Positions 1 through 64,000 of a stretch of 64,000 nucleotides of DNA are shown piece after piece. A program made the translations under genes and the position numbers. The notes beneath the pieces are model-generated. The model made no database searches. It saw only the letters and a list, made by a program, of their open reading frames with translations, and was not told where the DNA came from. The DNA comes from Mizuhopecten yessoensis. Taxonomy: Eukaryota. The stretch is taken from contig NW_018480062.1 of the NCBI RefSeq assembly GCF_002113885.1, forward strand, positions 336,470-400,469. Reading direction: 5' to 3'. Position 1 is the first letter of the stretch; the number at the start of each line of letters is the position of its first letter.

Positions 1-350
1 GGAAAAACTTTTACATATTTTTTGATAATTTTGCTAGACACCTGATCTTTACCGGCGTTGTTCGACAGTGGTGAGATGGAAAAATACTTATTAGCGCCAT
101 TTTCTCGCGATAATTTAATTATGTCAACATAACCTCTTTGCACTATGACCATGCTCAGGAATTCATATTGAGGGGTCCAACAGCATACCGTGTGCTTTCA
201 TAAAAATAAGTTTAACAAAAAGTAATCACCCATTTATTTAAAGGAACAAGATAATATTTTAATTCGGTATTACCTAATTTTACATTTCATTCAAAATCAT
301 CAAATGAAAACTCATTTAATAACGAGTCAACACATTCAGAATTGTTTGGC

Positions 351-416
351 GACCTCAGACCACAATTAACGCTTTCGGTTCGTTGTTCACGAAAGCGTTA
401 ATTGTGGTATGAGGTC
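351..416. repeat. Near-perfect inverted repeat (27-bp arms, 12-nt loop)
   Basis: GACCTCAGACCACAATTAACGCTTTCG (351-377) matches the reverse complement of 390-416 with 1 mismatch. Confidence 0.9.
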
Positions 417-429
417 TGTGTATATGGTT

Positions 430-980
430 GCCAAACATGGTCGCTTTAAAATTGGTATTCTTGCACAATCAAAGTCGTCTTAATTATTTTTATACCGACA
501 CAACGCAAGGCGGTTGCATACTTGATGAACTTGCACAGTCAAAGTCGTATACATGTTTGAACCACAGACATAATTAAAGTCGGCCTAATGCTGGATGTAC
601 TAGCGCAATCAACGTCTTTTAAATGCTTAATATACGTACACAACCAACGGCAGCTTCACACTTGATGTACTTTCACAATCAAAGTCATACACATTTTTGA
701 AACACAGACATAATTAAAGTCGGCCTAATGCTTGATGTTCTGGCACAATCAACGTCTTTTAAATGCTTAATATACGTTCACAACCCAAGGCAGCTTCACA
801 CTTGATGTAATTTCACAATAAAAGTCGTACACATGCTTGAAACACAGACATAAGTAAAGGCGGCTTAAACCTGGATGCAGTGGCATAATCAATGTCGTCT
901 AAATGTTTGATATACCGACGTAATCAAAGACGGCTTAATGCTGGATGTATCGACAAAATGTAAGTCCTCTCAATGCTTAA
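430..980. repeat. 35-bp minisatellite organised as a 140-bp four-mer higher-order repeat
   Basis: Monomers like CACAATCAAAGTCG...; the CAGACATAA(T/G)TAAAG block recurs with TAA at 571, 711 and 851 (140-bp period). Confidence 0.85.
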
Positions 981-2149
981 CTCACTTCAGTTTGTATCGC
1001 CACTAAATATGCGTCTGTTAATGTTAACTACAACAAGTTTATACGCTTCAATGTGTGGTTTCCTGACAAAGCCAGAGTGAAATAATACCTAATTAACTGA
1101 GACAAAAAATAAAACCAACCACAATGTTACAAATAAGATAGTTAGTTTTAAAGCCAATATATCAAACTAATGGTTTTTCTGTCATTCGTATTTTACAACG
1201 TGTTGGAGAGACGCTTTTTGTATACAAATTCTAATGGTGATCACATATGTGTGTCTTAAATGTACGTTCATCTTTTAAGACGTAACCAATAATGTGCGTA
1301 TATTATTGTGGAATATATAACGAGGACGAAAAAATGTTAAAACAGGATTACTTAATACACGGCCTTCTTTTAATCTTGAGTTATGTATTCACCATAGCAT
1401 ATACGTATATATTCTGTCCTATATTTACTGTAATGAAATGTGATGTCGTGTCTATAACTCGGTACTTTATAATCCGGCACGACCATGATAAACCAATTAT
1501 CTAAATTAGTCTGTTGTTTTGCAAATGCAAACATTTGTCACGCGATGCGCTGTCTTCTTGGTTGTCCCAGGAATTGATTGGTTCTTCGGGCACATTTTTT
1601 CACCATTTTTTGCAGATTAAACGCTTGATATAAAAAAATCCTGTATTCAACTTTTTTTTTTGTATTCAATGAATCAAAAGAAAATGTGTTTCTCTTTCTA
1701 AAACAGCCACAAAAATAGGGGGTCGGTGTGCTTCTTTTTTTGTCCCATTATTATTTGTGTTATTTTTCACTTTTTTTCGGGGTCAAAAACCAAAGTGCTT
1801 CAGTTACCCTTATATGTAAAAAAAAATACCAATGATATATAACTTTCCACTTTTTTGCATATTATTTTCATCATATTAATATTATAAAGTTGAACCTGCT
1901 ACAATAAAAAGGGTGATACAATGACAATTTAAGTGATCAATCTAGTGTAAAAAAGGTAAAATTTTGGCCCATGTGAAGTGCAAGAAATTCACATTAATAC
2001 ACTTTTTCACAATGTCCGCCGAATTGGTCATTTTTTTCAAATTCTTGTAAAAAATGTTCTACACACAACAGACATCTAGTTTTTTGACATGTTTTTCAGA
2101 TCTGTGTTTGCTATTAAATCTATCATCATTTGTTAAATATTACAAAACC

Positions 2150-2640
2150 CCGTTACACCAGATCAAAACGAGACTTGAACGTGACTGAAACCTCTGAAGA
2201 GTACATCCTTATAAGTCGAACATAATTTTTGAGTCGAGACTCGACCAGTTTCTTTAAACTACTAAAGTAAGAAATTAAAATTACCAAAGTCGAACGATTT
2301 TTATCGCCTGAATTGCGACTTGAACAAATTATTTTAAACAAGGAATATTAAAATGATTAAAATCAAACAATTTGCCTGTTCCCGAGGCTCACGTAAAACT
2401 GCTTAACATATAAAGTAAGGAAATGAAACTGTCCAAGTCGAATAAGTTGGTCCGTTTCGAGGCTCTCGAAAAGTCACTTAACGAATAGAACTAAGCTTTT
2501 AATTTACAAAAGTCGCGCAAATGGTCTGTTTCAGAGCCAAAACAAAGTCGTTGTACACTGTACTTTGTAAGACAAGGTCGTGGAATCATCTAAGTCGGAC
2601 GAGCTGTCTAGCTCCATGCTCTAGCAAACTCTACAACTAA
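2150..2640. repeat. Degenerate ~74-bp tandem repeat
   Basis: AAGTCG-type anchor at 2213, 2287, (2360), 2435, 2510 with similar flanks. Confidence 0.6.
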
Positions 2641-3703
2641 AAGTTGGCATTCAATCTAGCTTTATGCCGATAAAGCTACGTTATAATTTGATTAAACAAA
2701 GCACGTGTTTGATAATTGGTCTGCGATATCACAGTTCGGTGGTCAGCATGATGTGAAGGGGTGGTACTGATATTGGTGTTACGTACACTCTATTTCAACT
2801 CCTGATGTCGGGAGGACACATGCACTATTACATAAGAAATTTTAATTCATATTCTCAGAAGCCCTTCAACTCGCGTGTCTAGCTTTCAACTGAAACATTG
2901 GCAGACGCAATAGATCAAGAGTGAGAACATCACATTATTTTACTTTGACATTAAAACAATGAAGCATTACAAAAGAACTGAATTGAACATGCATGGTAAA
3001 TTACAAAGACAAACATATTAACGGTAAAATATGGTACACATGTTATTCAGGTGCTGTTTATAACAAAAATTAACAAAAAACAACAATATGGAAAAGTCTT
3101 TAGTGACTTCTGTCTTTGAATACTGAAACAGAATTTCGAGAGTGGCGTCAAACCACAAGAAAACATGTTGTTTTACATGTATGCTTAATTTGCCTGCCTT
3201 TCCTTAATGACCATTTCCAAGTCAGGATCGGGTACTTTTCGGAACGTTACAAAAATGACGTTATTAGATCAACATTAGATTTGAGAGGTTTATAGACGCT
3301 CAAAGCTACATTAGTTTGGTTTTAAGAATCTCGTACCACTACTAAAATATTGTAACTCAGTGTCAGAAAAAGTATCGTTTTTCCCGGCATGCTTTGATAG
3401 ATTATTGCTAAAAGAACACCATACCTTGCGTGACTTTCATGATAAATAATAAAGATAAAATAAACAATATTTCATAAATCAGCGGGGCTAGACAGGAATG
3501 CAAACAGGTGGAGCTCAGATTGTTATACTCTCGTTCTAACCAATAGAGCTACTTGGTAAACGGAAGTGTACTTGCCCAGTTATATCCATACGAAAGTTAA
3601 AGGGAGGTCACTGTATATACCAAAACAACAGAGTGCCGTGCGACAATGCTCCTTAAGCCGTGCAGGGATTATGTTTGATACTACAACACATGTATTAAAT
3701 TTA

Positions 3704-4292
3704 CATTGAAGATAAGTTTAAAAGTTATCATAATTATAAATAAGTAATTCAGTACGAATTCAAGAAATACATGTCGAAAATGAAATATTTCCAATTTGAC
3801 AGCCCTTTTCATTGAAATTAAACACGGAATTTGTGGCTACATATATTTCTTTAAACCAAAAACCTTGCACTCAATTAGAAAACGATTGGAAAACGAACTC
3901 TACTTGTTCTTCTTCCAAATCCTTCGTTTTCAACAAACAAATATCTTTCACTTTACAGTTTCTTCATACTTCACAATTTAAGCCTACATATAGCTTCACT
4001 TATTCCCGTTAGCATCCAGAACACTTCTTAAAACTCATTTAATTAAAATATAAAAAATGGACGGATTCTTTTTAAAAATATTTTATTTTCACATTGAAAT
4101 TATATATACACACGTATTAACTTTACATTAAAGATAATTGGCAATTGATGCATACGTGTAATTTCACTTGTTGTCGTTAGAATATTTCATTTTTTTTTTT
4201 TACACTTTTACTTGATTTCGTACTGAATTACATCAATATGTCTATCATATGTCTATCTTTAATTATCATAACTTTTAAAATTATTTTTAATG
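3704..4292. mobile_element. Old foldback/MITE-like element with ~90-110-bp diverged inverted arms
   Basis: 3704-3790 (TAAAAGTTATCATAATT...GTAATTCAGTACGAATTCAAG...ATGAAATATT) matches the reverse complement of 4181-4292; no TSD resolved. Confidence 0.5.
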
Positions 4293-7200
4293 CTGTTATA
4301 CATATACAGCCATTGCTACCAACCAAAGCAACACAGTTACCACCGAACTATACAGACATACTCATGAATAAGTAATCCAAGTTATGATCCTATGATCACT
4401 TTGAACTTTAAATCCGTAGCAAATGTGACATACTTCGCAAAAGTTTATTTCTGAATGTTAGTGGGTCAAAACAGATTCAGAAACAGCAGTACTTCAGTTG
4501 TTATTGGGAGAGCATGGACATCCAAAATGCAATAAGTGGTCTTTAAAACCAAGCACAAAGACACGTCGAATACTAAATAAGCTTTAACTGCCCGCGAGGC
4601 AGTCTTTTGACCTAAATAGCTTGCACTATTGGGCTCTTTGATGGGTTACATATACTGTTTCGCTCGTCTTGGCATATGTCACACAAAGAGGACATTCATT
4701 CCTTTTTCAGGTTTATGCAAATTGCCTAAAATCAGGATCTTACGTAGATTACGTCTCTCACATATATCGTTAGAGTTAGACAAGTAATTAAGTGTTAGAA
4801 GCTAAGCTAATTTGGCTTGTTAGCGGATGTTATTAAGTATTGCTCCGTATATAAAAATATCGGCCAGGCAGGGTCAATTTTTCTATAAGCACGGCATTAT
4901 GAAGTAGCGTTACACATTCGAGATGGGTAGTGATAATCATTCACAGGCTTAATGAACGCGTATATAGGTCAAACGCTGTCTCGAATGAAGCGAAGAAACT
5001 AAATGATTCTTGACATTCTAAGTACAGTCATTGGAACGATCGAAATGTCTTTCAGCGCAATATCGAAAATGCTAATAAAACCCCTCCGTCGAGAGCGATG
5101 TGTTCAAGTTGGATTGGAGTAGAACATGAAGCGATGTATAGCTAGCCTGACTGGATCGTTAGTGGGTATCGTGTCAGCAACAGTTACACAAGAGGGTTCA
5201 GGTTCCTGCAACCTTCTCATCGCAATGTATTCACAGGAAACGGAAAATTGCTTTTTGATTTGCTTCGTTTTGCCTTACAATGTTGTCCACTATGACTTAA
5301 GGTTTGGATATGCCATCTGTCAATGAGCAAATGAAAATTAAAACCGAAGAGCAACCAAGTCTCAATAACGACAAAATAACAAAGGGTCGACAGCTGGACA
5401 GAAACAGTTAGAAACACACACCTCGATCTTAATGTAAGATACTAAGACTTTATATCAAATATTCCTATTTTTAGTTTGCAGCCCGACGTAACATCTAGAG
5501 GATACGGAAGAACACTGGAAAGAAAATGTCGCGCTCTTTAACACATTGAAGTTGACACGTGTTTGAGTTACTCACGTGTGTAGGTCACGAGAGATTTCTA
5601 AGCCGTTTCAAGGAACAATTTCATATTGTTACGGGGCTGATCTAATAACGAGGCGGATATAACGGATTGTCGCTTATAAACAGCCTCGACGGAAGTTCAA
5701 CAAGCCCTCTAAAGTCTCATGTGGAACATGTTATTAAGGAAGCACGGCGAGGTCGCTGTTAATGGGTCGGAATCGCGTCCTAGAGAATTCTACAATCAGA
5801 ATACAAATAAGGAACACGTAGGGTTGTACAGCAACCGGGAAGATTATGTGCGAAGTGCATTGCACTCATTGCTAATCTGAGTTTCCTCGTCCGTAATGTG
5901 TTGGAAAGACAGGCGGCAATGTGTCGGTTAGTTATACGTCCGGAACGATCTCACTGGTTACATAAAATATAAAGGAACTTTAAACACACAAAATTGCAAT
6001 GTGATAATGCTTTGCACAGCTGTTCACCCGCTATATTTTAAAATGTATTCTGGCGTCATAAATCTCTGTTTATTTTAAGTGGGTTTTTTTGTTTGAAGCG
6101 ATTAAACAGTTGTTTTTGTGGACATAATCAATATATGATTTTGTAAAAAGATAAAAGGTGTAAGCGAAGATGTGTTGATAAGTCATCAGGTTTACGTGAT
6201 TTCGCTATTCGATTTGAAATGAAACTCTGTTAATCGTAGTTTTTGGAAAGCGTCTTTTTCATCTCAAAAACGATTTTGTATGTACCACGGGACCTTTGTT
6301 GATACTTCGACTTATCACTGCATACGGCATATATAATGATACTACGACACATTTCATACTTATCCAGCGTATGATACGACGCCTCTTACAGTACTTAATC
6401 AATCAGACCTACTACTGTACCGCTACTCCCCTAATCGCCAAGACCAAGCACTGCACTTCAAAGATATGACTCTGCATTTCATATACCACTATACCTTAAA
6501 TATTTAAATTTATCTTATTTTATCTGTTATATACGCTAAACAAACCCGTACACCATGTTTAAATGTAGCCCAGTGACCTGACTTGGCAAACGTAGCTACA
6601 TATTTATCATTACAACTGACATTTGCTATCAGCAATAAGTTGGATAAGGGATATGTATACTAGTCCTATTTCTAATTGACACATGTACTTTGTTATCGGT
6701 CCTTACCGATAAACATCGTTAAGGTTTCAAATTATAAAAAAAAACGGACCAGTACCAACGGAAATGATTAAGTCGTTATATACCCTTAGCTGTTTGGATG
6801 TCGCAAGTAACCTTCCTACAGTGGCATACTGTAAATGTGTTGATCACAGTGTGTTATACACGTATCCCACGAGGTCGGTTATTGAGTTTTGAGATACATG
6901 TACATTGTACGACTGGTAAATAAATTATACTATTACTACATTCTATACTCGCATTGAGACGCTCACAGAGTAGTAAATCTTGTTTCCTATTTCTGATGAT
7001 CTTATTAGAAATTACTTTGCGACGCAGAGCGCCTATAAAATAATGTATTGTTATTTTACACGTGTAATCTATATCATGTTCTTATTGAAATACATTATTA
7101 TCACACTTCAAATATCATCAGGATGTTTCAAAGACAAGAAAGCGATGTTTTATTCTCGAATCGTTTTCTAATTAGACTTTTTGGAGTAGATGATTTTTAA

Positions 7201-8280
7201 ATACTAACCACTAAACGCAAATAAGAAATAAAGGTCAATATCATTTATAAGTAGGTAGCGTAAACGAACGTAGAGATTTTTTGTCATCATTAAAAAGTAA
7301 TTTCATTTTAACGCTGTCTGTACAAAATTAAATTAAAAAAGTAGATTACTGAAGCTTATTTCAATCTTTGCGCTTCGATCGTTAATACATTCGAATGGAA
7401 TTAACTCCAATAAAAAAAACCGAGACGGTCATTATAGAGCGTACGACCTTGGGACAAATAATTGGATGACGTCACTGGACTCGCGTTTTAATCCTACAGT
7501 CTGACACGCTCGTCTACAGTATTGGTATTGACGAAGACTAATTCGGTAGCGTTTGTTTACAGCAATAGTCTGATTAAATGATGTCAGTGAATTTCGAGCA
7601 ATGCAGAGGCGTCAATCGTTCAAGTTCTCACATTCATCATGATTTAACAGGAGCACGAACTCGATAGCTTACTGCATTCTCCAGCTGAAAACAGCTCAAA
7701 TAACGAAAACACTCATTAACAGATCATCAAAGCTATCTCCTTTAAAAAAAAGCTGTTAGATGTTTCAAAAATGTTCGTAACTTAATATTTGCAAACCATT
7801 GACCAAATTCAAAATAAACAAGAACAAACAATATCAATCTTGACTTGAATTTGTTTATTGTTTCGTAAAAGAAAAGAGTTATCGCAAGTATAGTAGTAAC
7901 GTTGTCGTTTAAAAGAAAACATTCGGTTATATCAAACATGTAAAACGCTCGATAGCTCCGTCGCATGAACTACAATAATTTTACTGATAACTTTTATTAT
8001 CAAAGACGTCAATTCTTTTTGTGTTTATTAACAATTTGTTGATAATTTAACTGATCCTATCTAAAAGTCTACATCCTAACCTTTTAATTCTTTGTGGCAT
8101 TTTTCAATTATATAAATACGTTCAATTTATTTTACTTTGATAATTCTTAACGGCCAATCATTACAGAAGAGGTCATTAGGGGGCCTATATATGAAAAGTT
8201 AATAGAACATGCTTTAGGAGATCACTAACGAAAGGGTATTTTTAAAAGACAAATGTCAATTTGAGCATTGTCTCGACACT

Positions 8281-8334
8281 TACTTGGTGAATATGTTCTG
8301 TTATTTACAATGGCAAGAGCATATTCACCAAGTA
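8281..8334. repeat. Hairpin with 19-bp arms
   Basis: TACTTGGTGAATATGTTCT / AGAGCATATTCACCAAGTA, one G-T pair. Confidence 0.8.
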
Positions 8335-8360
8335 CAACTTACATAACTGTTTTATTCTAT

Positions 8361-9196
8361 ACAAGAGGCCCATGGGTCTAAACGGTCACCTGAGTTATGT
8401 AAAAACTGATGTTATCGATGTTGCCAAATGAAAAAGAAATCCTTTTGTAACAAAGGTAATTTGAACTGCATGTAGTGCAAAAGTAGTGTGAAAGATCTGG
8501 GTAGTATATGTACTATGTACAAATAGTGGTTCTGTCAGTCAGCTGAATTATGGTAAAGCACCTTAAGACACTTCCATATATGAAGAGTATTTGATTCTTC
8601 CATATCTTGGTCTTGAAAAGAAGATTTTTGAAATTTCAGTCAATTCAACCCTTTTTGGCCCCACCAATCAGCCCCTGGGAATCAGTCAGTGCTGATTTGT
8701 GCATATCATCAAACTGCTATCCAATACTGATAAAGCTAACCAAGTTTGAATTAATTCCAATTGAAATAAAACAAATGCTGGTCCAAAATGTGATTTCCCT
8801 ATATAAACTACAGTAAAGTTCCCAGGGGGAAACGCGAGATCCCAGGGTCATGAAATTGACTATTTTGGTAAAGCCCTTTAAACCTTCCATCTATGAAGAG
8901 TATTTGATTCTACCATATCTGGATCTTGAGAAGAAGATTTTTTAAATTTTGGTCAATATGACCTTTTTGGCCCCGCCCCTCAGGCCCCTGGAGGCTGGGG
9001 ACCATATTATTCACAATTTTGGTTGACCTTCGGCCATGGAAGGTTTCTGCAAAGTTTCATTGAAATTGGTTCAGGGGTTTTGGAGAAGAAGTCGAAAATG
9101 TGAATTGTTTAAGGACGCACGACGGACGACGGACGACGCTGGACAAAAGGCGATCGCAATAGATCACTTGATAAGTATTCTCATGTGACCTAATAA
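8361..9196 (-). mobile_element. Non-autonomous Helentron-associated element (HINE / DINE-1 / pearl-like)
   Basis: Subterminal IRs GGTCACCTGAG (~8384) and CTCATGTGACC (~9180), terminal palindrome GGCCCATGGGTC next to ACAAG, GACG/GGAC microsatellite at 9113-9143, internal duplicated block (~8550 and ~8865). Confidence 0.75.
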
Positions 9197-10186
9197 CAAA
9201 TTCAATGAAAATAGTTAGTTGTTGACATGTTTTATTTTAAATCTCGATCTAAACCCTGTTGTTTCAACGCGGTCGTCATGGCTTCAAAAACTCCGTAAGA
9301 TTTTTTTTAAATTAAACGCTGCTGATGATGTCCATGTCGACGTCCTTCAAATGGCGATTCAATCCAGTGTGATGTAAGTGTTACATGGTCCTTCTTGTAA
9401 TGTTCACCGTTTTTATCCTGGGCATCTACGTAAAATTAGGTCGCACGACAAACCTTTCACCTGCAAGTTCCTTAAAACTCTAACGGCTCGTTTTGTGGCC
9501 GTTTGTGCATTGATGATTTCTATTTATTTCCAATTGTTTTGAAAATCATCTTTACTGATGGTGAAAAATCGTTGTTTAAACGAGCTGTGACCGACGCCAT
9601 TGTTGCGGTCGGATTGCCCGGATATTTAGGTTATTTCCAGGTTCTATATTTAGATTTTTTTATTCACCGGATTTCAGGAAAACCGGTAAATATCGATTTT
9701 TATTGACTGGGTTGTTAGGGAACCTTGGCCAATCAGAATCTGTTTATAAATCAGTTATATAATAAAATGTAGTATGGAGTGTAATTGCTTGTCTACGCTT
9801 TTATTTCAAATATTTTGCCGCTTTGACCTTACAGTATTTGCTATTAACGGTTAAAAATCTGTACAATGAAGTACAAAAGCATGCAGTAGCTATTGAAAAA
9901 GCACTTAGAGTTTCTTTTGGTGTGATCTTTTAGAGCAAAAGTAGTAAAGTTAAAAAATGGAAACAATTAAGTCTAGTTAAAATACAGGCCAAGGTGAGGT
10001 CAGTAAAATGTTTTGAAAGACTGTCATTTCTGTTCCTGATGATTGTGAAACAAACACATCCTGGAAATCAACAAAGGAGGTCATTTATTCAATTCAAACT
10101 GCAAAACCCTTCGTGAAACTTCCTCAATACGATCGCTACCATTGTATAGTGAAACAATGGTATTTATAGCACTATTAACTCAAGTA

Positions 10187-11628
10187 TACAAGCGGAAAAA
10201 AGAAACTGTGCATGCCTAAAATGTGTTATAAAATTAAATGTGTATGACGTAGGACAACAAGGTTTTCAGGGACAATTTATTTGTTATTTATTAACAGCTG
10301 TATTCCATTTTTCACGTTATGGAATCAATAAGTTCCTCTCAGGAGTGACGTAAACACAGCAGGGGTCAATACTGAGTTCACTAAGTTAATACCTCGTATG
10401 TCCACCGTTTGCCTTAATGCAAGCCTGGCAATGTCTACGCATGGAGCCTATCAGAGGGTTCAAGATCTGTACCAACGCTGTAGCCAAATCAGCCAACGTC
10501 ACCGGTTGATTAGGTAATGCCCGTAATCTGCTCTTCATTTCTTCCCAGACGTGTTCAATAGGCGACAGATCGGGGGATGCAGCAGGCCAGGGGAACACGT
10601 CAACGTTCTGCTGGGCCAGACAGTCCATAGCGACACGAGCTGTGTGTGGCCTGGCGTTGTCCTGTTGTAGCGTAATGTGACGTTGCTGCCCACGACGTTG
10701 GTCCGAAAGAATCTCGACACGGTAACGTAGCGCGTTCAAATTCCCGTTAACAACCACCAGAGGCGTTCTACCGTTCGGTGTGATGCCGCCCCAAATCATA
10801 ACGCTGCCTCCGCCGAAAGAACGTCGTTGTACCACACACACGTCACGGAAACGTTCTCCAACGCGACTATACACTCTAGAACGGCCGTCACTACTATCCA
10901 GGTGGACTCGCGACTCGTCCGTAAACAAAATGCGTGCCCAATCCCGTCGAGTAAATCGCAAATGCCTTCTGCACCAGTCCAGACGTGCTTCACGATGATG
11001 TGGCAGTAGAACTAGGCGGATTGCAGGACGTCGCGGACGGATAGCTCGTTCACGCAATCGGTTCCGTACAGTTCTCGGGCTTATTGGTAGCAACCAAGGG
11101 ATTGTCCGTGCAGTCAAACTTGCCGTTTGGAAGCGATTTCTCAAATGGACAAGCCGAATATGGTTGCCTGTTGACGTGGCGTCACACGATGACGTCCCGC
11201 ACGAGGTCGATCGCCGACGTGGCCAAACTGTTGATGTCGTGTCCACAAATCCCGGATTGCGTTTCGATGGAAATGAAAACGTGTAAAGACAACGGCTTGA
11301 CCCATACCAGCTTGAAGCATACCAATAATCCGGAGGCGGTCATTTTCATTGAGCCTCGGCATAGCATTAATCACAAATTAAAACGTTATAATGCTATTCA
11401 CTGGTCTCAACAAAGTGGCCCAACAGTTGAAAAATAAACTTTCATTGTCGAATTGCAAACTGGTCAACGCCTATAGAGAGCAAACTGCACGGGAAAAACT
11501 GTCAATAACACACGGATAGTGTGTATGTGTCATACTCGGTCATGCGTGTGAATTTTCATGTATATACAGTTGGTAATGCAAGTTCTATAACAATTCTCCG
11601 CATGCACAGTTTCTTTTTTCCGCTAGTA
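10187..11628 (-). mobile_element. Tc1-family (DD34E) DNA transposon, full length but defective
   Basis: 29-bp TIRs TACAAGCGGAAAAAAGAAACTGTGCATGC (10187-10215; 11600-11628, 1 mismatch), flanking TA dinucleotides (boundary ambiguous by 2 bp), internal transposase. Confidence 0.93.
10386..11362 (-). pseudogene. Tc1 transposase with a frameshift near 11165 and apparent small in-frame deletions
   Basis: N-terminal paired-like HTH MPRLNENDRLRIIGML...DRPRAGRHRVT in one frame; HIRLVHLRNRF...FTDESR...QQDNARPH...SPDLSPIEHVW...NGGHTRY in another; 34 residues between the second D and E. Confidence 0.9.
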
Positions 11629-12099
11629 TAGTAACATGTGATTTAGTTCTGCCTCTATTTTGGTATTTGTCATTTTGACGCTTGGAAGTGAGTAACAATT
11701 AACAGTGTTAAAATAATAGTTTAAGTGACTTAAATTGTTGCATTGCTGTCGTGTCATTATCGCTTCAGACGCAAAAACAGTAATAATTAGAGTGCTTTCA
11801 CAAAAAATTACTTTTTGCAGCGTAAAAATTTGGATTAAACTTCATTAAATACACATACGGGGATGACTATAAAAACAATTTGTTCAATTCCTGAGAGAAA
11901 GTAGCGTCTGTTTTTCTCGTCCAAAAGAAATTGAGTATTTATTCAAATATTTGATGAAATCATACAAATTTGACTGGATGTGAGAGGTGCTAATTACCAA
12001 GAATGTAACACTGACTACGGTAAGGAACGTTAACTATCTGATGATTTTCGAACCAGCGACTATCCTATTGATGCACATAGCAGAGACAAAAATAGATAC

Positions 12100-12334
12100 T
12101 TTATTTATTTACAACAATTATGAAACAAGTTATTTCAACTTATATTAATCACTCTTGTTGGCCCGGATGTAAGCACGCTTGGGGGTCTAATTATGGGAGG
12201 AAACCGTAGTACCCGGAGAAAAACCACTTAGTTGGGTAGGTTGCCACATACCTTTTCACGTCCGATCGGGGAATCGAACCCCTGCCGCTTTGGTGAAAGG
12301 CAAGCGCGATATCCACTGCACCACCCGACCACCC
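12100..12334 (-). mobile_element. tRNA-derived SINE with V-domain-like core
   Basis: Minus strand: A box TGGTGCAGTGG, B box GGTTCGATTCC, core TTTCTCCGGGTACTACGGTTTCCTCCCA, AAAT tail; second copy at 53161-53386. Confidence 0.85.
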
Positions 12335-14417
12335 AATACTATACCGCTAGTACTGATACTACATATTGCACATTTATTTATATAAATTTGTGTTTGACCA
12401 AACTGACAAAATGTATAATCTATATGGAAACCTTATTTTTTTATGTACATACACGCGAAAACCATCGAAGGTACATTACTAAATCTATTTTAGCCGACAA
12501 ACCCGTTAATTTGCTGGATATGCACTTAGAGGTATACGGGTTATCTGCATTCTAGTTTGTTAGGCGTATTTTTGTTTGTTTTGTATCGCTGTGATGAGTT
12601 GTTGGACATGTACTTCAGAGAACACGGGGTATCTACATTCTAATATGTTTTGAGTATTCTTTACTTGTTTTGCTCGATACATGAAATAACCCTTATGCAC
12701 CGTCTATTATCTTGTACAACTTAAATTATAGAAATGTTAACACAGCCATATGTACTATATACGTGTAGCTAATAGATATACAATACCCAGTAGACCTAAC
12801 GTGGGGCTGTATGGAATTGCCTTCTCTACAGTAATACATATACACTGTAATATAATTGGATAGATAGCCATTTAATTCTGTTTCAGCCGATCATGACACT
12901 TCCTTCGAGAAAACTCGATTGCATCAGGGCCGTTATACTGCAAAGAAAATTGACCGAAGTTTTACATCAATAAACCGCCATGTATACAGTATAATACACA
13001 GAAATTGTATTTGGGGACAGTCTGGCACATTCTCCCTCTGTTCTATTTGTTGTCGAGTACGACAGAAACGCATTGTGTTTAACAATGTTGTTGGAGTAGT
13101 TACAATGTATCGTGAAGAAGATATCTTACTCTGTAGTGTATGCCTATTGCTCATTCAATGTATTTGAAACACACACCTTTGAAAGATGAACGTTAACTAG
13201 GTTCATTTGATTGCATCTGTTAAATATGATAACAAATACAGTATGCCCAGAAAAGTACAATACAAAAATAAATAATAAAATAGAAAAAGGATACAATAAG
13301 AATATTTTGAACTGATCTTCAAAACTGATTTTAAAATTTGATATTACTCGTTTTCGATGTGAATACGGCGAGCCAAGAAGTCAAACTAAGTACTCTCACA
13401 TCGTCCAGATTATCATTATATAAAGTAAGTACTTGTAAGTAACAGATACCATAACAGCTTTATCACGTCTGATTCTATTTTTAGATATAAATGTACGACA
13501 AAAGACGAAGTATGGCAAATTATGAACTATTATTTGAATAAATTCTTTGGTAGATACCCGATTCTTTTAAGAACATCGGTCAGTTTGTCCATGAAATCAA
13601 AGAAGACAAACAACCGACCCCTGTTGAACACCGTTAATTGTTTTTAATTACACTAGAAGTGGGCAACAAACGAAAGGTCATTGTTGGATATCGATTATTT
13701 TGTCAGTGAAAGCAAAAGTAGGCAACAACTGACCCTTGTAAAATATCCGTCATAACGCCAGTAAAATCTGAAGTAGGTTATCACAGTGTGACACCATGGA
13801 TATTTTGTTGAAGTCATGGTGAAAATATCATAAATTTAAGTTACACACCCATTGCAATAGTCATTAAACGTACACATTGCAGAACAAAGCCATCCATTGT
13901 TCATTACAAATTCATCCTTGTAAGTTTCAATTATTTATCTAGGTTGTTATATCCCGAGTGATTCTGGGTCATTCCTAATTGTCCACAAAATTGACCCAGC
14001 GTCATTATCCTTCGTTTAAATTATATGTAGTAGTGTCATTATTTGTCATTATTACTTTTAATATATTTGTGGTATTTAGCTATACGCGTTCGTATGTAAC
14101 GGAAATCAGCCTTCCGTGTAATTTTGTACGTCACGCATTGCGGCAAAACTTTTAGCGCGCGCGCGGAAATAGCACGCGTAAATGCGAGTAAGGTACTGAG
14201 CGGATGTGATGTAATGTGTTGTAAACCTGTTTGTCCAGTACGTATTGTCTATGTATAGAATACCTAGTATTGAATGTAGGGTAATTTACCTGGTGCACTG
14301 GTCACTTTGAACAGAGCGGCCAGAGCGAGCACAGCGAACATTTGTACACCTATATCTTTACCTAGCCAGCATAGGAATTAAAAGAGGTAGCGGGCACTAG
14401 AGCCAAAAGCAAATAAT

Positions 14418-14616
14418 GTAAGTACTCGCGTATAAATATAAGTTTAATTCATTATAGTATCTATTCAATAATATATTTAATTAACGTAATATTTTTGTTA
14501 AAAGTAAAGTTAATATTTTGAAAGTCTTTGTAAATTTAGAAATCGGGCGTGGTCAATTTAGTAGACAAGTGATTTCGAAGAAGCAAGTTTTTAATATATA
14601 TTGTTTCCTTTTATAG
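14418..14616 (+). other. Spliceosomal intron 1 within the 5' LTR (199 bp)
   Basis: AAT|GTAAGT ... TTGTTTCCTTTTATAG|CTT; the 3' LTR reads AAATAAT|CTTACA at 22819/22820. Confidence 0.93.
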
Positions 14617-14686
14617 CTTACATTGAACGAGTAAGACTGAGGACTCGGCGGACTTTGTCCGAGAAAACCCTCTTCACATTGAAGAG

Positions 14687-14880
14687 GTGGGTATTTTAAT
14701 ATATTTGTAATTATGCTGTATTTCTATATAATATATAGATTGAATGTAACAGTTGTAATACGTATTCCATTATTGTAACTTATGTAACTGGCTACGGCCA
14801 GGTAGTTGTTTGACATGTCTTAGCTTATGTGATTGTATAAATGTTATATGTGTAGTAATATGATGTATTTCATGTTACAG
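14687..14880 (+). other. Spliceosomal intron 2 within the 5' LTR (194 bp)
   Basis: GAG|GTGGGT ... TATTTCATGTTACAG|GGT; the 3' LTR reads GAAGAG|GGTTTT at 22889/22890. Confidence 0.93.
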
Positions 14881-14895
14881 GGTTTTTACTTACGT

Positions 14896-14901
14896 AATAA
14901 A
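14896..14901 (+). promoter_or_regulatory. LTR polyadenylation signal AATAAA (3' LTR copy at 22905-22910)
   Basis: AATAAA ~60 nt before the LTR end, downstream of both introns. Confidence 0.65.
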
Positions 14902-14961
14902 TTAACTGAGAAAAGAACCCAGGAGTTGTCGTATATCCACGATAAAAGACGACTATTACAT

Positions 14962-14973
14962 TGGCGCCCACGT
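14962..14973 (+). promoter_or_regulatory. Primer binding site, probably tRNA-Lys-like
   Basis: TGGCGCCCA(CGT) 1 nt after the 5' LTR; resembles the tRNA-Lys PBS TGGCGCCCAACGTGGGGC over the first 9 nt. Confidence 0.75.
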
Positions 14974-15453
14974 ATCGTTGATGGCCTAGTGTACCCGCCG
15001 ACACGCTTGACGGGATGGATATCTACCGACCGTAAATGTAGACCGGACTGGAAAATTCACCTGAGTGACCTATTCCACCTGATGACGGGATGGATTTCGT
15101 CTGTATGTGAATGCAGGATGTATACCAGAGAGGCACGCACGTACGCTCGAACGACCTTCGGACGACCTTGATCAACGAGTGTTTTGTGTATCACGCGACT
15201 GCAATGTGCGCAGTTGATTCTATATGTTATTGGACCCGGAGAAGAACTGGACCTGTGCTGACCGTACACGGTAAATGACAATTGTGTACCATTGACTTTC
15301 CACCCATTTTACTATATATCTTGTATTTTCTTTCGTGAAACATGAACTCTTAATGGTGAAACTTGATTTATCTTATTCATTTCATAATTGTTCTGATATT
15401 TTTTTGTGTGTGTATATTTGTCTAATAACTTCGTTCGGTATTATCTTTTGTAC

Positions 15454-15651
15454 TTCCGGTATTTTTCTTTGCATTTCCGGTAAATATTGTGAACTTCCGG
15501 TATTTTATTTTGTACTTCCGGTATTTTCTTTGTATTTCCGGTAAATATTGTGAACTTCCGGTAAACCATGGTACTTCCGGTATAACTTTAACTTCTGGTC
15601 GAATTTAACTTTCTGTATTTTCGTACTTCCGGTACGCTGTCAATTTCCGGT
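15454..15651. promoter_or_regulatory. Array of nine TTCCGGT (ACCGGAA, ETS-type) motifs, mostly ~20 bp apart, in the retrotransposon 5' UTR
   Basis: Copies at 15454, 15475, 15495, 15516, 15536, 15556, 15575, 15627, 15645; variant TTCTGGT at 15593. Confidence 0.6.
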
Positions 15652-16500
15652 GACATTTTTGAAAAAAATCCAGTATTATTTAATATCTGTTATCAGCAAA
15701 CATTTATATTTGTATTGAGTTATTGTAGTAGAAAGTAATTGAATTATTTAATTGTATTTTTCAGTTATTCATTTTTTTTGTTCGCTTCAATATATTTCTA
15801 GTTTGAATTGAATTTTGATTTCACTCATGATTTATTGAAATGCTTTGATTGAATTTATTTTTTTCCCTTCTCTTCAACTTTGATTATCTTGATTGTTTTC
15901 ATATTGAGCTTTCATTTTTGATTTTGTTTAGTACAAATTGACGTTTCTTGGATTTTTCAAAATGTTTTTGTGAATACAAATTGTGTATTTTTTTTTTTTG
16001 TTCTCGTGTCTTTAAATTAATTTATACGTGGTTGTCGGAAATATACTTTGCTTCAGAGGAGTCACTTGTTATTAATTTGACTTCGTGGTGTTTTTTTTGG
16101 AATTTATTTCTTTTGAAATTGGCTGGGGTTTTTTTTACTTAATTTTGGCTTAAGTTGTCTTATAGTGTTAAATTTCTGTTGTCATTGATAATTGATAAAT
16201 TTACTTAGATTTTTGTTTTCATTTTTTCTTCTGTTTCGAAAGTTAACATGTAGGATTACTTAAGTAATTTTTTTTTCAAGTGGAATAGTTATTTTGTGGG
16301 TACATGCTTGGTCGCAGTTGATGTTGTTCTTTGTTACACGTGCTATGTGGATCTTTCTGTATTTATGTTGAATGGATGATGGTGCGTTAGATGCTATTTA
16401 TCGCTAATCGGATTGATTTTTTCGTTGACTTATTCGCGTGTATTTTGGCTGAACGCGACCGAATATCATTCTTCTTAGGATTTACATAGTTCTATTTCAG

Positions 16501-16686
16501 GTAAGTCATTTAATTCATTGACGGTAGATGTGGCAGAGTTGGCTGGTTTTATTTGATTTATAAGTGTGTATATCTATGAGAACGAGAGTAAAATACTTGT
16601 TCTGTGTTTGGTGAGAACACATAGATGAACTTTGTTGGTTTGCTTGAATATTTTATTTGTGTTTTGTTGTGTTTATTGTGATACAG
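16501..16686 (+). other. Putative 5' UTR intron ending 8 nt before the gag ATG (186 bp)
   Basis: Consensus donor CAG|GTAAGT; U-rich tract then GATACAG|GTTTCGCGATGG; size similar to the LTR introns; no spliced copy in the window. Confidence 0.6.
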
Positions 16687-16694
16687 GTTTCGCG

Positions 16695-17858
16695 ATGGCC
16701 GATTCTGAAGAAAAACTATCGCAGGCGGAAGCGATACTTCCACAAGAGGAAGCGGACTCTGTAGAGCATGTGTCTAAGTTGTTTTCTCAAATGGGTGCTA
16801 GACCTAAAGGTGATAGTTTAGTTAAGTTAAGGAGTCAGATGATGGATTTCCTTAATTCAACAGGAGGATTGGACACTGCTAATCCGTCGATGGCTGGACA
16901 AGGGGTAAGTGGAAATGTTGTTTCTCAGGGTATTGGTTCTACCACAGGCACTCTGGACACGAGATTCTACAAGTTACCGTTATTTTCTGGAGATCAAGGA
17001 AAGGGTGAGGCTACTTTCGATTTATGGAAATACGAAGTGCAATGTCTGATTGACACAGGTAAGTCACAGGATGTCATTGGGCAGTCTATCCGAAGATCTC
17101 TGAAGGGAACTGCAGCCAGAGTAGCCATGCGGTTAGGAGCTAATGCGACACCCGCACAGTTGATCGCCAAACTTAGAAGTCTGTATGGTATAGTAGATGA
17201 CCAGGAGACTCTGTTGGAGAATTTCTATGCCGCACATCAGCAACCCAAGGAAAATGTGACTGAGTGGGCTTGTAGACTGGAAGACTTGTTGCTTAGAGCC
17301 GATTCTGGTATAGGACCTGCGGAACGCAATAAGCGGTTGCACAACAAGTTTTGGTCTGGTCTGAGGCAAGACTTAAGAGATGTTACTGGCCACAAGCATG
17401 ACTCCATTGCTGATTATGAAGAACTATGCATAGCAGTAAGATCTATAGAAAGGACAAGAGACAACGAGAAACCATCGAAGGCGACTGTTACTGTCAACTC
17501 AGCTGTTGAAGGGGAGGAGAAGGAGGATTTGAGGTCTGTGGTCAACCAATTGTCTGCTGCTATTCAGAGGTTAGAGAAGCAGATATCCGATGGTGGGACA
17601 ACCTCGTGGAAGAACAACAGAGATCACAGGAACAGGAATAGAGGAAACTCTAACAACTACGGAGGAGGGTCTGTTTACCACTCTAAGCCGTCGCAAGAGA
17701 AGACTGACCAGGATGACGCGTCTTGGGACAGGAAACCTGATATTATATGCTGGAGGTGCAGACAGCCGGGACATATCAGAGCGCGATGCAGGGTAAATAT
17801 GGATCACTCGCGCAGTTCGGTAAAAGGGAAGGAGTCTATGAAGACGGACCACTCATAG
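16695..17858 (+). CDS. gag: Gag (PNMA-like capsid, CCHC zinc knuckle), 387 aa
   Basis: FSGD...FDLWKYEV...IRRSLKGTAA...LRSLYG...QQPKENVTEWACRLEDLL capsid motifs; CWRCRQPGHIRARC knuckle; first ATG in good context (GCGATGG). Confidence 0.93.
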   Translation: MADSEEKLSQAEAILPQEEADSVEHVSKLFSQMGARPKGDSLVKLRSQMMDFLNSTGGLDTANPSMAGQGVSGNVVSQGIGSTTGTLDTRFYKLPLFSGDQGKGEATFDLWKYEVQCLIDTGKSQDVIGQSIRRSLKGTAARVAMRLGANATPAQLIAKLRSLYGIVDDQETLLENFYAAHQQPKENVTEWACRLEDLLLRADSGIGPAERNKRLHNKFWSGLRQDLRDVTGHKHDSIADYEELCIAVRSIERTRDNEKPSKATVTVNSAVEGEEKEDLRSVVNQLSAAIQRLEKQISDGGTTSWKNNRDHRNRNRGNSNNYGGGSVYHSKPSQEKTDQDDASWDRKPDIICWRCRQPGHIRARCRVNMDHSRSSVKGKESMKTDHS

Positions 17859-20800
17859 ATTTCCGAATTCAAGGTCCGAACAAGAGTACTAAGGCTACTA
17901 GGACAGGAACACAAATGGTTGGCAATGCTAATGAAGTTGATGTCAACGTAGAAGGTAAGGGGACCAGGGCGTTACTTGATACAGGTGCGACCGTGTCTAC
18001 GGTTAGCCAACATTTTTATGAATGTCATCTGAGTCATTTGGACCTGCAGCCACTGGATGAAATTCTTTCTATAGAATGTGCTGATGGTCAACAGTTACCT
18101 TACTCCGGATTTATCGAAGCGGGAGTCAGTTTTGAAGGACTATTTGGAAGAGATGAGCAGAGGTGTCTTTTGCTGGTAGTCCCCAACAGCAACTATAACT
18201 CCAAGGTACCAGTGTTGTTTGGAACCAACGTTCTGTCGGTATTGTTGGAAGGGTGTCGAAGCAGGAATGGACCGAAGTTCTTGCAGAAGGGATTGGATAC
18301 TCCATGGTTTTTAGCATTTCGCTGTATGACATTGAGGGATCGGGATTTGGTGAGAAATCGCAACAGCATTGGCCTCGTCAAGAATGCAGGAAACATGGAT
18401 TGCGTCCTTAGACCGAACTCTACTATCACCCTGAAGGGATATGTAGACCAGCGGAGCGCCTATCCAACTACCTGTGCTATCATGCAGCCCACGGAACGAT
18501 CCAAGCTGTCCAAAGATATTGATGTTACACCTACAGTGTTTTCATATGACTGCGACAGTACACATCCATTGGACGTTCAACTATCCAATCTGACAACACA
18601 TACGTTTATCATTCCTCCCAAGGCAATTTTATGTGAGATACAGCCAGTGATTGTCCAGGAACTTCCTACTGTTGATGGAGAGGTGGGAATACCGAAGTCA
18701 TTTATGGATAAGATAGACTTTACCAATTCAGCTGTTACGGAGGAGGAACTACAGCTAGGAACGAAACTCATAAAGGGATACGAGGATATATTTTCACACG
18801 GAGATACTGACCTCGGGTGTACTAATCTCGTGAAACATCGAATCGATTTGACGGATCCAGTTGCTTTTAAACAACGCCATAGGAGGATACCACCTTCTAT
18901 GTATGACGAAGTGAAGACTCATCTTCAGCAACTTTTGTCTGCGGGAGTCATCAAACCATCATACAGTCCCTGGTCATCGAACATTGTTCTGGTGAGGAAG
19001 AAAGATGGATCATTGAGGATGTGTGTGGATTTCCGACAGCTAAATCAACGCACCATTCGGGATGCATACGCGTTACCACGAGTAGAGGACATCCTGGATT
19101 GTTTAGCTGGATCACACTACTTTACTGTGCTGGATTTAAAGTCGGGTTATCATCAGGTTGAGCTAGAGGAAGAACATAAGGAGCGAACTGCATTTACCGT
19201 CGGCCCACTGGGGTTTTATGAGTTCACGAGGATGCCTTTTGGACTTACGAACGCTCCTGCGACATTTCAGCGCCTGATGGAGAGATGCATGGGAGACCTA
19301 CACTTAGCTATCTGCCTGATATATCTTGATGATTTAATCATCTTTTCGCGAACGTATGAGGAGCATCTGGAACGACTAGGAAAGGTTTTTCAGAGACTCA
19401 GAGACAACGGTTTGAAGCTTGCGCCTAAGAAATGCCAGTTCTTTATGAACAGAGTTGCCTATGTTGGACACATCGTCACACCGGAAGGCATTGAGGCAGA
19501 TCCCAAGAAGATTGAGAAGGTACGAGACTGGCCGACACCGTCTAATCCTGAAGAACTACGTCAATTCCTAGGTTTTGCTGGTTACTACAGGAAGTTTGTA
19601 AAGGATTTTTCAAAGATTGCGAGACCTTTAACTGACCTGTTACCACCGACCAGAGTAAAGAAGAACAAAGGAAGGGCAAAGACTAAGATAAATGGCGTTA
19701 AGTGGACATGGGCATCGGAGCATGATACAGCGTTCAACGGCCTGAAGGAAGCGTTATGCAATCCTCCTGTGCTTGGATATGCTAACTACAGTCAGCCGTT
19801 TGAGCTTCACACCGATGCAAGTACCTTAGGACTAGGAGCCGTTCTATATCAAGAGCAAGATGGACAGTTACGACCTATTTGCTACGCCAGTCGAGGATTG
19901 AGCAAGTCGGAGAGGAATTACCCGGCTCATAAACTGGAATTCCTGGCGTTAAAATGGGCAGTTACCGAAAAGTTCCATGACCATCTATATGGACAGACGT
20001 TCACCGTTTTAACGGACAACAACCCGCTGACCTACGTTTTGTCGAAAGCAAAGCTTGACGCGACGGGGCATAGGTGGTTGTCCGCTCTAGCGGCATACAA
20101 CTTCGATATTAAGTATCGACCAGGACGGAACAACGCGGACGCAGACGCTTTGTCACGGCTTCCGGGATGTAACATATCATCAGAATCTGTCCAAGCCGTC
20201 TGTAAAGGAGCAACGTTTTGTAAAGGTTCATTGGTGGAAAGCTTGAGCCTATCAACAGAGGTATTGGATATGCTTGACGTTGATGACGAACATGGTTTCC
20301 AAACCATGACACCCCACCAGTGGCGAACTCTTCAGACGGAGGACGATGTTATAGGGGAATGGCTACCCATCATTAGGAGGAATCTGAAGCCAACACGGAA
20401 GAGGTTTTCAGCTATACCAGAAAACGCAACCCTTAACAGATGCTGGGATAGCTGGAAACTGAAACGTGGTGTGCTATATAGACGGGTATCTGATGGTGAG
20501 ACCGATGTGGACCAACTTGTACTTCCGGTTGCCATGCGAGAGAAGGTCCTGACGTCATTACACAATGACATTGGCCATCCTGGAAGGGATAGGACGTTAT
20601 CTCTGCTGAGAGATAGATTCTTTTGGCCTGGTATGACCAAAGATGTGGAAACGTGGTTGAAGGAATGCCAGAGATGTCTACTCAGGAAATCGTCGACTAG
20701 CATTAGGGCTCCGTTAGTCAACATTGTTACCACCCAACCTATGGAGTTGGTATGCATGGACTTCTTGAAACTAGAGGCGTCTAAAGGGGGGTTTCAAGAT

Positions 20801-22132
20801 GTTTTAGTAATCACCGACCATTTTACGAGGTATGCCAAAGCCATTCCAACTCGGAGTCAGTCGGCTAAAGCAACAGCGGAGGCTTTGCAGGGATTTATTG
20901 AACATTACGGAATTCCGCGGAGATTACATTCCGACCAAGGAGCTAACTTCGAGGGGAAAGTAATAGAAAGTTTGTGCGAAACATTTCATATTACTAAATC
21001 GAGAACGACACCATACCATCCTAGCGGAAATGGAATGTGCGAACGTTTCAACAGAACCCTGATCGACATGTTAGGCACATTGGAACCGCATCAAAAGAAA
21101 GACTGGAAGAGCTTTGTGGGTTCGCTCACATATGCGTACAACTGTACACGGCATAAGACAACGGGTTATTCGCCATTTCAGCTGATGTTTGGACGACAGC
21201 CACGATTGCCCGTTGATCTATTGTGTGGAGTAAACGAGGAAATTACCCCAACTAGCATGCCGGATTATGTCAAAAACATGAGGAACCGGATGTCACATTC
21301 GTTCAGCTTAGCGAGTAAGAAGGCTCGGGAATCGCAGAGTCGTCAGAAGGCAGGCTACGATCTACGTAGTAGAGAAGCCGTTTTGGAACCGGGTGACCGC
21401 GTTCTTGTTAAGGTACTTGCCTTTGAGGGACGTCACAAGCTAGCGGATCGCTGGGAGCCTGACGTATACATCGTACAGAGTCAACCCAACATTGACATTC
21501 CGGTATACACCATACTTCGAGAGAGTGGTGAAGGAAAGAGTAGAACTCTTCACAGAAACCATCTACTTCCAATTGGAACTATACCGGTGGAAGTGGATAC
21601 GGTACCCATTGCACATCCACCTCGGCCGGTACCTCGTGTTAGGAGGTCGAGGATGGATAGTGGTCCGCATCATCGGAAGTCTGTGGCTGAGCCTGTTGTA
21701 TCACCGCCTGTAAGTGACAGCAACGAGAGCTCGGATGAGGAATTTGTGGGTATGAACGTTCCTACTAACGTTCAACGGCCTCCCACACAGGACAAGGTGC
21801 AGCCGAGCAAGGACATGACACCCGTACCTGGACCTCAGATCGACTTCAGTGATGAGGAGACATCGGAATCGGAACCGGAGGATGAACCTGCAGCTGCAGT
21901 ACAGGGGAATACTACTTCGCCTGATCCGGAGATTCCAATACCCCGACGATCGACAAGGAACAAACGACCGCCTAATTGGATGACATCAGGCGAGTTTGTT
22001 TGTTCACAACAACCTGCTGGAGCGGAATGGAAGATGAAAGCCATGTTTCTGATGGACATAACATCTACAGCATCCTTCGGAGATATGCCAGCATCAGCCC
22101 AACAGGCATTGTTAAATATTTTAACTGGTTGA
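17747..22132 (+). CDS. pol: Pol polyprotein (protease, RT, RNase H, integrase), probably made as Gag-Pol by frameshift near 17819-17825
   Basis: LLDTGA protease; RMCVDFR, RMPFGL, YLDD RT; HTDAS, TDNNPL RNase H; H-H-C-C zinc finger with CMDF, HSDQG, NGMCER integrase; 1461 codons without a stop. Confidence 0.97.
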   Translation: MLEVQTAGTYQSAMQGKYGSLAQFGKREGVYEDGPLIDFRIQGPNKSTKATRTGTQMVGNANEVDVNVEGKGTRALLDTGATVSTVSQHFYECHLSHLDLQPLDEILSIECADGQQLPYSGFIEAGVSFEGLFGRDEQRCLLLVVPNSNYNSKVPVLFGTNVLSVLLEGCRSRNGPKFLQKGLDTPWFLAFRCMTLRDRDLVRNRNSIGLVKNAGNMDCVLRPNSTITLKGYVDQRSAYPTTCAIMQPTERSKLSKDIDVTPTVFSYDCDSTHPLDVQLSNLTTHTFIIPPKAILCEIQPVIVQELPTVDGEVGIPKSFMDKIDFTNSAVTEEELQLGTKLIKGYEDIFSHGDTDLGCTNLVKHRIDLTDPVAFKQRHRRIPPSMYDEVKTHLQQLLSAGVIKPSYSPWSSNIVLVRKKDGSLRMCVDFRQLNQRTIRDAYALPRVEDILDCLAGSHYFTVLDLKSGYHQVELEEEHKERTAFTVGPLGFYEFTRMPFGLTNAPATFQRLMERCMGDLHLAICLIYLDDLIIFSRTYEEHLERLGKVFQRLRDNGLKLAPKKCQFFMNRVAYVGHIVTPEGIEADPKKIEKVRDWPTPSNPEELRQFLGFAGYYRKFVKDFSKIARPLTDLLPPTRVKKNKGRAKTKINGVKWTWASEHDTAFNGLKEALCNPPVLGYANYSQPFELHTDASTLGLGAVLYQEQDGQLRPICYASRGLSKSERNYPAHKLEFLALKWAVTEKFHDHLYGQTFTVLTDNNPLTYVLSKAKLDATGHRWLSALAAYNFDIKYRPGRNNADADALSRLPGCNISSESVQAVCKGATFCKGSLVESLSLSTEVLDMLDVDDEHGFQTMTPHQWRTLQTEDDVIGEWLPIIRRNLKPTRKRFSAIPENATLNRCWDSWKLKRGVLYRRVSDGETDVDQLVLPVAMREKVLTSLHNDIGHPGRDRTLSLLRDRFFWPGMTKDVETWLKECQRCLLRKSSTSIRAPLVNIVTTQPMELVCMDFLKLEASKGGFQDVLVITDHFTRYAKAIPTRSQSAKATAEALQGFIEHYGIPRRLHSDQGANFEGKVIESLCETFHITKSRTTPYHPSGNGMCERFNRTLIDMLGTLEPHQKKDWKSFVGSLTYAYNCTRHKTTGYSPFQLMFGRQPRLPVDLLCGVNEEITPTSMPDYVKNMRNRMSHSFSLASKKARESQSRQKAGYDLRSREAVLEPGDRVLVKVLAFEGRHKLADRWEPDVYIVQSQPNIDIPVYTILRESGEGKSRTLHRNHLLPIGTIPVEVDTVPIAHPPRPVPRVRRSRMDSGPHHRKSVAEPVVSPPVSDSNESSDEEFVGMNVPTNVQRPPTQDKVQPSKDMTPVPGPQIDFSDEETSESEPEDEPAAAVQGNTTSPDPEIPIPRRSTRNKRPPNWMTSGEFVCSQQPAGAEWKMKAMFLMDITSTASFGDMPASAQQALLNILTG
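17819..17878 (+). promoter_or_regulatory. -1 programmed ribosomal frameshift signal: G_GUA_AAA, 5-nt spacer, H-type pseudoknot
   Basis: pol is in the -1 frame; stem 1 17831-17841 / 17853-17863 (11 bp, 2 G-U); loop CGGACC (17845-17850) pairs with GGTCCG (17873-17878). Confidence 0.75.
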
Positions 22133-22414
22133 GTATGTGTGCCATTTTACGTAACGTTATTTGAACGTTAATATGCATTTGTATATGTAGTATGTATGTG
22201 TAAATGGAAACCCCATGGAAGATGAGGACATCTTTCATTTAAGCGGGGGAATACCTGATGAATTGGGGAGTTAATATATATTTTTTTGTTTTTTCCTCAG
22301 TTGCAGATTTTATATTTGAATTGTGTGTAAATATTTTGCATGGACTTTTGTTATATTGTTTTATGTTTTATTTACATTATTTCCTGATCATGTAGATGAG
22401 GACATCTTCCATCT

Positions 22415-22427
22415 AAGGAGGGGAGAA
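22415..22427 (+). promoter_or_regulatory. Polypurine tract
   Basis: AAGGAGGGGAGAA directly before the 3' LTR TG. Confidence 0.9.
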
Positions 22428-22969
22428 TGTAGTAGTGTCATTATTTGTCATTATTACTTTTAATATATTTGTGGTATTTAGCTATACGCGTTCGTATGTA
22501 ACGGAAATCAGCCTTCCGTGTAATTTTGTACGTCACGCATTGCGGCAAAACTTTTAGCGCGCGCGCGGAAATAGCACGCGTAAATGCGAGTAAGGTACTG
22601 AGCGGATGTGATGTAATGTGTTGTAAACCTGTTTGTCCAGCACGTATTGTCTATGTATAGAATACCTAGTGTGGAATGTAGGGTAATTTACCTGGTGCAC
22701 TGGTCACTTTGAACAGAGCGGCCAGAGTGAGCACAGCGAACATTTGTACACCTATATCTTTACCTAGCCAGCATAGGAATTAAAAGAGGTAGCGGGCACT
22801 AGAGCCAAAAGCAAATAATCTTACATTGAACGAGTAAGACTGAGGACTCAGCGGACTTTGTCCGAGAAAACCCTCTTCACATTGAAGAGGGTTTTTACTT
22901 ACGTAATAAATTAACTGAGAAAAGAACCCAGGAGTTGTCGTATATCCACGATAAAAGACGACTATTACA
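22428..22969 (+). repeat. 3' LTR (542 bp), the precisely spliced form of the 5' LTR
   Basis: 935 - 199 - 194 = 542; TG...CA termini; followed by TATA TSD. Confidence 0.96.
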
Positions 22970-24469
22970 TATATACTTATTATTTTTATTCTAGTTTCAT
23001 GTACTTGCCTAAATAGATAAAGAGAATTAAACTCATTTTATCCTCGTTCAACCTTCGAGTGATATTGGGCCAACTCGATGAGCGCATGAATATTTTATAT
23101 TAACATCAGGGTCATTTGGTTGGACGGAAGTTGTGGAATCGATTGTTTTTTCCAAAAGTCTCAGAAAGAGTATTCGTGCAGTAGATCATTCTTTACATGT
23201 CTTTCGAATCAACACCGTTAAAGTCGTCGGAGGCCAATACTATTATGACACGCCTGGTTTATACTAAGTTTGTTTAACGTTTTATCGTTTAAGAAAAAGT
23301 TTGGCCTTCCGACATTTTATAACACAAATTCTGATAAGAAAACGAACATGCATTTAATAAATATTCACGATTACCGTGACACATCGTGTGAGAAAATCAT
23401 GCCGATTTTAATGTAAATATTACTCCAGAAGGAAGACGTACGTGTGGTTAGATCATTTAAGCAATAATTTGTCTATTGCGTTAGAAGTTTATTTCCCCGT
23501 GTCTCCGTTGAAAAAGTTTCAAAATTGTCGAAAACAACTGACGATGACTGCTTTATTTACACTATGCACCCTTTTCGTTGAATACTCAATAGAATATTTG
23601 ATTATTTAAAAAAAAGGAATATAAGTTTGGTTTTTGTTTTTGTTTCTGTGCAAGTTGATTTCACCGCACGGCTTGCGAGGTACAGGTAAGACCGGGCGAG
23701 ATAAACTCACTCGATGGGTATCGGTCAAATCCGTCAAATCCGTCATTCTCATACAAAGAGCGATGTAACTGTGTTACAAATATTACGCTTGTGCCTGTGA
23801 CGATACTTACACCGTTTATAATGACTTGTGACTAATTGTAAATACAGCATGGTTTTCTTAAAACCACGAAATAAACGAAAAGAAATCCCCAACGAAATAT
23901 ACTGCTTTTACAGTAGTAACATTAGAAAATATAGCCTTGTTCCAGCAAAATAAATTGTTCCTTATGCGATAAAACAGTTTGCCCGGAATGAACCAGGAAT
24001 CACAAACAAAATTAAAAAAGATGAAATAGCATGTTTGACATAGCTGTTCTTATCGTTTGCAAAACCGTTCCGTTCATCTCCAAGATGTAAAGGCGCATAT
24101 TATTGGACTATCTTTGATCGACATGTATTGCATTCCATCATGAATATTATAAAGACGCATTTATCTTGAAGCATATTTAGTGTTATATTGATTTAAAACA
24201 TTTTGAAAATTTGCCAAGTGAGTGAATGTGCCTTAAATTTACGTTGACAGTTCCATGCTACATAAACAACTCGTCCCAGACGAAGGAATGTGGCAAATTT
24301 GTTTAAACGGATGTAATTTTTAAAGAAAGATTACCTCGGCACTTTTACGAAATGAACGTAGTGAAGGTAATGCCATAAACGTTTGTCTGTACAATGTGGC
24401 ACTTGTTTTAAATACATTTATACTTTATATTATTGAATTCGCATTCGGTAAACACAAGCGGGTACTTAC

Positions 24470-24544
24470 AATTTCTGTAGGTTCGGGTAAAACTGTAGCG
24501 AGGCATTAGTCAATTCTGAGAGATCAGCTTGATCCTCAATCATC
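24470..24544 (-). CDS. Internal 75-nt phase 2-2 LRR exon of a probable Trk (NTRK-like) receptor tyrosine kinase gene
   Basis: ATATTTTCAG| ... |GTAAGT on the minus strand; encodes MIEDQADLSELTNASLQFYPNLQK(L), aligning without gaps to the first-LRR exon of vertebrate Trks as I recall it (TrkC HIENWRSLHTLNAVDMELYTGLQKL); other exons not found. Confidence 0.62.
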
Positions 24545-26760
24545 CTGAAAATATATAAATTATTCAATTGATGTATTAGAAAGTAGCAAAATCAACAAAA
24601 CGAAACTAAAACTGAAAATGAAATAGAAATGCAATAAAGAATGTCTAAGTACAATGTATATCAGAAGGGTAAAATATGACAATAAATGCATGAAAAGAAG
24701 TCATCAACAAAGACAATTACTCAAACTACAATATTCGAATTTCTAAAAATGTAGTGTTTTCTTAACGAGAAACCGCTCCCTGAAATCTTTCGACATTCCG
24801 TTGGGTACGCTCATCCTGCGTTATAAATTTACATGATCTAGTGACATTTCAGACTAACATCTATCTCGGAACTCGTTTCCAGCTATATATCACGGACAAA
24901 GTTTCACGTAAACTGTCTATACAGTGTGTACACAACAGAACGAACACAATAAATCTCACTCCCAAAGCATACCCAGTAAGATGTTATAGATTTGTTTAAG
25001 TGACAAATGTCTTCCAATGACCTTGACCCTGAACTTTATGTGCGAGCACGAGACCGCGTGCTACACGATCGAACACATGACCCGTATTTGCCAAAACCAG
25101 CATCACTGTGCTTTACAGTTGGAGGCCTCGTTTTGATAACCGATGGTTACTTTAAGCATTCGTTCCAGACAACAAACTGTCCATAAACTTCGATAAACTC
25201 CGTTTGGTTTGGTTTGATTTTAGATAATGCCCTTTGAAGTTATTTTAGGAACTTCAAAGTTTATTTTGTCCTCGTTTAATTTGTACGCGATTCCGTTCGA
25301 AGTAAAGCTGTTGTTGATACGATTCTATCTATGATGTCGGGTAAGCACACTATTCTTACGTAAATATCGGTTTTACCTTGACACTTGGCACCGTTGCGTT
25401 GATCTTTATTACAGAAGCTAACATTGGATATTTCGCTTACTTTGATCAAGGACGTATTGCATTTTGGGATTGCATAAATCATTTTCTAACCAACATTATC
25501 TTGCAATGGCCTAACCGCACGGAACACAGCTGTTTGATGACGAGACAGATTTATTTTGTCCCTGCTTTAACGCTTTATATTGAGGTATGTTGCTCGGGTC
25601 GCCATTACTGGCGATGTGTTGTTTGTTGTTTTGAATGGTATCATATATAGCATGGATTAGGAACTGTCGTAAGTTATCTTACGTTTCAATTTTTTTTTAA
25701 TTTCTTGATTTATATTAGCCCTACTATGATTGAAACCGACATAGAGGCGGTTCTGTTGGGTGTGGAAAGGAGGGACGAATGTCGGATTGAGGGCATTTTT
25801 GGAGTAAGTGCAACTTTTGTTTTTAACACATCCAGGATCCTTGTTGAAACATATTATATTTTAGAATATAGCAGAGTGTATGAGGCGTATTGTCGGTTAA
25901 TATGATAACTCATGGTGCAACGATTACTGTAGTACGATAACATCAGAAATATCATTTTATCCAGATTGGAACATATTTCATATCTTCATATACTCGTCCC
26001 GGGTTTTATACGTATGACTTCCGGTTTGTCGCTAATCCACTCGACCTCTTGGACCACCTCAAATGTATATTTTATAATATATGATAATCAAATAATGAAG
26101 GAGACTATTACATGTACAATCCCACAACACATTTCGTTAAAGTGTCATATCACTTAAATTACGTTGCAGTTCTGTTTCCACACTGTGTTTTGATCAACAA
26201 ATACAACAGTTATCCCCCTTGTCATCCCCTTTTTTATCCAGTTTGAGTGCGTTTACGTCTATCAGTGCTATTGATTGAGACATGCACTCAGAAGGAACGG
26301 CGGCAATACACACGCTAGCGTCAAGACAATGCATCATTACAGGAACGAGAAGTCAAATAAATTCCTGTTCCTGAATCAAATAGCATTACCTAACTTTTTT
26401 TCCAGACATCCGTGCCACACAAACAGACGTTATAGATCTAACAGCACTATTCTGCACTATAAATCAATTAACACTAATTACTTATGTTATGTGCAGGGAA
26501 CCGATGTTTACATAGTTTGGCAGACGACATGTTTGTTAGCCTGCGTTGTCAAAGTGTCAAGCCCACAGTCTGACTCAACCCGTCTCTTATTTTATGTTTG
26601 ATGAGTTTGTCTAACAGACCTTCTGAACGCAAGATGATAAACATCAATTATATGATGACATTTTATGCATAAAAATAGCTCATTTAGAAGGGAAATATGA
26701 TTGTTTGTTTACCTAAGATTTATAATGTTAAAGATTGCAAAGCTCGAGTGAAACATATAG

Positions 26761-28321
26761 TAGAGTTCCCACAATGGGATCCCGTGACCACTTTTCCCGG
26801 ACCAAGGTTTGAAAGCTGATTTGAGTCAATTTGAGGATTCTGATTAAAATGAGCTGGGGTGAACATCGTTTAAATGTGGGCTAACTCGGCCTTCAGACGC
26901 GAAAATTCAAAATTGCCACCACCCGTCGTCTGGTATATAACAAAAAATACATATCTTTGCGTCTAGATGTCCGTTTTATGTGATTTTTGGATCTAAATAT
27001 ATGTTTGAGAGTTCAGGGAATTTATTTATTAGTATAATAACTTGTTTGAAGTAAGCATTAGAACGAAAAATGAAAGTAATGATGACGAAGTTATATGTAG
27101 TGACTCTGGATAAAGAGGAAGATGGGGACTGAAAGTCTACATGTTTCATTGACCAGACAACCTGTGCAGTTTGGAAAAAAAATAGGTCTGCTGAATCCCA
27201 CTGCATGACCGTAAGGGGCGACTAATGTGGGAGCCCCTGCACAATTGGGGGTTTCGTCCGTGTCTTCTACGAAGGGGAAATGGACAAAAGACAAAACTTG
27301 ATCTGCGTCCTCCATTACAACACTTTAGATATTTTTCGTTTCCTTCCTTTCCTGTCTTCTTTCTTTTCTAACTACTAGCTGTTTGTGGCGGCGACTACCA
27401 AGACACCCGTTCGCATATTAACCATTGGTGATTTGCTTTTGTGCCCTCTATTTGGGGACATAAAAGCGACCAAAATAAATCTGCTGCACCCATTGCAATA
27501 TTTGGGATTTACATTATATTTTTCTATTTCTAACTACCTTTTATTTCCTAGCGCCCTGCTTGGCAACACCTCACTTTTGGCTTTAACGTTGAACGTTACA
27601 ACGTTCGCGCAGGTGAGAAATGCAATGGGTTCTGTCCCCAGGCCGGGAAATACCAAAATCCTTACAAATGGTAGTTGTTATTCCCTGCTTAACGTTCAGC
27701 ATTTAGAAAAATGGCAACAACGGGTGAACCAGTTGTCAGCATATTGTTACAGGACGGAATGTTGTGATGGGGCCTTTGGCATGGTACTTCAGTGAGATAG
27801 CACTATAAAATCAGCTTCAGATACGCGCTATCACAAGGAGGCAAGTACACCAACATAGCCTTTCTCCGGCACACATACACATATGCACGCTTACACAACG
27901 CACAAAGTGACACGTTATTAAATGACATTAGCTGTTTATAGGACGTTGAACTAATTAAAAACAAACCCCACCAACCATATGATTCTTGCTGATGCAATGA
28001 TAATAAATAAACAAAATAATTGACCAGACATTTCATATAATGGTTGTTTCAACTCAGTTACAATGGTTAAAGATTGAAACTTATATATTTAGACCCAAAA
28101 ATCATATAAAACGGACATCTAGAAGCAAAGATATGTATTTTTTGTTATATACCAGACGACGGGTAGCGGCCATTTTGAATTTTCGCGTCTGGCCGAGTTA
28201 GCCCACATTTTCACGATGTTCACCCCAGCTCATTTTAATCAGCACCCTCAAATTGACTAAAATCAACTTTCAAACCTTGGTCCGGGAAAAGTGGTCACGG
28301 GACCCCATTGTGGGAACTCTA
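26761..28321. mobile_element. Non-autonomous DNA transposon with ~240-bp TIRs
   Basis: 26761-27002 is the reverse complement of 28083-28321 (roughly 90% identical); termini TA-GAGTTCCC...GGGAACTC-TA; no transposase inside. Confidence 0.85.
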
Positions 28322-28672
28322 CCAATAGCTGATCGAGGGGAAACAATTGATAGAGTTTTACTGCTTCATGTACAGTGTACAAGAGCAATATATATTTTAT
28401 CATACCGACATAGAACAACAGGTCAACACCAGAACCAATTAGACTACTTATTGTCATCATTTTTTGTTGTTGTTGTTGTTGTTGTTGTTGCACATACGCA
28501 TTGGGTTTTACAGATACCTGTATTCAACGTGGAAACTTAGCGAGAGGAAGGGACATTCATTGTTGTACTGCCCGTCATGTGATATGTGAAAAACAATCAG
28601 ACACACTGTAACATTGCTCTAAGGAATACATCCGTATATATGCGATTCAATCTTTTACCGAGTACAAATATG

Positions 28673-29120
28673 CCGGGAGAGGGCGCTGTTTATAAAGGAC
28701 ATCGACCCTAATAAGCATATCAGAAAAAGAAAAAAAAATGTCTGAGCAATATTTTCCCCTTGGCGAATCATTTTTAAGACTTATACGATGTACATGATGT
28801 ACAACGTAAAAATGTGACTTTATGTGGCAATTGTCCTCATTTGATGAAGGGAAAGGAGTTTGAAAGTTAATATTACGACAATTATAGTATACAAAGATCC
28901 AATGTCTAATACATTTCCTGTTTTGTTTAGTCTTTGGAGACAAAAAGACTTTCCGGGAGAGGGCGCTGTTGATAAAGGCATATACCATAATTAACATATC
29001 AGTATTTTTTTCTGAGCAATATTTTCCCCTTGGCGACTCACTTTTAAGAATAATACAAGTTACAAATGTGACTTTAGTATGGCAGTTTCTTCATTTATTG
29101 AAGGAAAAAAGGTTAGAAAG
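28673..29120. repeat. Diverged direct duplication, 280-bp period
   Basis: CCGGGAGAGGGCGCTGTT...TCTGAGCAATATTTTCCCCTTGGCGA...AATGTGACTTTA at 28673 and 28953. Confidence 0.75.
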
Positions 29121-32100
29121 GAACAATAACGACAATAATATCATGTTATACAATCCCATAACGTCTCATATATTTCTTGTTGGTCAAGTGTTTGGAGAAG
29201 ACATGACAGAGATATACGAGACTATCAAACAGGAGTAATAAATATCCGGTTTCAAAGTTCTTTTAGATATAGACTTTCCACTTTTATGGCTAAATAGGCC
29301 CTATTTCCCATTAGATTAGTTTCGACGTCATTAGGGGTCATGTACATACGGATTTAATATTCACACCGACAAATCATATTATTAGCTAAATTAACTCCCG
29401 GTTAATGTAACAGTGTTATTTTGCTTAATAATTAGTTACAATTCTCTTGTTAATTTCTTATGTACGGTGTTGAAGTTTTAGTAACGGTATGACTCGAATG
29501 ACATCAAATACACTCACTGCAAGACGCAGAATCGACAGACGTGCCATCTGAACTGGGTATTATAAAAGGATTTTGTTTTTAGCACAACTGATATAGCTTT
29601 TTTATACGGATTTTTAGCCACAATTATGTTAAAGCGGAAAATACTGTGTATTTTAACACAGTTTAGATACGTTTACTTTATCTTAATACAATGTCATAAA
29701 GCGTGATAATAATGGCCAGAAAATATCAAATGTTTTGGTTAACTTCGATTTAAGTGAATTACATGTAACTACATGAGTAACATTGTAGGTCACGAGTGCT
29801 GCACATTTAGTATGGTGACGTTGCCATTTGGTATCGGTCAGACATTTCGATGTCCACTTTCAACAGATTTTATTCACGGTGGTATATGAATAGGGTTGAA
29901 CAACAGGCTACGCCTTTATCAATTTTCTTCTAAACTGTAGATTATCATTCTGCAAGATAAATAAAATAATTCGATAAAAAATAACAAAATAAAATACAGT
30001 AATACGCACGTGTATAAGATGAACTCGAACGTATAATAGAATTTTTGATCAATCCCTTAATTAACCGTCAAACAGATCCCCCCAACTTACGCTCTGGCTA
30101 CTTGCCTAATACAAATAACGTTTATGTGTTTTTTCTAATTATCAGCTTGTAATTATTTGTATATCCCTATAACCTAGGCTAGCTGAACATTTGCTTTGCT
30201 TCCTAACCCCTCCAGACAACTTCACTCTACAATCAGCCTGCACGTCCCGTATATAATGTAAAAATCATGGTGAACATTTTTGTTTTCCTCAACGCATACA
30301 AAACCTAAGCCAAAATCACCCAAACCATCCTATCGAATCTATTGAAGTACTCGTGTTGCCGCTTCTGGCAATATAGACGTCCGGAATATAATGATAGACG
30401 TTGCGAAATGTAGTATATTTCATTTTCTATGTCTTTTTTATAAAGGTCGTCCACTAGCTAGCTACACGTACACATCAAAGGTCGATAACAAAACAAGGCA
30501 AAGGTCGATATACGTATGGTCATGGGTTTTGAGAATAATTGTTGAACAATATACGATTAGGATATTACGTCCGTTTCATCTGGTGTTTACTTGGTATTTG
30601 TATTTGTGTTAGATGAAAGCAAAGTGATCTCCAACAAAATGTGCCTACAGCTTGTTATTTCTCTTGTGGTGACACGTACCATTTATCTGCTAATTGATAA
30701 CACGAGGCGCAGCGCGTGTCGAACTCTAGGTCATTAAGACAGCCCATATGTCTCTATGCTTTGTTATCAAGTATCTGTAAACAAACTTTTTTGATCAATG
30801 TCGGCGATTTGCAATAAACGTTATGGTCTGCAATTTTCTATATGATCACATTAATTTGTAATTAGGGAAAGGTCTTTGTAAAGAAACGTCCAAAGTGCTG
30901 ATACCGTATATTTTTGCGGTGTTATTATTTTGCGGTTGTCCCGATCACAACACGTTCGCAGGAGTTGAATTTCGTGCAACTAGGTGAACATATCGTTCTC
31001 AGGAGGGTACTTTTGTATATAGGTGATATGAATTCTTTTACATTTGTTTTGTGAAAATAGAGTAAAATACGTTATTGAATTGTTGTTTTATCCTCATCAT
31101 TCGGCAGTAAACAGGTAAAAAGATTATTTGTTTTTCGTCTGTATATTTATATTCACGTAAATTATAGTACACATGAACATCGTTATTTTTTTCACTTGAT
31201 ATTTAATTTTGCGCTATCTTTAGTAACCGCGATTATGGCGAAATCAAATCCCCGAGAATATTGCAAATTCTATAATCAGCTAGGCAGAATGAATAAGGGG
31301 AAACGATCTTTTCTGATGCGAAATGTTGTTAAGGATAAATCTCAAATTTAACATCAGAAAAGGTTACAAACACCTGCCTAGCGAATTTATTAATAGATAC
31401 ACGTGTATATTATTGATCTGAATACAAATCAACTGATTACATAATGTCTTGATATAAATACCTATTTATCGATTGTTTTATTTGATTTTAATAGATATGA
31501 AAATATTATTAACTTGTAACCATCATGATCGAAAATTATAATTTGCATGTAAGATTAATTAGACATACTCAAAAAAATCGGAAGATGGTTCATATTGCGG
31601 TAAAATATAAGCCAACCCTTTTGAGTCAAAGTACATTCTAATACATGTACTTATCAATTAACTCTTATACATTGTAAGACTTATTGTGAATTCTGAATTA
31701 CGTCGTAGTAATATAGTTTTTTCCTAGGCGTGCATCCAGGAACTTCAGAAATTCGTTGACAAACATGGTCCTAACGAGCTAATGTCTACTCTGGTTTCGT
31801 TTTACTTGTAACTGGTATTTATCCTGACACGGTTCAGAGGATATATTAGTTTAAGAAAACACGATCTGTCGTAACCAAATGCTGTAAATATTTAATGCAG
31901 TAAATGATGGTATTATTACTTTTTCCCTTTTCCGGTATTGTACATTTTTTTCGAAACAATTTTGACACGGGTTTTAACTCATTCACCCCCGAATACACAT
32001 TTGAACTCTTCAAATTCAAAAGCTGGAATAGTTCATTATGCATTTGCAGGTGTGAATAAGTTTACCTTGTACACTTTGTACCTCTGACGGTTACTTTATT

Positions 32101-35100
32101 GACGACACAGCGTTATGGTGTTTAGTAAAGTGTTAACTTACTTTGGCTTTCCGCCTCAAATAATTTTCTTAAATAGCTGTTTCCATGTTTCCTGTTTCTT
32201 GTTATTATTTTATTAGTTTATTCACTCAAGGTAAAACGATGATCTTAACTAGTATTTAATTTACATTGATCGGCAATATATGTATTAATAAAAATATATT
32301 TCAACACATTTTCGACGATTTTTCAAGTAATTTGTTTCATATGTAGTGTACTTAACAGGCCCATCTGATGAGTAAACACTGGCGATTTCTCCTGAAATCA
32401 AATACAATAAACAATCTAACTGATACTAGAATGTGTCCTATGAAATTTTCACTAATAAATATGGGCGATATAGTTATAATCATGTCTGTGACATTTCCTG
32501 TTCTCATTACCTTTCTGTATACGCCAACCTTCAGAAAATACCTCACATGAATTTCCGGAGCTGTCGGCGAACCGAATATGACATTTCAGAAATTACGAAG
32601 GTGGAACGAATAGTGAATTTTGATAATTCCACAGAACACCAACAATAAGTCTGACTTGATAGACCTGTTATAGTACGATTAGAATGTCTCCGGAGATACC
32701 GCGGTTTGTTTGGTTACCAGGCTTGAAACTGTTCTGGGAATCCATGGAACTCCTGGATCGCAGTTTAATTTTTCCAACACGAGAAAAGATGTTGAACAAA
32801 AAGAAATATTTTCTTGAGTCACAATCAGATTTGAAGAAGAATCAAATTATATATCCTAATTACCATTTTTTCAAATTTTCATGTTGAAAGATATTGTTTT
32901 CCAACATTAAAGAAATATAAAAATTCAGAAGCTATCATCTAGAACTATGCATACGTGCGTAAGTTGACGATTCACTCATTTGTAATATTTCTTTCTGATT
33001 AAATATTCAATTCATATAGTTCTTTTATTGAAAGTGTCATATTTGGTTTCAAAGCAATATTGTTGAAATGCATTTAAAAACTGTTGCAATAAATCATAAT
33101 CTAGTCTCTTGAAAAATAACTAGGAGCAAACCATACATATATGTGATTAAATCAATTCCCTACCTAATTATTTCTGAGTTGAGCCTCGTAAACCCACACC
33201 TTCTAGTACTAATTATACACTGTATGTTGAAAATGTAAGCTGAGGCCGGAGTCTTTAGCTTTTGTTGAAATTATCGAAGGATGTTGACACAACCTTAAGT
33301 TTGTCGTTCCTTGAACGGCTCAGGGTCACCGATGATTAGATTGTGAGAATATATACTCGCATCTACGATAACGGTTGCTACAAACTAAAAGTTTCATCAC
33401 AATGACTAAAACTGCAATAAAGCATTTGTTTTGCTATTCATGTTTTAAACGCATTTGAGAAGCAGATAAGAAGTATCAGAAATATTTTCGTTTGCAGTTG
33501 CCTGCATGCGTTAACAACGTGATGCTGAGCGGATATTTGTTGAGGAAAGATGTAGGTAACTGTTATGTAGCATATCGCTCAAGTCGTAACCAATTCATTT
33601 GTAAATAACGTGAGTTAAAATTCAAATAAATAACACAAAATATTTAATCGGCTCTTTTAAGTAAGCATGTTTTTGGGTCGAGTTTGGTATGATATGATGA
33701 GAGGTAACTAGGGTAGTTTATACGTTGTTGTACAGGTATATCTCTTCCTCCCCATTCCTTCTCCCTCCTCCTTCCTTCTCCCAAACACAAAAAAGAAAAA
33801 ACAAACCATTCCATGGGTGTTAATGTCGAAACAACGAATCTGTGTCCCCGTAAAATAGAGAGATCAATGATTTGTATTAGCTGCAATACAAAACGCAATG
33901 CGATGCTTTGACATTCATAGGGTGTCTCGGTCGTAAAAAGCACATCTGGCGACAATTTTCTTCATAAAACAAGTTTCATTGAAATGACTTATCCATGGCA
34001 GAAACATTAAATCTTCCAGGAATCGTTTTGTCCAACCAGAGACGGTTTTATCGAGTTAGCATGCTGGGAATATAAAATCTGCTTGTTGCACCGAAGCAAT
34101 TAAAGCTAGTTCTGGCTGTGTATGTTTTGCTGAGCCAGACTTACGACTCGGTTTATATGGGCTTGCATGGATCTACCAAAAATAAAATCATATCCTCATG
34201 AACGACATTCGGTTACATTGAAAGCCACTAGCTTTTCACTTTCAAAAATGGATATAACCAATTTGCATTCATACTTCATGAATGCCATTTCTTTACAATA
34301 CATAAACTGACTTTCTACGTTTATAGTTAACAGTGATATATATATATATAAGAATTCCGTAAAATGTGTGGTATTAGTGTGATACCTTCATGCATTTGCC
34401 CGGAACAGCATAACATCGCTTAATGTTTGCCTCATATAATGGTACACATACATGAAACAGGTTAATCGCAGCGGAAGATGTTTCAAAAATTAATGCGTCC
34501 GTGGTCCTATGAACGCAACTTATATTTTATATTGTTTATATAGAGACTTGCAACATAATTGTTAACGTTACAATTTATACCTCACATGTACATCACCCTT
34601 TGTTAAAGCACGGAGACTGTCGCACCAATCCAAGACCATGTTTTAGAGTACCTAGATTTTTTGGAGTTGATTTGGTTTGGCATTAGAAAGGTTTTTTTCT
34701 CTGAAAGTTTCGCCCTACAACAACTCCTGGACTGAAATCAAGCCGTCTGTTTGGAGGGCCGGATTGTGAAGAACGCCCTTTGCCAAAACCTCCTAAACTC
34801 ATGTACATTTGTATGCACTGTAAAAAAATGTTGGTATATTTTTATATTTGTCGGTTCACAAGAATCGAATACATCTAGACGAGTCCATATCTCTATTGTA
34901 GGATTTTTCATTCCGCTCATCCCCTTATTGTACAGTACATTGTACATGTAAGAAGGTTGAGGGAGCAAATCAAATCAGTACTCTAATCGGACCACTTTTA
35001 TGCATAAATATATCAATAAATGTGTCAACAGTTCATTTATTACTATGATGTAGCCATGGATATGTTTGTCAGATGGACAATACAGAAGTTCAGATAGCAT

Positions 35101-35959
35101 CAGAAGACGTATTTCGAACTCAAGTTGTAAAAAATTGCTTCTCCGAGGATTACGTATTTTCTTTCTGACTGTAGGAATATATTAAGCATATAGAAATACT
35201 TGTATTCACACACATTCTAAAGTTCAACATAAAATGATAGATTGCTGATGACAAAAGTTCATCTGAAGCGTAAGATATTGCAATATTGAAGTCGTGACAC
35301 GTTCTGGGTACTGACATTTGCCAAAATCGCAAACTCAAATTGGTGGCGTCATAACGTTCTATGAATATCTCACATGCGCCCTGTGTGTTTATTTCGTTAG
35401 TAAGAACACCCGGTGATATTCTTCTGTCGATAAAACCACAAATGAATAGAATCCTCTTAATTTTAATGAATGAATAAAGTGAGGGATTAGTGATCCATTT
35501 TGGAAAACGTCATCCCAATAATTTAATTTCAATATTAGCTCCATTTCGTATTCGTTGTGTTTCGTTGTTGAATCATTTAAGAAACTGTCAACGAATTTGG
35601 TCTAATCCCATCTGCACATGTGTTTCCTAAATTAGTTCCTGTAACCTGCGAGAAAGACTGTTTACGGTGATAACCACCGTTAGTTGTGGGCGTGTTTAGA
35701 TTCCTGTGGATGTCAGCAATTACTACACATGGAATTCACGCCGCTTTCACGGATTTGTCTCTGTTCTTATTTTCCCACTGTCAATGTGCTGAATGAATAA
35801 AATGTTCACATTTCAGAAATAGAAGTTTCTCTTCAACTTTTATTTTTTCATCCACAATATGTGCTTATTGGTGGAGTTTTTTACGTGGTGAACAAAAAAA
35901 ACTAGAATATCAAATGGTTTGATGTATGATAGAGTAAATGTGATTCCAAATAAATCACA

Positions 35960-38640
35960 CATATTATATTCGTTTTTCAAATGTAAGCACACATAATTCA
36001 CACGTATCAGTCTAGATACCTCAAATGTTATTACACATAAAAACAAACACATTATACTCACCAATTCAAATGTAATGACAATTAAAAACACACACAAATT
36101 ATACTGAACTCGACATTTTACATGTAATCAAACATAAAATACATGCATTATACTCGACAATTCAAACGTAATGACACATAAAAGCAGACACATTATACTG
36201 TACTCGACAATGTACATGTAATAACACATAAAACACACGCATTATACTGGGCATTTCAAATGCAATGATACATAAAAACACACACACTATACTTTACTCG
36301 ACAAGTTACATGTAATTAAACATAAAAAACACACAACTTATACTGTACTCGACAAGTTGCATGTAATTACACATAAAAACACACACATTATACTGTACTC
36401 GACAAGTTACATGTAATTACACATAAAAGCACACACATTATACTGTTCTCGACAAGTTACGTGTAATTACACATAAAAGCACACCATTATCCTGTACTCG
36501 ACAATTTACATGTAATTACACATAAAAGCACACACATTATCCTGTACTCGACAATTTACATGTAATTACACATAAAAGCACATACATCATACTGTACTCG
36601 ACAAGTTACATGTAATGACACTTAAAATCACACACATTATACTATACTCGACAAGTTACATGTAATTACACATAAAATCACATATATTATACTGTACTCG
36701 ACAAGTTACATTTAATTACACATAAAAGCACACACCTTAAACTGTACTCGACAATTTACATGTAATTACTCATAAAAGCACACATATTATACTGTACTCG
36801 ACACTTTACATGTAATTACACATAAAAGCACATATATTATACTGTACTCGACAAGTTACATTTAATTACACATAAAAGCACACACCTTAAACTGTACTCG
36901 ATAATTTACATGTAATTACACATAAAAGCACATACATCATACTGTGCTCGACAAGTTACATGTAATTACACATAAAGGCACATATATTATACTGTACTCG
37001 ACAAGGTACATGTAATTACACATAAAAGCACACGAATTATCAACTTCAAAACGTTATGGCCGACACATCACCTTTCATTAAAACATATAAACGCACACAC
37101 ATTATACTGTACTAGACATTTTACATGTAATTACACATAAAAGGACATATATTATACTGTACTCGACAAGGTACATGTAATTACACATAAAAGCACACCC
37201 CTTATACTGTACTCGACAAGTTACATGTAATCACACATAAAAGCACACATATTATACGGTACTCGACAAGTTAAATGCAATTACACATAAAAGCACACAT
37301 ATTATACGGTACTCGACAAGTTAAATGCAATTACACATAAAAGCACACATATTATACTGTACTCGCAAGTTACATGTAATAACACATAAAAGCACACACA
37401 TTATACTGTATTCGACAAGTTACATGTAATTACACATAGAAGCACATATATTATACTGTACTCGACAAGTTACATGCAATTACACATAAAAGCACACATA
37501 TTATACTGTACTCGCAAGTTACATGTAATAACACATAAAAGCACACACATTATACTGTTCTCGACAAGTTACGTGTAATTACACATAAAAGCACACCATT
37601 ATCCTGTACTCGTCAATTTACATGTAATTACACATAAAAGCACACCCCTTATACTGTACTCGACAAGTTACATGTAATGACACTTAAAATCACACACATT
37701 ATACTATACTCGACAAGTTACATGTAATTACACATAGAAGCACATATATTATACTGTACTCGACAAGTTACATGCAATTACACATAAAAGCACACATATT
37801 ATACGGTACTCGACAAGTTACATGTAATTACACATAAAGCACATATATTATACTGTACTCGACAAGGTACATGTAATTACACATAAAAGCACACACCTTA
37901 TACGGTACTCGACAAGTTACATGTAATTACTCATAAAAGCACACACCTTATGCTGTTCTCGACAAATTCCATGTAATTACGCTTAAAAGCGCACACCTTA
38001 TACTGTACTCGACAATTTACATATAATTACACATAAAAGCACACACCTTAAACTGTACTCGACAATTTACATGTAATTACTCATAAATGCACACACCGTA
38101 TTCTGTACTCGACAAGTTACATGTAATTACATATAAAAGCACACGCATTATACTGTACTCGACAAGTTACATGTAATTACACATAAAAGCACACATATTA
38201 TACGGTACTCGACAAGTTACATGCAATTACACATAAAAGCACACATATTATACTGTACTCGACAAGTTACATGTAATTACACAAAAAAGCACACATATTT
38301 TACTGTACTCGACATTTTACATGTAATTCCACATAATAGCACACACCTTATACTGTACTCGACAATTTATATGTAATTACACATAAAAGCACACACCTTA
38401 TACTGTGCTCGACAATTTACATATAATTACACATAAAAACACACACCTTATACTGTACTCGACAAGTTACATGCAATTACACATAAAAGCACACATATTA
38501 TACGGTACTCGACAAGTTACATGCAATTAAACATAAAAGCACACATATTATACTGTACTCGACAAGTTACATGTAATTACACATAAAAGCACACACCTTA
38601 TACTGTACTCGACAAGTTTCATGTAATTACACATAAAACA
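35960..38640. repeat. 50-bp satellite array (~50 copies)
   Basis: Consensus TTATACTGTACTCGACAAGTTACATGTAATTACACATAAAAGCACACATA with internal palindrome TTACATGTAA; degenerate left edge; interrupted at 37041-37086. Confidence 0.97.
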
Positions 38641-39510
38641 CATGTGTTTGTAGGGGGCGTAAGAGAGATCAGTCATCGGTCAAATAACATAGTTACGATT
38701 CTTTATTGTTCTCTTCACACATTTTACACAACTTACTTCAATTTTCTCATTTGTTGCCTAACTGCCGTGTCAGAATTCTTGTCATTTGAACCTGTATGAC
38801 GTAAATCACGAACCCACAATTAAATGATTAAAGAAAATAGTAGGGACACTAACGGTTCTGTCAAAAACAAATTAGCGTGGCTCAATTAAAATAGGGTTTT
38901 TATTATTGCAAAATATGAAGTAGCTCTTAACGTATTTTCCAATATTCCCAAAGCTATCAGTACTGTCATACTCATTTCAAACCTACGTTATAAAACTTGA
39001 CTGTTTATGGCATGAAGCATTTGATTACCACAGGATGGTGATTATATTAACTGCTAAAGATACAAAACGTGACAAATGCGTCCTCCTGATGGGTTAGCAT
39101 AGCACTTGAGGCGCTTTACTGTAGCCGTTATACACATAAAGCTGCATGATTATTGGAACTCTCTATACAAAGGAGACAAAAAACATGTCTAAAGGCAATG
39201 CGTTTCTAACACAATCATGTGGCAAGATTGCTTGGATTTTAATGTTTGTTTATCTAAGAGATTTATTCTTTGTGAACAAATTGAATAAACATGTAGAGTA
39301 AAGGTACAACATGTAATTTGTTATTATTATTATAAATACAATAAACGATTATCAATACAATGTATAATCATTATTACAATGGCAATTAACACAAAAGTAA
39401 AGACGATCAATATGAAACCATCGATATCGACAAAATAACTCATTTAGATAAATATTAATCTATAACACAAATTACCTATTTTTTGCACAATATTAGATAA
39501 CATAAAGAAG

Positions 39511-39692
39511 CAACTTCAAAACGTTATGGCCGACACATCACCTTTCATTAAAACATTTCTGTTTGACACATAAAAATACACACATTATACTGTACTCGAC
39601 AATTTACATGTAATTACACATAAAAGCACACGAATTATCAACTTCAAAACGTTATGGCCGACACATCACCTTTCATTAAAACATTTCTGTTT
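39511..39692. repeat. 54-bp direct repeat flanking an orphan satellite fragment
   Basis: 39511-39564 = 39639-39692; between them ~1.4 units of the 50-bp satellite. Confidence 0.9.
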
Positions 39693-39912
39693 CGTTGACC
39701 TCAGCAAGGTAGAGGAAATTAGCTTTTAGTATAAGCACGAGAAAAGTATTTCGAAGATGGTACCAGATACCGGTTTATCAAATGTTAGTAATTTAAACCC
39801 ATTTCTTAATTTATGCAATTTCTGTGCTTTCTCTAACCCCGACTCAGCCTCAACACTGACTTAAACGTGTCAAATTCCATCCTTAAAATTATCTGGTTAC
39901 AGATGCACTATT

Positions 39913-40860
39913 ACACAGCTTTTTCTAATGATCGCACAACCTTACACAATGTGCGGAGGGCGCACGGTGCGTGTACGTTGTGTGCACGTTGTGTGAATGA
40001 TGTTTGCACGATGTGCGAACGATGAAAAAATTGGACGATCATTGCTTGCGCACATTTGTGCGCACGATGGACGAACGTTGTGTGATAACAATCTTGGTTG
40101 GTGTAAATTGAGGAATTCCTTAACAGTATATACGGTTTCGTGTTTAAACATATAAACTTGATTTTTAAGTATGTTTCTATATACGAGCTGTATCTATAAT
40201 TATAATATAATTAAGCTTATCTTTAAAAAAAATAACGACCTTAATCGACATGTAAAATTATAACACAGTTCCCGTATACAGGTGAACATACCATGTATCT
40301 ACTTTATACATGAACCTGGACCGTACTTGTCCCCTCATCGGGGTGTGAAAATCCAGGTTAAGGGGATCTATAAGCCAAACCGAATGCAAATAACAAATAC
40401 TAATGTTTCATAACGGTCATAAGGTATCACACATCAGCTATATGTGTCAGTCACACGCCAGGTATAACTCCGGTCACTCATCAAAATGTTATTTACCTGT
40501 TCTGTTACCTAGGAGTCAAACCCATTCTTGACAGTCTAACGGTCACTGTAATACTGTGTAACGCGCATTGTAAACTTGTACATAATCTTATTTATTGTGA
40601 TGAGAAATCACAGTATTATATACAGTGTACATGTACATTATTGCATAAGAGCCTTCCGTATTTATTTCATTTCGTAATATTGATCAACAAGTTGTACCTA
40701 ATCGCAAAGTTGTGCACAGAGAAGCTCACAACGGGGCGAACGTTTGTTAAATCGCACAGTTGTGCGCACCATGTGTGGACGATGTGCGAACGGTGTGTGA
40801 ACGATGCATGCACGGTGTGCGCACGCTATTTTTGGTGCGTTGTGCGGTCACACAGCTGTA
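39913..40860. mobile_element. Putative non-autonomous DNA transposon with 11-bp subterminal repeats
   Basis: Degenerate TIR CAGCT..TGATCGCACAAC / GTTGTGCGGTCACACAGCTG; clusters of ACG(A/G/T)TGTG(C/T)G motifs at both ends. Confidence 0.45.
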
Positions 40861-43800
40861 TTTCATTGCTATACCTTGGTGTTTGAAAATCGCAACACCT
40901 TTACATACAGATGATATGTTGCCTGCGTGAACAAGTTTTTTTTTTTTTTGTAATGGTTTTATTTTTTCAAGTTTTTTCATTACATATACATATACATAAA
41001 CAGGACATTCACGCATTCAGCGTGAACAAGTTAATATTCCTTCCCGAACCGATAGAATACACAGCCGAGTTCCAGCAATTTATCCAACCGAAAACAAGAA
41101 AGGCAACCGATAAGAAACGATGCAATGTTGAATGCAAGACAGCGATCTCGCCAGAAGTTAATGGCCATACCTCTTATTATTTCTCCGACAATCAATTAAG
41201 TAAAAGAGATAGAGCGCCAGTGATGTTAATGGTGACTGAACATCTCTCTCGACATACATCACCATTTCCATTGTCAGGCTGTAAAAGGCCTCTAAACTAC
41301 CTTCAATAAAAGATGGAATAATGACGTTTTGGATTGGTTGCCGACAAAGCAACACACTCAAATTGCACACTTTCGTTTACACGAACTATTTGTCTTACAG
41401 GTATTAATTAACCCTTAGCGTGATCGTGTTATTTTTATTCTTCCCGATAGTAAATACGATACATTGAATTATTTTTAAAATGCCAGCTACATGTTATAAT
41501 TGCATACCAGAAGATACGTATTTTTACTTAATTCAAGCTATATATTCTGCAAGCAATTTAATACCGTCGATGAATTTTCCGACTACAAAAGTAGATTTGT
41601 TTCAACTAAAAACCTGACTTAAGTGTTATTTGTTCAATCTGAAAACAAATACTTGATTGTCATTAAGTAGAAATCAAGGCCGGCAACCTTAGCAACAATC
41701 TATATTAATATCAATTTATGTGAAATTTAATCATAATCTACGGCTCTTAGAAACCCCACCAGATACATATCACTTTTCTTCGAGAAAACCTTTATACTGT
41801 ATTTAAATTATATCCGTATATCTAATAAATATCACCCCCCTGGAAAAGCAAGCTTTGCTACATGTATCATTAACCTAAGTCTCCTTCAGTCAATATTAAT
41901 TGACACCTTGGTAAATTAGACTTCATGAAGTGCAAACCTCAACGATTTTATACTTTATTCAGTTACCAATGTAGTTTCTTTAAACCAATTATCAATGCTT
42001 GAAAATATAAGAGCAGTGACGAAAAACAAATCTACTCAGTTAATTGTATTTGCTCTGTATCTTCTAACATCCGTGATTAAAGTCACATCAACGGATATAT
42101 CATCCGGATTGATAGTTGACCTCTCAAATTAACAGTGTATCCACATTCACATTTAGTGGAATAATGGATATTTCCCAACAAGCCTTGAAAGCAATTTGCT
42201 TGGCTTTAAACGTATCAAATCATAAATGTTAGCTGCCAAATCCAAAAACATTCAGCCTAATTGTGTAAAATAATGAATGGAGATATACATACGGAAGAAA
42301 ATAGGAACCTACGAGACTCCCATCCTCGATATCCAGGAGTAACGCCCACTTTCGCTCTCCGCACCCCTGGAATATGTCATAGCAAAATTGAAGGCTTAGT
42401 GTGCGCCACCTTGTTGATGAGACAAGAAGACTAGTTCGATCCTTCGATCTACACAGGAAACTAGATCATGTGACGTATAAGGCGTTTTGTGACCATTTTG
42501 CTGCTTTTGTTATTATGACCCCTGGCCGATATAGAAATTAAAAAATTGACGATTTATATGGAAAGTACTAGATCAAAAGATATTTCAATCCAAGAAAGAA
42601 TCTCAGATCGTTTTTTATGTTGTTGATAATTCCTGATAAATTATCACGACAGTGTAATTGTAAATACTTAAGTAATGGTTAAAATCAGTACTAATTAAAA
42701 AAACAAATGTTTAAAGCGAAAACCTTTTTCTTTTAGTAATGGATGTTTAATTAAATTCATGACAACTTAGTATAAACGTCCTTATATCCACCTGTCGTCT
42801 CTCGCTATGCTACTGACTTAACGATTAGTGGTATCTGATGATATGATGCTATTTAACCATGTATCTGAGATGATATAACCACTGTCATTTCCTGTCCTAG
42901 CAGGAGTCTGTGGCATCGTAAAATAACTTCTAATTGCGAAATCACATGCTAAACTCTACTTCCAATTTATCCACTTCTTATCATTACAAGAATTATTTCA
43001 ATATTATGTACCACAGCTAACATTTCGAGTAAAAGTTGATAGTAAGCAGTCACGGGGTCCAGATTGGTAAATACTTTTTTAATCTACACTCAATAGCAAT
43101 AAGAACGACAACAGTTACAGGAAATTATGGAGTGCTGGCTCTCTCAATTTTTATGCCGATGGCATCTGTCATGAAGTCTCAAGTGATATCCAGGAAAGTA
43201 CTCACATTCGATCTCAAATACGGCAAGAAATAATTTGATCACAATTAAAGCTGGCATTTAATAACAAGACAGAATGTCATCGTTTACGTTAATCATCCTA
43301 GATTGAAGCTTCTCATGTAGACTACAGGGGATAATTTTGCTTATTTGTTAACATGGCGCATCGATCAAGATCGTCTTGATACATACACTCTAAATTAGTG
43401 AATCGACTGTGACATGTAATACCAATAAACAGAAGAAGGATTTGTCCACAAAGTGATGCATATGTTCCAAACAAAAGCAATCTTAATCGGATATACTCAC
43501 CGTCATGTTTAAGCAGATCGAAATGGTAAAAATATGTGGGATGAGGCGAACATTATGCATGTTACTTGTTGTTATAGAAAAACTAACGGTCGTGAACATT
43601 TTTTTTAACTAATTAATTTACAACAGCATTTCAAAGATGTTGTAGGTTTGCAGAAATACGGGAATTATTTCACATGTACAAATCTTTGAATAATTCATTT
43701 CTTTAACAGAGAGCGACTTCTAAGCAATTCCAAAGAAAGAAAACAAAAAAACTCACACATCCAGTATGCATGTTAAACTGCAATTTATATATGTTATATT

Positions 43801-44695
43801 TAATTATAAATCCCGAAGCCCCCTTAAAAGGGATTACGTAATTCACTATAAGTGACGTTTTTAAACAACTCAAACAAATGATTCCGTTGCACAAAATCAA
43901 ACTTTGTAAAGCCTCTCCTTTTTCATATGAATGCAAAACCTATTCTCACATTTCTTCATCCGGATTCAATTAGCATAAGATTGCAACTATTGTGCCAAAC
44001 AAATGTGTGAAGCAAACAGTCTTGAGGACAGTATTGCAACGGGGGCAGCAGATCGATTTTGTTTTCTTCAATAAGGAAGAAGAAAGAAAGAGTAGGAAAA
44101 CACTCAGATAATGTTGAAACACAAACCTCATACCATTCAATTCACGCGTTCACATTGTCAGTTTTTACGGAAGAATACTTTCTACGGTTAATCGATGAAA
44201 CTTTCAATAATTTCCAGTCAAAATTTTCTGATGTGGTTCAGATTGTCTGTTTGCTTTTGTTTTGTTTTAATTAAACATATAAACACGTTAATGTTTTAAA
44301 GAACTGCTTGACTGAAAATCGTTCTGATCTCGTCATTAAAAAGCCTTTGAAAATCGACGTCATGAAATTTGAAACGGTATACAAAACCCACCATTAGCCA
44401 ACACAGTCAGAAGTGAGGTGTTGCCAAGGGTGGCGTCATAAAGTGTAAAAAGTACAAATAAAACACATCCTCTGTATTCACTTCTTTCATGACCTTAGAT
44501 ATAGCAACGACAAGTATCTCAGAACACAAAAACCTATTTCATGGATGTATTGGGACACTCTTGCTTTCTTTCAATGTACAAAACACTTTACACTTCACTA
44601 TGCATGTTGGAAACTCTCACATGCACTTTCTGCCAAATTATTTAAGATTTGCTCATAAATACGACAATCCCTGCGCTTTCATCTTAGACACAAAC

Positions 44696-44795
44696 GCTAC
44701 ACAAGTGCTACGGAAATGATACGCAAGTGCTATGGAAACACTATGCAAGTGTAATGGGAACGTTACATAAGTGCTACGGAAAACCCACGCACATT
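44696..44795. repeat. 22-bp minisatellite, ~4.5 copies
   Basis: CAAGTGCTACGGAAA-type unit repeated. Confidence 0.7.
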
Positions 44796-45773
44796 GTGCG
44801 CTCTTAATGGAAGAGGATACGTGTACGGATATGTACATCAGCCAATCAGAGTGCGGTAATATTTACACGTGTAATAAAGGAGTCGGCATCTATATTTTGG
44901 GTTGGTTTTATTTTGTTTAACATCATAATCAAAGGTCTTTGAGGACAAGCTTCCATAAGTGTAACCTATGCATGTTTGCTGAAAGGTTTCTTGGTTAAGT
45001 TGCATCCTTGCGATAACGCGTATCTGATGCCGATACCAGAGCGCCATCTCACTGAAATAATATGCCACGGGCACCCAGTGAAGCAATCAATCAGGTCACA
45101 CTATATTGACAACAGGTTAAACAGTTGTAGAAGATTATTATTTTATTAGCTATATTTGTATATATTATGTTAATACATAATATCCGTATTTAATTGATAA
45201 TCCGTCTTATTAGTACTTTTACTGAATTCGACATTGTATGCGAAGTCTCCAGATATCTTTAAAATTCAAATATGTTTACTGTATCGCTATATGACTGCGC
45301 TTGCCATTTGTAAACAATAATGAGTTTGGTAGAATACTTGAGAGATTTCGATTTCGACTGAACTAATGAGAATAGTCCTCTTTGTTACAATTTCCTTGAG
45401 ATTACTGAAAGTAAATGTTTCAATGACAACAGCAAAATTATAGAGATTAGATTAACTATCCGCGTTAATACGATAGTGAATAAAAATTGCTTACAGCAGT
45501 GAACCAAGGAAGCCATATATCTCGGTATGTGGGCATGGTAGAGGTTCCTTTTATCTAAGGCTTCAAATTGTTGCGTAAATCGTTCGAATGACGTAGCCAC
45601 GCCACATACAAATGTAGCGTCACCTACTAGAGTGATCAAGATAGGTACATGTGTAGTACAGTTACAGTGTCGATAGCTCTATGGTAAACTGTATAGAACC
45701 TTGTCGTTTGCCGCTTAAGTTAACATGTTTCCATGTAAAAATAATATAATCTGAATTTGAACCCATTTTCACA

Positions 45774-47095
45774 TTTTCTATCCCCCGCGAAAATCGGGGG
45801 ATAATAATTGGGCCCGTCCGTCTGTCATGTTTCCGTTTCCGCGCAATAACTACACCGATGATGGTTTGATGTCAACAAAATTTAGTCTACATGTACACAT
45901 TACCATGTTTAAGACTGAGTTCGCTCGTCAATGTGATCCTTGCATTTTTACGCATCATTAATTACACTTAAACGTATAATTTCTGATTGACTAATTGGTC
46001 TCCGTGCAATACGTGCTCTAATAATGGTTCTATTTCAACAAAATTTGGTGTGCACATACATACAACATGTTTAAGACTAAGTGCACTGGTCAATATCAAC
46101 TGTGCATATTTACGCATACTTAATAACCGTGATACATTTTGATTTGTTTATTGGTTTCCAGGCAATAAGTGCGTTAATAATTATGAGGTGTGCACATACA
46201 TATTAAAATGTTTAAGACTAACTTCACTCGTCAATACGAACCGTGCATATTTATGGAAAATTAAGTACACTTATACTTTCTAATTGGGAAATAGGTTTCT
46301 GTGCAATAACTTCGCTTAATGATGGTCCTATTTCAACACACCTTGCTGTGCACATACATTGTACATATTTATATGTAACAGGCTCCATACGCTCGTCGAA
46401 GTTTACGAATGATTAATAACACTTCATTAATAAGTAAATACATTATTAGCAAATGTTTTCAAAAACCCTAACATTTAATGGTAATCTTTTGTTGAAGTCA
46501 GTGACTGCGAAATATTGCAAAACATCTCATTTTTAAGGAGGATATGATTGTGAATGTGGGCAAGGGAAGCAATCCCTATACAGGATAAACATTTCCCTAC
46601 TTATAATCAACAGATCCATTTCGTATGGAAAATAAGGTTTTCAGAGGTCCTAACTTTCTCTCCTGTAATTGATTTTTATATATCAAATAGATGAGGACAA
46701 ATAACTGCACCCTGTCTTATTCCCAGACTAGCGAAGCTCAGGTTATCAATCAGTCACATATGTATATGGTAGCCAATGAAATCATTGTATACTACAAATT
46801 CTCAATGAAATAACAATGAAAAGTTCCCATAGTGGCATGAGTGACCAATGAAATTTGGCTTAAACATAAACTCCCTAGAATTATTATAAGATGTTACATT
46901 ACATAACATAGGTACTCCTGACCTACTAGCCATTTTGAAACAAACTGAAGGCCTATTTTTAAGAGACATTTTCTGTTCTGTCTGCTCTTAATTCTCCATA
47001 CTAGCATATCATGTTTCAATTAACTCAACATTAACACTTCATCTAAAACATGTTTTTAAAGCGGGGGATATGAATTCCACGAATTTGCTTGTTTT
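45774..47095 (+). mobile_element. HINE/Helentron-type non-autonomous element with internal ~150-bp tandem repeats
   Basis: 5' TATCCCCCGC with local hairpin CGGGGGATA, GTCC/GTCT microsatellite, 3-4 internal repeats (45835-46390), 3' GCGGGGGATA (47061-47070) then a short hairpin and CTTGTTTT. Confidence 0.7.
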
Positions 47096-50000
47096 AAAAT
47101 CAAAACATTAATTTGGCATTTTTCAATCAGGATATGGTCACATGCATGGCCATTAATATCACTTTCCACAAGCGGATTTTCAAACATATGAAACAAGTAT
47201 TGACACCTGATAATAAGCAATCTTTTCATCCAAGCAAATCCGATTACACGGCATCAACTATTTAAATGCTTGATACATATCTCATCAATCGTAACGGACA
47301 GACATAATCTGGCCAAATGACCGTCTGGCTCCTCGGAGACCTGTGTGACGTAGGCCGTATAGAACAAACAGTATTTATGATGTCTAGGCTAGTAACCACA
47401 GCAATGGTCAGTGTATTTTGAGCCATGATCAGTATACTCCACAGGGACTATTTCTAACGTGAAAATCATCCATACATACAATGTGCATAATATGTTTAAC
47501 TAGTTTGCTTGTATAAGGTTACATCAATAAAAATATTGTCATGCATGGTCACATGTCAGCAAATGAGTACACAAGTTCAAATTAGTCTATACACAGGGGC
47601 TTTGACAATATCAATTTTCGGACATAAAGTATATGATGTATATGACTGCATACTGTGCATATATTATAGACAATAGTAAATATATCGGACCAAACAAAAA
47701 TTGTGTTTCAAATTCCCTGACTGACCCTAGTTTTACCTCCTACCCTAACAATTGTATCTTACTTGAGAATGCACTCCATCCAGTGTTCTGATAACTTGTC
47801 CATTGGATGCAAACAGATCAATGGACAAACCATATTCCTGAAATTAGCCCCCAGCCATAAAAAAAAGAAAAAAAATCCCGATGGACCTTCCCTTTTTTTG
47901 CAGACATGTTACTTGAAGGCTTTAGCTGAAATCAAGCATACCATTTCAAAAACAAAATGTATTGATTGTAGATATACTTGGAGATATTTTCTGTAGAAAC
48001 TGCCGCACACCGACAATATGAAGAGTTAGATATACGGCAAAAACTAACCCTAATTATTACAATTTGATTAAAGGAGTGTGTCACATATAAAACGACTACA
48101 CTGCTCGCAGTTAGTTATCAGGGGTTGTCCCAAAGGGATGACTCAAAGCTGCGATATGTTTTTGAAATGTTTGTGAAGATCTCTCTATCAAATATGTTGA
48201 AGATTCATTCCATATTTTCTTTGAAACATCACACGAAGAGCCTATCAAATAGTATACCTACCGATCATATCGGTATTATTAACTATACATACAAATACTT
48301 GTTTCGGAATTAACTGGACCAACACGTACCAAAATGACTCTTCTAAAGACAAGACCGTTTGAACTATACAAATGAAGAATTGATTATAGAGCTGCATTAC
48401 GTATCGGAAAAGCCGGAGATATTAAATAACCATCGCTAACATCTAATCACAGACAGACACCCACTCGCCCCAATTATATTTCCCATAGGTCAAAGACAAT
48501 AAAGTCAATGACATCGTTGATTAGAAGGAGCCAAGAGGTGAAACTGGAGACGTTACTTCATTGGCAGCGTCGTTAGCACGTTGTTAACACTGACTGAATA
48601 CTACTGATTACCGGGGGATATTTTAGAGTGTGCTTTATTTGAGATATCGTACATGTACGAACATAATTCACATTTACTAAAATGGTTGTTTACCTGGGGA
48701 CCTTTTGCATGTGTTTCATTGGAAGCATCGTTAAGCGTTGTTTAAGGAATTAAGGGTAATTTCCGGCCTCATCGGGGATTTTGAATTAGTTGTTATATTC
48801 GTAATCTAGAATAAATGAAGTATGCAAATATGAAATTTCAAATTCATCCGACAACTGTTTTAGGAGATATGGCATTACAGAGAGAGACATAAACCCGCAA
48901 TTTCATAATGGAATGAGTGAATAGTGTGTAGTGTGCGTTATTTGGTTGAACATTTGCCGTTGTGAAGGAAATTAACTAAATTAACGCATGCAATAAACAA
49001 ACAAAACATTTGACAAATTGACATTTAACATTGTCATACCAGTGTTCATTGTCATACCAGTGTTCATTCGTTGAAAGGAATTGTGTTTGTATCATGTGGA
49101 GGCTTTCAATTCTGCATGCCTACAGTCAAAAAACATAATCATATTTGGCTATTTCTGCATAGCAACACGATTTCTACGCATGCGCATTGGGGAAAAAATG
49201 CACAAAAAAAAGTAGCCTTAATTAACCAACATGATGTTTATAACAGAAATTGGTAAATATATTCAGTTGAGATTTTCACCCATAACGCCCGTATGTCCTT
49301 TTCTAAATATGTTTGTCGGTTTTGTCCAACCCATGTGTTTTTCTCTCAATAATTTAACTTGAATTAATGTCGAACTTTGAAAATACTGAAGCTATATATT
49401 GAATATTGCTTTATCAGTGTACAGGAGTTCTTAATCCAATAACAAGTTACCATCGTTTTGATTTCAATTGATTAGATAAAGTAGATTAAAATTTCAATTA
49501 ATGTTTCATTGATAAATTTTATAGAAGATTTATCATCGCTTTAACAGTCATTTAAGGACATGCCTCCATGTCTGTAATGTTTAATGAGTACTGGAGGTGG
49601 CACGTGACTCCTTACGATAGCACGGATCTAATGCCGTGTCTGAAGCCGACTTTAGAGTTCCACCTCACTAAAATACCATACCGAATGCACTCAGCACCCC
49701 GCATTCCGCCTGATTCGTAACATGTATGCTGCCAATGGTTAAATCCAGTTGTTGCGATTACCATAAATACTACGAAATATGTTAAAGTTTAAACAGTTCA
49801 TGTCATATGAAGACAACGGATACAACAATTTTGTTTTTGTCCCCAATGTGTGGCACCTGTAATGGGAAAACAAGAAAATATAACAATTCAGTAGGGATTC
49901 CAACATTAGTTGCCCTCTACAAGACTAGTAACTAGTTTATTCTTTACTCTATCACCGACCTGCATGTCGTAACGGAGCAGTCATTCTTGGGAGTGTGAGT

Positions 50001-50713
50001 GCGAATGTGATTGTGTCTAATCTTTGTGACTACACGGTCATATTCAATATTGTAGCGTTGTTTAACATCATCGACTCTTGTCCAACACCTACAACTACAA
50101 TCCCCCTTAATATTCCTTCAATCTCATCCTCTGTCTTCCTCTCCTCCCCGCCGTCCTATCGCTCAGCGTGATATTTTGTTACCCACCTTTCAATCACATC
50201 CATTCCCGTTATTTCTCCTTGACTGTAGAATATAATGACGTAACACACGACTAACACATCGGGTCCTTGTCATCTGTCTTCAATACAGATACAATATTGT
50301 TATGATGATGGAGTTCGTTTCTATTTCAATAAGATCACTTTTCCATTGTATAAGCAGCTTACAACATTAAATTGTTACATGCACTTTAATACTTAAATAT
50401 CTACATCCTTTTATGCGCAACTTAATACCAATAATAATAACAGAAAGTCCCTTTACGAATTTATTTTCATTTTTAAAATTGTTAATGCTTCAACACAATT
50501 GATGCTGGCTGCGTTTTTTAACGATGATATTATTTACAATCAAAGAATCAACGATATTTTTTTAATGTCGTATACGCAGCACTTCCCTCAACAGAGATAG
50601 GTGATTAATAAAGACGGTACATGTATATATCAAATTTATGTAACCATATCTAGTATTATCTGCAATTGATTTGAACCCATGCTTTGCATTTATTGGGATA
50701 CGCGTCCTATTAA

Positions 50714-50796
50714 CCCTTTCACCCCTGTATAATTTTAGTAGACTCTACCATGCATTGATATGGATGAGTCCATTATGGTCTACAGTGGTGAAAGGG
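50714..50796. mobile_element. 83-bp piggyBac-type MITE
   Basis: TTAA|CCCTTTCACCCCTGTA ... TACAGTGGTGAAAGGG|TTAA; 16-bp TIR with 1 mismatch. Confidence 0.85.
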
Positions 50797-53160
50797 TTAA
50801 GAGCTCAAGCCGTTTGAGGACCTGCTTCCACGTGTGTATTGTATGTGTGTGTGATGGAGGAATGTTGGTGCATTTGTCTCCTTGAAATAGTACGGATCTG
50901 ATCCCAACTTTAGATTGCTACATATGTACCAGGTTGACTCTTATAAAATTCAGCGGGAAAGAGCAGGTTTATTCTTTTCTCAAAAGCCGACCTGTACGAT
51001 TGTTGAATTCAGGTATAATTCAGAGGGATTTGGTTTGACTTTAAATTATACAGCAAACTAAATTTTAGGTATTTGTTTTTACGCTACACGTATCATGTGA
51101 TTAAAACAAGGCAGTAAATGGGTTATTGAACACAAGGCATATCACACTGATACACTTTAGAACTTAAGATTACTAGGGACTTTCGCTTTGACAGATGGAC
51201 ATAAAAGGAAGAGGTGTCGAAAAAACTTCTATTACCTCTCAACGTATCTAGTTCACATTACACAAGCGAAAATTAAAAGCATCAAGCCTTATGTTGATAA
51301 GAAATTAAAGAAGGCAATACGATAGACCGTTCCCTGCGCTGTGGAACAATAAACGTTCGCTTTTTTTCCTGAAATCAAGGTTTCGTATGAGTATAGAGTT
51401 ACATGTAAAACAAAACACTTCGTGATCTATAACGTAGCAAGTTTCTGGAATGGAACTTTAAAAAAATGTTACATCCTGAAAATCCAAGACTTCAACTGTT
51501 GTATTATACTTAAACGAATTGCAGCGTTTTAAAACAAATATTCCAAGACAACGCTGGGAAGAATAATGTTTGCTGTTCAGTGACTAACGGCCTGTCAACG
51601 ACGCTTAACCTTAACAACGAGACTAATAAATCGCAACATGAAGACCGATGTATTGGGAAAGATTGCCAAAGAATCAGTAGGTGTGTGTTATGTCCTTGCG
51701 AGGTCACGGTTATGGTCAAGGAACTCGACTGCAAGCTCTCTGAAGTACCATGCCGGAGGCATTCAGAACAGTAAAACGGTTTTAACAACTGTTGTAAGTT
51801 CCCTAAATGCAAAACTTCAGCAGGGAATCATAACTACCATTATAAAGGAATTTTATTGTTATGTCGGATCCGTATCTTACTGCAAGAACACACGAGAGAA
51901 CTCCATTTCAGTTTTCGTTCATACAGTAACCTTTCCCTAATTTCCTTTTAGACATAAATATAGGCGACAGGGTCAAGATACTATCGTTGATCGGGTAGAG
52001 CAATGGTATGGTGATCGGAGGTCCAGAAATCCATTTCTGGTCTAGTCTTATTTCACTCAGAACAGTTGGATAGTGGATTCAGGTTTTTCTTTCATTTTGA
52101 TTATTTTTTCATAAAAGTTCCACACGGTCTGATCAAAGTTAAGCCATGCCATGAAAGACGTTTTCCATTGCATAGTGACAGGGTTTTGGCAGTGTTACAG
52201 GGTCCTTACTTAAGTCAAAAGGCAATGATGACGTCGTTCGGTATTAACAAATGTTGTTCTGCCTCAGTTATCGCCAGTACAAAATACATATGGGTTAGTA
52301 TTTTATTTGTGTCTGGCTTTTACGATGTTTGTTATCTACATCAATATTAGATGAACACTCCTACTGAGTTAGATCCGTTGCCTCGAATGTCTGCACTCAA
52401 CAGTGAGACAATACATACATAAATATACATTTCATAGGTCAGATGGCAAAACATAATTACTTAGTAGTATTTGTTGGTATGATATCAACAGGTAGATGAT
52501 CAATGGTTATTCCATACATTTCGAGCCAATGATATGATTGTGTTTATGTCAAGGGTGAAGCTAGGTTAACGGCAAAATATCAAGCTCATGTTCTAGGCCA
52601 GTCACTGGCTTTAATTTATAAAATATTCATGGGCTGGTACTGGCGCCTACTGATGCAAAACCAAAACAATAGTTCAAGGCTCGCCGACACTGTTATGATG
52701 AACACCGTGAATTTGGGTCAGCATTATCTGGCTTTTCTAGCTATCAAAGTAGGGCGTTCGTGCGTGCGATGTATAGTCGCTCAGGTCTACCAATATAAAT
52801 GCGGAAGTTGTACTCTTGTTTACTACGGATGCGCATCATTGCATTGTATTTAATTGAATATGCACTATAAGCGTGATATAATCTTAAATAAGCTTAAAGT
52901 CAACGAACTCGCTCATCGCCGCTTCATCATCAAGATAGTTATCGATAGAACAATTGAGTCTGGGTTAAGTACAGATTATATATATGTAAGTGCAAAGCTT
53001 ATGTAAGTGCAAAGCACTTAAGAACTCCTAATCTTATAATTGCTTTATTTGATCATAAACCATTGCATATATGACAGCTTATCCGACATCTCCATTTTAC
53101 AAACTATACGTAGCCTCCATCTGGTAGTTTGACGTTGACAAAACATATCAAATTTATCTG

Positions 53161-53386
53161 TTTTATAACAATTATGAAACAAGATATATCAATTTATATT
53201 AATCACTCTTGTTGACCCGGATGTTAGTGCACGGGGGTGTTAATGTGGGAGGAAATTGGAGTACTTTAAGAAAACCCACGTGGTCGGGCAGGTGACTCCT
53301 TACCTGTTCACTTCCGATTAGGGAATCGAACCCCGACCGTCTTGGTGAAAGGTGAGTACGCTTTACACTGCGCCATCCGACCAACC
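53161..53386 (-). mobile_element. tRNA-derived SINE, same family as 12100-12334
   Basis: Shared ACAATTATGAAACAAG...TATATTAATCACTCTTGTTG.CCCGGATG end, A box TGGCGCAGTG, B box GGTTCGATTCC. Confidence 0.85.
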
Positions 53387-55109
53387 GTTGATATTTTTTC
53401 GTATCAGCACATTTACATTTAAAATTTAATTTATTATCCTGTGTTTCTTCACATTCACATATTTCAAGAATCACAATCTGTCTTATTTACAGTATCTCGA
53501 TGTTAAAAATATTCGTGAGTTGAAGTCCCGATGTTTCGATTTTTTCAAGATAATCCCCCAAAGTTCGATACATCGAAGTTTGAGTGTATTAACTTGATAG
53601 TGTTACTAATCACACCAAATGATTAACGCATGTATTTGGCCTTCACACTGATTTGTGCTACGTGATTAGTCTGATATCCAATTACAAGAAAATATTCTTC
53701 AAAGAAAGATTTGAAGTATAAGAGTTATTTTTTGCGATCTGATTTATTCTCGATGTTTCCTATACTAAGATAATTTCGACTACAACATTAGATATATATG
53801 GAGTGGTTGGGCTAATTTGTACGGGAAGGTTAACAGATGAACCGTAACTTTAACTTGATGATCACTGTCCCGCTGCCCTGTGTTTTCTCTCGTATATACA
53901 GTATGCTTCCTTTTACTTCCGTTTGGATATTCCTAAAGCACAGTTGGGTCCGGACACTTTCGTTGACCAAATACATGAAACTCAATTGAGTAGAGCGACA
54001 TCATAACAATCTGAAGTCTAGTGTTGGATACCTGGTCTAGCCCTGCTGGATTTTTCCGACCCATAGCACTTAAATTGATTATATTTTGTTTATTTTATCT
54101 TTAATATTTCTCGGTAGAGTCCCGCGAGGTTTGGTTTCCCTTTCAGAAACGGTTTATCAAAGCCATAGCCATGCCGTATAAAAGGTTTCTACCATACGGA
54201 TACAGTTGTTGGAAGTGCTACTAATTCGGTGTTTTCTTTGGTTACCGATATAATGTACATTATTCTGTGTCTGATACTACGAGTGGTCTATATCAATACA
54301 TCGACCCGATCTATTTTGGCTTTCGACAATAAACATGTCAAGACGTTAAGAATCACCAAAATGCGACACATCAGGGTTAATAATGTCTGGTCAGTTTTCA
54401 TATATTTATATTAGCTGTTGTTAAGGACTATTGACGTTTCATTTGTACAATGAACCGTCTTCTGATATAGAAACATGGCACGCTACAACGCAAAAACGGA
54501 AGCCAAGATTGATATCGTGTCACATGTCAGGCGTGACGTCATCACTGTATCAAAATATCTAGGCGATCAGATCCAGTGCCTTCGTAAAGATGAAAGATGA
54601 AAATATCGATTGATTTAATCAGAATCATTTAAGATGACACCGCAAAAAAATCCAATATCAAGATTTAGATTTCGGTTGCCTATTGGATAATAATACTACA
54701 AGGCAGTCAAAGAAGTTCGGGGATACTTTGTTTGGAGTTCAACGTTTTTACAACAGCTAAGGTTACAACGCCGAGAGAAAAGAGTGGAAAATGGAGAAGA
54801 AGAAGAAGAAGAAGAAGATACTGATCCAAAATGTACTCTTATGTTCCAAAACACAGAGAAAGTATTCCCTGGTAGATGGTTAGACAGAGAACGTTCATAG
54901 AAGATTTACTAAATTACTCCCCGGATTTAAGTCTATTAGCTACAGCGAGGGACTATCCCGATTGAGGCTTAAACTCTAACATACAAGCACTTGCGCAGAG
55001 ATCAACGTGTTCAAGTTTATGAATGGGCTATATGTTCCGAATTCGGTGGAGGGTTTGTTCGATCTCGCCGCTCAAGGAAAATCTCGTGGACACAATTAAT
55101 AAAATACTC

Positions 55110-55400
55110 AAACAATATTGTCATTTCAATGTTAGAAAACATTACTTTACTCAAGGAATAATTGATATCTGGAATAGTCTCCCACAAGATGTTTTTTCAT
55201 TTCGTAACGTATTTGAATTTGAGCAAAACTTCTTGAAATCTCGAAAAATCGAAATCTCGAATTCTCGAAAGATCTCGAGTTGTAGTTCGATGATCCAGCG
55301 ACTTATATATAGGCTTATTTTATGTTTACCACATTGTGTTTCGAAATATATTGATGTGGATTTAGAGACAGCGATGCCTGCGTCCACTAATATCCTATTA
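55110..55400 (+). mobile_element. 3' fragment of a CR1/L2-clade LINE
   Basis: NVRKHYFTQGIIDIWNSLPQDV matches the CR1 ORF2 C-terminal R.xFF..R....WNSLP motif; GTGGA...TCCAC stem-loop near 55357-55386. Confidence 0.6.
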
Positions 55401-57649
55401 AATAATATCAAATGATATCACGTGTATTTTACATACTATGATGTGCAATTCAATTCATTGCATTGCTGAAATGACGCTTTCCGCAGGTAAAGCATGGTTC
55501 GAATCTTACATGAAATAAACAAAGAGTACATTGTAAGATAGAACCAAAAGCTGCTTGATGAGAAATGTTAAATGTGTTTAAACCAAAAACTAATAGATAA
55601 TTAAAGTATTGTCAAATATGTTGATGTCCTCTTAAGGATGCCTGTCCCACTAAAGGCAAAACAAAATTAGACAATTTTACTGTGATTTTTAATATATACA
55701 GAATCCTACCCTCCATTTCGTTTTCGATGTACGTGTAATGCAATTGATCTATAAATACTTCTGTTTAGCCGGTACATGTAGCTTCTATGGTTGGCGTGAC
55801 ATAATAACAATTTGAGAGCCAGGATTATAATCCTTGTCAAGTCCTGGTATTTTTTGACACTCAAAACACTTTCGCTGATTATGTTTTGATGATTCTATTT
55901 TAAGAATCCCTTTCCCACTGTATATGTAATGTTTTTCGCTAACAACCTCACCAAAACGTTTTCCCCCCTCCTCAACCCCACAAACATTCCCATCAAATCC
56001 GCTTAAATATTCAACCCGAAAATCGTGACACAGTCTTCAGACAGTTACGTGTATTTCCTTTGGAATAGAGTACATTTGCACGACGTATTATTCTGAACAC
56101 GTTAAGCATTTTGCTACGAAATTGACTTTATGTTAAGACCCTCTATGGATCCTTAGTTGGAGAATTCCCGGAGGCGTTCATTAAACTATACAGTTACCTA
56201 TAATTATTTGCATTTAACTGAGCAATAAGCATAATTAACTCCTTAATGAAAGGTCAATGTGGACGTATATAATTAAGAATTAAGCTATCTAAATGATTCA
56301 GTGTTAAAAGCTATCAAAGTTGTTACGACACAAAGCACCCACTTTACCCATTGCCAGACGGTCGTTCTGCTTGATCCCGGATCGATTATCCTCCGTAACC
56401 AGTTCTATTGGCCATATTTGATTTACTTTACTCATAAATTTCTTGCCACTACGGGTTGCTGCAAGCTTTTGCTCTACATAAACACGTATCGAGCGTTTTG
56501 TAAGCAATTTCGCTGTGGGTTATCGAGGCAGATGGAAATTACTGGAATGTGTATAGAATGACGACATCAGTGGTGCTATCTCTAGAGATTTCTAATAACA
56601 CCAAATCAAGCGGCTTATGGTTCAGGGCATGCAAAGCATAACGTACCGTATTGGAAAATTACAATGGTTGCAATCCATTTCCGGACATTTTAGAAACAGT
56701 ATACTTTTGGAAGAATATATTTCAATTGATAGAAGGGACTGAATGTGTTGACGGTTCCGTGATTAAAAACAAAAACTTTTTTTTCTTTTCGATATCCGCG
56801 TCTGGTTGACCATACTGATAAAAAGTAAATTAGGTCAGACGTCCGACCATGATGGACTAGTATCGTAAATAACTCCTGGTCTTACACAGCACTAGTCAAA
56901 TGTGGGCTGGAAAAAATAAAGATTGGGCCAGATGACTTCACCAAGGCACCACAACGATTTTGAGACCATCAATAATTGGCACCAATGTTGCCAGTGGTGG
57001 AAACACAATACATTATGTCGATGCTCTTTGACGTATGTCTATGTCGGTTGTGAGATTTCATGTCATACTGGCAGACCAACATCATTCCTATCATCGGTTA
57101 AGAAATCCGTCTCAATTCTGAGATTTTATTTTGTGATGTTCTACCAGACGAAACAATTGGTTTTAATACAAACCACTAATTTGACAGAAAACGTTCTTAT
57201 TGAAGATTTCAGTGAAGTTGTATTCGGGAAATGAACTTGTTTTAGACAACATTGCGTGTTTACTCATCATTTTCAGACATATCTTTACGTTCCAAATGTT
57301 CTTTCGCAGACACAAGTGTTGATGTCTCACATTAGGATTTTTCTCCTTTGTTTCAATATCCTATGGGTGTATGCTTTTACGGCAAACAGCTAACAATATG
57401 TTATTTTTTTCTGAATGCCCAAAGTGAAAACTCATGCAAATATTGCCTTCTCTGCCTAACGGTATTTTGCTGTTTTACCTGTTTGCCGACAACAATAGTT
57501 CGATACTAAGTACAATCACTCATTAAAATTATACGTTTCGACATGGTCACGAAACCATTTGCCATTTTAATGGCATTATCGATCCTGTCCAACTGCAGGC
57601 AAAACTCCAGATGTTTCCTTATTTGTTTTTTTTATATATGTTCGTACAA

Positions 57650-58140
57650 TAACCCCCTAAATTTCTTTTTTATAACTGTAAAGGGACCATTGAACTATCG
57701 CTGACCAGGTAGCTCAACTAGCTATAGCAATAATATTGTTATCAAAGGTCAATGTTTCGAACCCTGGTGCACGGGTGTCGCTCCAACTGTAGGTAAAACA
57801 CCAAAGAATTCAAAAAAACAGTAACCATCTTGATTCCTTTTGTTTATCACTGCAGTTAGACCATTTACCAGGTAGCTCAATTGATTAGAGCAACAATATT
57901 GTTATCGAAGGACAATGGTTCAAATCCTGGTCCAGCCCGCTGGCATAGATCCATATCCCAATGCAGACACAACACCAGATAGTTAGTTTTTTTCAAGCAA
58001 ACAGCAACACCCTTAATTTCCTTTTATTGTATAACTACAATGGGACCATTAATATATACCTGACCAGCTAGCTCAATTGATTAAAGCATCAATATTGTTA
58101 TCGAAGCTCAAGTGTTGAGTCCGTAACCAGTCCTCTGGCA
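57650..58140 (+). repeat. Three tandem units, each with a degenerate tRNA-like (SINE-head) sequence
   Basis: CCAG(G/C)TAGCTCAA...ATATTGTTATC...TTC(G/A)AA.CCTGGT at 57705, 57868 and 58064, with shared upstream GACCATT block. Confidence 0.65.
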
Positions 58141-59160
58141 TGGTTTTCTAATAACGCTGTTTTTAATAGCCTTGTGTGGTTGTATATTGCGTATTGTTTT
58201 AAAGGGCCACAAGGAATGATTGTTTATCAGAAATAACTTATTGTTATATATTTTTTCACGCAAGTAAAACGTTGCCATTTTATCGCTACGGTTTTAGGTA
58301 GTTTTTGGAGATCTTTATCAAGAAGCATACTGTCAACTGGTTATTTTGCACTGATAGCTCTTTCGCTTAAACAGATTTAGATTTCTGCTTATGGTATATT
58401 CATATCCAATGCTTTCAACGCCAGAAACAACAACATACCTTAGCCAACACGCCATGTGATATCAACAGGATAATGATAAATAATTAAAAACGAACATTTC
58501 TCCCAACTTCATATCACTGTAAGGTAACGCTATTTTACGCGTTCCTAGTGTTAAAAAATGTAATCCAGGTAGGCGCGGGTTATTTTCATTCACATAAACA
58601 GGATGTTTTAGAAAGTTATATCTCCATAAAGAAATGATTCCTGACGCTCGTTGTACATGCTTTATCACCAGTAAAACAATTATGTTTATGGAAGTAGAAA
58701 TGACAAACATAGATAAAACATTATTGTGCCTCATATTCCCGTATATTATTATACATGCTGATTATTAATACTAACGGCAGAGAAGAAAACAATGGCAATT
58801 TACAGATACATGTACATCATTAAAACGTTTATCCTTATATATCGTGTTTCGATTGGTCAACACTTTGCATCCTCCCAACTGCTATGGTCATTTGAGATAC
58901 ACATCACTCAGTTGAGACTTTGATGAACAATTAATCAAATGTCATAAACTGCACCTGGTCACATACATGTAATTCTGATAAGAAGCTAGTCAGGGGTGCA
59001 AAAAGGGAAAAAACCACGGAATACAAAAGTGCCAACAAAGCCATAGTTAGAACTCAAAATCGATGAACCTAGGGCAAATTTAGAACAAAGGAAATACCAA
59101 CATTGGAAAACGCAAAAGAAAAAGGAGAGAAAGACCTCGGTACGTATTCATGAAACTGTT

Positions 59161-59566
59161 CTCAAACTTAAGCATGGATTTTGTGCTCAAGCCTAATTTC
59201 ATGTTCTTGTTATAACCTTATAAATAAAACTTATTTTGTCGATGAATTGGAAAACATTTTGAAGAGACTTAAAGCTTAATGCTGTTTTCAACGTTTACAT
59301 TTGACTTTTTGATCGTTTGACATGATCTAAGCGAAATACAAGAAAGTTGGTTTCAGGTATGTATTTTGTGCTCAAGTTTAATTTCTTGTTCTTGTTATAA
59401 CATAATAAATAACACTTATTTTGTCAACGATTTGCAAACGGTTTGAAGAGACTTAATGCCAAATACTGTTTACAATGTTAACTTTTGACCTTTTGATCGT
59501 TTGACATGATCTAAGCAAGTTACAAGAAATTTGGTATGAGCACAGAATCCTTGCTTAAGCATTGAG
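59161..59566. mobile_element. MITE-like element with ~30-bp IRs and an internal 185-bp tandem duplication
   Basis: CTCAAACTTAAGCATGGATTTTGTGCTCA vs TGAGCACAGAATCCTTGCTTAAGCATTGAG; ATTTTGTGCTCAAG unit starts at 59178 and 59363. Confidence 0.65.
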
Positions 59567-62500
59567 CTTGAAGTCCTGCGAAACAGATGCTCCTATAAGT
59601 TCCTCTTTTATCGAATACACTGTGCAGACCTATCGTTACATATTTGGTTCAGTTTTAATTGGTTTAGAGTTCTATTAATAGCTAAGGACAGTTTTTAAGG
59701 ATGTGCCTAACACCGGACTACCGTACTTTAGGAAAACATTTGGGTTAACCAAATCGATCTGAATATTTGAAATAAATATCATGTTCCGGGTTTAGGTAGA
59801 AACAATATTTTAAGGGAATTAACAAGTAACCATGTTATTGCTGTAATCAACTGTGCTATTGCCCATGTCCGAATATTACTCTTAGTAGATTCCAGATAAG
59901 CAATGAATCAAGACAAAACAATAACAATGTTGGTGTCTTTCTGTTTAAGTTATGGCAATAGCTGTTTCGCGTGCAAGCTCTGATTTTATACTTCTCTATG
60001 ATGACGACGTTCATTAGAATTGTAAATGTGAGTTCACTTGAGAGCCACATACTTATGGCACCAGACTGATATTTATATCATGTCATATGATGATACGGTG
60101 CAGGAGGAGATATAACTGGAACGAAAAGAGCAAAAAAGAGGGAAAAGCTAGGTGATTCTTATAATTTAACGGTCGCAGCATATCAATTTTGGTACGTTTA
60201 AAAAGACCAGAAGGAGCATACAAACCAAACACTTGATTTTGTATTGACCCCATAAATAGCCTCAAATGACACGGCACAGGGATAAAGGACTGCATTATTT
60301 TGTTTGTTTGTTTGTTTGGGGTTGAACGCTTTTGCAACAGCCAAGACATATGAAGAAGGGTGTTTTATATTCTTTCCTGATATCCCTACCTGCGTCAGTA
60401 ACATAGAAAGATAAAGTATTTCCAAATGATAATTAAACCTTGTATAAAATGCACTTGCATAATGAAAACAGCTTCAAATTGCACCATAGTCAGCGACTGT
60501 GCGATTCCAGTAATAAAAGTGATTGTGAGATAAATTATTACCGCAACTAAAACTTAAATTTACCGCACAATCGTTATAATATTATCGGAGATTTGGTTGA
60601 TGGTTTTTCATTAAGGATAGTAGACAGGGGATTCGACTTTTCCCACGTATCTCGGTTGAGGTTCTATTGACGGTGTTATCGTTGATTTTGCATACTGTAC
60701 CGGAAACGTGTTACCAGAATAATCTATCGCAAATGAATCTAAACTTGAATATAACCCGGTTCAGGATAGGAGGGAAGAATAACCCTATTTTATCCCGCTG
60801 CATGCAAGTAAGGGACGTAATGCAGAACCCACTACAGAATGGAGGGTTTTCTAATCTTCTGCTGCTAAGAGGACATTTGAGAATTTGCTTTTATGATACA
60901 AATGTACGGTTTCGACTGTTTGGAATCCCTTTCAGTTTTCTGTTCTCTTGTCTCTTCGAGATTGGTTTTCATAATGCTTTTGATTTTGCAAGGACATACA
61001 ACCCGTATCCCCAACAAACTAAATACAAGGACAGTAAAGGTTCAAACAGTGTAGGATGCGGCCGTTACAGAGAGCGCTGATACACACAATTCCAACTAAG
61101 CATAACTAACCGAGTGGCAAGATGATACATATGACAGAGTGGTCTAAAGCTCTTCACTTCATCTCCTACTTCCTGCAAATGATGTCCATTATTGATTAAA
61201 AACCGTTTTGGAATATCAGAGAACAAACTTCCCTCACGGGATTGTTATATGTATGCCCTATAGCTAGAGGAAATGATGAAAACAATGATCGTGTTTAGCC
61301 GGAAAAAACCCAAGGGAATTGGTATATTTATCAAGGCCTGTCTCAACATAATATCAAGGGGATGCCATCAATTCAAGCATACATTTCTTCATTTGTGCCC
61401 CATTCTTAAGCTTTCATGACGTTAGTGTACTATTATTAAGTAGCACATATAGCGTAATACCGATATCGATCAAGTACAAATGAGATATCGTAGAGAAGAC
61501 GAAGTCTTTGTTGAAAGATTGGTTAGTTTACAACCTGACATATACAATGGTAAACGCCTTGATTGATGTCTGTCTGTATGGGTGTTAACGTCCTTAGCAA
61601 CAGCTAAGGTCATATGGAGATGGATGTCGTTGATCACAAAAGGTGTATTAGGGCAACAAATCTATTTTGGTATCTTCAATGATCCTTCCTTTAAAGAACT
61701 ATATTAATATTAATATTGAATGATACACTGTCATTATGTCATATATCCTCCAGAGGGAAAACAATGGCAAGGTTAATTCATGACTATAAAGAGATCGGGT
61801 AGTACATGTAGTTAATACACTGTAACATCAAAATATATCAGAGCTATTGTAAAACATGCATGTTTTTCAAGAAAGTTACAACACAGGATTTGGAAAGAGG
61901 AAGGTTGATGGAGTGCTACATATGTACAATCGCCTTCATAATCTCAATTTTTGGAGAGAGGGGTGGGGTATATTATATTTCGTTGTGTGAAATAATGGTC
62001 AAATTTTCCCAATATAATTATTCCTGATATGCTGTTCCTTGTGTTTTGTTATCTACTATTACTTTTCTCGTTTTGAGGACATGACTTTATTTGGATTTTA
62101 CCTAGAACTAAATGACTAGTGAAAGTGATCGGGCATTCCCTAACACTTAGTCTTATTTTCCCAAAGACAAAGACACATATACAGATGTATATTTCTTGAT
62201 ATTATTCATGTTGTTGTTATTACGACCATTTATATGCATACAATGACACACAGTTTATATAAATAGAAAGAAATGTATGCATTTCTAAATCTCTTGTGTC
62301 CCATTATCTTATGGATCTCGTCTGAATGGTGATTGCTTGTCATGAAAATATAAATCTTTGATATGGACGTAATCCGCAGACATTACCAGGTACAACTGTA
62401 TAACAATGCGGTCTGTCGGTATCGTGTCAGGCACGATTCACACAAAGGTCATCTACGTATACCGTCAGTGATAGGAACATGTCAGGACTTTATAATATAA

Positions 62501-64000
62501 GCAATGTTATGTGATGTGTTTTTTGGGAAATATGAATCCGTCGAATTGATGTGATTGGCGATATTCGTAAATATGGTTACATACATTTTACTTTTACCAA
62601 TGTAAGGGGTAGCTAGCCCACCATCTTGTGATACAAATGTTGATTTGATCACGAAACAGCAAAGATGAATTATATTAACAATGATTGCATCTGTATGTTT
62701 GGCATTTCATTGCTGTATGTGGTATTTCATCCTTCCATATCTTTGATATATCTATCAGATATTTTATTTATATATGTATCTGTACAACAACCATTCAGGT
62801 CAGGGATTTAGAAAAGACAACGTGTTGTTTCTGTACCCGTTGCATAATCTCATTTGGGAACCTCATGCAGATTTTAAAATGTTTGTGTCTCCTACGACAG
62901 TTCCAGAAAATAATAAGCTGTTGTAAACATTGCTACTTTGAAACTGCACGTTTACACGGAATTGTGAGAAAGAAATTACCTAAAAGAAAATAATCAAGAC
63001 GTTACAGACACATTAAGGATTTATTAACGTTAAGTTCAAATTAAAATAGTAGCAAAACAGTGTATATGTTTATATCAAACACCAATTGATAACCTGATCA
63101 ATTACAAAAAAAGGACGTTTTAACATACTTTAGCATGTAGACTGTCAGATGTCAATCTATGGTTCAACGGTTATGGTATAACCAAAAATTATTGAAATTA
63201 ATAACCACATGCATATCGATATCTACCGACAAAAAATACAAAAAATATTGATTTATATTGTAAGACGTTTTCTCTTATTTTTAACTTACTCGTCAAACTA
63301 ACTAGGCGTTGGGCATCATGGCTCGGTAATATATCTATGGCAGTGCTGAAGTAATCCCCTCAGGAATTGCACTTAAAAAGGTCGGGGTACGTTGTGAGAG
63401 ATGTTTTTATTATACACATGTAGGTCATGTTTCTCTGCTTCTGTTGGGGTATTGTTAGACTGTAGTGTCGCATACACTTTCCGTACTGATAAGAACGGCC
63501 AAAACAAAAACAAAAAACAACATCATCCAAATTCTTGCATTTTCCTTCCGTTTGGTTGACACTTGATCGATTCTGCCATGAAGCCGGATCACTTATCATA
63601 ACATTTCACAGGATTAACTACTTCCAAAGGATCAAAGCTTACCAAACATGCAGAGTATAACTCAGAAAAAATGACACAGGTAGGCGTGAGGAAATAATGA
63701 CAGTATTCTGCCCATGTGAAAGAGTCGCAGTCATTAGAATCTGATACATTATGTACATAATGTACTGACTTGATATAGCAAAAAGATGCATTGCATAAAG
63801 ATGAAGAACTTTCTCGATTAATATCCTTAAAAGTCATTGCAGTCTTAGCGTAGAACTGGGACTGGACATTATGAAGATAGTTGGCATGAGGGATTAGAAA
63901 CTGTGTATATTCAGTTACCGGAAAGACGATAAATTTCCCATAAAGCTAGTTTGCAACGGAAATGTCTCCTAAGAGATACCTGACTGTCGTTGTTGAAATA

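Follow-up and report, generated by a model that had tools for sequence, protein, structure and literature searches.

The window analyzed here, a 64,000-nt stretch of contig NW_018480062.1 from the scallop Mizuhopecten yessoensis, contains one full-length long terminal repeat (LTR) element at positions 14026 to 22969 (Table 1). It is an intact Ty3/Gypsy retrotransposon with the hallmarks of that group, namely, direct LTRs beginning with TG and ending with CA, a primer-binding site (PBS), a polypurine tract (PPT), and a short target site duplication (TSD). Its gag is followed by a pol whose Pfam domains stand in the Gypsy order of protease, reverse transcriptase (RT), RNase H, and integrase, the protease match (E = 2.5e-4) lying below the curated Pfam cutoff. 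No GIY-YIG domain was found among the Pfam matches of the element. We take the PBS to resemble a tRNA-Lys site; ARAGORN predicted no tRNA genes in the 64-kb window. The gag product is identical to that of M. yessoensis LOC110448649 at 355 of 361 residues. Its PNMA type, together with the assignment of the PNMA progenitor to the Barthez lineage of Ty3/Gypsy in excerpts of PMC3670739, suggests a link to Barthez. No further copy of the element was found within the 64-kb window, and as to continuity of the flanks across the TSD, no informative repeat in the window matched them.

Table 1. Features of the retrotransposon, in coordinates of the 64,000-nt window
Feature	Position	Strand	Remarks
Left TSD, TATA	14022..14025	+	Same 4 nt as 22970-22973
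5′ LTR	14026..14960	+	935 nt, TG...CA, intron bearing
Promoter-like part of U3	14076..14225	+	CpG rich (16 CpG/150 nt), apparently TATA-less; identical in both LTRs
Stretch of exon 1	14239..14326	+	88 nt; 4/5 substitutions (14239, 14269, 14271, 14326)
Intron 1 (predicted)	14418..14616	+	199 nt, GTAAGT...TTTATAG, 23% GC; not in 3′ LTR; one possible placement
Middle exon	14617..14686	+	70 nt; carries substitution 14647
Intron 2 (predicted)	14687..14880	+	194 nt, GTGGGT...TTACAG, 28% GC; not in 3′ LTR; 4 equivalent placements, one GT-AG
AATAAA, probable poly(A) signal	14896..14901	+	65 nt before LTR end; 3′ copy at 22905
PBS	14962..14973	+	After 1-nt spacer; first 9 nt common to loci L001 and L008
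Candidate leader intron	16501..16686	+	186 nt, retained here, ends 9 nt before gag ATG; donor top score, acceptor below threshold
gag	16695..17858	+	Open frame, PNMA type; Pfam PF14893, E = 1.3e-7, above cutoff
pol	17741..22132	+	Open; overlaps gag in −1 frame; protease-RT-RNase H-integrase
PPT	22394..22427	+	Abuts 3′ LTR; second copy 22220-22250
3′ LTR	22428..22969	+	542 nt; 5′ LTR minus both introns, plus 5 substitutions
Right TSD, TATA	22970..22973	+	

The PPT and its upstream motif occur twice in the 3′ untranslated region (22220 to 22250 and 22394 to 22424, 87% identical over 31 nt), and a second plus-strand origin from the duplicate is possible. Between the two copies lies a strong splice-acceptor-like site (22281 to 22300) that is not spliced in this copy of the element. 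Since the candidate leader intron is retained before the start of gag, packaged RNA may have been at least partly unspliced. The fold of positions 14860 to 15000 gave z = −1.97. Elsewhere in the window, we observed a Tc1/mariner-type transposase open reading frame (ORF) on the minus strand (10386 to 11339; Pfam DDE_3 and HTH_Tnp_Tc3_2); an element at 26760 to 28322 with inverted arms of about 240 nt that are 94 to 95% complementary, holding a 138-amino-acid ORF with no Pfam match; a tandem array of a 50-nt unit with strong strand skew at about 35986 to 38600; and three copies of a tRNA-like repeat at 57663 to 58130, not called as a tRNA gene by ARAGORN and perhaps a SINE-like remnant.

Intron-like gaps between the two LTRs

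Global alignment of the two LTRs produced three ungapped blocks and two gaps, of 199 and 194 nt, each filled by sequence present in the 5′ LTR only; the difference in LTR length is thus 393 nt of precise intron sequence. The probability that a random deletion in this LTR could be placed as GT-AG is 0.009, falling to 8e-5 for two such deletions. The gaps also show a pyrimidine-rich acceptor and exact loss, and the missing segments have 23 to 28% GC, compared with 34 to 47% in the exons. Judged by sequence, the two gaps are spliceosomal introns, which would be spliced in vivo, and these features support the 3′ LTR being a spliced version of the 5′ LTR. With a GT-AG chance of 8e-5, the pair does not appear explainable as LTRs that were identical at insertion and later decayed at random; taken alone, the five substitutions are compatible with decay. 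Introns 1 and 2 have no common block exceeding about 22 nt in comparisons within the window, intron 1 has no flanking duplication, and neither intron has a further copy in the 64-kb window. Similarly, introner features (repeated related introns with transposon ends or TSDs) were not found in the window.

An earlier, sequence-only reading of this locus had placed the introns in R or U3 rather than U5, pointing out that AATAAA follows both of them. That hexamer is indeed present at 14896, but the reading had passed over an ATTAAA at 14377, upstream of both introns. We favor AATAAA as the signal because the poly(A) hexamers of two related loci described below, L006 and L008, sit 45 to 110 nt from the LTR end. 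Related elements have their donor downstream of a TATA box or initiator, and their poly(A) hexamer comes after the intron; R is therefore the probable location of the introns, in agreement with the earlier placement. Prediction of the transcription start site (TSS) on the LTR sequence found no TATA box in a usable place, and initiator-like matches at 14052, 14302, and 14350 are about as numerous as expected by chance. The motif identities assigned in the promoter-like part, 14076 to 14225, are presumptive.

LTRs of related elements

Relatives were obtained by scanning GTDB genome contigs with the pol alignment, which gave 27 loci; those argued from here have 41 to 58% pol identity, and one, L010, has 38%. 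To judge from their content and titles, nearly all 27 are apparently animal host DNA inside symbiont metagenome-assembled genomes (MAGs). GTDB species genomes from animal-associated MAGs hold contigs like host Gypsy retrotransposons (L001 to L025), probably through contamination. In a midpoint-rooted RT-RNase H tree of 30 rows, none of them a named reference element, the scallop element clusters with molluscan sequences (support 100/99), and a wider group (96/98) adds fish, frog, and MAG-derived sequences.

The search for LTR pairs covered 22 of the 27 loci, 5 loci under 3 kb having been dropped, and found a pair around pol in two, L008 and L010. No LTR pair was present within the stretch examined at L015 and L016, and the tandem or circular contigs of L001/L003, L012, and L025 were not scored as pairs. 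In L008 (41% pol identity), the LTRs differ over 598 nt by one substitution and a single 1-nt gap, and each contains a GT-AG segment of 116 nt with 27% GC; the TSD of this locus does not match. The LTRs of L010 are 79.6% identical, with no GT-AG gap among their long gaps. In L006 (49%), the LTR next to the PPT retains a GT-AG segment of 129 nt and gives way to antisense gag sequence that is unrelated; the donor of this segment lines up with the L008 donor, both occupying the same position downstream of the TATA box. Strong donors are also found in the LTR after the PPT in L001 (54%, same molluscan subclade) and L007 (58%), which, like L005, may be collapsed or tandem assemblies.

L005 (47%) carries an exact 104-nt block twice within one LTR (7170 to 7273 and 7383 to 7486). 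The block starts at the A of an initiator match, the first copy running into a GT donor and the second into the next exon. We read this single contig as a spliced 5′ end apparently joined to an unspliced 3′ R, and the duplicate block fits spliced and unspliced forms of R both reaching cDNA. A splice scan of six LTR stretches gave 9 sense and 4 antisense donors, compared with about 0.5 per kb in flanking DNA, and no donor in the 552 nt of L004; the scan was crude, with assumed site frequencies and arbitrary thresholds, and missed the intron 1 donor and intron 2 acceptor of the window as well as the L008 donor. This modest evidence suggests that elements of the wider group keep the intron at the 3′ end by default.

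The arrangement in the window, unspliced at the 5′ end and spliced at the 3′ end, was seen in no relative, the sample being two LTR pairs among 22 loci, both distant. The sequence-only reading had envisaged an asymmetry perpetuated from cycle to cycle. The relatives speak against this, L008 being symmetric and the 3′ LTR of L006 keeping its intron.

Several of these loci have further features of their own. Between pol and the 3′ LTR, L006 has a 200-amino-acid histone-fold ORF (5882 to 6484; Pfam Histone, E = 5e-29), whose start is presumably H3-like, and L008 has about 3.9 kb of sequence in the same interval. L005 has the same kind of PPT duplicate as the scallop element (6152 to 6184 and 6915 to 6947). 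L001 has a 2.1-kb LTR (8060 to 10188) with several strong donors, on a contig with an internal repeat period of about 9.4 kb.

Substitutions between the LTRs and the age of the element

Five substitutions separate the exonic parts of the two LTRs (5′/3′ base: 14239 T/C, 14269 A/G, 14271 T/G, 14326 C/T, and 14647 G/A), a divergence of 0.92% (95% interval, 0.30 to 2.1%). Global alignment thus returned exactly the sites named by the sequence-only reading, and the identical ends it described (the first 213 nt and about the last 120 exonic nt) measure 213 and 119 of 542 aligned exonic nt, counted from the TG at 14026. Its placing of the mismatches in the central intron-bearing part is accurate in that all of them fall within 210 of the 542 nt, but it is overstated, since four of the five are confined to an 88-nt stretch of exon 1, the 91 nt adjoining intron 1 are free of them, and the fifth is in the middle exon. 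Two of the five are CpG transitions, including 14647, where the derived state would be that of the 3′ LTR. The first 213 nt hold 34 of the 60 CpG positions, none of which has changed.

We measured clustering with a boundary-free span test. The probability that all changes would lie within 210 of 542 nt was 0.075 for five events and 0.16 for four, with 14269 and 14271 merged; CpG stratification left the result unchanged (P = 0.073 and 0.156, respectively). An identical 5′ stretch of at least 213 nt had P values of 0.08 and 0.13 under a uniform model and 0.045 and 0.072 when stratified by CpG. P values of 0.01 to 0.05 were reached only if the TSS was assumed to lie at 14190 to 14238, while a TSS at the initiator-like match near 14304 gave a Fisher P value of 0.55. 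We rejected the clustering as proof: values of 0.008 to 0.02 arose only with both boundaries read off the data, and the span test was used instead. Clustering is barely, at most marginally, beyond chance and is not significant without post hoc boundaries. A single event or a gene conversion tract predicts the same substitution pattern as separate inheritance of the R regions. The five substitutions do not separate the competing models, and their clustering by itself adds little.

We asked whether the internal body of the element looks fresher than the LTRs, as it should if the LTR clock overestimates its age. The probability of finding no stop codon was 0.36 at the point estimate of divergence and 0.09 to 0.72 over its interval, and this test was uninformative. 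Among the 82 of 107 homologs kept at ≥50% identity, the pol of the window departs at 3 of 129 columns that are invariant in the other sequences, a load reached by 4 of the 82 sequences (the window included), with a median of 0. This load fits roughly 0.5 to 1% drift per copy, and since the sister sequence P0038 departs at 2 of 116 columns, it may be partly a property of the lineage. At the low power of these tests, pol looks no younger than the LTR clock, its conserved-column load being high rather than low. A reading of the body as younger than the LTR clock was accordingly rejected, the stop codon test being uninformative and the conserved-column test pointing the opposite way, and the claim of the sequence-only reading that LTR dating would overestimate the insertion age finds no support. 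The difference of 1 in 354 gag residues from M. yessoensis (before the divergence point) was also discarded as a measure of age, since the M. yessoensis record and this locus could be allelic.

Origin of the unequal LTRs and comparison with known systems

We favor, with a probability of roughly 0.5, a one-off reverse transcription from two differently spliced RNA templates in an intron-bearing family. In the standard cycle, both LTRs are copied from one minus-strand segment. Excerpts of PMC5668417 give the same scheme. Because the standard cycle derives both LTRs from one such segment, two templates are needed for the pair seen here. The LTRs of this lineage would carry spliceosomal introns in R, normally at both ends, and we propose that they are kept there because unspliced RNA is packaged. 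One particle would have held two differently spliced RNAs and supported one irregular reverse transcription event, in which an R-spliced RNA served as the template for the LTR adjoining the PPT and an unspliced RNA served as the template for the 5′ R. The route may have been an intermolecular plus-strand transfer or a minus-strand read-through used once, and the product would then have been inserted normally by the integrase. The five substitutions would mostly be postinsertion drift or differences between the parent templates. Since the second transfer was intramolecular in early retroviral studies (excerpts of PMC12789967), both routes are expected to be rare. Relatives at 41 to 58% pol identity suggest a one-off event; against it stand the clustering under a TSS at 14190 to 14238 and the absence of changed CpGs in the first 213 nt.

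A cyclic version of this idea had been put forward in the sequence-only reading, in which every cycle includes an early minus-strand jump and read-through past the PBS, U3 and U5 are homogenized, and the 5′ R with introns and the 3′ R without them form separate lineages. Its central requirement of a two-template event stands, and read-through is one workable route, but the perpetuated asymmetry and the separate R lineages are unsupported. Separate inheritance of the R regions in particular is unproven, with the evidence tending against it, and we consider it distinctly improbable. The identical stretches at the U3 side and the LTR end agree with it, as does the clustering under the same assumed TSS positions. 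Judging from the position of AATAAA (14896), the early jump could draw on about 40 nt of R in the last exon; early transfer of partial strong-stop DNAs does occur (excerpts of PMC6088434), and an intronless 3′ R could escape nonsense-mediated decay. However, the boundary-free P value is 0.07 to 0.16, and four of the five changes lie in exon 1, where, since exon 1 would be the annealing stretch of the second jump, they could persist only through repair that favored the minus strand every time. Early jumps would have to be the rule, whereas full-length strong-stop DNA serves the great majority of first transfers in retroviruses (excerpts of PMC6088434), and the second transfer would have to differ from the intramolecular one described in excerpts of PMC12789967. 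The symmetry of L008, the 3′ intron of L006, and a body no younger than the LTR clock (no-stop probability of 0.36, with a high conserved-column load) also count against it. If it were true, the two LTRs of this scallop Gypsy family would never come from one template, the 5′ R being unspliced and intron enhanced. Furthermore, the rule of identical LTRs at insertion would be broken, and LTR dating would be invalid for this Gypsy family.

Gene conversion after integration is an unlikely account, in which spliced cDNA from this or a sibling locus overwrote the middle of the 3′ LTR of a symmetric copy and the substitutions mark the tract. Intron loss mediated by cDNA is well established. Such an event would be expected to remove both introns together, leave the TSD intact, and limit the differences to a central tract, all of which is seen here, and no unusual strand transfer would be required; it would nevertheless take free spliced cDNA and recombination at this very LTR, and two of the changes resemble CpG decay in place more than alleles brought in from a donor. 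Quite improbable, in our view, is ectopic recombination of an intron-bearing copy with an intronless daughter elsewhere, joined within the internal region. Such daughters are expected, by an established mechanism, whenever spliced RNA is copied normally, and L008 is an example of a near-identical LTR pair without a matching TSD. Yet differences across the whole LTR would be predicted, and the first 213 nt are identical; the 4-nt flanks also match, although for a TSD of such low complexity as TATA, target preference could produce the match. It is extremely unlikely that an introner-like process added the two introns to the 5′ LTR once the element was inserted or that the pair is an assembly artifact. 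Intron-generating transposons are known in many lineages (excerpts of PMC12130899), but the two introns here lack a shared block above about 22 nt or a further copy in the window, intron 1 lacks a flanking duplication, introns occupy a conserved place in the LTRs of relatives, and the 3′ LTR is properly bounded by PPT and TSD.

Under the favored reading of a single two-template event, or under cDNA recombination, the element would be a fossil of that event and a natural counterpart of engineered intron reporters. A pair of LTRs, then, need not have a single template as its source, and copies of this kind may escape LTR finders that require both repeats to be similar in length. As a structure, the spliced/unspliced LTR pair is genuine and unusual, a variant of known two-template events. 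Among the matches listed in a literature search whose scope lay outside most subscription journals, Repbase, and supplements, none described an integrated element in which one LTR is spliced and the other is not, and consensus libraries in supplements on bivalve transposable elements could bear on this novelty. Penelope-like elements have an intron-bearing pseudo-LTR and retain the intron in the terminal repeat; the scallop element differs from them in having a DDE integrase, a PBS, and a PPT. A 1997 paper reportedly offers a precedent for second-strand transfer in a retrotransposon departing from the retroviral scheme, although it concerns the PBS rather than R. With other PNMA-gag Ty3/Gypsy elements, relatives of which occur in molluscs, fish, and frogs, the scallop element shares the PNMA gag, the protease-RT-RNase H-integrase order, TG...CA LTRs, the PBS, and the PPT, but its LTRs differ by 393 nt of precise introns. 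No spliced/unspliced LTR pair appears in the available excerpts of PMC12130899, PMC10886601, PMC13524379, and PMC12786077 or in the reference list of PMC5371799.

Asymmetric LTRs are known from HIV-1, where 24 of 88 proviruses had an intact 5′ LTR and a shorter 3′ LTR, proposed to result from plus-strand strong-stop transfer between two copackaged genomes (excerpts of PMC9278108). The HIV-1 deletions begin upstream of the 3′ LTR (excerpts of PMC9278108), whereas the pieces missing from the scallop element are internal, with exact GT-AG ends. Likewise, two family members are copackaged in Arabidopsis Onsen, and hybrid LTRs arise by switching within R; the relevant excerpts of PMC5668417 describe no splicing difference, and hybrid LTRs alone do not make the two ends differ. 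The nearest likeness in the introns themselves is in maize, where transcripts of LTRs frequently consist of three exons, the middle one short, joined at canonical junctions; the authors of a 2026 preprint call this the first evidence for LTR introns of biological relevance (excerpts of PMC13192763). Those are plant elements with introns averaging 1.3 kb, documented by RNA reads, and no integrated copy with one spliced LTR is reported for maize in the available excerpts of PMC13192763. Intron-like segments at a conserved place in R of related animal elements would extend to animals the feature reported for maize LTRs (excerpts of PMC13192763).

What the first reader, a model, noticed from the sequence alone, without database searches (positions are those of the whole stretch)
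14026..22969. Gypsy retrotransposon whose 5' LTR has two spliceosomal introns precisely absent from its 3' LTR
Seen: the 5' LTR is 935 bp and the 3' LTR 542 bp. The 393-bp difference is exactly two segments, 14418-14616 (GTAAGT...TTTTATAG) and 14687-14880 (GTGGGT...GTTACAG), both with canonical sense-strand splice sites. The 3' LTR has the exact exon-exon junctions and is otherwise 537/542 identical. The ORFs are intact and the TSD matches. Established: two-jump LTR reverse transcription copies both LTRs from one U3-R-U5 template, so new insertions have identical LTRs, and spliced introns are normally lost from both at once. Inference: one LTR descends from spliced RNA and the other from unspliced RNA. 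This is either a family that keeps an intron-bearing promoter LTR and an intronless terminator LTR through non-canonical replication, or a captured intermediate of intron loss. I do not know of a described element with this layout but cannot search the literature.
Basis: partly seen in the sequence, partly recalled or inferred. Interest (0 to 1): 0.97.

Follow-up and report, generated by a model that had tools for sequence, protein, structure and literature searches.

The report
Scallop Gypsy element with intron-bearing LTR
An intact scallop Gypsy retrotransposon really does have two introns in its left terminal repeat that are exactly spliced out of its right one, but relatives carry the introns in both repeats, so this copy is most likely a one-off hybrid of spliced and unspliced templates.

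Summary
The 5' LTR (14026-14960, 935 bp) equals the 3' LTR (22428-22969, 542 bp) plus two blocks and 5 substitutions. The blocks are 14418-14616 and 14687-14880, and both have GT..AG ends. PBS, PPT, a TATA duplication, gag and pol are all present and intact.

The blocks behave as real spliceosomal introns. They are AT-rich, and chance GT..AG ends on both has a probability of about 3.5e-5. The same layout can be read in relatives from Pecten maximus and Pinctada imbricata: intron, a 70-nt exon, intron, then an AG|GG acceptor just before the only 3' AATAAA. The acceptor-AATAAA part is also seen in three further loci.

All four relatives seen with both LTRs are symmetric. The two in which the layout is readable carry the intron-like blocks in both LTRs. 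An inherited "intron+ promoter LTR / intron- terminator LTR" design is therefore not supported.

The best reading is a one-off chimera of an unspliced-type and a spliced-type LTR. It probably formed during reverse transcription of two co-packaged RNAs, as proposed for asymmetric HIV-1 proviruses. Gene conversion after integration is a close rival.

No second copy of this family's LTR could be reached, so the genome-wide census remains undone. LTR-contained introns themselves have been reported only in a 2026 maize preprint.

The parts
14022..14025 (+). 5' target-site duplication, TATA
   Evidence: Read directly. It matches 22970-22973. Chance match is about 0.5%.
14026..14960 (+). 5' LTR, 935 bp, TG..CA, intron-containing form
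14026..14417 (+). U3 plus LTR exon 1 (transcription start not mapped). GC 41%.
   Evidence: Four of the 5 LTR substitutions lie here (14239, 14269, 14271, 14326).
14418..14616 (+). LTR intron 1, 199 bp, AAT|GTAAGT ... polypyrimidine tract-TATAG|C, GC 23%
   Evidence: Absent from the 3' LTR with a unique boundary.
14617..14686 (+). LTR exon 2, 70 nt, GC 47%. It ends in the hairpin CTCTTC-ACATT-GAAGAG directly at the donor site.
   Evidence: Exon 2 is also 70 nt in P. maximus (L006:8759-8828) and P. imbricata (L013:8716-8785).
14687..14880 (+). LTR intron 2, 194 bp, GAG|GTGGGT ... GTTACAG|GG, GC 28%
   Evidence: Absent from the 3' LTR. It has 4 possible registers, one of them GT..AG.
14881..14960 (+). 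LTR exon 3 plus U5. It contains the only AATAAA of the LTR, at 14896-14901.
   Evidence: The acceptor-then-AATAAA arrangement is shared with L006, L011, L013, L012 and L001.
14962..14971 (+). Primer-binding site, TGGCGCCCAC, one base after the LTR
   Evidence: The same motif follows the LTR in L006, L011 and L013.
15436..15650 (+). Leader repeats carrying 9 TTCCGG cores (CTTCCGGT; resembles an ETS-type site, from my own knowledge)
16501..16686 (+). Candidate third intron in the leader (CAG|GTAAGT ... GATACAG|G), ending 8 nt before the gag ATG. Retained in this copy and unverified.
   Evidence: The 78%-identical relative L005 lacks the donor region.
16695..17858 (+). gag, 387 aa, PNMA-like capsid domain plus zinc knuckle
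   Evidence: It is 98% identical to Mizuhopecten yessoensis LOC110448649.
17747..22132 (+). pol ORF, 1461 aa, in the -1 frame relative to gag: protease, RT, RNase H, integrase
22415..22427 (+). Polypurine tract, AAGGAGGGGAGAA
22428..22969 (+). 3' LTR, 542 bp, intron-less form. Exon junctions lie at 22819|22820 and 22889|22890. AATAAA is at 22905-22910.
22867..22895 (+). Perfect 12-bp stem with a 5-nt loop that exists only across the spliced exon 2/exon 3 junction
   Evidence: -30.9 kcal/mol, z = -6.55, 0 of 200 shuffles as stable. One search gives the position.
22970..22973 (+). 3' target-site duplication, TATA

Best explanation
This is a young, intact Ty3/Gypsy retrotransposon of a scallop, probably Mizuhopecten yessoensis. 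It belongs to a bivalve lineage whose LTRs normally contain two spliceosomal introns flanking a 70-nt exon. These lie just upstream of the LTR's polyadenylation signal, so most likely inside R.

Normal copies carry the introns in both LTRs. Occasionally RNA spliced in R is reverse transcribed, which yields intron-less LTRs.

This copy is a one-off chimera. Its 5' LTR was templated by the unspliced form and its 3' LTR by the spliced form. The route I think most likely is reverse transcription inside a particle that packaged two RNAs, one intron-plus and one intron-minus. Plus-strand strong-stop DNA made on the intron-plus minus strand jumps to the primer-binding site of the intron-minus minus strand. 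That gives 5' LTR intron-plus, 3' LTR intron-minus, and a normal integration with a matching duplication.

Shown: the anatomy, the exact junctions, the conserved architecture, and the symmetry of relatives. Inferred: that R contains the introns, that two RNAs were involved, and the strand-transfer route. The layout is not heritable. Progeny of this copy should have two identical LTRs of one form or the other.
For: - Exact exon-exon junctions in the 3' LTR and canonical splice signals in the 5' LTR. Chance is about 3.5e-5.
- Introns are AT-rich (23-28% GC) against 41-47% for exon 1/U3 and exon 2.
- The same three-exon LTR with a 70-nt middle exon can be read in P. maximus and P. imbricata relatives.
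- A polypyrimidine-AG|GG acceptor lies 15-60 nt before the only 3' AATAAA in six loci.
- The relatives have symmetric LTRs. L006 is 1097/1095 bp at 99.7%. L013 is 965 bp with 0 mismatches. L012 is 1479 bp with 1 mismatch. L001 is at least 1985 bp at 99.9%.
- The TSD is intact and the ORFs are intact, as expected of a normal integration.
- Precedent: 29.5% of sequenced HIV-1 proviruses had asymmetric LTRs, mostly intact 5' and deleted 3'. The authors explain this by intermolecular plus-strand strong-stop transfer between two co-packaged genomes (PMC9278108).
Against: - No second copy of this family's LTR could be examined. The existence of intron-less copies or of R-spliced RNA in this genome is therefore inferred from this one 3' LTR.
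- There is no RNA evidence for splicing or for the R boundaries.
- The 5 substitutions all lie in the central 210 bp of the 542-bp LTR. This hints at a limited conversion tract rather than whole-LTR replacement, but it is not significant (span test p = 0.075).
- From my own knowledge, plus-strand transfer in retroviruses is usually intramolecular.
- The introns in relatives are predicted from sequence only.
Confidence: 0.45

Rival explanations
1. Post-integration intron loss at the 3' LTR only. The element inserted with two intron-containing LTRs. Later a partial cDNA of a spliced element transcript, or an intron-less LTR elsewhere in the genome, converted the middle of the 3' LTR by homologous recombination. 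This is the reverse-transcriptase model of intron loss applied to a transposon.
For: - The loss is precise and removes two adjacent introns together.
- It affects the 3'-most introns of the element's transcript, while the 5' LTR introns and the candidate leader intron remain. These are the classical signatures of cDNA-mediated intron loss (model described in PMC3652778).
- All 5 substitutions fall in LTR positions 214-423. There are none in the outer 213 + 119 bp, as expected for a limited tract from a slightly diverged donor.
- The TSD is intact.
Against: - The clustering of substitutions is weak (p = 0.075).
- The model needs a donor that was not observed.
- A cDNA could convert either LTR, so the polarity is not specifically predicted.
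Confidence: 0.33
2. Assembly artefact. The assembler switched between two near-identical copies, one with intron-plus LTRs and one with intron-minus LTRs, inside the 7.5-kb internal region.
For: At least one other copy or fragment exists in M. yessoensis at 99.7% identity (L004), so near-identical paths are available to an assembler.
Against: - The flanks carry a matching 4-bp duplication, which has about 0.5% probability by chance if the two ends came from different loci.
- There are no N gaps and no anomaly in the region.
- The artefact would still require both LTR forms to exist in the genome.
Confidence: 0.08
3. Heritable asymmetry. The family replicates non-canonically so that each new copy gets an intron-bearing 5' LTR and an intron-less 3' LTR.
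For: Only the structure of this one intact copy supports it. One could also argue a functional rationale: splice donors upstream of the 5' poly(A) signal might suppress it, while the intron-less 3' LTR terminates freely. That rationale is my inference.
Against: - All four relatives with both LTRs visible are symmetric. The two with a readable layout carry the predicted introns in both LTRs.
- By established knowledge of the two-jump scheme, no canonical path makes the two LTRs from different templates.
- The 5 substitutions show that the LTRs are not fresh copies of one template.
Confidence: 0.04
4. The 5' LTR gained the two segments after integration by insertion of intron-generating mobile elements (introner-like). 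The 3' LTR would then show the original state.
For: Introner-type transposons that create introns are known, mainly in aquatic eukaryotes (PMC12130899, listed).
Against: - The two segments share no similarity with each other.
- They have no other copy in the 64-kb window.
- They have no flanking duplications or terminal inverted repeats.
- Segments in equivalent positions, around a 70-nt exon, are present in both LTRs of P. maximus and P. imbricata relatives.
Confidence: 0.02

Closest known systems
Asymmetric-LTR HIV-1 proviruses (Joseph et al. 2022, J Virol, PMC9278108)
   Same: One provirus has an intact 5' LTR and a 3' LTR lacking a segment, and the two are otherwise near-identical. The authors explain this by two co-packaged genomes and an intermolecular plus-strand strong-stop transfer.
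   Different: There the missing segments are reverse-transcriptase misalignment deletions, usually running in from upstream of the LTR, and the proviruses are often defective. Here the missing segments are two exact spliceosomal introns, and the element is intact, germ-line and in a mollusc.
Spliced LTR-contained transcripts of maize LTR retrotransposons (bioRxiv 10.64898/2026.05.08.723830)
   Same: Introns lie wholly inside the LTR, in a three-exon pattern with a short middle exon.
   Different: The maize evidence is long-read RNA. Its introns are long (mean about 1.3 kb), the transcripts are read as lncRNA, and no intron-less DNA copies are reported. Here the evidence is a DNA copy of the spliced form, the introns are about 200 bp, and the host is an animal.
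Reverse-transcriptase-mediated intron loss in host genes (model tested in PMC3652778)
   Same: The loss is precise, removes adjacent introns together, and happens at the 3' end of a transcription unit while 5' introns stay.
   Different: The unit here is a retrotransposon that supplies its own reverse transcriptase, and the lost introns lie in a terminal repeat.
Retroviruses with a splice donor in R (HTLV-1, BLV, foamy viruses) and the intron-bearing Ogre elements of legumes. This entry rests on my own knowledge and was not checked here.
   Same: Splice signals are placed in the LTR or leader of a reverse-transcribing element. The element must keep an unspliced genomic RNA.
   Different: In those retroviruses the acceptor lies outside the LTR. 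In Ogre the intron is internal. Here both whole introns lie inside the LTR.
Inter-element recombination and gene conversion between proviral LTRs (for example HERV-K; my own knowledge)
   Same: The 5' and 3' LTRs of one provirus trace to different sublineages.
   Different: Those cases differ by substitutions and often lack matching duplications. Here the difference is splicing status, and the duplication matches.

Membership tests
Ty3/Gypsy (Metaviridae) LTR retrotransposon | Direct LTRs ending TG..CA, flanked by a short target-site duplication | tested here: met
   LTRs at 14026-14960 and 22428-22969. The TSD is TATA on both sides.
Ty3/Gypsy (Metaviridae) LTR retrotransposon | pol domain order protease, RT, RNase H, integrase | tested here: met
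   Pfam hits in that order along the 1461-aa ORF.
Ty3/Gypsy (Metaviridae) LTR retrotransposon | tRNA primer-binding site after the 5' LTR and polypurine tract before the 3' LTR | tested here: met
   TGGCGCCCAC at 14962-14971 and AAGGAGGGGAGAA at 22415-22427. The cognate tRNA was not identified, and there is no tRNA gene in the window.
Ty3/Gypsy (Metaviridae) LTR retrotransposon | The two LTRs of a copy have the same structure, being copied from one template | tested here: not met
   935 versus 542 bp. This is the anomaly itself. It concerns this copy, not the family: the relatives are symmetric.
U2-type spliceosomal intron | GT..AG ends with extended donor consensus and a polypyrimidine tract before the acceptor | tested here: met
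   GTAAGT..TTTCCTTTTATAG and GTGGGT..TTTCATGTTACAG. Chance is about 3.5e-5. No formal splice-site scoring was run.
U2-type spliceosomal intron | Exact removal in an RNA-derived copy | tested here: met
   The 3' LTR equals the 5' LTR minus both segments, with 537/542 identity.
U2-type spliceosomal intron | Spliced transcripts observed | not testable with these tools
   No RNA data for this species could be reached. The ORF search across the LTR/PBS junction found nothing.
U2-type spliceosomal intron | Positions conserved in homologous sequences of other species | tested here: met
   A 70-nt exon 2 bounded by consensus sites in P. maximus and P. imbricata elements. The acceptor before AATAAA is seen in six loci. 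These are predictions from sequence only.
Asymmetric-LTR provirus formed during reverse transcription | One LTR lacks a segment, the LTRs are otherwise near-identical, and the integration is normal | tested here: met
Asymmetric-LTR provirus formed during reverse transcription | Origin from two co-packaged templates by intermolecular plus-strand transfer | not testable with these tools
   It needs sister copies or an experiment. Only the precedent was read.
cDNA-mediated (reverse-transcriptase model) intron loss | Loss is precise, affects adjacent introns, and is 3'-biased | tested here: met
   Both 3' LTR introns are lost. The 5' LTR introns and the candidate leader intron are kept.
cDNA-mediated (reverse-transcriptase model) intron loss | A bounded conversion tract carrying donor alleles | tested here: inconclusive
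   The 5 substitutions span only 210 of 542 bp, but p = 0.075.
Introner-like intron-generating transposon | Multiple similar copies, with terminal repeats or duplications at the insertion | tested here: not met
   The two segments show no similarity to each other. There is no other copy in the window and no flanking repeats.

The most novel reading that the evidence does not exclude
The asymmetry is not an accident but a recurrent product of how this family replicates. For example, the 3' copy of R might be routinely spliced while the 5' copy is kept, followed by a non-canonical second jump. Independent insertions would then repeatedly show an intron-bearing 5' LTR and an intron-less 3' LTR.

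A milder version is more likely. In it, the two R introns and the 70-nt exon are an old, selected module of bivalve Gypsy elements, and they survive reverse transcription because R is present twice in every genomic RNA.
Probability: 0.05. Interest if true: 0.95.

Novelty: new variant of a known kind. Interest (0 to 1): 0.6.

Why it matters
Reverse-transcribing elements should lose any intron that is spliced from their genomic RNA. How some of them keep introns is therefore an open problem.

This locus shows introns lying wholly inside an LTR in an animal element. A DNA copy of the spliced form sits 8 kb from the unspliced form in one intact element. That serves as natural proof that the sites are used and that spliced RNA reaches reverse transcription.

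The same three-exon layout appears to be conserved across scallop and pearl-oyster families. This suggests a function, for example control of the poly(A) site that follows the last acceptor, or of export and expression.

The two-state LTR also gives a built-in marker for tracing strand transfers and recombination in a wild retrotransposon. On the practical side, LTR-identity dating and LTR-finding software assume equal LTRs and would mis-handle such copies.

Tried and rejected
**Searches for other copies of this family**
- BLAST of the element against the window found only its own LTRs.
- The full-length pol search gave at best 62% identity.
- The gag search found one 98% hit in M. yessoensis. 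That locus (L004) is a 1.2-kb gag fragment between N gaps at a different site. The gaps were left as they are.
- The 112-aa ORF crossing intron 2, exon 3, the PBS and the leader had no relative.
- Two metagenome scans with LTR and LTR+PBS patterns gave nothing, or three chance matches in bacterial-looking contigs.
- A representative search with the last 330 aa of pol gave at best 51% identity.

**Other dead ends**
- Rfam and the tRNA scan found nothing.
- Nucleotide BLAST of the LTR and leader against relatives' LTRs found nothing. The similarity lies in architecture and short motifs only.
- The insertion (introner-like) origin of the two segments was rejected.
- Clustering of the 5 substitutions was tested and is not significant (p = 0.075).
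- No canonical slippery heptamer was found in the gag/pol overlap.
- The candidate leader intron could not be supported from the 78% relative, which lacks the donor region.
- The Mytilus LTR shows the acceptor and AATAAA, but I could not place a 70-nt exon 2 in it.

**Handling notes**
The natural spliced form (window:22428-22969) was used by reference.
- The in-script removal of the two segments served only to count mismatches.
Full report
**1. The observation**

The window is AT-rich (about 37% G+C) and has no N runs.

Direct-repeat search and a pairwise alignment show a 5' LTR at 14026-14960 (935 bp) and a 3' LTR at 22428-22969 (542 bp). Both start TG and end CA.

The 393-bp difference consists of exactly two blocks, 14418-14616 (199 bp) and 14687-14880 (194 bp). 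With both removed, the two LTRs align without gaps and differ at five positions (14239, 14269, 14271, 14326, 14647).
- The first block has a unique boundary, AAT|GTAAGT ... TTTCCTTTTATAG|C.
- The second can be drawn in four registers because of an AG|G repeat. One register is GAG|GTGGGT ... GTTACAG|G.

From the window's own GT and AG frequencies, the chance that both indels have GT..AG ends is about 3.5e-5. That figure does not count the extended consensus.

The blocks are 23% and 28% G+C. The surrounding LTR parts are 41% (U3/exon 1), 47% (exon 2) and 34% (exon 3/U5).

The rest of the element is complete:
- TATA duplication on both sides. A chance match is about 0.5%.
- Primer-binding site TGGCGCCCAC one base after the LTR, and polypurine tract AAGGAGGGGAGAA before the 3' LTR.
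- gag of 387 aa with a PNMA-like domain.
- A 1461-aa pol ORF with protease, RT, RNase H and integrase, in the -1 frame. There is no env.

**2. Host and family**

gag is 98% identical to Mizuhopecten yessoensis LOC110448649. The matching DNA in the public Yesso scallop assembly is 99.7% identical over 1240 bp. It lies at another locus and is surrounded by N gaps, which I left unfilled. The window is therefore from that scallop or a very close relative.

The nearest full-length pol proteins are only 62% identical and come from bivalves or bivalve-containing metagenomes.

**3. The two segments are a conserved feature of the lineage**

I fetched relatives through their proteins. A Pecten maximus element (L006, gag 46% identical) has LTRs of 1097 and 1095 bp at 99.7% identity, TSD AGTA, and the same PBS.

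Read against the window's LTR, the P. maximus LTR shows the same plan:
- a donor ACT|GTGAGT;
- an AT-rich 289-bp segment ending TTATTGTAG;
- an exon of exactly 70 nt ending in the hairpin CTCTTC-loop-GAAGAG directly at a donor GTAGGT;
- a 316-bp segment ending TTATTTTAG|GG;
- the LTR's only 3' AATAAA about 15 nt further on.

A Pinctada imbricata element (L013, LTRs 965 bp, 0 mismatches) again has GTAAGT..TTTTTAG, a 70-nt exon, GTAAGG..TTTTAG|GG and then AATAAA.

The polypyrimidine-AG|GG acceptor shortly before AATAAA, followed by the LTR end and PBS, is also seen in a Logan contig that starts inside intron 2 (L011), in Mytilus trossulus (L012) and in an ENA contig (L001).

The introns in relatives are predictions from sequence. 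The window's own 3' LTR is what validates the junctions for this family.

Since the only AATAAA of the LTR (14896-14901) lies after the second acceptor, both introns most likely sit in R. The transcription start was not mapped.

**4. The asymmetry is not a family trait**

All four relatives in which both LTRs are visible are symmetric:
- L006, 1097/1095 bp;
- L013, 965/965 bp;
- L012, 1479/1479 bp with one mismatch;
- L001, at least 1985 bp at 99.9%.

In L006 and L013, where the layout can be read, the intron-like segments are present in both LTRs. This is what canonical reverse transcription predicts for an unspliced genomic RNA. The intron-plus/intron-plus state is therefore the normal one, and the window's 3' LTR is the derived oddity.

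**5. Mechanism**

In the two-jump scheme (established knowledge), the 5' LTR is copied from plus-strand strong-stop DNA. That DNA is itself copied from the minus strand of the 3' LTR. A single template, whether spliced or unspliced at either copy of R, therefore gives two identical LTRs. I went through the cases of 5'-spliced or 3'-spliced R, with early or late first jumps. All of them give symmetric products (inference).

Two templates are needed. Two routes fit.

(a) *During reverse transcription.* A particle holds one intron-plus and one intron-minus RNA, and both are copied into minus strands. Plus-strand strong-stop DNA made on the intron-plus strand then jumps to the other minus strand. 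The result is 5' plus / 3' minus with a normal TSD. This is the mechanism proposed for the 29.5% of HIV-1 proviruses found with asymmetric LTRs, mostly intact 5' and deleted 3' (PMC9278108).

(b) *After integration.* A partial cDNA of a spliced transcript, or an intron-less LTR elsewhere, converts the middle of the 3' LTR. The loss is precise, takes two adjacent introns together, and strikes the 3' end of the transcription unit while the 5' introns remain. This is the classical signature of the reverse-transcriptase model of intron loss (PMC3652778).

The five substitutions all lie in the central 210 bp of the LTR, which leans towards (b) or towards a partial heteroduplex. The test is not significant (p = 0.075).

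I put (a) at about 0.45 and (b) at about 0.33. Assembly copy-switching gets 0.08. It is disfavoured by the matching TSD, and it would still need both LTR forms to exist. A heritable asymmetric mode gets 0.04. Insertion of the two segments gets 0.02. That last reading is rejected because the segments are unrelated to each other, are unique in the window, lack insertion marks, and have positional counterparts in both LTRs of relatives.

**6. Comparison with what is known**

Introns wholly inside LTRs were reported in 2026 for maize from long-read RNA. The pattern there is also three exons with a short middle exon, and the authors call it the first such evidence (bioRxiv 10.64898/2026.05.08.723830). 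Phrase searches for LTR introns found nothing else relevant, and the listing from a search of bivalve transposon papers showed none that deals with this.

LTR asymmetry from reverse transcription is known in HIV-1.

What is new here is the combination: an animal Gypsy lineage with short, positionally conserved LTR introns, and one intact copy that carries the unspliced and spliced forms side by side. I class it as a new variant of a known kind.

**7. Limits**

No other LTR of this family could be reached with the tools. No RNA data were available.

The natural spliced LTR was used by reference. No contig looked human.

One bench step, mobilising a marked copy, is referred.

**8. Verdict**

Interest is 0.6.

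Noticed in passing
window 22867-22895: Splicing of intron 2 joins AAAACCCTCTTC (end of exon 2) to GAAGAGGGTTTT (the last 6 nt of exon 2 plus the first 6 nt of exon 3) around a 5-nt loop. This makes a perfect 12-bp hairpin just upstream of the AATAAA (z = -6.55). In the unspliced 5' LTR only the inner stem (about 8 bp) forms. By eye, the P. maximus junction would extend its stem by only 2-3 pairs.
   Followed up: partly
window 15436-15650: The leader downstream of the PBS carries 9 TTCCGG cores (mostly CTTCCGGT) in about 200 bp, within 20/41/61-bp tandem repeats. From my own knowledge the motif resembles an ETS-type binding site. L011 has similar ACTTCCGGT motifs in its leader.
   Followed up: partly
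window 16501-16686: A candidate third intron (CAG|GTAAGT ... GATACAG|G, 186 bp) ends 8 nt before the gag ATG and is retained in this copy. It is not supported by the 78% relative L005, which lacks the donor region.
   Followed up: partly
window 22221-22253 and 22395-22427: The sequence leading into the polypurine tract (GATGAGGACATCTT..AAG.GGGG.A) occurs twice, 174 bp apart. The upstream copy could be a second plus-strand primer site or a relic. P. maximus has the same motif before its 3' LTR.
   Followed up: no
window 17747-17858: gag and pol overlap by about 110 nt, with pol in the -1 frame, but no canonical X XXY YYZ slippery heptamer was found there.
   Followed up: partly
window 10386-11246 (- strand): A 286-aa ORF with DDE_3 and Tc3-type HTH transposase domains: a Tc1/mariner-type transposase remnant or copy.
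   Followed up: no
window 36025-38642: A 50-bp satellite with about 52 copies at 82% identity and strong strand asymmetry (GC skew -0.37).
   Followed up: no
window 460-949; 46047-46299; 59174-59535: Further tandem repeats with 70/140-bp, 141-bp and 184-bp units.
   Followed up: no
L006:8149-13283 (Pecten maximus LR736856.1): The P. maximus relative is an internally deleted element. It has gag plus a 316-aa pol remnant between two intact 1.1-kb LTRs, so it is probably non-autonomous.
   Followed up: no
L001:1-16507 (ENA ERZ25069870 contig): A related element with very long LTRs (at least 1985 bp) and a leader of more than 6 kb holding about 150-bp tandem repeats at 4012-6887.
   Followed up: no
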